DNA from: Acidobacteriota bacterium
GTDB lineage: Bacteria > Acidobacteriota > Blastocatellia > Pyrinomonadales > Pyrinomonadaceae
Direction of reading: 5' to 3'
Assembly: GCA_018269075.1 (NCBI GenBank)
Contig: JAFDVJ010000060.1
Span: 11,079-35,078, forward strand
Length of the DNA: 24,000 nucleotides
In this document: positions 1-24,000 of the stretch, one piece after another
Position numbering within the stretch: position 1 is the stretch's first letter
Layout of the letters: each line of letters opens with the position of its first letter
Program-made: the position numbers and the translations under genes
The notes under the pieces: generated by a model
What the model saw: only the letters and a program-made list of their open reading frames with translations
Database searches by the model: none
Told to the model about the DNA's origin: nothing

Positions 1-748
1 GCGGGTCGAAATGATGCAGGAAGTTGGTCGCCAGCACGACGTCGTAATCGCCGCCGAAATCGACCTCGAAGGCGCTGCCCGCGATCGGGTGACAACGGTC
101 GCCGACGCCGAATTTCGCGGCGTTTTCGACGGCCGCCGGCAGGACGTTGGCCCAGTCGAGCGGGTAGATCTCGGCGTGCGGGTACCGGCGCGCGATCGTG
201 ATGCCGAAGATTCCGTGGCCGGCGGCGAGGTCGAGCACCCTGAGCGGGCGTTCGCGGTCGAAGCCGAGCCGGTCGGCGATCATCTCGGCCGACGGGATCA
301 TCAGACCGACCATCGAGTGGGCGAAGCTTTCCCACATCGGACTTTCCGGCTCGAGCGAGCCGTGATCGGTGACGGTCGAACCGCCCTGCCGGACGGCGTT
401 GGCGAGGTCTTCGAAACCGCGCTTCTGGACGGGCGACATCATAAATTCGACGGCCGAACCGATAAACATCGGCGAGCGGCGGTCGAGAAAGGCGGCCGAT
501 TGATCGGTCAGCGAGTAACGGTTTTCCCGCTTGGCGAGAAAACCCATCACGGTCAGCGCGTCGCAGAGGATGCGGATTCCGCGCGGCGCGCAGGCGCAGG
601 CCGCGGCGAGCTCGTCGGCGGTCGCGCCGTCCGCGCCGACGTTCGTGAACACATCGAGCTCGACGGCCGCTTTGAAAGCCTCGGAACGCTGAAAACCGGT
701 CATCGTCTCCCAGATCGCCTGGGGACTTAGCGGGGGTGTTTGCTGCAT
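1..748 (-). CDS. Class I SAM-dependent O-methyltransferase (family-2/COMT-like, N-terminal dimerisation part plus start of Rossmann fold). The 3' end lies beyond position 1.
   Basis: Absent from the ORF track because its stop is outside the window. The reverse complement from ATG 748-746 reads MQQTPPLSPQAIWETMTGFQRSEAFKAAVELDVFTNVGADGATADELAAACACAPRGIRILCDALTVMGFLAKRENRYSLTDQSAAFLDRRSPMFIGSAVEFMMSPVQKRGFEDLANAVRQGG, and later RPLRVLDLAAGHGIFGITIARRY (SAM motif I). I saw no stops in the segments I back-translated. GGAG (758-761 as ctcc) lies 9 nt upstream of the ATG. Plus-strand ORF 11..730 is its Arg-rich shadow. Confidence 0.8.
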   Translation of the reverse strand, partial: MQQTPPLSPQAIWETMTGFQRSEAFKAAVELDVFTNVGADGATADELAAACACAPRGIRILCDALTVMGFLAKRENRYSLTDQSAAFLDRRSPMFIGSAVEFMMSPVQKRGFEDLANAVRQGGSTVTDHGSLEPESPMWESFAHSMVGLMIPSAEMIADRLGFDRERPLRVLDLAAGHGIFGITIARRYPHAEIYPLDWANVLPAAVENAAKFGVGDRCHPIAGSAFEVDFGGDYDVVLATNFLHHFDP

Positions 749-975
749 AAATTTATTCTCCTTTTTGTTTGAAACCGGAAACCGACGGGATCGCGCGGCC
801 GAAGCGAATTCTCACGAGATGCTATTTATCGCGGCCGGGTAAAGTCGCGGGACGGTTTGCGTGCCCGCGGCCCGCCGGCGGGTTTTCAGCCGCGCGGTCC
901 GGTTGCCGGTCGTTGAATTATTGGAAATCCCGACTGTTTTGGATTCATAATATTATAAAAACAGACCCGAAAATT

Positions 976-2280
976 ATGGAAGCTGGCGGAAATCTAAAAA
1001 GACAGTTCGGTTTGTGGACGGCCGTCGCGCTGCTCGTCGGGCAGGTCATCGCGGTCGGGATTTTTCTGACGCCGGCCGGGATGGCGAAGGCCGTCGGGTC
1101 GCCGTTCTGGCTGCTTCTGATCTGGCTGCTGCTCGGCGCGATGACGCTGAGCGGCGCGCTGTGCTACGCGGAGCTCGCGGCGCGCTTTCCCGAGGCCGGC
1201 GGGAGCTACGTCTATCTGCGCGAAATCTGGGGCCGGCCGGTCGCGTTTCTTTACGGCTGGATGGATCTGCTCGTCCTCGATCCGGGGCTGACGGCGACCT
1301 TCGCGGTCGGGGCGACGAAGTATCTCGTGTACCTGGTCCCGCTCGGGCCGGCCGCGCAGAAGCTCGTCGGGATCGGGCTGATCCTCGTCCTCGGGACGGT
1401 CAACATCCTCGGCGCGCGGATCGGGGCGAACGTCTTCAAAGCGCTGACGGTGGTGAAGATCGGGACGCTGGTCCTGATCATTCTCTACGGTTTTCTCGGC
1501 GGATTCGGAAACTGGGACAATTTCCGGCCGTTTTTCGCCGCTCCGGCGGGCGGCGGCGGCGCGGTCGCGGGCGGACTGGTGCTCGCGTTTTTCGCGTTCG
1601 CCGGCTGGTGGGAAGTGACGCGAATGGCGGGCGAGGTCGAGAATCCCGGGAAAAATCTGCCCCGCGCGTTAAGCCTCGGGATCGCCGCGATCACCGTGCT
1701 GTACGTCGCGACGAGCGCGGTTTTTATGTATCTCGTGCCGCTCGGGCGGGTCGCCGACGACCAGACTTTCGCGGCGCAGGCCGGCGCGGTATTGTTCGGC
1801 CCGGCGGGCGGCGCGGTGTTCGCGGGCATCGTCGTCCTCTCGGTGCTCGTGACGATGTTCGCCTACCTGCTGGTCTCGCCGCGCGTCTATTTCGCGATGG
1901 CCCGCGACGGCCTATTTTTTCGGAGCTTCGGCCGGCTGCATCCGCGTTTCGGGACACCGCACCGGGCGACGCTCGTCCAGATGACGCTCGCCGTGGTGCT
2001 CGTCCTGACGGGCACGTTCGAGCAGATCATCGGCTATTTCTTTTTCGTCGTCGTGTTCTTCATCGCGCTCACCGCGGCGGGCATTTTCAGGCTCCGCAAA
2101 ACCGCCGGAAACGGTTACCGGACGCCGTTTTACCCGGCGACGCCGCTGTTTTTTCTCGTCGTCACCGGGTTCGTGCTTCTGATGATCGCGCTCCGCGACC
2201 CGGTCGCCAGTTTTTGCGGTGTCGCGGTTGTCTTGGCCGGCTTACCCGTTTATTATTTGGTTTTAGGTTCGAAAAATTAG
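976..2280 (+). CDS. APC-superfamily amino acid (or polyamine) permease, 434 aa
   Basis: Track ORF 769..2280. I place the start at ATG 976 (MEAGGNLKRQFGLWTAVALLVGQVIAVGIFLTPAG). The 69 upstream codons begin at TTG and are Arg/Cys-rich and non-membrane-like. The rest is about 12 hydrophobic helices with the Gly-rich first helix and the FAFAGWW/E region typical of APC transporters. Confidence 0.85.
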   Translation: MEAGGNLKRQFGLWTAVALLVGQVIAVGIFLTPAGMAKAVGSPFWLLLIWLLLGAMTLSGALCYAELAARFPEAGGSYVYLREIWGRPVAFLYGWMDLLVLDPGLTATFAVGATKYLVYLVPLGPAAQKLVGIGLILVLGTVNILGARIGANVFKALTVVKIGTLVLIILYGFLGGFGNWDNFRPFFAAPAGGGGAVAGGLVLAFFAFAGWWEVTRMAGEVENPGKNLPRALSLGIAAITVLYVATSAVFMYLVPLGRVADDQTFAAQAGAVLFGPAGGAVFAGIVVLSVLVTMFAYLLVSPRVYFAMARDGLFFRSFGRLHPRFGTPHRATLVQMTLAVVLVLTGTFEQIIGYFFFVVVFFIALTAAGIFRLRKTAGNGYRTPFYPATPLFFLVVTGFVLLMIALRDPVASFCGVAVVLAGLPVYYLVLGSKN

Positions 2281-2370
2281 TCGCTGGTTGGGCTCTTCGG
2301 GTTGATTGAAAACCGGGGCTGACGATTACCTTCAACAAACGACGAACGACGAACCTTCTTTCAAAAAACA

Positions 2371-3552
2371 ATGGCTGAAAAAAAATCAACGTGGCTCAAG
2401 CCGTCGCTTGACTGGCTTCTGATCTTCGTCCCGCTGGCGATTCTTCTGCGGTTCGTCCCGGCGCTCGAAAACCCGACGCTGCTTTTTATCTTTTCGTGTC
2501 TCGCGATCATCCCGCTGGCCGGCTGGATGGGCAAGGCGACCGAGCATCTGGCCGAGCATCTCGGGCAGGGCGTCGGCGGGCTTCTGAACGCGACCTTCGG
2601 CAACGCGGCCGAGCTGATCATCGCGCTGTTCGCGCTCCACAAAGGGCTCGAAGGCGTCGTCAAGGCATCGATCACCGGCTCGATCATCGGCAATATGCTG
2701 CTCGTTCTGGGGCTCTCGATCGTCGCCGGCGGCGCGAAATTCAAGACCCAGCGGTTCGAACGGACGGCGGCGAGCACGTCGGCGACCGCGCTCACGCTCG
2801 GCGCGATCGCGCTGCTGATCCCGAGCGTCTTTCACTTCGTCGCGGCGCAGGTGCCGGTCGCGAGCGGCGGCTGGACGCCGGCCCGGGAACAGAGCCTGAG
2901 CCTCGCGATCGCCTGCGTTTTGTTCGTGACCTATCTGTTCACGCTTTATTTCTCGCTCGTCACGCACAAGGACCTGTTCGTCGGCGAGGCGCTCCAGGGC
3001 GCGCCGCAGGAAGTCGGCCACGAGGAGGAAAAATCGGGCGATCACTGGTCGCGCGGCAAATCGGCGCTGGTGCTGCTGATCGCGACCGGATTCGTCGCGC
3101 TGATCTCGGAATTTCTGGTCGGCGCGGTCGAAGCGGCGCGCGGCTCGCTCGGGTTTACCGAAGTCTTCGTCGGCGTGATCGTCGTCGCGATCATCGGCAA
3201 CGCGGCCGAGCATTCGTCGGCCGTCCTGATGGCGATGCGCAACAAGATGGATCTCAGTCTCGGGATCGCGCTGGGGTCGAGCCTCCAGATCGCGATGTTC
3301 GTCGCGCCGGTGCTGGTCTTCGCGTCGTATCTTTTCGGGCGGCCGATGAATCTCGAATTTACCGTTCCCGAAGTCGTCGCGGTCGTCGCCTCGATCATCA
3401 TCGTCCAGCAGATCTGCTCGGACGGCGAAAGCAACTGGATCGAAGGCGTCCAGCTGTTGTCGGTCTACGCGATTCTCGGCATTCTGTTCTACTTTCTGCC
3501 CGACGTCCACACCGCCGCGACGGAACTATTGCCCAACGCGCCGGCCCATTGA
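2371..3552 (+). CDS. cax: CaCA-family Ca2+/H+ exchanger, 393 aa
   Basis: It has two alpha-repeat signatures, [13 protein letters not shown] and [13 protein letters not shown], separated by an acidic/His-containing loop ([14 protein letters not shown]). The protein is multi-helix and hydrophobic throughout. Overlapping ORFs 2386..3510(-) and 2496..3575(+) are Arg/Asp-rich shadows. Confidence 0.9.
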
Positions 3553-3558
3553 AAATCC

Positions 3559-3628
3559 TGATCTTCGGTCATTGATCTTTGCTCTTCGAGCCTTGACTTT
3601 TGATCTTTGATCTATGATTTTCGCTCTT
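3559..3628 (+). repeat. Degenerate 7-bp tandem array, about 10 in-phase units, consensus TGATCTT
   Basis: Read in heptamers from 3559: tgatctt cggtcat tgatctt tgctctt cgagcct tgacttt tgatctt tgatcta tgatttt cgctctt. Exact or near-exact TGATCTT copies start at 3559, 3573, 3601, 3608 and 3615, all at offsets that are multiples of 7. It lies in an AT-rich spacer downstream of cax. Confidence 0.55.
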
Positions 3629-3697
3629 ATTTCAAAGGCCAAAGCCCAAATGTACTTTTGACAACCGGATCCGGCCCGAACGTTTTCGTCCCTCGAC

Positions 3698-3734
3698 GAA
3701 AAATCCGAAATCCGAAATCCGAAATCCGAAATCG
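3698..3734 (+). repeat. Tandem heptamer array (GAAATCC)n, left arm of a 35-nt perfect inverted repeat
   Basis: The sequence is gaaaaatcc gaaatcc gaaatcc gaaatcc gaaatcg, ending 2 nt before ATG 3737. Its reverse complement cgatttcggatttcggatttcggatttcggatttttc matches 4300-4334 over 35 nt (GATTTCGGATTTCGGATTTCGGATTTCGGATTTTT). Confidence 0.9.
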
Positions 3735-3736
3735 CC

Positions 3737-4300
3737 ATGTCCTGGATCAAAACGATACCCTTTGACGAAGCCGACGAAAAACTGCGCCGGGCGCTCGAAG
3801 CGCAGCGCGCGCTCTACCCGAAGGAATACGGAACGCCGCAGCCGCCGATTCTCGGCGACGAATCGATCGTTTCGACGCACACGCTGATTCCCGACGCGCT
3901 CTATCACGCGTTCGCGACGTTCGGCGTCCTGACGGCGCCCGATCTGCCGCTCGACCGGCGGCAGCAGGAGATGATCGCGACGATGGTCTCGGTCACCAAC
4001 GACTGCTTTTACTGACTGGTCTCGCACGCGGAGTTTCTGCGTCTCGTGACCTTCGACGACGAGCTCGTCGAAAAGCTCAAAACCGATTACAGACAAGCGC
4101 CGATCTCGGAGGCCGAACGCGTGATGTGCGACTATGTCGTGCAGCTGACGAAGGACGCGACCAGGATCACGCCCGATTATCACGTCAAAATGCGCGCCCA
4201 CGGGTTCGACGACACGGCGATTCTCCAGATCACGCTGATCGCCGCCTGGTTCAATTACATCAACCGGGTCGCGGACGCGCTCGGAGTGGGACGGGGGTGA
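3737..4300 (+). CDS. AhpD-like / carboxymuconolactone decarboxylase-family peroxidase-related protein, 187 aa, with TGA 4013-4015 read as selenocysteine (C90-x-x-U93)
   Basis: Track ORFs 3737..4015 and 4046..4300 share a frame (offset 309 = 3x103). TGA 4013-4015 is the only stop between them. The junction reads [20 protein letters not shown], matching the family motif N-x-C-x-Y-C-x-x-x-H with TGA at the second Cys. The N-terminus [21 protein letters not shown] resembles the peroxidase-related subfamily. A hairpin follows the TGA (next feature). The alternative reading is a nonsense pseudogene. Confidence 0.7.
4018..4051 (+). promoter_or_regulatory. Candidate bacterial SECIS hairpin
   Basis: Folded by hand. 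Pairs are 4018-4021 with 4048-4051 (GGUC/GACC), a U.U mismatch, 4023-4024 with 4045-4046, a 1x2 internal loop, and 4026-4031 with 4037-4042 (ACGCGG/CUGCGU, one G.U). The apical loop is AGUUU at 4032-4036. The stem starts 3 nt after the UGA and the loop lies 17-21 nt downstream. No energy calculation or covariance model was run. Confidence 0.45.
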
Positions 4301-4335
4301 TTTCGGATTTCGGATTTCGGATTTCGGATTTTTTT
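4299..4335 (+). repeat. Tandem heptamer array (GATTTCG)n, right arm of the 35-nt perfect inverted repeat, followed by a T-run
   Basis: The sequence is t-gatttcg gatttcg gatttcg gatttcg gattttt-tt-attt. It begins inside stop codon TGA 4298-4300 and ends in TTTTTTTATTT, 9 nt before hutI ATG 4345. Confidence 0.9.
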
Positions 4336-4344
4336 ATTTAGGCG

Positions 4345-5610
4345 ATGAAAGCTGATCTGGTAATTTATAATGCGCGGGTCGTTGGCGGCGCGGCTGACGG
4401 CGGGCCGAAAAAGGGTGCGGCGCTGGCCGGGCTGACGATCGTCGGGGACGGGGCAGTCTCGGTCGTCGGCGGGCGGATCGCGGCGGTCGGGCCGTCGGCG
4501 GAGATTTTGGAGCAATACGCGGCCGAAAACGCGATCGACGCGGGCGGTCGGGTCGTCGGACCGGGGTTCGTCGAATGCCACACGCACGTCGTCTTCGCCG
4601 GCGACCGGCTGAACGAATTCGAGCTCAAGATCCGGGGCGCGGATTATCTCGAAATTCTCAAGGCGGGCGGCGGGATTCTCTCGACCGTCCGGCAGACGCG
4701 GGCGGCTTCGGTCGACGAACTGGTCGCCGAGAGCCGCCGGCGGCTCGACAAAATGCTCGCGCTCGGCGTGACGACGGCCGAAGTCAAGACCGGCTACGGG
4801 CTCGACACCGAAACCGAATTGAAGATGCTGCGGGCGATCTTCGCGCTCGACGCGGCGCACGCCGTCGATCTCGTCCCGACGTTTCTGCCGGCCCACGCCG
4901 TCCCGCCGGAATTCCGGGAAAACCCGGACGCTTACGTCGATCTGATCTGCCGCGAGATGCTGCCGCGGGCGCTCGAAGAATTTCGAAATTCGAGGCTGAA
5001 TTCGCCGATTTTCGTCGACGTTTTCTGCGAGCGCGGCGCCTTCGATCTCGAACAGTCGCGCCGGGTTCTGGAAACCGCCAAAGCTCTCGGTTTCGGGATC
5101 AAGGCGCACGTCGACGAGTTTACGAATCTCGGCGGCGCGCGGATGGCGATCGGGCTCGGCGCGACGTCGGTCGATCACCTCGACGCGATTTCCGACGAGG
5201 AAATTGCGCTGCTCGCCGCCTCCGGCACGGTCGGCGTCGTCACGCCGACGGTCAATTTCAATTTCGGCTCGAAGGAATTCGCCGACGCGCGCCGGCTGAT
5301 CAACGCGGGCTGCGCCGTCGCACTCTCGACCGACTACAACCCGGGCAGCGCGCCGTGTCCGAGCCTGCCGAACGCGATGGCGATCGCCTGCCGCTATCAA
5401 AAGCTGCTGCCGGCCGAGGCCTTCAACGCCGCGACGATCAACGCCGCGCACGCCGTCGGTCTCGGCGCTCAAATCGGTTCGCTCGATGCCGGGAAACGGG
5501 CCGACATTTTGATCTTCGACACGAAAGATTATCGCGAGATCGCCTACGAATTCGGCGGCAACCCGGTCGCCGCAACAGTCAAAAACGGAATAATGGTAAA
5601 CCGTTCGTAA
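4345..5610 (+). CDS. hutI: Imidazolonepropionase (amidohydrolase superfamily), 421 aa
   Basis: Motifs seen: GFVECHTHVVFAGDR (HxH metal site), EVKTGYGL, KAHVDEF, and LSTDYNPGS with a C-terminal SLDAGKRADILIFD. Length and order are typical of HutI. Antisense ORF 4255..5472(-) is a shadow. Confidence 0.92.
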   Translation: MKADLVIYNARVVGGAADGGPKKGAALAGLTIVGDGAVSVVGGRIAAVGPSAEILEQYAAENAIDAGGRVVGPGFVECHTHVVFAGDRLNEFELKIRGADYLEILKAGGGILSTVRQTRAASVDELVAESRRRLDKMLALGVTTAEVKTGYGLDTETELKMLRAIFALDAAHAVDLVPTFLPAHAVPPEFRENPDAYVDLICREMLPRALEEFRNSRLNSPIFVDVFCERGAFDLEQSRRVLETAKALGFGIKAHVDEFTNLGGARMAIGLGATSVDHLDAISDEEIALLAASGTVGVVTPTVNFNFGSKEFADARRLINAGCAVALSTDYNPGSAPCPSLPNAMAIACRYQKLLPAEAFNAATINAAHAVGLGAQIGSLDAGKRADILIFDTKDYREIAYEFGGNPVAATVKNGIMVNRS

Positions 5611-5614
5611 ATTT

Positions 5615-7144
5615 ATGCAGGAAGTTGTTTTAGACGGCGAAAGCCTGACTTTCGAAGAGGTCGTCGCCGTGGCTTACGGCCGGCCGGACGCGCCGCGCGT
5701 GCGGTTGTCGGAAAGAGCCGCCGTCAACGTCGGCCGCGCCGCCGAGGCGGTCGAAAAATTGTTGAAGCGGGGCGAGATCGCCTACGGCATCACGACCGGT
5801 TTCGGGGCGTTCAAGGACCGGATTATCTCGGTCGAGGAGGTCGAGAGGCTCCAGCGGAACATCGTCGTCAGCCACGCCGTCGGCGTCGGGAATCCGTTCG
5901 ACGAGCCGACGACGCGGGCGATTATGCTGATCCGCGCGAACACGCTGGCCCGCGGTTTTTCGGGCATCCGGCCGGAAACGCTCAATCTTTTGCTCGAGCT
6001 GCTCAACCGCGGCGTCCATCCGCTGATCCCGGAAAAGGGCAGCCTCGGGGCGAGCGGCGATCTCGCGCCGCTCGCGCATATGGCCTGCGTGATGATCGGC
6101 GAAGGCGAAGCGCTCTTAGGCGGCGAAAAGATGCCGGCCGCCGATGCGCTCGCGAGAGCCGGCCTGGCGCCGGTCAAGCTGGCCGCCAAAGAGGGTTTGG
6201 CGCTGACCAACGGCACGACGATTATGACGGCCGTCGGGCTGCTCGAAACGCATAACGCCAAGCGGATGGCCGAACTCGCCGATCTGGCGGGCTGTCTGAG
6301 CCTCGAAGCGCTCCACGGGACGACGCTCGCCTTCGACGAGCGGATTCACGCCCTGCGGCCGCATCCGCGTCAGGTGCAGTGCGCCGAAAATCTGCGGTCG
6401 ATCCTCGAAGGCAGCGAGTTTACCCGGAAATTCGACGCCTCGAACGTCCAGGACGCCTACACCCTGCGCTGCATCCCGCAGGTCCACGGCGCGTGCCGCG
6501 ACGCGGTCGCCTACGCCGACTGGATGGTCAAGCTCGAGCTCAACGCCGTGACCGACAACCCGCTCATCTTCTGCGACGAAAACTGCGACGAGATCGAGGT
6601 CATATCGGGCGGCAATTTTCACGGCGAGCCGCTCGCGCTCGCTTTCGATTATCTCGCGATCGCGCTCTCGGAGCTCGGCAACATCAGCGAGCGGCGGATT
6701 ATGCGGCTGACCGACGAGGCGTCGAACGCGCACGTGCTGCCGGCGTTTCTGACCGAAAAGGGCGGCCTCAATTCGGGTTTTATGATCGTCCAGTACACGG
6801 CCGCCGCGCTCTGCACCGAGAACAAGATCCTCGCGCATCCGGCGGCGGTCGATACGATCCCGACCTCGGCCAACGTCGAGGATCACGTTTCGATGGGCGC
6901 GACCGCGGCGCTGAAACTGCGGCAGATCGCCGAAAATCTCGAACGGATTCTCGGTCTCGAGCTGTTCGCGGCGGCGCAGGGCGTCGATTTTCGCCGCCAG
7001 CGGATCGGCGCCGAGAAAAAGCTCGGCCGCCGGACGCAGCCCGTTTACGAGCTGATTCGCGCGAAAGTCCCGTTTATCGAGGAAGATACGCTGATGTACC
7101 CGCACATCGAAGCGGTCCGCGCGCTGATCGACGAAATCGTCTGA
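5615..7144 (+). CDS. hutH: Histidine ammonia-lyase, 509 aa
   Basis: GSLGASGDLAPLAHM contains the Ala-Ser-Gly triad that forms the MIO cofactor. Aromatic amino acid lyase motifs follow (NGTTIMTA, YTLRCIPQVHG, SGGNFHGEP, SANVEDHVSMG). It starts 4 nt after the hutI stop. Confidence 0.95.
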   Translation: MQEVVLDGESLTFEEVVAVAYGRPDAPRVRLSERAAVNVGRAAEAVEKLLKRGEIAYGITTGFGAFKDRIISVEEVERLQRNIVVSHAVGVGNPFDEPTTRAIMLIRANTLARGFSGIRPETLNLLLELLNRGVHPLIPEKGSLGASGDLAPLAHMACVMIGEGEALLGGEKMPAADALARAGLAPVKLAAKEGLALTNGTTIMTAVGLLETHNAKRMAELADLAGCLSLEALHGTTLAFDERIHALRPHPRQVQCAENLRSILEGSEFTRKFDASNVQDAYTLRCIPQVHGACRDAVAYADWMVKLELNAVTDNPLIFCDENCDEIEVISGGNFHGEPLALAFDYLAIALSELGNISERRIMRLTDEASNAHVLPAFLTEKGGLNSGFMIVQYTAAALCTENKILAHPAAVDTIPTSANVEDHVSMGATAALKLRQIAENLERILGLELFAAAQGVDFRRQRIGAEKKLGRRTQPVYELIRAKVPFIEEDTLMYPHIEAVRALIDEIV

Positions 7145-7326
7145 GGCCGGAAAACGGATGGATCGGCTGACACAACTTTTCGGGGACGATCTGGTTTTCG
7201 GGGGGGCGTCGCCCGGTGGCGGTTTTGAGGCCGTGATGCGGGTGGCGGAAAAAATCGGATTTGCGGGAATAAAATAAAACCGACGCGGGATAAAATTGGC
7301 GTAAATCATAGACGGAGTGAGTTGAA

Positions 7327-7875
7327 GTGCAGACATCAGCGGTTACGCTAAGCGGTGAAAAAATTCAGGTCGGCAATTGCGTCGCGGTTTTGCGGCAGGG
7401 CGTCGAGCTTCTCGAAAAGCTCGACGACGGGCTTTACGCGAAGGCCGGCGGGCCCGAAAATTCGTCGGTCGGCGGTCATTTTCGCCATAATCTCGATTTC
7501 GTGACAAATTTTCTCGACGGTCTGGAAAAAGGGAAGATCGATTACGCCGCGCGCGAAAGAGATCCGCGCGTCGAAAACGACCGGGCTTGCGCCGCCGCGC
7601 GATTCCGGGCGGCGATCGACAGGCTCGAAAACCTCGGGGAAACGGTTTTCGACGCGAAAATCGTCGTCCGGTCGGAGACGAATCCGGCTCTCTGGTGCGA
7701 TTCGTCGGCCGCGCGGGAGCTCGAATTTTTGCAGAGCCACACGATTCATCATTACGCGCTGATCCGTTTCAAACTGGCGGCCGAGGGCTTTCAAACCCCG
7801 CCGGAATTCGGCGTCGCGCCTTCAACTCTCGAATATTGGAAAGGCCTTGAGGACAGGGCCGGGGAGCAACGATGA
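7327..7875 (+). CDS. DinB-like (DinB_2/YfiT-type four-helix-bundle) protein, 182 aa
   Basis: GTG start at 7327 with GGAG (7314-7317) 9 nt upstream. His-rich motifs GGHFRHNLDF and QSHTIHHYALI fit the DinB/YfiT metal-binding His triad spacing. The stop overlaps the next start as ATGA (7872-7875). Confidence 0.6.
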   Translation: MQTSAVTLSGEKIQVGNCVAVLRQGVELLEKLDDGLYAKAGGPENSSVGGHFRHNLDFVTNFLDGLEKGKIDYAARERDPRVENDRACAAARFRAAIDRLENLGETVFDAKIVVRSETNPALWCDSSAARELEFLQSHTIHHYALIRFKLAAEGFQTPPEFGVAPSTLEYWKGLEDRAGEQR

Positions 7876-8279
7876 ATATCTTGAGTTGGATTTTGCGGAT
7901 CGTCGCGGCGATCATTCTGCTGCAGACGCTGTTTTTCAAATTTACGGGCGCCGAGGAATCGAAGTATATTTTTTCGACGCTGATGGGCGACAACGAAGCG
8001 GTCGGCCGGATCGGTTCCGGCGTCGTCGAGCTGCTCGCGGTCGTGCTGTTGTTCGTTCCGGGGACGGCGTGGCTCGGGGCCGCGCTCGCGCTCGGGACGA
8101 TGGCCGGCGCGATTTTCAGTCATCTGACGAAGCTCGGCGTCGTCGTCAAGGACGACGGCGGGCTGTTGTTCGGGCTCGCGATCACGGTTTTCGCGGCGAG
8201 CTTCGCGGTGCTGCTGATTCACCGCCGCGAAGTGCCGGTCGTCGGGCCGCTGCTTTTCGGACAGGAAACCGGGCAATGA
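7872..8279 (+). CDS. DoxX-like small integral membrane protein, 135 aa
   Basis: It has four hydrophobic helices. The N-terminus MNILSWILRIVAAIILLQTLFFKFTGAEES is typical of DoxX-like proteins. GGGGAG (7861-7866) lies 5 nt upstream of the ATG. ATGA overlaps occur at both ends (7872-7875 and 8276-8279). Confidence 0.7.
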   Translation: MNILSWILRIVAAIILLQTLFFKFTGAEESKYIFSTLMGDNEAVGRIGSGVVELLAVVLLFVPGTAWLGAALALGTMAGAIFSHLTKLGVVVKDDGGLLFGLAITVFAASFAVLLIHRREVPVVGPLLFGQETGQ

Positions 8280-10078
8280 GGATTGTGGGGCAAATCAGGG
8301 ACAAACGCCGGTGGCTCGCCGCGGCCGGCGTTTGTCTTTTGGCGGGCCTCGCGGTTTATTCGGTCTTCGAATTTCTGACGCCGGCCGATTATGAAACTCT
8401 GAAGGCCGGCCTGCTCGCGCCCGAAAGCCTCGGCGTCGAACGGTTTTCGGGACTCGCGGTCTTTTTCATTCTCGCGGCGGCGACGCTCGTCAGCGAGGAT
8501 CTGACCTGCATCGCGGCGGGCGTGCTGGCGGCGCAGGGGAAAATCGGGCTCTCGCTCGCGATCTCGAGCTGCGCCTTCGGGATCTTCGTCGGCGACATAC
8601 TGCTTTTTCTGGCCGGCCGCTTTTTCGGGCGCAGGGCATTAAATAACAGGTTTTTCAATTATTTCGTCAGCGAAAGCGCGTTCGAGCGGAGCTCGCGCTG
8701 GCTCGAACGGCAGGGAATGAAGGCGGTTTTCATCAGCCGTTTCGTGTTCGGCCTGCGGCTCCCGCTCTATTTCGCGGCCGGCGTGCTGAAAACTTCGTTC
8801 CGGCGCTTTACGCTCTATTTCTCGGCGGCGGTCGCGATCTGGACGCCGATTCTCGTCGGCGCGACCTCGCTGCTCGGCGCCGAGGTCGTCAAAAATTCGC
8901 TTTTCAACCGGAGTCTCTGGCTCGGCATCCTCGTTTTCGCGGCGGCGGCGTTTTTCGGCGTGCGGCTCGTCCAGCAGCTGCTGACGTGGAAGGGCCGGCG
9001 GATCCTGCTCGGCCGGATCAAGCGGCGGTTCATCTGGGAATTCTGGTCGATCCGCGTCTTTTATCTGCCGGTCGTCGTGTACGTGCTGTGGCTGATGGTC
9101 CGCCGCCGGAGCCTGACGGTTTTTTCGTGCGCCAATCCGGCGATTCCGGCGAGCGGGTTCGCCGGCGAGTCGAAGGCCGCGATTCTCGACGGACTCGGCC
9201 GGTCGGCGGCGGCGCAGCCGTTTTCACTGAAATACCTGCTGCTGCGGGACGATCAGGCGGCCGCCGAACGATTGCAAGCGGCGACGGATTTTATGAATGC
9301 CGGCGGTCTTTCGTTTCCGGTCGTCGTCAAGCCGGATGTCGGCGAACGCGGGACCGGCGTCGTGATCGCGAAAGATCCGGCGAAGCTCGAAAAGGCGGTC
9401 GCCGACGCGAAAGGCGATCTGATCCTGCAGGAATTCGCGCCCGGCGTCGAAACGAGCGTGTTTTACTGCCGTTACCCGGACGATGAACGGGGCCGCATCT
9501 TCTCGATCACCGAAAAACGCTTCCCGACGGTCGCCGGCGACGGGCGGCGGACGCTCGAAGAGCTGATCCTCGCCGATCCGCGGGCCGTCTGTCTCGCCGC
9601 GAAATATCTCGAACGCAGCGCCGACCGGCTCGAAACCGTGCCCGGGGCGGGCGAAATCGTCCCGATCGTCGACATCGGCACGCATTCGCGCGGTGCGATT
9701 TTTCGCGACGGCGGCTGGATGAAAACGCCGGCGCTCGAGGAGACGATCGACCGGATCTGCCGCGGTTTCGAAGGGTTTTATTTCGGCCGGTTCGACATCC
9801 GCGCCGGCTCGTTCGAGGAATTCGCCGCCGGGGAAAATTTCCGGATCGTCGAGCTCAACGGCGTGACCAGCGAATCGACCAACATCTACGACCCGCGCTA
9901 TTCGCTGTTCGCGGCGTACCGCATTTTGTTCAGCCAATGGCGGATCGCCTTCGAGATCGGCGCCGCCAACCGCCGCCGCGGCGTCCGGCCGGCGTCGCTC
10001 GCGGAACTGATCGGCCTCGCGCTCGGACGGCCCGCCCGGCGGCCGGAAACCGTTCTTCAGGATGCCGAATGTGCGTAA
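8276..10078 (+). CDS. Fusion protein, 600 aa: N-terminal DedA/VTT (SNARE-associated) membrane domain plus C-terminal ATP-grasp ligase domain
   Basis: Track ORF 7847..10078. The real start is taken as ATG 8276 (MRIVGQIRDKRRWLAAAGVCLL), because the upstream part overlaps DoxX out of frame and is Arg-rich. The DedA-like core spans about aa 57-235 (LVSEDLTCIAAGVLAAQG, GDILLFLAGRFFGRR, FISRFVFGLRLPLYFAAGVLK). An extra helix follows (WEFWSIRVFYLPVVVYVLWLM). The ATP-grasp-like part spans about aa 285-565 (FPVVVKPDVGERGTGV, LILQEFAPG, FYFGRFDIRA, FRIVELNGVTSESTNIYDP). Confidence 0.75.
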   Translation: MRIVGQIRDKRRWLAAAGVCLLAGLAVYSVFEFLTPADYETLKAGLLAPESLGVERFSGLAVFFILAAATLVSEDLTCIAAGVLAAQGKIGLSLAISSCAFGIFVGDILLFLAGRFFGRRALNNRFFNYFVSESAFERSSRWLERQGMKAVFISRFVFGLRLPLYFAAGVLKTSFRRFTLYFSAAVAIWTPILVGATSLLGAEVVKNSLFNRSLWLGILVFAAAAFFGVRLVQQLLTWKGRRILLGRIKRRFIWEFWSIRVFYLPVVVYVLWLMVRRRSLTVFSCANPAIPASGFAGESKAAILDGLGRSAAAQPFSLKYLLLRDDQAAAERLQAATDFMNAGGLSFPVVVKPDVGERGTGVVIAKDPAKLEKAVADAKGDLILQEFAPGVETSVFYCRYPDDERGRIFSITEKRFPTVAGDGRRTLEELILADPRAVCLAAKYLERSADRLETVPGAGEIVPIVDIGTHSRGAIFRDGGWMKTPALEETIDRICRGFEGFYFGRFDIRAGSFEEFAAGENFRIVELNGVTSESTNIYDPRYSLFAAYRILFSQWRIAFEIGAANRRRGVRPASLAELIGLALGRPARRPETVLQDAECA

Positions 10079-10794
10079 TCTTCTTTGCTTATCATCACCA
10101 TCCCGACTTTCCGCTGGTCCTGCTGGCCAACCGCGACGAGTTTTACGACCGCCCGACGGCCGCCGCCGGTTTCTGGGAAGACGCGCCCCGCATCTTCGCC
10201 GGCCGCGATCTGTTGTTCGGCGGGACGTGGCTCGGGATTACCGAAACGGGCCGTTTCGCGGCCGTCACCAACTACCGCGATCCGCGAGCGCCGAAGGGCG
10301 GCTCGTCGCGCGGGGCGCTGGTCGGCGATTTTTTGGCGGGCGACGTTTCCACGGAAGAATACCTGCACGACGTCCGGCGGCGCGCCGGCGAATTTTCGGG
10401 CTTTAACCTGCTCGTCGGCGAGCTGCGGCCGGAAAAGCAGACGCTCGGCTATTTTTCGAACCGCGGGAACGATGTCGAAATGCTCGGGCCGGGCGTTTAC
10501 GGGCTCAGCAATCACCTGCTCGACACGCCGTGGCCGAAGGTCGAAAGCGGCAAAAATCGTCTCCGGGCGCTGCTCGCGGCGGCCGAACCGGACAAGCGGG
10601 AAATGTTCGAAATCCTGCGCGACCGGACGACGGCCGCCGACCGCGATCTGCCCGAAACCGGCGTCGGCCTCGAACGCGAGCGGCTGCTCTCGTCGATTTT
10701 CATTGAGACGCCGGTTTACGGCACGCGCTCGTCGAGCGTCGTGCTCTTCGGGCGCGATTACCGGATTTCGCTCGACGAGCGCGTCTACCGTTGA
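10069..10794 (+). CDS. NRDE-family (DUF833 / TANGO2-like) protein, 241 aa
   Basis: Track ORF 9937..10794. The start is taken as ATG 10069, giving MCVIFFAYHHHPDFPLVLLANRDEFYDRPT. That has the N-terminal Met-Cys and the literal NRDE motif of the family. AGGA (10059-10062) lies 6 nt upstream. It overlaps the preceding gene by 10 nt. Confidence 0.85.
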   Translation: MCVIFFAYHHHPDFPLVLLANRDEFYDRPTAAAGFWEDAPRIFAGRDLLFGGTWLGITETGRFAAVTNYRDPRAPKGGSSRGALVGDFLAGDVSTEEYLHDVRRRAGEFSGFNLLVGELRPEKQTLGYFSNRGNDVEMLGPGVYGLSNHLLDTPWPKVESGKNRLRALLAAAEPDKREMFEILRDRTTAADRDLPETGVGLERERLLSSIFIETPVYGTRSSSVVLFGRDYRISLDERVYR

Positions 10795-10801
10795 CCAACC
10801 G

Positions 10802-10830
10802 TTGGTTTTACGGGCGGAAAGCGTTATAAT
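10802..10830 (+). promoter_or_regulatory. Candidate sigma70-type promoter: TTGGTT-N17-TATAAT
   Basis: The -35-like TTGGTT is at 10802-10807, followed by an exact 17-nt spacer and a consensus TATAAT at 10825-10830. It sits in the 76-nt gap between the NRDE stop and ATG 10871. This is a pattern match only. Confidence 0.4.
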
Positions 10831-10870
10831 TTCGGTGAACGAACGTCAACGTATTTTCGCGCCCGTATTT

Positions 10871-11761
10871 ATGGAATTTCAAAAGCATACCGTCTTATTG
10901 CTCTGTCTGATCGTCGCCTTTCTGTCATTTGCCGTTCCGCTGTTCGGTCAGGAAGCGAACCTGCGCTTCGTGGTCGAAGAAAAACTGGCCAAGGCCGAGG
11001 TCTACCGCGACGGGAAAAAGACGACCGGCATCCGTCTCGAAGAGGTCTGCGACGTCGACAACGACGTCGTCGCGGCGCGCGTTTTTCGCGATTACGGCGC
11101 GATCTTCATCGCCGCGCCGGAAGTTCGTTTCCCGGTCAAATGCGTGTTCGCCGGCGATTCCGAGGTGCAGATGTATCAGTCGACCGCCAATCCGGTCACG
11201 AAAAACGTCGGCGGCACTTCGATCACGCTCCAGGAACCGGCGATGAACGCGCTGCTCGAAGCGGTCGACGAAGCGCGCAAAAAAAATCTCCGGATCTCGC
11301 CGCGCGGCGGTTCGATCGCGGCCGCCCGTTCGTATCAGGACACGGTCGATCTCTGGTATTCGCGGTTCAATCCGGGGCTCGGCCACTGGACCGGTCTCGG
11401 CAAGATCCCCCGGCGCGACGCCGACGCGGTCCGCGGCTGGGGCATCCAGAAACAGGTCGCGAAGGTGCTCGAATGGGAGGCGAAGGGCTGGTACTTCAGT
11501 ACCGATTTCAGCAAATCGATTCTATATTCGGTGGCCGCGCCCGGCGCTTCGCAGCATCTTTTTATGGTCGCGCTCGACGTCGAACAGTTCGCCAGCAAGC
11601 CCGTCCGCGAGATACTCGCGCGGCACGGCTGGTTTCAGACGGTCAAAAGCGATCTCCCGCATTTTACGTATCTCGGACTCGACGAAAGCCAGCTGCCGGC
11701 GCGCGGCCTGAAGCCGGTTTTCGTCGGCGGCCAGAAATTTTGGATCCCGAATCTCGATTGA
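10871..11761 (+). CDS. Secreted LAS/M15-like metallopeptidase (VanY / L-Ala-D-Glu peptidase-type motifs), 296 aa
   Basis: Track ORF 10085..11761. The start is taken as ATG 10871, giving signal-peptide-like MEFQKHTVLLLCLIVAFLSFAVPLFGQEA. SQHLFMVALD (H-x6-D) and SDLPHFTY (D-x-x-H-F) match the Zn-ligand pattern of M15 peptidases. It is roughly 45% identical by eye to 13390..14058. Confidence 0.7.
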   Translation: MEFQKHTVLLLCLIVAFLSFAVPLFGQEANLRFVVEEKLAKAEVYRDGKKTTGIRLEEVCDVDNDVVAARVFRDYGAIFIAAPEVRFPVKCVFAGDSEVQMYQSTANPVTKNVGGTSITLQEPAMNALLEAVDEARKKNLRISPRGGSIAAARSYQDTVDLWYSRFNPGLGHWTGLGKIPRRDADAVRGWGIQKQVAKVLEWEAKGWYFSTDFSKSILYSVAAPGASQHLFMVALDVEQFASKPVREILARHGWFQTVKSDLPHFTYLGLDESQLPARGLKPVFVGGQKFWIPNLD

Positions 11762-11785
11762 CGAATCGGGTGGGAGGTGAAAAGG

Positions 11786-13084
11786 ATGATTTGCCCGAAA
11801 TGCAGCGGTTTGAACGACGATACGAATATTTTCTGTATCATCTGCGGCGAAACATTTCATTCTTCCACAAATCTCCCGTCGACGGTGATGGGCCCGCAAA
11901 ATCCGCTGGAAACGATAATGCCGACGCAGATTTTTCAGCCGCCGCCCGCCGCCGGCGAAGAGTTTTTATCGACGCCGACCGTCTTCGGCGTCCCGCCGAA
12001 TTATAACCAGTCGCAGGCCGGCTTCAACCAACCCCCGCCGGGGTTCGATCAGTCGCAGGCGGGATTCAACCAGTCGCAGGCGAATTTCAATCAGTCGCAG
12101 GCGAATTTCAATCAGTCGCAGGCCGGCTTCAATCAGTCGCAGGCCGGCTTTAATCCGTCATTCGTCGGGTTCAACCCGGTGATTCCGCAGGTCCAGCCGG
12201 AGCCGCCGAAGAGCCGCTGGGTTTTGTGGCTCGGCCTCGGCGGCGTCTTCGTGATCCTGCTCGGCTGCGGGATCGCGGCGGCCGTGTTTTTCCTCTACCG
12301 GCCGACCGGCCCGGCCGAGGTTCTGCCCGATCATCTCGGTTTGTTTTTCCAGAACGGCGATAAGACGGCGATCACCGAGCTCGCCAAAAAGGATTATGCG
12401 AACGCGCTCGACGGCAAGGACAAGCTGCTCAAGGACGAATCGCTGCCCGAGGTCGAGAGCCGGCCGAACCTGATCCTCTATTCCGACGGCAAGGACATCC
12501 CGGTCGGCGATCTCAAGCTCGTCCAGCTCGACACGATCAAGAACGACGGCAAGCTCAAACAGGTCGAGTTCAAGGTGACGCCGGTCGATGGCAAACCCGA
12601 GATGAAGCGGCTCTGGCTGACGGAAAATCTGGCCAAAGGGAAATACGCCTTCGCGCTTTTCGACGGGTTTCTCGACGAGGGAAAACATAAGCTCTGGGCT
12701 TTTCAGGTGAAGAATTCCGACCGGACCGACAATGCCAGTCTGCTCAAGGAGCTAACGGTCGCGCCGAAATCGAAGGACGAGAAGAAGGAAGAAAATTCGA
12801 ATACCGCGACGCCGTCGCCGAGCGCGACCGCGACGCCGAAACCGACGGTCGCCCCGCCGGTCGGGGCGCGGACGGCCTACGCCGGCACCAACAACGTGCT
12901 GGTGCGCTCCGCCCCGAGTCTCGACGCGGCCAAAGTGAACGCTCTGAGGAACGGTCAAAAGGTTTACATTCTCGGTTTTTCGGACAATTACGATTACTGG
13001 AACGGTCTGGAAGGAAACTGGGCCCACGTGCAGACCGAAGGCGGGCAGCGCGGGTGGGTTTTCTCGCCGCTCCTGAGATATTGA
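11786..13084 (+). CDS. Bitopic membrane protein, about 432 aa: N-terminal zinc ribbon, N/Q-rich heptad repeats, one TM helix, extracytoplasmic domain, PT-rich linker, C-terminal SH3b domain
   Basis: ATG 11786 lies 8 nt after GGGAGG (11772-11777). The track used GTG 11777. CPKC..x..CIIC forms a zinc ribbon. Eight NQSQAGF-type repeats follow, then TM helix WVLWLGLGGVFVILLGCGIAAAVFFLY. The linker is ATPSPSATATPKPTVAPP. The C-terminus YAGTNNVLVRSAPSLDAAKVNALRNGQKVYILG...WAHVQTEGGQRGWVFSPLL is bacterial SH3-like. Confidence 0.75.
   Translation: MICPKCSGLNDDTNIFCIICGETFHSSTNLPSTVMGPQNPLETIMPTQIFQPPPAAGEEFLSTPTVFGVPPNYNQSQAGFNQPPPGFDQSQAGFNQSQANFNQSQANFNQSQAGFNQSQAGFNPSFVGFNPVIPQVQPEPPKSRWVLWLGLGGVFVILLGCGIAAAVFFLYRPTGPAEVLPDHLGLFFQNGDKTAITELAKKDYANALDGKDKLLKDESLPEVESRPNLILYSDGKDIPVGDLKLVQLDTIKNDGKLKQVEFKVTPVDGKPEMKRLWLTENLAKGKYAFALFDGFLDEGKHKLWAFQVKNSDRTDNASLLKELTVAPKSKDEKKEENSNTATPSPSATATPKPTVAPPVGARTAYAGTNNVLVRSAPSLDAAKVNALRNGQKVYILGFSDNYDYWNGLEGNWAHVQTEGGQRGWVFSPLLRY
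12005..12172 (+). repeat. Eight tandem 21-bp in-frame repeats encoding NQSQAGF-type heptads
   Basis: Units start at 12005, 12026, 12047, 12068, 12089, 12110, 12131 and 12152. They encode NQSQAGF, NQPPPGF, DQSQAGF, NQSQANF, NQSQANF, NQSQAGF, NQSQAGF, NPSFVGF. The central units are near-identical at the DNA level (cagtcgcaggc[cg]...ttcaat). Confidence 0.9.
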
Positions 13085-13098
13085 TTTATCGAGGAATA

Positions 13099-14061
13099 AT
13101 GAACATCATCAAGAAAAATATCGTTTGCTTCGCGGTCTTATGCGCGGTCTCTCTGACCGGCGCCTGCTGGTCGGCCGACTCCAACACCAAAAGACGGTCG
13201 AACAGCCCGTCCGCGTCGCCTTCCGGGTCGGTTTCGCCGGGCGGCACGACCGATCCGAAAACAAAGAATAATCAAGGAGATCCCAACAGCAAAGTGAACA
13301 ATTCGCCCGACCAAACGCCGAAAAGCGGCGGTTTCGACGGCAATCTGCCGGACGGTTTTCAGAAGCCGACCGATTCCGTCGGCCAGCGTGTTTTCAAGGA
13401 ATACGGCGCGATGTTCGTCGCCCGGGGCGTGACGCCGCCGAACAAGGTTCTGTTCAAGGACGAATCCGAGGTCTCCGCTTATCAATCGAGCGTCCAGAAA
13501 TCGACCGAATCGATCGGCGGCATTCAGGTCGTCCTCCAGACGGCGGCGATGAACGCTCTCAAAGAGGCGATCGAGGAGGCGAAGGGCCAGAATCTATCGA
13601 TCACGCCGCGCAACGCCGATTCGTCGGTCCGCACCTATCAGCAGACGGTGACGAACTGGCAGAGCCGTGTCGATCCCGGGCTGACCTACTGGGTCGGCAA
13701 GGGCCGGATCTCGAAGGAAGACGCGAGCCGGATCAAGGGCCTGCCGATCGATCAGCAGGTCGTCGAGGTTCTCAAGTTAGAGGAACAGGGCATTTACTTT
13801 GCTGCGGGCAACGCGAAGACGATTCTGTATTCGGTCGCGCCGCCGGGAACTTCGCAGCATCATTCGATGCTCGCGCTCGACGTCGCGCAGTTCGGCGATT
13901 CGAAAGTGCGGGCGGTGCTCGCCCGGCACGGCTGGTTTCAGACGATTCCCTCGGACGAGCCGCATTTTACCTATCTCGGCGTCGCCGAGAGCGAACTGTC
14001 GAATCTCGGGCTGAAAAAGGTCGTCAGCAACGGCAAGGACTTCTGGGTTCCGAACATTTAG
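13099..14061 (+). CDS. Probable lipoprotein, paralogous LAS/M15-like metallopeptidase, 320 aa
   Basis: ATG 13099 has GAGGA (13091-13095) upstream. The track started at 13054. The N-terminus is MNIIKKNIVCFAVLCAVSLTGAC (lipobox-like LTGAC), followed by an S/P/N-rich linker. The domain carries SQHHSMLALD (H-x6-D) and SDEPHFTY (D-x-x-H-F). Confidence 0.7.
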   Translation: MNIIKKNIVCFAVLCAVSLTGACWSADSNTKRRSNSPSASPSGSVSPGGTTDPKTKNNQGDPNSKVNNSPDQTPKSGGFDGNLPDGFQKPTDSVGQRVFKEYGAMFVARGVTPPNKVLFKDESEVSAYQSSVQKSTESIGGIQVVLQTAAMNALKEAIEEAKGQNLSITPRNADSSVRTYQQTVTNWQSRVDPGLTYWVGKGRISKEDASRIKGLPIDQQVVEVLKLEEQGIYFAAGNAKTILYSVAPPGTSQHHSMLALDVAQFGDSKVRAVLARHGWFQTIPSDEPHFTYLGVAESELSNLGLKKVVSNGKDFWVPNI

Positions 14062-14077
14062 CCGGACGCCGAAAACC

Positions 14078-15844
14078 TTATTCGGCCGGCGCCGCGAACC
14101 GGTAATCGAGCTCTTCGACGAGCAGCCGGCCCTCGGACTTTTTCGTGATCTCGATCCGTTCGAGGCCGCCGGCGAGCTTGAGCAGACCGTCGATATTCCG
14201 GGTAAAGAAATAATCCGGCCCGTCTGAAAAGTTGTCGATCGCCTCGATCCGCGCAAAGACCGGTGTGAACGATCGGGCCGCTTCCTTCGGCCGGATGACG
14301 GTCAGGGCGGCGAAATCGCCGGCCGGCGATTCCGAACCGGCCGGCGCGTTGAGAATCGCCGTCAGCAGTTCTTCGTTGTTCGAAAAGATCAGAAACTCAC
14401 CGCGAACCGCATAAAATATCGCCCGCCCGAGCGCCGGAAATTCCAATTTTCGCGCGTCCGCCCCTTCAACCGAAAAATCGCCCCAGCGAAACGAGTTTTC
14501 CGGACGGCCGGCGGTCAGCCGCCGGGCGGCCGCGGCGGCGATCCGCGTTTCGAGCTCCGGGCGGTCGAGCCGGCCGGCCGATCCGAGGGCGAGAACGAGC
14601 GCCCGGCGGTTTTCGAAAAACGCGGGGTCGTCGAGCCTCGCCGGCGATTCGATGCGAAGCCCGGCTTTCGGCACGGTATTCGCCATAACCCCGGCAAAAT
14701 CCGGCCGCTCGTCTTTGTCGTCGGCGAGCGCCGGCATCTCGTCATCCTCCGATTCGTCGACGGATTCGTTGAAATCGCCGCCGAGATAGGAAAAGCTGTC
14801 GCTCGTCTCCCAGTCGGAGAAATAATGCCGGGATCGCGTGGTTTTTTCGTCCGGCGCGGCTTCGGGCGATCCGAAAAGGATGTCTTCCAGCGATTTATTC
14901 AGCTTCGCCGCCGGCATCGTTTCGATTTCGTAAAACGGCGCGTCGGCCGGAACGAACCGCCCGAGTCCGGCCGCGGCCCGGCGGTCGACGGCCGGGCCGG
15001 ATTCCGGTTTGGCGGTCAAAAAGACCCGCTTTTCGACGATCGCGTCGGCCCGCAGATCCAGATCGATCATCCCGGCGCGCAGATTCGCGAGCCGTTTGAC
15101 GTCGCCCATCAGCCAGTAATGCCTGAAATACCAGTCGTCGTTGAGCTTTTTCTGGTTGAGCCAAACCGTCGCCGTCTGCGGCTTGATCCGGGCGGCCGTC
15201 GAGATGAAATCGGGATCGGCTGAAAGCCGGTTGCGGGGCGTTTTGCCGCGCAGGTTGTCGATCGTCTGGAGGAAATATTTTTCCGAAGTGGCGACGATCA
15301 GCCGGCCCGCGACGCTGGCGAACAGGATCTTCTGCTTCTGCCGCTGGCGGTCGACCTCGATCTCCTTTGAATAGGCCCGGGTTTCGGAATCGATCCCGAT
15401 CTCTTCGAAATCGGCCTGCCGCGAGAAAAGGCTGGTCGCGAGAATCTTTTCCTCGCTCATCGGCGCGACGAACACGAACTCCATCTTCCCGATGTCGTAA
15501 ACGGCCAGCGCGGCGCTGTTCTCGCTCAGATTCGCGGCCAGATCGAGATCGGGAAAGATGCTCGTCCGGTCGAAAATCTCGCCCGCCCGCTCGACGAGCT
15601 TGAGAGCGAGATGCCGTTTGCCGAAATCGTCGAAGTTCTCGCTTTTCAGATAAGCGGCGCGGGTTTCGGATTTCCGCCAGGTCTCGATCAGTTCCGGGAG
15701 ATTATTGATCTGAACGTAGATCAGCGCCTCGCGGGGAAAATCGTCGGCCGGCGCGAAGTCGCCCTTCGGCCGCGAGAGGCCGGCGATCATCAGGACGGCG
15801 GCGACGAATAAGATCATCATTGTTCCGAACATCATTTTCTTCAT
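14078..15844 (-). CDS. N-terminally anchored or secreted protein of unknown function, 588 aa
   Basis: The N-terminus is MKKMMFGTMMILFVAAVLMIAGLSRPKGD, a signal or anchor. GAGG lies 7 nt upstream of the ATG and overlaps the stop of the preceding gene (9-nt gap). I recognise no catalytic motif. There is an acidic stretch ESVDESEDDEMPALADDKDE. Composition is not shadow-like. Confidence 0.7.
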   Translation of the reverse strand: MKKMMFGTMMILFVAAVLMIAGLSRPKGDFAPADDFPREALIYVQINNLPELIETWRKSETRAAYLKSENFDDFGKRHLALKLVERAGEIFDRTSIFPDLDLAANLSENSAALAVYDIGKMEFVFVAPMSEEKILATSLFSRQADFEEIGIDSETRAYSKEIEVDRQRQKQKILFASVAGRLIVATSEKYFLQTIDNLRGKTPRNRLSADPDFISTAARIKPQTATVWLNQKKLNDDWYFRHYWLMGDVKRLANLRAGMIDLDLRADAIVEKRVFLTAKPESGPAVDRRAAAGLGRFVPADAPFYEIETMPAAKLNKSLEDILFGSPEAAPDEKTTRSRHYFSDWETSDSFSYLGGDFNESVDESEDDEMPALADDKDERPDFAGVMANTVPKAGLRIESPARLDDPAFFENRRALVLALGSAGRLDRPELETRIAAAAARRLTAGRPENSFRWGDFSVEGADARKLEFPALGRAIFYAVRGEFLIFSNNEELLTAILNAPAGSESPAGDFAALTVIRPKEAARSFTPVFARIEAIDNFSDGPDYFFTRNIDGLLKLAGGLERIEITKKSEGRLLVEELDYRFAAPAE

Positions 15845-15853
15845 AAAAAAACC

Positions 15854-18800
15854 TCAAAAATCGGTAAAGTATTTTTCGGTGATGACCGGCGAACCGGCGT
15901 TTTTCGCGTTTTGATCGGCCAGTTTGAACTGTAAGGCTTCGAGCCGTCGAGCGGATTCGGCCGCCTTTTCGGTCGATCCGGCGAGGCTGCCGAAAGCCTT
16001 TTCGTATTCGATAGCCGCCGCCAGGTCGCCGGTCTGCTCGGCCGCCGGCGACAGCGCTTCGATTATCCGGCGAACCGCTTCCGCCTGGGTGCGGCGGTTC
16101 CGGCGGTCGAGAGTTTCGAATTCGGAATCCCGGAAGACGGCGGCCGAAGTTCCGGCGTTTTTCAGGAGCCCGAATTTTCCGGCGAGCGCGAGGGCCGTTT
16201 CCGTTTTTCCCGCCTCCAGCCGGTTTTCGATCGCCAGCCCGACCGGCGATTTTTCACGAAAGCCGAAAATTTGGGTCAGCTGAAAGGATTGGCCGGCGAC
16301 CTTCATCAAATCGTCGAACGCCGCGTCGCCGAGGCCGGCCTCGCGTTCGAAAAGCGCCCGCAGAAAAACCAGCTCGCCCGAGTAGCCGTTTTCACCGAGC
16401 ATCGCGGCCGCCCCCTGCGGGTCGCCGTTCCGGGCTGTTAAAAAGGCTTTCAGCGCCGTTTCCATCTCGGTCTCGCGGCTCGCCGAAAACGGGTTCTCGG
16501 CCGCGAATTTTTCACGGAGCCCGGGATTTCGGCCGCAGATTTCGGCCAGCACGAGCAGGCTTTGCCAGCGATACCGGCGTTCGATCCGGAGATCGGCGGA
16601 AATTTCGACGAGCCGCGCGGCCGCTTCGGCGGGGCCGTTGAGTTTTTCCTGCAGGCGGGCCTTCTCGATCCGGTTACCGATGTCGGCCGGCGCGGTTTCG
16701 AAAAGCCTTTCGCGAAACGCGGCGGCCTCGGCATAAAGACCGAATTCCGCCGCCATTTCGGCCGCGACCCGCAGCGCCGCGGTCGTTTGCAGGTCGTTTT
16801 GCGGTTCGACGGGCAGATTTTCGCGGTTCGCGAATTTTTGGATCAGCGGCATCGCATCGAGCTCCGAGCGCATTTCCGGTTCCGAAAAGGCAGTCATTAT
16901 CTTCAGCAGACTGAGACCGGCGGCCGTCTCGCCCTTTTCGAATTCGATCCGCGCGAGCCCCGCAAAATCTTCGGTTTCGAACTGTTCGAGCGCGATCCGG
17001 CGGGCGTAAAAAGCCTCGCGAAGCGGCGGAAGCAGATCGGCCCGGCCGGTTTCCTCGAGCACCGCGGCGGCGGCGTTCAGCCGGTCGAGGTCGGGAAGCG
17101 GAGCCTTAGAGGATGTCGGATGAATCTCGATCCCGGTAAATTGCAGCAAATCCCGACCGACCGGGACGTTTTGCCGGATTTTGACCCGGAGAGCGGCCAG
17201 TCTGAGCCAGACCGGCCGGGCGTAATGGCCCTTCAGCGAATCTTCGATTTCGGCGATCAGTTTCGCGGCCGCCGGCCAGTTCCGGTTTTCGAGCAGAAAG
17301 TCGAGATAAGCCTGCCGGCGGCGCAGCTTTTCGTTCTCGGGCTCCGGCGACTCGAAATCTTTTTCCGAGTCGTAAAGCAGCTCGGCGTCGGCGGCGTTCG
17401 AAGTCGCTTCCAGCTGCAGAACATAGTCGTAATCGTGTTCGTAGCTGTCGAAGCCGGAAGCGCTGCGGATCCAGATCTCGTAAAATTTCCCGCGGTCGGC
17501 GGGCCCGATCAGAGTTTCTTCGATCAATATTTGCGGGAGCCGCGAATTTTTGCCGGATTCGAGACAGAGCGCCAGAAAATAGGCCGTTTTCCGGCTTTCG
17601 GAATCGAAGGTTTTCGCGAGATCGCGAATCAGCTCTTTGAGGTTTGCGGGGAATTGATCGTCGTCGTCGGGGTTTTCTTTCAAATGATTGAGAACGAACG
17701 GTTTGAGGTCGTCGCGGGCCTGCTCCGACTGGCCGAAGTCGGCCATCGTCCGCAGATACAGGACGGCGTCGTCGACGGTCGGATCTTCGTTCTCGACGAT
17801 CCGGCTCCAGGTCTCGATGGCCTTTTGCCGTTCGCCCTTTTGAAAATAGGCGGCCCCGACGTAGGGCAGAAACGAACGATCGTCCGGCGCGAGCTGCCCG
17901 GCGATCCCGAAATGTTCGAGGGCGCGGTCGAAATCCTTTTGTTCGAGATAGTAATAACCGAGGCTGAACTGCCGGGCGGCGTCCTGCGGACGGCTTTCGA
18001 TGCCCGCCGGGAGGTATAATTCGGCCTGCTCGCGGTGCGGGCCGGCGGCGAGCCATTTTCCGTAAAGTCCGGCCGCCGCGAACCACTCGGCGCCCGCGAG
18101 CGCCGGTTTTTTGTCGGGATCGAGGGCGATCAGCCCGCCGATCGGCGCGAGACCGAGCGCGTTCCGGTAAAATTCGTTTCTATCCGGCGCGTCCGGTTTC
18201 AATTGCGATTCGATTTGGGCGGTTCGCGAAGTCTTCCAGCCGTCCGGTAAGGTTGAATTCCGGACGGCCTCGGCGGCAGCTTCCTTTTCGTTTTTCGAAA
18301 GCAGGAAATTGATCAGCCGGAGCTGGTGAACCGTCGGGCCGTCGATCAGTTCGTCGAGTTTTTGACGGTCGTCGCGGTAGAGGATTTCAAGGTAGCGGCC
18401 GGTCAGCTCGTCGTCGCCCGACTGCCGCGCGAAAACAATGCCGAGGGCCTTTTTTTCTTTTTCGGGATCGCCGGCCGACCGGGCGTTTTCCGCGTAGAGC
18501 CGGACCTGTTCGAGGGGCCGCGATTCGAGTTTCGGATCGAGCAGATAGAGAACCTCGCGAAAACGCCCGCGGTTTTGATAAAACGCCAGCAGGGGCTGAA
18601 GGTTGACGGCGGCGCGCCCCTCGTTGGGCGAGTTTTGGTAAGCGGCGATCAGGTTTTTTTCCAGCAGATCGTCGAAGCCGCAGCCGGCGGCCAGATTCTG
18701 GAGCAGCGAAAGCCGTCCGGAATCGGCGTCGGCCGTGGTTTGAAGCTCGGAATCGATGAGGCTTCGAAGATAGATGATTTCGGCGCCGCTCGCCCGGGTT

Positions 18801-21800
18801 TTGATCTCGCCGGCGAGCGCGCCGACGATCGCTTTATCGAGAACCGAAAGGCTCCGGCGCGCGCGGCCGGCGACGACCGAGTCGGGATCGTCGAGCGCCG
18901 CCGAATATTTTTCGCGGAGCGCCAGCAGCTTCGGGACGATCGAATCGAGCGGGTCGCGCCGGTGGACGGTTTTGACGAAGTCCTCAACGTCGGCCGGCCT
19001 CAGTTCCTGCCGGAACGGCGCGTTCAACAGATCGTCGAAGGCCGCCAGAAAGGTTTCGGGCGCTTGTTCCGAATCCCCGGCCGACAGCTGCCGGGCCGCG
19101 TCGAACCGGTCGGTTTCCGGGGCCGGCGGCGGAATCTGCTCGGCCGGCAGCTTGTTTTTTTCGGCCGCGGCCTCGGCGAACCGGCCGAGTTTTTCGAGCA
19201 GGGCGATTTTCTGCCGGCGGTATTTGGCGTCCTCGTTCGAGAGCTCAAGCATTTTATCGATGGTCGTCAGAGCGGCTTCGTAATTTTGCATAACGGTTTG
19301 AAGGCCGGCCAGCTCCTCGTAGAGCGCGAGGTCTTCCGGCTGGTTGAAAATGGCGATCCGGTAATTTTCGAGCGCGTTCGGATAGTCTTTCTCGGCTTCG
19401 TAGAGCCGGCCCAGAACGAGATTCCAGCGGTAATTCTTGAAGGACTCGGCGGCCAGCTTGCGGTAATAATCGATCATTTTCGACGCGCCGCCGAACCGTT
19501 TGACGTAGGCGAAGGCGCGGTCGAGTTTTTCTTCGTCGTCGGGGTCGCGGTTGATGATCTCGACGTATTGCTCGGCGGCCGAGTCGTAATCCTTCAAGCG
19601 GGTAAAGGCGTCGATCATTTTTTCGCGCAGATCGGCGGTGATCCAGTTTAATTCACGCGGTTCGAGCCCTTGTTTTTTGAGGGCTTCGAGATTCCGGTCG
19701 AGCGCCTGCCGGAGCGCGTCCGGTCGGGCCGTCCGGACATATAGGCCGGTCAATTCCGAAAAAACCTCGTCGTCGGACGGGTTTTCGTCCTGCAGCCGGA
19801 GGAGAATTTTTTCGGCCGGGGCCGTCCGGTTGTCGGAAAGCAGGCGCTGGACGAGCTTTCGGCGGAGGCTGTAGAGATACTCGCCGCGGGCGCGCCCGAG
19901 CGCGGCCTCGAGGACGGCGATCGAGCGCCGGCGATTTCCGAGATCCCAGAAAAAGGCTTCGGTTTCCTTGATCACGCCGTAATTGGCCGGAAATCGGGCG
20001 ATCAGCTCGTCGAGCACGCGGGCGGCCTCGGCGGGCTGGTAATTTTCGCGAAAGCGGTCGGCGAGCTGGAGCCGGTAAATGATCGAATCGTGCGGGGTGA
20101 CGGAAATCCGGATCAAACGTCCGAGAACCGCGCGGATCGCCGCCGATTCGTCGACATCGCGGAAAAACTGTTTCGTTTCGAGCAGATTATCGACCGATTT
20201 TTCGCCGGTAGATTGCTCAATCAGCAGCTCGACGGCTTTCTGTTTTTGCCCGGCAAGGAAAAAGACGTCCGCGTAATTGAAAACCAGCCGAAACGGCTGC
20301 GCGGTCGCCTTTCGCCGGGTTTCGAACGCGGCGTCGATCTCCGCCGCGAGGCCGGGTTTCCCGAAAAGCACGCGCAGCCGTTGTTTGGCGGCCGACCAAT
20401 CGGCCGCGCCGTCGTCGTCGGAAAGCGCCCTGAGATATTCGCCGAGCGCTTCGGAGCGTTTGTTTTGGGCTTCGAGGATCGCGCCGGCCTGAAAGGCGTA
20501 GAGATTTTCGCGACCGGTTTTCCGGCGCAGATCTTCGATCGTCCGAAGCGCTTTGTCGAACTGAAAATAATCCCAGTAAACGGTCGCCGTCGTCAGATAT
20601 GAATCGTTTTCGCCGGCCGCCTGCGCGGGCAGTTTGTCCCAGTTTTCGGCGGCTTTGGCGAAATCGCCGAGCTCGGCCCGGAGCTCGCCCGCCCGCGTGC
20701 CGTAGCGCCCGTCGGACGGGAAGTCGGCGGCCTGCCGCTCGGCGAAATCGGCCGATTCGAGCAGCAGGCTCCGGTTCGTCTGGCCGAAGGAGCGGGCGAT
20801 CGCCAGAAAATTTTCCGAGATTTCGGGATCGTTCGGATAAAGCCGGTTCAGATCGCGATAGAAAAGGACCGATTTTTCGAAATCCGAAAGCCGCGCCGAA
20901 GCGTCGGCCCGGAACAGTTTATAGGTGAGCGCGCCGATTTCGTCGCCGTCGCTGCGCTCTTCGGCAATCTTCAGACAGTCTTCGAGCTGTCCGGTTCTCG
21001 CCAATTCGTTTAGAAACAGTCCGCGGATTTCGGGCGATTCGAAATAGTATTCGGCCGCCAATTGACGCCATTCGACGGTCATTTTGTGCTGCTCGTAATA
21101 TTGCAGAAGCCCTTTGACGAACACGATGTTGTGCGGAAAACGTAGGTGCGCCAGGCTGTAAAGCCCGAGAAACAGCCGCCCGTCGAAACTGTCGGGGCTT
21201 TTGAGCTCGCGACCGTCGATGAACTCATTGAGAAATGAGCGGGTGCCGGCGTCGTCGAAGCTCGCGACGACCGACCGCGAAAAAACGTCGAATTCATCCG
21301 ACCGGCGGTTGCGGATCAGCCAGCGCGCGAAACGGTCCGACCAGGTTTTCTGCGGGAACTGTTGAAGCGCTTTCCGGTAATATTCGAGCTGTTTTTCGAT
21401 CAGGTTGGTTTGTCCGAGCCAACCGAGCATTTCGACGTAGAGCCGCGATTCGTCGGGGTATTTTTCGATTTCGCCGGCGTAAAGGTCGAGAATCTCGCGG
21501 GTTTTGTTTTCGCGGGCGAGCGAGCCGACAAAGCGCGTAAGGATGTTCGAATAGGAATAATCGGCCGGATGGGACGTCAGATAATTTCGGTAACTGGCTG
21601 CCGGAGCTTCATAATAAGACCCGCGTTTCGGTTTATCGAAATTCGAAACGCCCGTGTTCGAGGCCGCCGGAAATTTGACGACCTGCGGCTTTTCGGCCGA
21701 CGGTTCCGGCGACTGATCGTTTGCGGCGTTTTGATAAACGGGAAACCGCGGCGCGTCGGAACGGCCGAGCCGGTCGAGCAGGTCGCGGTAAACGGCGCGT

Positions 21801-23338
21801 TCGCGGTCGTATTTATTGACCGCGATATAGGCGTCGGCGAGCTTGACGGCGGCGTCCGCGTAATTTTCGAAACGGGCGTAGTTTTGTTCATATTCGGCCA
21901 GCGTTTGTTCGGCGATTTCCGGGTTATCTGACAAAGTGTAGAGCCGGACGATGTCGAGATACATCTGCGCGAGTTCGGGCCGCCCGGGGTATTCCTGCCG
22001 GAAAGTCAGGAAAAGCCGGTAGGCGGTCGCCCGGTTGAAAAGCCGGACGGCGGCCTGTTTTTTTTCGTCGAAACGGCCGGCAATGCCGGAATCGGAAAAA
22101 ATCAGCGAGATGAGACCGGTCGTGACGCCGGGATGGATGTCGGTTTTGGCGACCGTCTCAAAAAAATCGAGATCGCCGTCGGTCAGCGGCAGGCGGCGGT
22201 CGGCCGAGTCCGACAGGAGCTCGAAAAGCTGGTAGATGACTTTCGGACGGATTTCCGCGTCGCCTGCGAACCGCCGGTCGGCGGCGACCGTGTAAAGAAA
22301 CCGCGAGGCCGCCGCGCCCTCGCCGGCCTCGATCAGGAACTGCGAGATCGTCAGCAGCTGGTCGGGAGCCCATTCGACTTTTTTCTGCCGCCGCGCCGTT
22401 TCGAGCGTGCTGATCAGAGGGCCGATCTCATTGCCCTCGTAATTTTCGAGATGGATCAGCCGGACGGCGGTTTGGAAATCGGTCGGGTCGAGCCGGAATT
22501 GCTTGCGAAGCCCGGATTGATAAACGCGGTACGCGTCGTTTTCATCGAGGAACCGGTAAAATTTATCGCTTTCATCGGCGGGCCAGGACGGATCGAAGGC
22601 GTTTTCGTAAACCGCGACGGCCTCGGTGGTTTTCTTTTCGGCGAGCAGAACGGCCAAGCGTTTTTCGAGGATCGGGCCGCCCGCGTTGGGGAAATTCGCT
22701 TCGGCTTCGGTCAGCAGCCGCGCCGCCTCGGCGAATTCTTTTTCTTCGATCAGCCGGTCGACGTACTGCAGGAAAACCGGCAGCGATTCCGGAGCGGCGG
22801 CCAGTACGCGACGCGCATAATCCGGGGACAAATACTGTTTGAGATCGTGTTTTCCGGCGAAATTGATGAGGTTCGCGAAATTCTCGGCCCGTTTTTCGGG
22901 CTCTTCGTCGAGGAGTCGTTCGAGCACGGCGGCCTCTTTTTCGAAAGCCGCGCGGCGGTCGTAAAAACCGGCGAGAACCCGCAGGTCGACGGGTTCGATC
23001 GCCTGCAGCTCCTTTTCCGCATCGTCGAACCGCCCCAGTTTTTCGTCGAGCCCGGCCAGTTTGAGGAGGATTTCCGGATCGTCCGGATACTGCTCCAGTA
23101 CCGCGGCCAGCCGGCTCCGCGCGTCGGCGGTCGGAAACGGCACGATCGCGGTCGCGCCGAAAAAATCGGTTCGCGCGAACAGCGCCTGCTCGACGGCCGC
23201 GTTTTTCGGATCGATCGGAATTTCGGCCGGTTTGTCCGAAGAGAAGCCGAAATACAGCGAAATGATCAGGATCGAAAGATAGACCGCGGACTGGAGGCCG
23301 ACGGCGATTCCGGATTTTGTAAGCGGTGGTAAAGGCAT
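15854..23338 (-). CDS. Giant TPR / helical-repeat protein with one N-terminal TM helix, 2494 aa
   Basis: A single uninterrupted 7.5-kb ORF. The N-terminus is MPLPPLTKSGIAVGLQSAVYLSILIISLYFGF. The remainder is Ala/Leu/Glu/Tyr-rich with many TPR-like 34-residue patterns (for example AELYLPAGIESRPQDAARQFSLGYYYLEQKDFDRALEHFGIAGQLAPDD and WNLVLGRLYEAEKDYPNALENYRIAIFNQPED). It starts 5 nt after the upstream gene's stop. Confidence 0.85.
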   Translation of the reverse strand: MPLPPLTKSGIAVGLQSAVYLSILIISLYFGFSSDKPAEIPIDPKNAAVEQALFARTDFFGATAIVPFPTADARSRLAAVLEQYPDDPEILLKLAGLDEKLGRFDDAEKELQAIEPVDLRVLAGFYDRRAAFEKEAAVLERLLDEEPEKRAENFANLINFAGKHDLKQYLSPDYARRVLAAAPESLPVFLQYVDRLIEEKEFAEAARLLTEAEANFPNAGGPILEKRLAVLLAEKKTTEAVAVYENAFDPSWPADESDKFYRFLDENDAYRVYQSGLRKQFRLDPTDFQTAVRLIHLENYEGNEIGPLISTLETARRQKKVEWAPDQLLTISQFLIEAGEGAAASRFLYTVAADRRFAGDAEIRPKVIYQLFELLSDSADRRLPLTDGDLDFFETVAKTDIHPGVTTGLISLIFSDSGIAGRFDEKKQAAVRLFNRATAYRLFLTFRQEYPGRPELAQMYLDIVRLYTLSDNPEIAEQTLAEYEQNYARFENYADAAVKLADAYIAVNKYDRERAVYRDLLDRLGRSDAPRFPVYQNAANDQSPEPSAEKPQVVKFPAASNTGVSNFDKPKRGSYYEAPAASYRNYLTSHPADYSYSNILTRFVGSLARENKTREILDLYAGEIEKYPDESRLYVEMLGWLGQTNLIEKQLEYYRKALQQFPQKTWSDRFARWLIRNRRSDEFDVFSRSVVASFDDAGTRSFLNEFIDGRELKSPDSFDGRLFLGLYSLAHLRFPHNIVFVKGLLQYYEQHKMTVEWRQLAAEYYFESPEIRGLFLNELARTGQLEDCLKIAEERSDGDEIGALTYKLFRADASARLSDFEKSVLFYRDLNRLYPNDPEISENFLAIARSFGQTNRSLLLESADFAERQAADFPSDGRYGTRAGELRAELGDFAKAAENWDKLPAQAAGENDSYLTTATVYWDYFQFDKALRTIEDLRRKTGRENLYAFQAGAILEAQNKRSEALGEYLRALSDDDGAADWSAAKQRLRVLFGKPGLAAEIDAAFETRRKATAQPFRLVFNYADVFFLAGQKQKAVELLIEQSTGEKSVDNLLETKQFFRDVDESAAIRAVLGRLIRISVTPHDSIIYRLQLADRFRENYQPAEAARVLDELIARFPANYGVIKETEAFFWDLGNRRRSIAVLEAALGRARGEYLYSLRRKLVQRLLSDNRTAPAEKILLRLQDENPSDDEVFSELTGLYVRTARPDALRQALDRNLEALKKQGLEPRELNWITADLREKMIDAFTRLKDYDSAAEQYVEIINRDPDDEEKLDRAFAYVKRFGGASKMIDYYRKLAAESFKNYRWNLVLGRLYEAEKDYPNALENYRIAIFNQPEDLALYEELAGLQTVMQNYEAALTTIDKMLELSNEDAKYRRQKIALLEKLGRFAEAAAEKNKLPAEQIPPPAPETDRFDAARQLSAGDSEQAPETFLAAFDDLLNAPFRQELRPADVEDFVKTVHRRDPLDSIVPKLLALREKYSAALDDPDSVVAGRARRSLSVLDKAIVGALAGEIKTRASGAEIIYLRSLIDSELQTTADADSGRLSLLQNLAAGCGFDDLLEKNLIAAYQNSPNEGRAAVNLQPLLAFYQNRGRFREVLYLLDPKLESRPLEQVRLYAENARSAGDPEKEKKALGIVFARQSGDDELTGRYLEILYRDDRQKLDELIDGPTVHQLRLINFLLSKNEKEAAAEAVRNSTLPDGWKTSRTAQIESQLKPDAPDRNEFYRNALGLAPIGGLIALDPDKKPALAGAEWFAAAGLYGKWLAAGPHREQAELYLPAGIESRPQDAARQFSLGYYYLEQKDFDRALEHFGIAGQLAPDDRSFLPYVGAAYFQKGERQKAIETWSRIVENEDPTVDDAVLYLRTMADFGQSEQARDDLKPFVLNHLKENPDDDDQFPANLKELIRDLAKTFDSESRKTAYFLALCLESGKNSRLPQILIEETLIGPADRGKFYEIWIRSASGFDSYEHDYDYVLQLEATSNAADAELLYDSEKDFESPEPENEKLRRRQAYLDFLLENRNWPAAAKLIAEIEDSLKGHYARPVWLRLAALRVKIRQNVPVGRDLLQFTGIEIHPTSSKAPLPDLDRLNAAAAVLEETGRADLLPPLREAFYARRIALEQFETEDFAGLARIEFEKGETAAGLSLLKIMTAFSEPEMRSELDAMPLIQKFANRENLPVEPQNDLQTTAALRVAAEMAAEFGLYAEAAAFRERLFETAPADIGNRIEKARLQEKLNGPAEAAARLVEISADLRIERRYRWQSLLVLAEICGRNPGLREKFAAENPFSASRETEMETALKAFLTARNGDPQGAAAMLGENGYSGELVFLRALFEREAGLGDAAFDDLMKVAGQSFQLTQIFGFREKSPVGLAIENRLEAGKTETALALAGKFGLLKNAGTSAAVFRDSEFETLDRRNRRTQAEAVRRIIEALSPAAEQTGDLAAAIEYEKAFGSLAGSTEKAAESARRLEALQFKLADQNAKNAGSPVITEKYFTDF

Positions 23339-23343
23339 AGTTT

Positions 23344-24000
23344 TTAATTCCCGATCACGTCGAGCGTGATTTCTTCGGATGATTGGTTATGGGCGAAATC
23401 CTCGGCCGTTACGGTCAGTGTGTAGCGGCCGGAGGCGATGCCGTTCGGAACGGTGAGCCGGCCGACGCTCGCTTTTTCGGCCGCCGACCAGAAAAGTCGG
23501 ACGGATTCGCCGTTCTGGAAGCGGGCCGACAAACGCGCGGTGTCCTGGTCGGCGAAAACCCGGACCGGAATCTGTTCGCCGGCGGCAAACGTCTTGGCCG
23601 GCGCTTCGATCGTGATTCGCGGCGCGCGGCTGTCGATCACGAAGGTCTTCGTTTCCTCGTACCCGCGGCCGTCGCGGTCGGTCAGGATGATCCGGCAGGT
23701 ATAGCTGCCGTCGTTCATCCACGCGGGCGCGAGAAAACGGTTTTCCCAAACGCCCTCGGCGGCCAGAAATTCGAGCGGCAGAATTTCGCCGAAAGGCAGC
23801 ACGACGAGGACCCTGACGATGCTGTCGTCGGTTTTGACCCGGATCACCGGATCGCCCGGCTGGATCAGGCGCGGCCGGAGCAGCGACCGCGGGGCGGCGA
23901 TAAAGGCCGTGTAGGGCGAAACGAGCTTGTATTTTTGGGAGAGCGCGATGATTTCGTTGATGTAGTCCGTGCGTTCGCCGTTGAGATCCATCTCGCGAAC
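23344..24000 (-). CDS. 3' end of a large secreted protein, probably VIT/VWA (inter-alpha-trypsin-inhibitor-like) family, with C-terminal Ig-like beta-sandwich region. The 5' end lies beyond position 24000.
   Basis: The frame stays open to the window edge (VRE before the track's Met at 23991). INEIIALSQKYKLVSPYTAFIAAP resembles the conserved segment that follows the VWA domain in bacterial VIT-VWA proteins. The remainder looks like beta-strand repeats (YTCRIILTDRDGRGYEETKTFVIDSRAPRITIEAP, GRYTLTVTAEDFAHNQSSEEITLDV). The family call rests on a fragment only. Confidence 0.55.
   Translation of the reverse strand, partial: VREMDLNGERTDYINEIIALSQKYKLVSPYTAFIAAPRSLLRPRLIQPGDPVIRVKTDDSIVRVLVVLPFGEILPLEFLAAEGVWENRFLAPAWMNDGSYTCRIILTDRDGRGYEETKTFVIDSRAPRITIEAPAKTFAAGEQIPVRVFADQDTARLSARFQNGESVRLFWSAAEKASVGRLTVPNGIASGRYTLTVTAEDFAHNQSSEEITLDVIGN

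Follow-up and report, generated by a model that had tools for sequence, protein, structure and literature searches.

Intervening sequences (IVSs) of 23S rRNA that carry an ORF of the S23p family (PF05635) have been described in Coxiella, Leptospira and Salmonella (PMC4990558). The Coxiella IVS is closed by a 28-bp terminal stem and excised by RNase III, and its S23p ORF is preceded by tandem heptamers (PMC4990558). A heptamer SSR is also found in the 5'-UTR of the hmw genes of Haemophilus influenzae, where it forms a hairpin that is cut by RNase III (PMC12721329). Other heptanucleotide arrays include the cyanobacterial STRR and the TAACTGA repeats described for Beggiatoaceae (PMC4679880). According to Mrazek 2007, as cited in that paper, tandem heptamers form a known class of SSRs (LSSR) that is prone to slippage. 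These arrays are described as direct repeats, with only one "indirect" set among 170 in BOGUAY (PMC4679880).

The locus analyzed here lies in a 24-kb stretch of DNA (referred to as the window), and all features are given on its forward strand. In this locus, a single gene (designated sel) is enclosed by two inverted heptamer arrays. The 5' arm, AAAAATCC(GAAATCC)3GAAATCGCC, occupies positions 3699–3736, and the 3' arm, GGTGATTTCG(GATTTCG)3GATTTTT, occupies positions 4296–4333; direct reading of the sequence, a repeat finder and Tandem Repeats Finder gave concordant coordinates. Each arm contains at least three perfect tandem 7-nt units in or near intergenic DNA, and Tandem Repeats Finder reported a pure (AAATCCG) array at 3701–3733 and a pure (GATTTCG) array at 4299–4331, both 33 nt long with 4.7 copies and 100% matches. 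The inverted repeat is perfect over 35 nt (3699–3733/4299–4333) and extends to 38 nt at 97% (3699–3736/4296–4333), the sole mismatch being G3734 versus T4298, for which a G·U pair is possible in the sense transcript. The perfect 35-nt inverted heptamer arms around one CDS that were reported in the first-pass annotation are thus real, with its coordinates 1–3 nt off. On the sense strand, the 5' arm is a C-type array that adjoins the ATG of sel and contains no Shine-Dalgarno (SD) motif ahead of it. The 3' arm is a G-type array that holds the TGA stop codon (4298–4300), the pure part of the array beginning with the middle base of this codon, and it continues into TTTTTTTATTT (4329–4339). This U-rich tail and the following AGGCG constitute the hutI leader (4329–4344), and the hutI ATG is at 4345.

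A 14-mer of the arms, with up to 2 mismatches allowed, occurred at 11 sites in the window compared to 1.4 expected, a number reached in none of 100 shuffles, and 8 of the 11 sites fell within the two arms; a chance origin of these repeats in the window is excluded. Besides the two pure arrays, the window contained two degenerate heptamer tracts. We also considered an assembly artefact, i.e., k-mer collapse of longer arrays, and rejected it: 26–34-nt arrays recur across different assembly types, including k141 MEGAHIT, SPAdes and long-read-style-named contigs as well as complete chromosomes. An independently assembled Logan contig (L001) was identical and starts at window position 4307, inside the 3' arm. 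A literature search for the repeat sequence itself and for the peptides it would encode gave only unrelated primer matches.

The enclosed gene (3737–4300; 187 codons, ATG at 3737–3739) encodes an AhpD-like "peroxidase-related enzyme". Its ORF scored 105.6 bits against TIGR01926 (family HMM cutoff, 81.8) and also matched the CMD family of Pfam. The Sec codon, UGA at 4013–4015, is located in the motif CFY-U-LVSH, and the in-frame UGA was kept in 79 of 80 homologs. A SECIS-like hairpin was predicted by folding at 4018–4051 and is conserved in homologs. It has a core stem (4026–4031/4037–4042) and an AGUUU loop, lies 10–12 nt 3' of the UGA, and includes CACGCAGAGTTTCTGCGT, which was unchanged across 34 homologs even at synonymous sites. 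The HMM match, the in-frame UGA at a CxxC/U redox motif and the SECIS hairpin together indicate that sel is a genuine AhpD-like selenoprotein gene, in agreement with its initial annotation as a selenoprotein. Exact-protein look-ups with the 92-aa N-terminal sel fragment and with Cax found no match. The host is a Pyrinomonadaceae-type acidobacterium from soil.

The sel locus and the 23S IVSs share a small ORF in a loop of ~400–560 nt that is closed by a near-perfect terminal stem of ~28–38 bp, and in both cases the ORF start is immediately preceded by tandem heptamers and lacks a good SD. However, the host transcript of the IVSs is 23S rRNA, whereas at the sel locus it is an mRNA operon, the element being located between cax and hutI and not in 23S helix 25 or 45. 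In addition, the sel arms are wholly composed of a pure heptamer array, and the gene in the loop is a resident CMD/TIGR01926 selenoprotein rather than a PF05635 gene. The stem is an RNase III target in the known IVSs and a predicted target at the sel locus. In the 5'-UTR of hmw1A, similarly, a transcribed heptamer array before the start codon contributes one of the two arms to a long RNA duplex, and this duplex sets expression via RNase III, for which the sel stem is a predicted counterpart. In hmw1A, the array pairs with a G-rich segment of the same 5'-UTR and the copy number (at least 11 repeats) phase-varies; in contrast, the partner at the sel locus is a second array past the stop codon, with 4.7 units in each arm.

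The link to cyanobacterial STRR-type arrays drawn in the first-pass annotation was apt. Like the sel arms, STRR, TAACTGA and LSSR arrays are pure tandem heptamers at gene borders, often a few nt from start codons that have no SD motif, and they show a scattered phylogenetic distribution in which heptamers outnumber other periods. The sel locus differs from them by the inverted pairing of ~32-nt arms and the enclosed gene. REP, BIME and REPIN elements are also short inverted-repeat hairpins; they occur between cistrons or in 3' regions, where they directly adjoin stop codons, and they can stabilize or partition operon mRNA. However, REPs are species-specific, non-periodic palindromes that are spread by RAYT transposases, with loops ranging from a few nt to some tens of nt, whereas no RAYT was seen at the sel locus, its arms are periodic and its loop is a whole gene. 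HutP-type binding sites with 7-nt periodicity were considered as well, as hut genes follow, and were rejected because the heptamer unit lacks UAG.

The same design was detected at three other loci (L095, L036 and L004), in which heptamer-array arms of 32–41 nt surround a single gene of PF05635, the family of the 23S rRNA intervening-sequence protein (IVP, S23p). The arms are 41 nt at 100% in L095 (75 nt at 84%), 32 nt at 97% in L036 and 32 nt at 88% in L004, and the loops, about 390–530 nt long, contain one small ORF each. The inverted repeat of L095 remains perfect for 41 nt while passing through irregular units; its arms are therefore copies of each other. PF05635 was also the top family among 150 small ORFs adjoining arrays. 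At the DUF58–BatA junction, an inverted hairpin of 31 nt (94%) with the unit TCCGTTG and no ORF was found in L301, whereas at the orthologous junction of L095 the loop is occupied by the IVP gene, such that complementarity was kept and the heptamer unit differed. PF05635 genes were flanked by arms of both polarities (C..G and G..C). Whether mismatches in the other arm pairs could form G·U pairs on the sense strand varied between loci, and we rejected this property as a test of RNA versus DNA pairing for its inconsistency.

The sel arms belong to a recurrent class of pure ~31–33-nt heptamer arrays at gene borders in many phyla. We identified (GATTTCG)3 in more than 109 genome loci with MAG labels across many phyla (~0.3 by chance, by our own estimate); among the matches listed, each genome had 1–3 loci of this unit. 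These loci contained 165 perfect period-7 arrays and no more than 2 of any other period from 4 to 12, and the mode of heptamer-array length was 31–33 nt. The unit AAATCCG is common in the family of the sel host (L068, L193 and L195). Same-unit neighboring arrays are usually inverted, with 17 inverted versus 3 direct pairs no more than 500 nt apart; in viral contigs, inverted and direct pairs of GCGGATT arrays were equally common. The array strand after stop codons was skewed (16 versus 2; for GCGGATT arrays, 21 versus 5). This strand test was border-specific and used a GC3 filter in place of greedy gene calls, which are wrong around arrays because arrays are open in all six frames. Counts in viral contigs did not single out the GATTTCG unit: these contigs contained 22 loci of GATTTCG and 54 of GCGGATT, and composition-matched permuted heptamers had 1, 3 and 24. 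Pure arrays also persist with no partner, as in the in-ORF arrays of hutI; purity and equal arm length alone are therefore not proof of selection for pairing.

With moderate confidence, we interpret the sel arms as an IVS- or REP-like RNA stem that loops out sel and has a processing or insulating role. The arm duplex was predicted at -70.1 kcal/mol, and the arms alone were nearly unstructured (-1.4 and -8.1 kcal/mol). The closing stem was present in both MFE and centroid structures (z = -4.8). The in-register duplex dominated the predicted ensemble, with a mean pair probability of 0.99 across three transcript contexts. The 7-nt shifts of register that had been suggested previously are formally possible, but their probability at the predicted equilibrium was ~0. 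A transcript containing both arms would form a 38-bp duplex that loops out the whole sel cistron and buries its initiation codon, SD-less leader and stop codon; 11 nt would separate it from the start of hutI. Perfect stems of ~3 helical turns are canonical substrates of RNase III, and the modeled arm duplex is likely to be one; for this reason, the stem would behave as the terminal stem of a 23S IVS does, or as an intercistronic hairpin of the REP/BIME type. It would cut or insulate the sel cistron from cax and hutIH mRNA and would set its translation and stability. The steps involved would be co-transcription of the two arms, formation of the duplex despite translating ribosomes and cleavage by RNase III. 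Among the readings in the first-pass annotation, a long-range RNA duplex or RNase III stalk was the best supported, by the predicted duplex, the recurring design and the precedents; however, the arm bracket is not conserved around sel, as relatives such as L194 and L162 have no 3' arm.

The neighborhood of sel consists of an APC-family amino-acid permease gene (769–2280; Pfam AA_permease_2 and tblastn synteny), cax (Ca2+/cation antiporter, Na_Ca_ex; 2371–3552) upstream, and hutI (imidazolonepropionase; 4345–5610) and hutH (5615–7144) downstream; the Pfam assignments agree with the cax–hutI interval in which sel had been placed. A permease ortholog was directly upstream of sel in 41 of 80 homologous loci (tblastn). 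Relatives showed permease–sel, sel–hutI and cax–sel–hutI synteny with no 3' arm, and cax orthologs, 83–85% identical, adjoined hutI or sel in L194–L196. In the complete genome L194, sel–hutI is accompanied by a degenerate 5' array, and the 3' arm is absent; L162 has sel–hutI with no arrays and lacks the 3' arm at this junction as well. Homologous degenerate 5-unit arrays were found 5' of sel in three relatives (L194, L151 and L111), of which L111 (protein 82% identical) did not have clear arrays. The most syntenic relative was a 56-kb JGI contig (P0007). In relatives, sel and hutI overlap (TAATG), and one relative has a PF05635 gene at the sel–hutI junction; the gene order of the JGI 3300078620 contig is permease–cax–cax–sel–IVP–hutI. 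The permease–sel pairing and the sel–hutI adjacency with no arms in L162 and L194 show that sel is a resident conserved gene and not cargo. The 5' array appears to be old and ancestral to the sel leader, and the 3' array appears to be lineage-specific. The 3' arm would be an insertion of about 48 nt that this lineage gained between the stop codon of sel and the start of hutI. It was probably copied from the 5' array in inverted orientation, and the present TGA would have resulted from a C-to-T change.

It is possible, although not probable, that the arms are an incidental pair, that is, two SSR arrays that arose or were maintained by independent replication slippage at gene borders, with their inversion resulting from the strand rule and any RNA pairing being neutral or mildly harmful and having no selected role. 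The slippage-prone nature of heptamer arrays (Mrazek 2007, as cited in PMC4679880), the common occurrence of the AAATCCG unit in the family (L068, L193 and L195), the modal length of 33 nt, the purity of partnerless arrays and the relatives that lack the 3' arm all fit such a pair, and the post-stop strand rule predicts the observed orientation. However, GATTTCG arrays are rare (1–3 loci per genome among the matches listed), and an independent origin is unlikely because two of these rare arrays occur within 600 bp and agree in unit, length, phase and the variants at both ends. Incidental pairing is also at odds with the excess of inverted (17) over direct (3) same-unit pairs at short range, the irregular units shared by arms elsewhere (L095) and the orthologous junction that keeps complementarity with a different unit.

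A conditional long-range terminator or attenuator, in which low sel initiation would leave the 5' arm free to pair with the nascent 3' arm and stop transcription before hutIH, is improbable. Its appeal is that a predicted very stable duplex ends directly at TTTTTTTATTT, with the hutI ATG 11 nt downstream. However, closure of a hairpin with a 559-nt loop in the time window of termination is kinetically implausible, the sel–hutI overlap in relatives implies co-expression, and a similar T-rich TTCGATTTTTTCTA precedes the hutI ATG in L195 and L196, which have neither sel nor arms. The promoter/terminator consensus scan gave no relevant match near the arms and no terminator at the 3' arm. Intrinsic terminators have a short GC-rich hairpin with a loop of 3–8 nt followed by a U-tract, and of these features the U-tract alone is present here; it was the sole support for the terminator proposed in the first-pass annotation.

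Two DNA-level readings of the arms were also proposed previously, and both are very unlikely. One treats the arms as terminal inverted repeats of a cargo-carrying miniature element that brought sel into the cax–hutI interval. Sel is indeed absent between cax and hutI in L195 and L196 and present there in L194 and the P0007 contig, and PF05635 genes that seem to be inserted in operons are bordered by similar arms (L095 versus L301/L302). However, sel follows the permease gene in 41 of 80 loci and adjoins hutI with no arms in L162 and L194, and relatives without the 3' arm can still have the 5' array. Across the cax–hutI interval in relatives, sel itself varies, but presence or absence of the whole arm–sel–arm unit at orthologous sites, as expected for a MITE or transposon, was not seen (L194 and L162). 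The outer flanks (...CTCGACG and TTATTTAGG) contain no direct repeat that would represent a target-site duplication, a transposase is absent too, and the two arm polarities around PF05635 genes misfit a polarity-sensitive transposase. The other reading, an inverton in which recombination between the arms flips 3737–4295 as an on/off switch, can draw on the length of the perfect inverted repeats, which at 35 bp is above the minimum for RecA-dependent exchange, and on the break of L001 inside the 3' arm (window 4307), but a k=31 graph gives a contig break at any 35-nt inverted repeat, Pfam detected no invertase or other recombinase among 14 ORFs scanned in the window (the largest included), the orientation of sel is that of its synteny in L194 and L162, and at other loci of this design, which have short loops and occupy operon junctions, inversion would serve no purpose.

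Heptamer arrays (STRR, TAACTGA and LSSR) and IVS/PF05635 elements have been known for decades, and we know of no accepted function for either. The sel locus and its analogues can be placed in one frame, namely pure heptamer arrays as the two stem arms around a single operon-junction cistron. A tentative generalization, which we regard as somewhat doubtful, is that inverted heptamer-array stems of ~3 helical turns are a cross-phylum RNA device, an "mRNA intervening sequence" that loops out cistrons at operon junctions and excises or insulates them, in which the units of the slippage-prone arms turn over, complementarity is kept and PF05635 genes are the usual passengers. If so, the sel locus would be such a stem captured around a resident gene, and it would join STRR repeats, IVSs and PF05635 function. 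Should the stem form and undergo processing, it would offer a simple and evolvable means of partitioning an operon transcript and tuning one gene, in this case a selenium-dependent redox protein beside histidine-utilization genes, and slippage could alter the copy number and unit sequence of its arms.

Rfam detected no rRNA or other family in the whole window at the gathering score and none in 3500–4450 at E ≤ 1. Each of the two degenerate tracts adjoins or lies in a neighbor of sel. A T-rich tract of TGATCTT-like units (3553–3640; direct repeats, with period 21 by Tandem Repeats Finder at 3572–3628) begins directly after the cax stop. The other tract, found by the repeat finder within the hutI ORF (4978–5012), has the units GAATTTC GAAATTC GAGGCTG AATTCGC CGATTTT, and at this site relatives contain pure 31–34-nt arrays whose unit differs from genome to genome.

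The selenoprotein gene sel (ATG 3737, TGA 4298-4300), which encodes an AhpD-like protein and lies between cax (2371-3552) and hutI (4345-5610), was bordered by two heptamer arrays of 100% purity, (AAATCCG)4.7 at 3701-3733 and (GATTTCG)4.7 at 4299-4331, as seen by inspection and a repeat search. Together they formed a perfect inverted repeat of 35 nt (3699-3733/4299-4333), extended to 38 nt by one mismatch (3699-3736/4296-4333); this sole mismatch, G3734 versus T4298, would pair as G·U in sense RNA. Given the ORF coordinates, the arms were flush with both ORF ends and the stop codon fell within the 3' arm, which was directly continued by TTTTTTTATTT ahead of the hutI ATG (4345). Across the 24-kb window the heptamer motif was restricted to the two arms, far over shuffled expectation. 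The coordinates, purity and shuffle comparison thus bear out the framing of a single CDS reported in the first-pass annotation.

The sel product is a 'peroxidase-related enzyme' of the AhpD/CMD fold (TIGR01926, 105.6 bits against a cutoff of 81.8; also a Pfam CMD match), with an in-frame UGA at 4013-4015 in the motif CFY-U-LVSH. When compared with 80 metagenomic homologs (67-82% identity), TGA was kept at the Sec position in 79, and an 18-nt segment 12 nt 3' of the UGA, CACGCAGAGTTTCTGCGT, was invariant, synonymous sites included. This segment folds into a 6-bp stem capped by the loop AGUUU. The conserved UGA and the invariant hairpin show that sel, first annotated as a selenoprotein cistron, is a genuine and widespread selenoprotein gene with a SECIS element.

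HutI homologs assigned the window to Pyrinomonadaceae, with 73-77% identity for the best relatives. Of the 80 homologous loci, 41 had an ortholog of the window permease (769-2280; like cax, hutI and hutH at 5615-7144, located by Pfam scan) directly upstream of sel. The order was permease-sel-hutI, without arrays, in locus L162 and cax-sel-hutI in the complete genome L194; in L195 and L196, where sel was absent, hutI directly followed cax after an 88-89-nt spacer. A syntenic JGI contig, that of P0007, had the order permease-cax-cax-(93 aa + 82 aa)-PF05635 gene-hutI-hutH, the 93- and 82-aa ORFs probably representing a split sel. These gene orders show that the locus is syntenic and that sel is not cargo: it is resident, and some lineages have lost it. 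In L111, whose sel is the nearest homolog (82%), the permease is preceded by two short stretches similar to Cax (residues 2-46 and 349-390; positions 771-1040), which suggests an internally deleted cax and a gene order rearranged relative to the window. Junctions of the cax-sel-hutI-hutH operon are insertion hot spots: the PF05635 gene of the P0007 contig lies between sel and hutI, L193 (1-365) has a PF05635 gene followed by (TTTCTTT)3 and the hutI ATG, and L192 and L194 have a Uma2 gene between hutI and hutH.

Alignment of 5' regions revealed a 5-unit array at the site of the 5' arm in three relatives, ending 2-4 nt before the ATG. It was near-perfect in L151, strongly decayed in L111, and read AAAAATCC CAAATCC AAAATCG CACATCT AAAATCG in L194, with the same AAAAATCC start as the window. 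The permease-sel junction of other clades contained different heptamers, (CCCGAAC)n(CCCTAGC)n. The 3' arm was absent in L162 and in L194, whose sel TAA overlaps the hutI ATG, and was at most a decayed trace in L151. The distance from the sel stop to the hutI ATG was 48 nt longer in the window than in L194, and with C in place of T4298 the frame would stay open across the array until a TGA that overlaps the hutI ATG. Given these extra nucleotides and the open frame, the leader array seems to have been copied in inverted orientation to form the 3' arm, inserted in this lineage only and without disturbing the frame; we infer that a stop codon later closed this frame. The spacer after the cax stop was a decayed heptamer tract both in the window (3553-3640, TGATCTT-like units) and in L194 (6249-6300, GAAAAGT-like units), so the entire cax-sel spacer seems to be built from old arrays.

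Each arm folded alone was predicted to be unstructured, and the duplex of both arms was predicted at -70 kcal/mol with a pairing probability of 0.99, taking in position -1 of the sel ATG and the stop codon. As judged from sequence and fold prediction, this stem shares its anatomy with ORF-bearing intervening sequences (IVSs) of 23S rRNA. The Coxiella IVS has a 28-bp terminal stem cut by RNase III, and its S23p (PF05635) ORF is preceded by tandem heptamers whose number varies between strains (PMC4990558). The 5'-UTR hairpin that a transcribed heptamer SSR makes in H. influenzae is processed by RNase III, which sets expression (PMC12721329). By analogy, the stem would loop out the sel cistron and serve as a candidate RNase III substrate, and cleavage might separate or insulate sel from the cax and hutIH mRNA. 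The long-range duplex proposed in the first-pass annotation is therefore plausible given the fold prediction, these precedents and analogous loci, its RNA-level function being argued by analogy. The locus may represent a new use of known heptamer SSR arrays, which would enclose a resident selenoprotein gene in a stem of the IVS/REP kind.

Same-unit GATTTCG arrays within 500 nt of each other were inverted in 17 pairs and direct in 3; the most informative pairs are those spaced by about a gene. In L095 (CAZFGM010000427.1), a DUF58 stop, C-type arrays, a PF05635 gene (2663-3037), G-type arrays and a BatA ATG followed one another. Inverted repeats here measured 41 nt (perfect, irregular units included) and 75 nt (84%). 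This contig has an Alcaligenaceae MAG label, yet its DUF58 protein shares 82-87% identity with proteins of Gemmataceae; it is probably mis-binned. Inverted repeats of 32 nt also surrounded PF05635 genes in L036 (Phycisphaerae, 97%) and L004 (Mucilaginibacter, 88%), and PF05635 was the top family among 150 small ORFs beside arrays (4 members vs 1-2 for any other). At the orthologous DUF58-BatA junction, L301 had no ORF; its (TCCGTTG)n and (CAACGGA)n arrays make up a 31-nt, 94% hairpin around a loop of 22 nt. L302 had yet another heptamer. Comparison of these junctions indicates that inverted-array stems persist through unit turnover and that a small gene can occupy the loop. This broader pattern of PF05635 passengers, unit turnover and junction stems made of inverted heptamer arrays, the stems coming from loci that carry the labels of three phyla, is possibly undescribed and merits a full census.

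(GATTTCG)3 occurred at more than 109 genome loci among the matches listed (1-3 per genome), against a chance expectation, by our calculation, of ~0.3 in the whole collection. MAG labels, which can be wrong (as in L095), included Verrucomicrobiota, Planctomycetota, Acidobacteriota, Chloroflexota, Bacteroidota, Patescibacteria and others. Perfect arrays in these loci had period 7 in 165 cases, ~50 with units other than GATTTCG, compared to no more than 2 for any of the remaining periods between 4 and 12. Arrays were located at gene borders. Their lengths had a sharp peak at 31-33 nt and another mode at 25-27, and GCGGATT arrays showed the same. After stop codons, often overlapping them, the G-type strand of GATTTCG arrays was on the sense strand in 16 cases vs 2 (21 vs 5 for GCGGATT in viral contigs); before start codons, the C-type strand was commoner for GATTTCG (10 vs 5, not significant) and the opposite strand for GCGGATT in viral contigs (11 vs 7). 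The window arms follow both tendencies, G-type after the stop and C-type before the start. In array-rich IMG/VR contigs almost every intercistronic junction had an array of some heptamer; in L254 and L257, arrays of 18-59 nt with many different units, most of them rich in G and poor in C on the sense strand, fill almost every co-directional junction. Composition-matched control heptamers had 1, 3 and 24 viral loci vs 22 for GATTTCG, so this unit cannot be called unique. Both the dominance of heptamers among long prokaryotic SSRs and TAACTGA or STRR arrays before start codons are already known (PMC4679880).

Within hutI, relatives had pure 31-34-nt heptamer arrays at a single homologous site, flanked by EMLPxA and FVDVFCE (L192 4994-5024, L193 1004-1034, L194 7637-7670 and L195 7664-7695), each genome having its own unit (ACTCTCG, ATCCGAA, AAATTTC and AAATCGC). 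A degenerate form was present at 4978-5012 of the window, and L191 and L196 had longer non-repetitive inserts. These arrays are site-persistent, length-conserved and in-frame, with unit turnover. They keep their purity without partners, and the bracket around sel was found in the window lineage only; both points favor an incidental pair of independent SSR arrays, a serious rival to the stem to which we give something under a one-in-three chance. A long-range terminator is kinetically unlikely, and sel and hutI overlapped in relatives. An inverton flipping the whole gene, also raised initially, is not supported, since no recombinase or transposase was encoded among the 14 window ORFs scanned, the largest included. 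The synteny of sel contradicts the suggested mobile cassette, as do the different ages of the two arms, the missing target-site duplication and the fact that arms of either polarity flank PF05635 genes.

Several additional observations were made. In L039 (6383-6416) and L051 (3601-3633), both Verrucomicrobiota, homologous large proteins seem to share an in-frame (AAATCCG) array at one and the same position, a match read by hand (...RFL...[[11 protein letters not shown]]...VLLTNGIG...). An independent short-read assembly (L001, Logan SRR24111707) was 100% identical to window 4307-12100 and started inside the 3' arm, as expected if k=31 nodes are collapsed by the 35-nt inverted repeat; no record of the sel segment itself was found. 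Within the ORF of an SH3_3 protein (11777-13084), tandem repeats of period 21/63, a multiple of 7 (CAGTCGCAGGCGGGCTTCAAT), were present at 12005-12174. A small hairpin motif, (a)ccgcttgcgg(ttt), followed heptamer arrays or stop codons in L075, L082, L104, L302 and L113 (Planctomycetota-type).

Follow-up and report, generated by a model that had tools for sequence, protein, structure and literature searches.

A probable AhpD-like selenoprotein, divided by an in-frame UGA in gene annotation, and its predicted SECIS core in soil Acidobacteriota and two other phyla

The list of open reading frames (ORFs) for the stretch of DNA analysed here, a 24-kb window of 61% G+C from a genome of the family Pyrinomonadaceae (Acidobacteriota), gives two short neighbouring ORFs on the forward strand, 3737..4015 (+, 92 amino acids, beginning with ATG) and 4046..4300 (+, 84 amino acids, beginning with GTG). 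The question raised by this locus is whether they are separate genes, the remains of a decaying one, or the two halves of a single protein in which an internal stop codon is decoded. A first-pass annotation of the sequence had pointed out that both ORFs share one frame, with TGA 4013-4015 as the only stop between them, and had proposed a single selenoenzyme of 187 residues. Translation confirms the first of these statements, and for the second the evidence set out below comes from the residues found at this position in homologues, from the conservation of the gene on both sides of the stop, and from constraint at the RNA level. Based on the comparison of sequences, it is highly probable that 3737-4300 encodes one 187-residue AhpD-like oxidoreductase (TIGR01926, CMD fold) in which UGA 4013-4015 is decoded as selenocysteine (Sec).

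Reading frame and protein family

Positions 3737-4300 (+) form a single frame of 188 codons, of which TGA 4013-4015 is the sole internal stop. The translation around the junction reads VTNDCFY-stop-LVSHAEF, containing the motif N-D-C-F-Y-[TGA]-L-V-S-H, and the codons concerned are GAC 4001, TGC 4004 (Cys90), TTT, TAC, TGA 4013-4015 and CAC 4025 (His97). The features of the coding region are as follows.

3737..4300, + strand: predicted complete selenoprotein ORF, AhpD-like/peroxidase-related enzyme, 187 residues with Sec93 counted, ending at a TGA of its own (4298-4300)
3968..3970, + strand: Glu78 codon GAG, predicted proton-relay residue, equivalent to Glu118 of Mycobacterium tuberculosis AhpD (MtAhpD); invariant in 120/120 homologues
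4004..4006, + strand: Cys90 codon TGC, predicted resolving cysteine of C-x-x-U; Cys in 113/120 homologues
4013..4015, + strand: in-frame UGA, Sec93, predicted catalytic selenol; TGA in 80/80 genome loci and 68/80 metagenome loci
4025..4027, + strand: His97 codon CAC, predicted catalytic histidine of C-x-x-U-x-x-x-H; His in 119/120 homologues

Profile searches were carried out with the 187-residue product, with Cys put in place of the internal stop. The protein passes the cutoffs of the NCBIfam model TIGR01926, "peroxidase-related enzyme" (105.6 bits, cutoff 81.8), and of the Pfam CMD domain PF02627 (E-value 2e-9; 37.8 bits, cutoff 23), in agreement with the CMD/AhpD family named in the first-pass annotation. 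It lies below the cutoffs of NF041238, the AhpD_rel_CFYUT selenoprotein (59.6 bits, cutoff 175), and of canonical AhpD, TIGR00777 (18.3 bits, cutoff 191.95).

As had been stated from the outset, the family is not new. The Sargasso Sea selenoproteome of 2005 catalogued AhpD-like proteins of COG2128 as CxxU selenoproteins (27 sequences, with a predicted SECIS), and a figure legend there stresses the conserved guanosines of the apical loop (PMC1088965). AhpD-like selenoproteins were found in genomes in 2006 (PMC1794560), the family is the browsing example in the BSepDB paper, and the table of a 2026 review lists the AhpD-like CxxU family under TIGR01926 (PMC13188914). Scoring above the TIGR01926 cutoff, the window gene belongs to a selenoprotein family already known. 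Besides the profile, it shares with the COG2128/TIGR01926 proteins the C-x-x-U motif, with Sec for the second Cys, and a predicted SECIS hairpin directly 3' of the UGA with a G in its apical loop. It differs in that its clade belongs to soil Acidobacteriota, Gemmatimonadota and Latescibacterota and not to marine plankton, and in that the members of this clade share an almost invariant SECIS core of 17 nt. With NF041238, which corresponds to "hypothetical protein 1" of the Sargasso Sea, the protein has in common C-F-Y-U and an AhpD-related domain, and residues 53-184 give a weak match. It is, however, not a member, as that model spans 357 residues, among them an additional N-terminal domain, and only profile positions 198-333 were matched.

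The weak alignment to TIGR00777 (query residues 74-112 to profile positions 114-152, an offset of 40) places E78, C90, U93 and H97 at positions 118, 130, 133 and 137, the places of the catalytic Glu, Cys, Cys and His in M. tuberculosis AhpD, whose second Cys is the nucleophile and whose first is the resolving residue. The proton-relay role predicted for Glu78 follows that of Glu118 of MtAhpD. Both proteins have the CMD fold and the E...C-x-x-C-x-x-x-H constellation with identical spacing, and they likely share the same chemistry, with a nucleophilic second Cys or Sec and a resolving first Cys. In contrast to MtAhpD, the window protein is not a TIGR00777 member, is predicted to carry Sec instead of Cys, and has no adjacent ahpC.

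The closest relatives of solved structure are 2pfx (3.9e-22), 3c1l, 2oyo, 2prr and the Deinococcus AhpD 6k40, with E-values from 4e-22 to 8e-16. In the three alignments inspected (2pfx, 6k40 and 3c1l) the UGA is aligned with the second Cys of CxxC, and the motif N-x-C-x-Y-C-x-x-x-H corresponds column for column, within an alignment of residues ~60-183. Unlike the window protein, all five are Cys forms; most of them are named "uncharacterized".

Residue 93 among homologues

The protein database search returned 973 homologues, the full-length ones having ~188 amino acids and 65-81% identity to the window protein, and residues were counted in the best 120. These 120 have the motif N-x-C-x-Y-C/U-x-x-x-H with the upstream Glu: N88 is present in 120/120, Tyr at position 92 in 119/120, and Cys or TGA at position 93 in 117/120. 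As deposited, position 93 is "W" in 64 of these entries, Cys in 53 and another residue in three. The "W" entries sit on contigs of ~1 kb, and the DNA fetched for two of them (P0001 and P0002, three contigs) has the codon TGA in each case; given this codon in the entries checked, such contigs were translated with a code in which TGA is Trp. A false Trp thus stands at the catalytic residue in more than half of the best 120 of the 973 database homologues.

The scan of species-representative genomes (GTDB) recovered 80 loci. All 80 have TGA at this position and no other stop within the gene, and the best match is only 80% identical to the window gene. The loci belong to Acidobacteriota, Gemmatimonadota and one Latescibacterota; among the Acidobacteriota they cover Pyrinomonadaceae, other Blastocatellia, Chloracidobacterium, Terriglobia and Thermoanaerobaculia, and they include a cultured isolate, Pyrinomonas methylaliphatogenes K22. 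Metagenome contigs were also scanned, with a Cys-form protein as the seed, and of the 80 loci obtained 68 have TGA, 11 have TGC, and one is an unresolved partial sequence. Whether Cys aligns with residue 93, a check proposed in the first-pass annotation, is thus answered by the protein entries (53 of the best 120), by the 11 TGC loci and by the PDB homologues.

The two cysteine positions behave differently. Among the best 120 of the 973 homologues, Cys90 is kept in all 64 TGA ("W") forms and is replaced by Thr in seven Cys forms. This loss of the first Cys is frequent in Cys forms, the motif being T-x-x-C in 7/53 proteins and in 9/11 DNA loci. As the Cys forms often lose the first Cys and all 64 TGA forms retain Cys90, the position aligned with the predicted Sec is the indispensable one.

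The stem-loop downstream of the UGA

In the minimum free energy (MFE) structure of 4010-4070, positions 4018-4021 pair with 4048-4051, 4023-4024 with 4045-4046, and 4026-4032 with 4036-4042 (4+2+7 = 13 bp), closing an apical loop GUU at 4033-4035 whose G lies 17 nt after the A of the UGA. The interrupted hairpin reported earlier at 4018-4051 therefore exists, with the loop G 17 nt downstream, but it has 13 bp and not 12. The usual bacterial spacing from the UGA to the apical-loop G is about 16-37 nt, and the distance in the window fits this range. Two elements can be delimited.

4026..4042, + strand: SECIS core, predicted SelB-binding minihelix, 7-bp stem ACGCGGA/UCUGCGU with GUU loop, delimited by conservation; it begins 10 nt after the UGA and is 17 nt long
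4018..4051, + strand: extended hairpin, found in the window MFE and kept in the whole-transcript fold; its lower stem is window-specific and not a family feature

Taken alone, the window hairpin is not beyond chance (z = -1.52; 17/200 shuffles fold at least as well), so that the case for it comes from comparison and not from the single sequence. Nucleotides +12 to +29 (CAC GCA GAG TTT CTG CGT, encoding H-A-E-F-L-R) are essentially fixed among the 132 distinct sequences of the TGA form. The third positions of these six codons have entropies of 0.00, 0.30, 0.00, 0.22, 0.00 and 0.31 bit, compared with 0.8-1.9 bit in the flanks (seven codons before the UGA, three after it and twelve past the element), while the same third positions in the 11 Cys forms have 0.68-1.24 bit. 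The fixed GCA, TTT and CGT of the TGA forms end in A or T, whereas Cys forms mostly use TTC for Phe and CGC for Arg, and where TGA forms have Ala the Cys forms usually have Thr (ACC/ACG). The 7-bp hairpin is present in the MFE structure of 111/132 TGA forms and, in full, in 0/11 Cys forms, one of which has 6/7 pairs. These patterns indicate selection at the RNA level on the stem-loop of TGA forms only.

When 124 distinct sequences are aligned without gaps, 98.8% of the cells of the family stem, ACGCAGA/UCUGCGU, are paired, and none of the sequences has a break in the five inner pairs. The stem varies only by a change from A-U to G-U at one pair, which is the variant found in the window, and by rare losses of the two terminal pairs. 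No compensatory two-sided change occurs in the apical stem among these 124 sequences, and for this reason the RNA argument is one of synonymous-site conservation and not of covariation.

The lower stem was considered as a conserved feature and rejected: with the apical stem constrained, the energy gained by extension equals that of shuffled flanks (family mean z of +0.15; window z of -1.56), and its register differs among clades. RNAalifold retains the apical helix only. Of the hairpin reported earlier, the part that stands as a family feature is the conserved 7-bp apical stem with its GUU loop; the lower stem, no better than shuffled flanks, does not. Rfam gave no match at the gathering threshold in the whole window, nor at E<=10 in 3950-4120.

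The best-known point of comparison is the SECIS of E. coli fdhF, in which the upper minihelix, at the right distance from the UGA, suffices for SelB binding. The apical-only conservation of the window family fits this upper-minihelix requirement. Each of the two is a short stem-loop that follows the UGA directly and has G/U in its apical loop at the canonical distance. The window element differs in its sequence, in its 3-nt GUU loop and in having no evident bulged U.

Decoding of the UGA, alternative readings and genome context

ARAGORN found no tRNA-Sec in the 24-kb window or in 60 related loci (+/-10 kb around the gene). Searches by tblastn with E. coli SelA, SelB and SelD as queries gave no match to selA, selB or selD in the window, nor in the related loci (1.2 Mb in all, +/-10 kb around the gene). 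Regarding other genes with an in-frame TGA, the scan was very noisy in this GC-rich DNA, and the AhpD-like gene and DUF3179 were the only ones to turn up repeatedly, in different loci, with a plausible protein sequence; the same scan gave no second candidate in the window. The DUF3179 gene (PF11376, 1.5e-69), unrelated to the AhpD-like one, was found with its in-frame TGA in five Blastocatellia MAGs (L010, L014, L024, L044 and L056), all of which also carry the TGA form of the AhpD-like gene; the two genes are adjacent or near each other, DUF3179 being immediately downstream in L044 and L056. The TGA of DUF3179 lies in the context A-T-Y-[TGA]-T-L-C-H-T-G (U-x-x-C) and is followed by an invariant hairpin of its own, CACACCGGUCUGGUGUG. 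DUF3179 (UxxC/T) is a listed selenoprotein family (PMC13188914), and Acidobacteria were recorded with selenoproteins in 2006 (PMC1794560). The DUF3179 genes with TGA offer indirect support for Sec decoding in the lineage.

A different way of reading through the UGA would be by a tRNA(Sec)-like tRNA(Cys) or by an acidobacterial allo-tRNA acting as an opal suppressor, placing Cys or another residue at position 93, possibly guided by the hairpin. Both kinds of tRNA have been described, the suppressor allo-tRNAs in Acidobacteria, but the groups for which selC*/selB* systems are on record are Deltaproteobacteria, Firmicutes, Nitrospirae and Thermodesulfobacteria, and not Acidobacteria (PMC5389517). 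We regard this reading as very unlikely, in view of the place of AhpD-like proteins among the catalogued selenoprotein families, of a strictly conserved hairpin at SelB-type spacing, which fits ordinary Sec decoding, and of the TGA in a second known selenoprotein family, DUF3179, in the same lineage. Moreover, a lineage inserting Cys would have no evident reason to hold TGA over TGC in 80/80 species.

Even less probability attaches to a split or decaying gene, in which a 92-amino-acid fragment would end at 4015 and 4046-4300 would be a separate small ORF or dead sequence. This is how the ORF list presents the locus, and also how GenBank and RefSeq treat the orthologue of the cultured type strain P. 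methylaliphatogenes K22, deposited as a "carboxymuconolactone decarboxylase family protein" of 93 amino acids (CDM65940.1, WP_041976721.1; UniRef A0A0B6X0L0), a case that bears out the expectation that standard gene callers mis-annotate such genes. However, the same TGA is kept in ~150 independent sequences from three phyla without other stops or frameshifts, and homologues of the Cys form are uninterrupted single proteins. Both called ORFs leave out His97 and the conserved residues encoded in 4016-4045. The orthologues, for which decay around the stop would have been a warning sign, are intact and conserved on either side of it, the half downstream of the UGA being at least as conserved as the upstream one (TGA forms have 70% identity to the window after the UGA and 65% before it). 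With both sides so conserved, the gene is no pseudogene, the TGA no sequencing error and the product not truncated.

The least probable reading is that TGA is an error of sequencing or assembly for TGC/TGT or a sense codon under translation table 4 or 25. In its favour are the many database entries with W, which mean that some pipelines picked code 4 or 25 for short contigs. Against it, the TGA occurs in independent ENA, Logan, JGI and NCBI assemblies and in a cultured isolate, and within the window a reassigned code is excluded, as TGA terminates 7/14 main genes, the AhpD-like gene included, and every Trp is TGG.

Returning to Sec at position 93, we infer SelB dependence, selenium incorporation, the substrate and the catalytic cycle of the AhpD-like protein along the following lines. 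SelB, loaded with Sec-tRNA(Sec), would be drawn by the stem-loop at 4026-4042 to a ribosome pausing on the UGA, Sec93 would be inserted co-translationally, and translation would then run to the true stop at 4298-4300. Sec93 would take the place of the nucleophilic second Cys in the AhpD motif C-x-x-C-x-x-x-H, and its selenolate, served by His97 and Glu78, may attack a peroxide or an oxidised partner thiol. Cys90 would resolve the intermediate, giving an intramolecular selenenylsulfide that a cellular thiol reductant could reduce. Such a division of labour, with attack by Sec93 and resolution by Cys90, would fit the pattern of Cys90 in TGA and Cys forms.

The window is syntenic with a Pyrinomonadaceae MAG (L017), with 61-86% protein identity and a shared order of amino-acid permease, Na/Ca exchanger, AhpD-like gene, hutI-like amidohydrolase, hutH, DinB-like and VTT/RimK genes, which makes a Pyrinomonadaceae-like acidobacterium its very probable source. 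No ahpC or other redox partner gene lies next to the AhpD-like gene, whose neighbours are the Na/Ca exchanger and hutI/hutH. The ORF is bracketed by two heptamer arrays.

3701..3733, + strand: upstream heptamer array (AAATCCG) x4.7, TRF 100% matches, ending 3 nt before the ATG
4299..4331, + strand: downstream heptamer array (GATTTCG) x4.7, overlapping the stop codon and followed by a T-run

Both arrays are perfect, 33 nt each, and exact reverse complements of one another, and when 3690-4345 is folded they form a helix of ~39 bp around the ORF. In relatives too, arrays of the related AAATCYR type stand just in front of the ATG. No class of tandem repeat is commoner than the period-7 arrays in the 1.17 Mb of related genome loci (106 arrays in 45/81 loci); of 35 neighbouring pairs, usually 8-78 nt apart, 15 are inverted copies, whereas the figure for unrelated pairs is 2.2%. 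Heptamer repeats between genes have been described from Beggiatoaceae and cyanobacteria (PMC4679880, PMC4692102), and in the literature on such repeats nothing was found for Acidobacteria. Conceivably, though we consider it unlikely, the inverted arrays work as a long-range RNA helix, or mark the ends of a cassette, in which start and stop codons are hidden so that the selenoprotein is expressed only under certain conditions. If true, the arrays would be an instance of an undescribed "periodic hairpin" class of inverted heptamer arrays, recurrent in intergenic regions of Acidobacteriota and Gemmatimonadota.

It is the soil clade of the family that is less well recorded; what is known of selenoprotein biology is unchanged. 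With the TGA form of the AhpD-like gene in 80/80 of the species-representative soil genomes recovered, the main value of the finding lies in annotation. Correcting it would extend the list of selenoenzymes in the dominant soil phyla by a widespread one and would imply a need for selenium in these phyla, and the almost invariant SECIS core could serve to search soil metagenomes for Sec genes and for lineages that decode Sec.

Conservation and annotation of the Sec form

At +12 to +31 after the TGA, the nucleotide sequence of the SECIS core with its flanking positions (CACGCAGAGTTTCTGCGTCG) is nearly identical in all loci carrying the TGA form, over three phyla, while protein identity is only 65-80%. 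This near-identity may mean that the Sec form has spread horizontally, or that SelB is very narrow in its specificity. The first Cys of the redox motif (Cys90) is kept in all TGA forms, whereas in many Cys-form homologues it is replaced by Thr (N-R-T-Y-Y-C), for instance among the metagenome loci L086-L098 and in the database protein P0088 and six others. Because of this distribution, the sequences suggest that some Cys forms could use a one-Cys mechanism and that the Sec forms would depend on an obligatory Cys-Sec pair.

Among the 120 best database homologues (P0001-P0120), 64 have Trp at the Sec position. The underlying DNA was checked for two of these entries and both have TGA, the Trp presumably being the result of short contigs translated under a code in which TGA is Trp. 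The orthologue of the cultured Pyrinomonas methylaliphatogenes K22 (locus L031, 10001-10567) is represented in the databases by a 93-aa fragment (CDM65940.1, WP_041976721.1, A0A0B6X0L0).

Heptamer arrays

Two perfect tandem arrays, exact reverse complements of each other, lie one on each side of the selenoprotein ORF:

3701-3733, (AAATCCG)x4.7, 33 nt, ending 3 nt 5' of the ATG
4299-4331, (GATTTCG)x4.7, 33 nt, overlapping the stop codon and followed by a T-run

Folding of 3690-4345 pairs the two arrays with each other over about 39 bp, as a long-range helix with the entire AhpD-like gene inside; the z value of about -6 refers to the complete fold. Arrays of the AAATCYR type are found again immediately 5' of the AhpD-like ATG in several relatives. 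Period-7 arrays are the commonest class of tandem repeat in the related loci, with 106 identified in 45 of 81 Acidobacteriota and Gemmatimonadota loci (L004-L083 and the window). Each has 3-5 copies of a unit that varies from site to site. Examples are:

L006, 9919-9994
L027, 2033-2134
L029, 10569-10724
L043, 8078-8149
L057, 4650-4710
L071, 5988-6062
the window, 2338-2354

Neighbouring arrays are inverted copies in 15 of 35 pairs (2.2% expected) and direct copies in none of the 35, with spacers usually of 8-78 nt. Inverted pairs at such spacing would give long periodic hairpins. The arrays resemble the heptamer repeats of cyanobacteria and of Beggiatoa; in the literature on heptamer repeats we found no account of such arrays in Acidobacteria.

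Other features of the window are:

7327-7875 (+), DinB-like ORF, overlapped by the start of the next
7847-10078 (+), 743-aa ORF combining a VTT domain and a RimK-like ATP-grasp domain
12005-12174 (+), repeat with a 21-nt (7-codon) period, within an SH3-domain ORF (11777-13084)
15854-23338 (-), TPR-rich ORF of 2494 aa

A second gene with an in-frame TGA

Five related loci contain a second gene with an in-frame TGA, encoding a DUF3179 protein (PF11376, 1.5e-69). The motif at the TGA is A-T-Y-U-T-L-C-H-T-G, and the hairpin after it, CACACCGGUCUGGUGUG, is invariant. The five loci are:

L010, about 4283-5530, TGA at 4790
L014, TGA at 4786
L024, TGA at 3735
L044, TGA at 11207
L056, TGA at 11182

The gene is directly 3' of the AhpD-like gene in L044 and L056, and approximately 5 kb 5' of it in three loci. 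DUF3179 is already on the list of selenoprotein families, and its pairing with the AhpD-like gene in Blastocatellia may reflect a shared redox function.

Follow-up and report, generated by a model that had tools for sequence, protein, structure and literature searches.

Four overlapping genes in a 24,000-nucleotide stretch of Acidobacteriota DNA (the window; GCA_018269075.1, contig JAFDVJ010000060.1, positions 11,079 to 35,078) raise the question of whether a DinB-like protein, a DoxX-like protein, a DedA/VTT::ATP-grasp fusion and an NRDE/TANGO2-family protein form a functional unit, and if so what this unit does. An earlier note, made from the sequence alone, described them as a single translationally coupled cassette and inferred a membrane-associated pathway that ligates and possibly hydrolyses an amide-linked small molecule or lipid head group, plausibly tied to thiol/redox homeostasis and to an AhpD-like selenoprotein gene upstream. 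What the note saw in the sequence is confirmed by our analysis (Table 1), whereas its interpretation is only partly supported; the inference that the four genes form one unit is among the supported parts. The genes stay linked across many soil Acidobacteria, where enzymes resembling those that make ornithine-type amino-acid lipids are frequently found nearby, so this is most likely an undescribed module that modifies the head group of a membrane aminolipid. This places a bacterial relative of the human disease protein TANGO2 in a testable lipid context.

Table 1. Features of the four-gene cassette, numbered from the first nucleotide of the window.
Positions	Strand	Feature	Length or residues	Start, overlap and upstream signal
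7327-7875	+	DinB-superfamily protein	182 aa	GTG start; SD-like GGAG at 7314-7317
7872-8279	+	DoxX-like small membrane protein	135 aa	ATGA overlap with DinB stop at 7872-7875; SD-like GGGGAG at 7861-7866
8276-10078	+	DedA/VTT::ATP-grasp fusion protein	600 aa	ATGA overlap with DoxX stop at 8276-8279; SD-like AGGAAA at 8263-8268
8501-8866	+	VTT/DedA core domain	residues 76-197	
8996-9109	+	Positively charged juxtamembrane segment with invariant aromatic motif, between the last transmembrane helix and the ATP-grasp; candidate lipid-substrate entry site (inferred)	R241-R242, G246, W254-E-F-W257, F262-Y-x-P265	
9143-10045	+	ATP-grasp ligase domain	residues about 290-590	
10069-10794	+	NRDE/TANGO2-family protein, begins Met-Cys	241 aa	ATG at 10069 and upstream TAA at 10076-10078 give a 10-nt overlap (10069-10078); SD-like AGGA at 10059-10062
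10802-10830	+	Candidate promoter for the next gene (10862-11761)		TTGGTT, 17-nt spacer, TATAAT at 10825-10830

Each SD-like motif sits 5-9 nt before its start codon, and an independent gene caller applied to a separate assembly of the same DNA (locus L084) gives the same four products. The candidate promoter that the note placed after the cassette has a perfect -10 element, but its -35 matches only 3 of 6 positions and a consensus scan did not call it, which is weak evidence that marks the end of the cassette only tentatively. All four domain assignments hold. In Pfam searches, DinB_2 scores 25.3 bits against a cut-off of 24.8, VTT scores 53 bits against a cut-off of 33.9, with a RimK-type ATP-grasp core at 25.3 bits, and TANGO2 scores 246 bits. 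DoxX scores 21.7 bits, just below its cut-off of 23.6, but 21 of 23 orthologues match DoxX and 18 match MauE, with W6, Q18-F24, H84 and D95 invariant.

Four-base ATGA overlaps are common in operons and prove little alone; what exceeds chance is the conserved linkage in other genomes. In 48 genome loci and 23 metagenome loci with enough flanking sequence, an OlsB-like N-acyltransferase gene lies within 4.5 kb of the ATP-grasp gene in 37 and 16 loci, respectively (75% of the 71), and the matching counts are 36 and 17 for DinB (75%), 30 and 12 for NRDE (59%), 24 and 9 for DoxX (46%), and 18 and 12 for PlsC-like genes. More than 40 different arrangements keep the same components, locus GC ranges from 0.32 to 0.72, and other flanking families are not conserved. 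Related genomes are not independent samples, however, and the HMMs used were built from the same loci. Twenty-two loci share the order of the window, DinB>DoxX>(ABH)DedA-ATPgrasp>NRDE (ABH, alpha/beta hydrolase), and 17 of these have an OlsB-like gene directly after NRDE. In the other main type, OlsB-PlsC-DinB-NRDE-ABH::DedA::ATPgrasp genes abut or overlap as one operon. The lack of conserved linkage outside this genome had been named beforehand as grounds for rejecting the cassette, and this was not what we observed.

Fusion and fission of the same components were also found. DedA, NRDE and ATP-grasp are separate adjacent genes in locus L081 and in seven metagenome loci, with NRDE inserted between DedA and ATP-grasp, while one family member, P0309, is a predicted NRDE::TM::ATP-grasp fusion. 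An N-terminal alpha/beta hydrolase is added in 69 of the top 150 family representatives. The copy in the window is a reduced form, as it lacks both this hydrolase domain and the adjacent OlsB-like gene found in most relatives, neither of which could be seen from the window alone. The window and its closest relatives (loci L001, L002 and L165) have no OlsB-like or OlsA-like gene within the sequence available, which means that for this genome the link is by orthology only, and about a quarter of related loci show no acyltransferase nearby. NRDE is not obligatorily tied to the module, since in locus L166 an NRDE orthologue stands alone after hutH, without the other three genes.

The ATP-grasp domain belongs to a distinct family that does not fall into Ddl, RimK or any other curated family, and the assignment to a characterised housekeeping family that had been named as the other ground for rejection was not observed either. 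Pfam models cover only about 55 residues of its ATP-binding core. An AlphaFold2 model of the fusion protein (mean pLDDT 86) features a helical membrane part at residues 1-280 and an alpha/beta ATP-grasp at about 300-570. Across 81 family members K352, D507, E526 and N528 are invariant, as are the motif positions of the juxtamembrane segment, and R505 is nearly invariant. The juxtamembrane segment is retained in stand-alone ATP-grasp proteins such as P0120 and that of L081. The best Foldseek matches are cyanophycin synthetases, GshF and Ddl at 12-20% identity, and phmmer against the PDB finds CphA2 at E=0.0014. These nearest structures are carboxylate-amine ligases that act on amino-acid or peptide carboxylates.

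This bears on a rival reading in which the cluster serves aminolipid or N-acyl amino acid turnover and remodelling rather than head-group extension. NRDE, the alpha/beta hydrolase and an HExxH protein would deacylate the lipid, and the ATP-grasp would re-activate a free fatty acid as acyl-phosphate and re-ligate it to an amino acid, as reported for acyl-histidine synthesis by an ATP-grasp enzyme in Legionella (ATP-grasp-made acyl-histidines are cited in PMC11631085). The extended cluster does hold three hydrolase-type components (ABH, NRDE and an HExxH zincin-like protein), the window type lacks an adjacent OlsA-like gene and the window lacks OlsB as well, and the histidine-utilisation genes hutI and hutH lie directly upstream in the window, L001, L002 and L165. 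However, the hut adjacency is limited to these closest relatives and is not seen in the other roughly 155 loci, PF13535, the family cited for the Legionella enzyme, scores only 15.8 bits over 36 residues, and the nearest structural relatives do not activate fatty acids. OlsB-like acyl-ACP-dependent N-acyltransferases are already present in most clusters, so a second N-acylation route would be redundant. We consider this reading unlikely, although it is the strongest of the alternatives.

A cell-envelope function unrelated to aminolipids is also conceivable, in which the DedA domain would handle a polyprenyl phosphate carrier and the Ddl-like ATP-grasp would ligate amino acids on a lipid-linked peptidoglycan or polysaccharide precursor. 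The best NCBIfam hit of the DedA part is the undecaprenyl-phosphate transporter UptA (E=9.5e-13), Ddl and VanA structures are among the Foldseek matches, and two weak VanY/M15-like genes and an SH3 protein follow the cassette in the window and occur in L001, L002, L165 and L166. Yet the UptA score is 48.6 bits against a cut-off of 250, so the protein is not an equivalog, and the VanY-like neighbours occur only in the closest relatives and remain in L166, where DinB, DoxX and DedA::ATP-grasp are absent, which indicates that they do not travel with the module. No peptidoglycan or glycosyltransferase genes recur in the 160 loci examined, while OlsB-like and OlsA-like genes do, and this function appears improbable.

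The NRDE protein is a clear TANGO2-family member that scores 138 bits against the human TANGO2 structures 8sv7 and 9bwa, with C2 and N21-R-D-E24 invariant. Its predicted structure (pLDDT 90) matches TANGO2 with a TM score of 0.87, and the next fold neighbours are NAAA, isopenicillin-N acyltransferase, bile salt hydrolases and acid ceramidase. One study reports that TANGO2 binds acyl-CoA through the NRDE motif (PMC11867700).

The DinB protein has H54, H138, H141 and H142 invariant in 40 orthologues, and these are the positions of the DinB metal site when aligned to PDB 3dka. The thiol/redox reading of the earlier note would combine a DinB thiol transferase, the DoxX oxidoreductase complex, a GshF-like ligase and an Ntn amidohydrolase with the upstream selenoprotein. 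The DinB fold and DoxX do have thiol-related members, and the GshF ATP-grasp domain (3ln6, 3ln7) is among the best structural matches. We found no evidence for this reading, as the DinB protein matches no curated thiol-transferase family (no NCBIfam hits) and its only PDB match is an uncharacterised DinB-like protein. No cysteine, glutamate-cysteine ligase or sulfur genes recur in 160 loci, and the conserved partners are lipid acyltransferases. The link to the AhpD-like gene is likewise not supported, since that gene sits between 38-nt inverted repeats and is absent from L165, the closest syntenic relative. A low-molecular-weight thiol pathway is therefore the least likely of the alternatives that we considered.

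In contrast, the amide-linked lipid head group that the note also proposed is strengthened by the identity of the recurrent acyltransferases. Their best NCBIfam hits are OlsB (129 bits, full length) and OlsA (147 bits, full length), and Pfam assigns Acetyltransf_5 (PF13444) and Acyltransferase (PF01553), the two families of the two-step aminolipid pathway (PMC11631085). Modification of a phospholipid head group is a further possibility, in which the ATP-grasp would join an amino acid to the amine of PE or the carboxylate of PS, DedA would flip the product and the alpha/beta hydrolase would remove the modification. The architecture of hydrolase, lipid-transporter-like domain and ligase in one membrane protein parallels MprF synthase-flippase fusions and their hydrolase partners, and PE and PME are major lipids of Blastocatellia (PMC12816986). 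This does not explain the OlsB-like and OlsA-like genes inside the same operon, no phospholipid-synthesis genes recur in the loci, and we regard it as doubtful.

A mechanism is proposed where the cassette is a reduced copy of a conserved accessory module of aminolipid (ornithine-lipid-type, N-acyl amino acid) metabolism, a reading to which we assign a probability of roughly 55%. An OlsB-like N-acyltransferase, often with an OlsA-like O-acyltransferase, would make an N-(acyloxy)acyl amino acid lipid in the inner leaflet of the cytoplasmic membrane; in this genome the corresponding genes lie outside the window, if present. The DedA::ATP-grasp protein would be held in the membrane by its DedA domain and extra helices, while its cytoplasmic ATP-grasp domain would use ATP to phosphorylate a carboxylate, most likely the free alpha-carboxylate of the amino-acid head group, which resembles the peptide C-terminus used by its nearest structural relatives, cyanophycin synthetase and RimK. 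Joining of an amine or amino acid would then give an amidated or dipeptide head group, and the DedA domain may translocate the lipid across the membrane, as the flippase domain of MprF does. The NRDE/TANGO2 protein, a Cys-N-terminal-nucleophile fold whose nearest non-TANGO2 neighbours cut N-acyl amide bonds of lipids, would hydrolyse or transfer an N-acyl or aminoacyl amide in the same pathway, for editing, recycling or head-group exchange, whereas the DinB metalloprotein and the DoxX membrane protein enter this model only as conserved partners without an assigned step. The analysis establishes the gene structure, the domain identities, the intact catalytic motifs, the conserved linkage and the patterns of fusion and fission, but the substrate, the reaction, the topology and the roles of the proteins are inferred from genomic context and fold similarity alone. 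In particular, a hydrophobic helix at residues 259-276, between a very basic loop and the ATP-grasp, leaves the topology unresolved, and the published polar-lipid lists for cultured Blastocatellia that we read mention PE, PME, PC and DGTA, not aminolipids (PMC12816986). An orphan activity of the proposed type does exist, as ATP-dependent transfer of taurine to the carboxyl of ornithine lipid has no known gene (PMC12971839).

We found no paper describing this system, and among the closest known systems is the OlsB/OlsA two-step ornithine-lipid pathway, whose acyltransferases are the best curated matches of proteins often encoded in the same operon as the module. Their scores are far below the equivalog cut-offs (129 versus 350 and 147 versus 300), so the head-group amino acid may differ, and none of DedA::ATP-grasp, NRDE, DinB or DoxX is part of any aminolipid pathway or modification in the reviews that we read, which list hydroxylation by OlsC/D/E, N-methylation and taurine transfer (PMC11631085, PMC12971839). 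The orphan taurine transfer that yields cerilipin, and the extension of glycine lipid, an intermediate of the Ser-Gly lipid, to Ser-Gly and Orn-Ser-Gly lipids, need an ATP-dependent carboxylate-amine ligase acting on a membrane aminolipid, which is what a membrane-anchored ATP-grasp beside OlsB/OlsA would be expected to do. The genes for these activities are not identified, and the lipids were described in Gluconobacter/Gluconacetobacter and Bacteroidota, not Acidobacteriota (PMC12971839).

MprF, an aminoacyl-phosphatidylglycerol synthase fused to a flippase, is analogous in logic, as one membrane protein combines a head-group-modifying enzyme with a lipid-translocating domain and an alpha/beta hydrolase is associated, but there is no sequence relationship, MprF uses aminoacyl-tRNA rather than ATP-grasp chemistry, and its flippase domain is not DedA. 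The cyanophycin synthetase G domain, RimK and GshF are the best structural and sequence matches of the ATP-grasp domain; they share the ATP-grasp fold and a conserved Lys/Asp/Glu-x-Asn ATP-Mg site and extend a terminal carboxylate with an amino acid, although curated scores are far below cut-off (cyanophycin synthetase 23 versus 850, RimK 19 versus 143) and the domain described here is membrane-tethered with a unique conserved juxtamembrane motif. The NRDE protein shares 33-34% identity with the TANGO2 crystal structures, and its next fold neighbours, the Cys-Ntn enzymes NAAA, acid ceramidase, bile salt hydrolase and isopenicillin-N acyltransferase, all cut or transfer N-acyl amide bonds; however, no catalytic activity has been shown for any TANGO2-family protein, and the study that reports acyl-CoA binding states that acyltransferase activity was ruled out (PMC11867700). 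Finally, the Ngg/AsnO pathway for N-acetylglutaminylglutamine amide makes a soluble osmolyte, not a lipid, its TIGR03103 model gives only a weak hit (17.6 bits against a cut-off of 569) and NRDE is not a class II amidotransferase, but this pathway couples a GNAT N-acylation to an ATP-grasp that adds a second amino acid, alongside an N-terminal-Cys amidotransferase, which is the same chemical logic as an OlsB-like GNAT, an ATP-grasp and a Cys-Ntn-fold protein.

The window has a GC content of about 61%, and its four co-directional ORFs sit where the earlier note had placed them, with overlaps of 4, 4 and 10 nt at the three junctions and an SD-like motif 5-9 nt upstream of each start, so the observation made in that note is correct. 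An independent gene call on another assembly of the same DNA (locus L084) gives the same four products, and the arrangement satisfies the sequence criteria for a translationally coupled operon, with co-transcription inferred. The NRDE protein is 100% identical to an NCBI 'Acidobacteria bacterium' MAG protein on a 99.6-kb contig (P0121). The promoter that the note had proposed for the next gene has a perfect -10 but a weak -35, and it was not called by a consensus scan. The longest ORF in the frame of the 600-aa protein is spurious and reads through the DoxX gene in another frame; over-extended calls of this kind probably explain proteins of 716-750 aa among the database representatives (P0345, P0374, P0377 and P0382), which we had considered as new N-terminal fusions and rejected.

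Coordinates of features in the window
Feature	Coordinates	Strand	Description
Inverted repeat, first arm	3699-3736		38 nt, (AAATCCG)n heptamers
AhpD/CMD-like ORF	3737-4300		candidate selenoprotein gene
In-frame TGA	4013-4015		Cys-Phe-Tyr-TGA (CxxU-like) context
Inverted repeat, second arm	4296-4333		38 nt, 97% complementary to the first arm
hutI	4345-5610		upstream of the cassette
hutH	5615-7144		upstream of the cassette
SD-like motif	7314-7317		GGAG, precedes the DinB-like start
DinB-like gene	7327-7875		182 aa, GTG start
Spurious ORF	7847-10078		743 aa, TTG start at 7847
SD-like motif	7861-7866		GGGGAG, precedes the DoxX-like start
DoxX-like gene	7872-8279		135 aa
DinB/DoxX junction	7872-7875		ATGA
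SD-like motif	8263-8268		AGGAAA, precedes the DedA::ATP-grasp start
DedA::ATP-grasp gene	8276-10078		600 aa
DoxX/DedA::ATP-grasp junction	8276-8279		ATGA
SD-like motif	10059-10062		AGGA, precedes the NRDE start
NRDE/TANGO2 gene	10069-10794		241 aa
DedA::ATP-grasp/NRDE junction	10069-10078		10-nt overlap
-10 of the proposed promoter	10825-10830		TATAAT
Secreted protein, weakly VanY/M15-like	10862-11761		paralogue of 13054-14061
Protein with C-terminal SH3_3 domain	11777-13084		435 aa, zinc-ribbon-like N-terminus, tandem 'QSQAGFN' repeats
Secreted protein, weakly VanY/M15-like	13054-14061		paralogue of 10862-11761
Protein with no family match	14078-15844	minus	588 aa
TPR-rich protein	15854-23338	minus	2,494 aa; preceded by a VIT/VWA protein in another assembly (locus L083)

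To determine whether the linkage is conserved, we scanned one genome per GTDB species and found 235 relatives of the 600-aa protein, of which the best 80 loci (48-62% identity) were kept; nearly all are Blastocatellia/Pyrinomonadaceae MAGs and a few are labelled as other phyla, although MAG taxonomy labels are unreliable. The ORFs of these loci were clustered, an HMM was built for each recurrent family, and the families were mapped on all six frames; a second, independent set of the best 80 metagenome loci (GC 0.32-0.72) was mapped in the same way. Among loci with enough flank (48 genome and 23 metagenome loci), the families found within 4.5 kb of the ATP-grasp were DinB in 36 and 17, NRDE in 30 and 12, DoxX in 24 and 9, and DinB, DoxX and NRDE together in 22 and 9, respectively. 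Related genomes are not independent samples and the HMMs were applied to the loci from which they had been built, but 22 loci other than the window keep its exact order, DinB>DoxX>(ABH)DedA-ATPgrasp>NRDE, and more than 40 distinct arrangements retain the same components, whereas other flanking families are not conserved. An absence of conserved linkage, which the note had named in advance as grounds for rejecting its proposal, was therefore not what we found.

Analysis of these loci revealed partners that could not be seen from the window alone. The most frequent is a GNAT of roughly 270 aa of Pfam family Acetyltransf_5 (PF13444), present in 37 of 48 genome loci and 16 of 23 metagenome loci (53 of 71), and it is often accompanied by a PlsC-type acyltransferase (PF01553), present in 18 and 12 loci (30 of 71). 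Their best curated matches, over the full length, are the ornithine-lipid enzymes OlsB (129 bits) and OlsA (147 bits), both below the NCBIfam equivalog cut-offs; these two Pfam families define the two-step aminolipid pathway (PMC11631085). In most relatives the DedA::ATP-grasp protein is about 880 aa and carries an N-terminal alpha/beta hydrolase (ABH), and among the top 150 representatives of the family 69 are ABH-DedA-ATPgrasp, 66 are DedA-ATPgrasp and 13 are ATP-grasp alone. Two main layouts are observed. One is OlsB-PlsC-DinB-(NRDE)-ABH::DedA::ATPgrasp-(HExxH protein), with abutting or overlapping genes, and the other is the type found in the window, DinB-DoxX-(ABH)DedA::ATPgrasp-NRDE, where a convergent OlsB-like gene lies directly after NRDE in 17 of the 22 loci. 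The first cluster occurs in contigs across a very wide GC range (loci L161, GC 0.32; L117, GC 0.44; L126 and L131, GC 0.72), and the module therefore probably extends well beyond Acidobacteriota. The HExxH protein of the larger clusters is a conserved uncharacterised protein of about 230 aa next to the cluster (loci L003-L006, L010, L016-L024, L077-L078 and others) with an invariant A-H-E-x-x-H motif, weak M48/SprT-like Pfam hits and no solved relative; it is probably a zincin-like amidase belonging to the extended cluster, and it is absent from the window. In OlsB-PlsC type loci (L013, L016-L018, L020-L022, L031, L045, L051 and L091) a conserved PhaR(-)/SDR/phasin trio of polyhydroxyalkanoate-related genes follows the cluster, and the NCBIfam hits of the ABH domain include intracellular PHA depolymerase.

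The window holds a reduced copy, which lacks the ABH domain and has no OlsB-like or OlsA-like gene in 24 kb; the same is true of its closest relatives, loci L001, L002 and L165. A search for the remainder of the 99.6-kb source contig recovered only short Logan contigs of 15.6 and 7.8 kb. The cassette is therefore associated with aminolipid synthesis by orthology and is not itself such a cluster. The chromosomal site shows modular gain or loss: L002 (6407-10500) has hutH-DedA::ATP-grasp-NRDE without DinB or DoxX, and locus L166 has hutI-Uma2-hutH-NRDE-M15-like-SH3-M15-like without DinB, DoxX or DedA::ATP-grasp. A functional link to hutI and hutH was considered but rejected, as the adjacency occurs only in the closest relatives. 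The trio of two weakly VanY/M15-like proteins and an SH3_3 protein downstream of the cassette is conserved in L001, L002, L165 and L166. Fission and fusion of the components also occur. In locus L081 and in seven metagenome loci, DedA and ATP-grasp are separate genes with the NRDE gene inserted between them, while the representative P0309 (722 aa) is a predicted NRDE/TANGO2::transmembrane::ATP-grasp fusion with no DedA core. The P0309 contig was not among the metagenome hits (best 50% identity), so this fusion rests on one predicted protein. A further representative, P0370 (773 aa), is a predicted high-GC protein in which a helical-repeat N-terminal region of roughly 440 aa is fused to the same ATP-grasp.

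In the predicted structure of the DedA::ATP-grasp protein (pLDDT 86), residues 1-280 are helical membrane segments, with the topology around residues 259-276 unresolved, and residues about 300-570 form the ATP-grasp. The VTT domain (PF09335, residues 76-197) scores 53 bits against a cut-off of 33.9 and is all-helical with high confidence in the model, which places the protein in the DedA/VTT family, but the score for the undecaprenyl-phosphate transporter UptA, a DedA subfamily, is 48.6 bits, below the NCBIfam equivalog cut-off of 250. Membership of the ATP-grasp superfamily is supported by 262 Foldseek matches in the PDB at E<=0.001, every listed top match being an ATP-grasp ligase, by a Pfam RimK core at 25.3-26.7 bits against a cut-off of 21, and by the ATP- and Mg-binding residues, of which K352, D507, E526 and N528 are invariant and R505 is nearly invariant in 81 sequences. 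A juxtamembrane W-E-F-W...F-Y-x-P motif is also invariant. The best structural matches are cyanophycin synthetases (E=3e-9) and the GshF ATP-grasp domain, followed by Ddl and VanA, at 12-20% identity, and the best PDB sequence hit reaches only E=0.0014 over 90 residues. The protein does not fall into a characterised family (NCBIfam scores against cut-offs: cyanophycin synthetase 23.4 bits against 850, RimK 19.3 against 143, archaeal Ddl 15.9 against 500), and Pfam models cover only about 55 residues, so clean membership of a housekeeping family, the second ground for rejection named in the note, is likewise not borne out. A polyprenyl or cell-wall role is considered unlikely, because the weak UptA, Ddl and VanY-like hints do not travel with the module. 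The family is sizeable, with 2,545 clusters at 50% identity at E<=1e-3 and 1,062 at E<=1e-30, and is common in soil Acidobacteriota, yet the relatives recovered with the ATP-grasp domain alone bear only the names 'hypothetical', 'VTT domain-containing' or 'DedA'.

The NRDE protein is a clear member of the TANGO2 family (246 bits in Pfam against a cut-off of 22.6; 138 bits against human TANGO2). Its model (pLDDT 90) has a TM score of 0.87 and 33-34% identity to the human TANGO2 crystal structures 9bwa and 8sv7, and the next matches are NAAA, isopenicillin-N acyltransferase, penicillin V acylase, bile salt hydrolases and acid ceramidase. Cys2, which follows the initiator Met, and N21-R22-D23-E24 are invariant in both paralogue groups. 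TANGO2 binds acyl-CoA through the NRDE motif (PMC11867700), and its crystal structure suggested a Cys2 hydrolase (PMC12359130).

The DinB-like protein scores 25.3 bits for DinB_2 against a cut-off of 24.8, and of 40 orthologues 24 match DinB_2 and 15 match DinB; H54, H138 and H142 are invariant and align with the His positions of PDB 3dka, which is consistent with the DinB metal triad, the fold being predicted from sequence alone. It matches no curated thiol S-transferase dependent on bacillithiol or mycothiol (0 NCBIfam families at E<=0.01), no characterised relative was found, and its only PDB profile hit is an uncharacterised DinB-like protein (E=0.005). The DoxX-like protein scores 21.7 bits against a cut-off of 23.6, while of 23 orthologues 21 match DoxX at E<0.01, 18 match MauE and 12 match DoxX_2, so that clan-level membership is likely; it is highly conserved, with 64% mean column identity. 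The note had inferred a pathway plausibly tied to thiol/redox homeostasis and pointed to the AhpD-like selenoprotein upstream. We regard this thiol/redox reading as the least likely of the readings considered, since no supporting gene recurs. The AhpD-like ORF is bracketed exactly by the 38-nt inverted repeats, and the syntenic relative L165 has only a 70-bp gap at this position, which suggests an inserted cassette or a repeat-flanked selenoprotein gene, and a link to the module was rejected. The interpretation offered in the note is thus only partly supported: the four genes and their domain assignments hold, with DoxX just under its cut-off in the window, but the thiol/redox framing does not find support.

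The genomic context points to aminolipid metabolism, and we put a probability of about 0.55 on an aminolipid-associated module for head-group modification. In this view, an OlsB-like enzyme, with or without an OlsA-like enzyme, makes an N-acyl amino acid lipid, and the membrane-tethered ATP-grasp most plausibly phosphorylates the free carboxylate of the head group and couples an amine or amino acid to it, following the chemistry of its nearest relatives; this specific amidation step is less certain. The DedA domain would anchor the enzyme and may translocate the lipid, NRDE would hydrolyse or transfer an N-acyl or aminoacyl amide, and the ABH and HExxH proteins of the larger clusters would add ester and amide hydrolysis, while DinB and DoxX are left unexplained. 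The gene structure, domain identities, conserved catalytic motifs, linkage and patterns of fission rest on the sequence data, but the substrate, the reactions, the removal of Met1 from NRDE and its catalysis, the topology and the individual roles are all inferred from context and fold similarity, without experimental or lipid data, and the polar-lipid lists that we consulted for cultured Blastocatellia do not mention aminolipids. Remodelling with fatty-acid activation by the ATP-grasp remains an unlikely alternative, and an MprF-like modification of phospholipid head groups is more doubtful still.

A more far-reaching possibility, which the data do not exclude but which we consider rather unlikely, is that the DedA::ATP-grasp family is the missing class of ATP-dependent ligases that extend or amidate the carboxyl of bacterial aminolipids to give dipeptide or amidated head groups, with the NRDE/TANGO2 protein as its catalytic partner, acting as a Cys-Ntn N-acyl-amide hydrolase or transacylase on these lipids. 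This would give the first defined substrate class for the TANGO2 family and the first DedA domain with an identified lipid cargo. The biochemical function of TANGO2, whose loss causes a severe human metabolic disorder, is unsettled, with haem transfer, acyl-CoA binding and a hydrolase role all proposed; a bacterial orthologue that sits in an N-acyl-lipid gene cluster, and in places is inserted between its partners or, in one predicted protein, fused to the ATP-grasp, offers a tractable system in which to address an N-acyl-amide hydrolase or transferase activity. DedA proteins are abundant and their cargo lipids are largely inferred, so a natural fusion to an enzyme points to a cargo.

Literature searches on DedA and ATP-grasp proteins in aminolipid metabolism, on OlsB together with NRDE/TANGO2, DinB and ATP-grasp proteins, and on DedA fusions found no paper, in the library searched, that links these families or describes this system. 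Aminolipids are widespread phosphorus-free membrane lipids whose head-group extensions (taurine amide, Ser-Gly and Orn-Ser-Gly) still lack identified enzymes, and a membrane-tethered ATP-grasp genetically tied to OlsB/OlsA is a concrete candidate class. Reactions of exactly the proposed type are orphan: taurine transfer to the carboxyl of ornithine lipid is ATP-dependent and its gene is unknown, and glycine lipid is an intermediate of the Ser-Gly lipid (PMC12971839). The component folds are all known, and the logic of the module resembles that of known lipid-modification systems.
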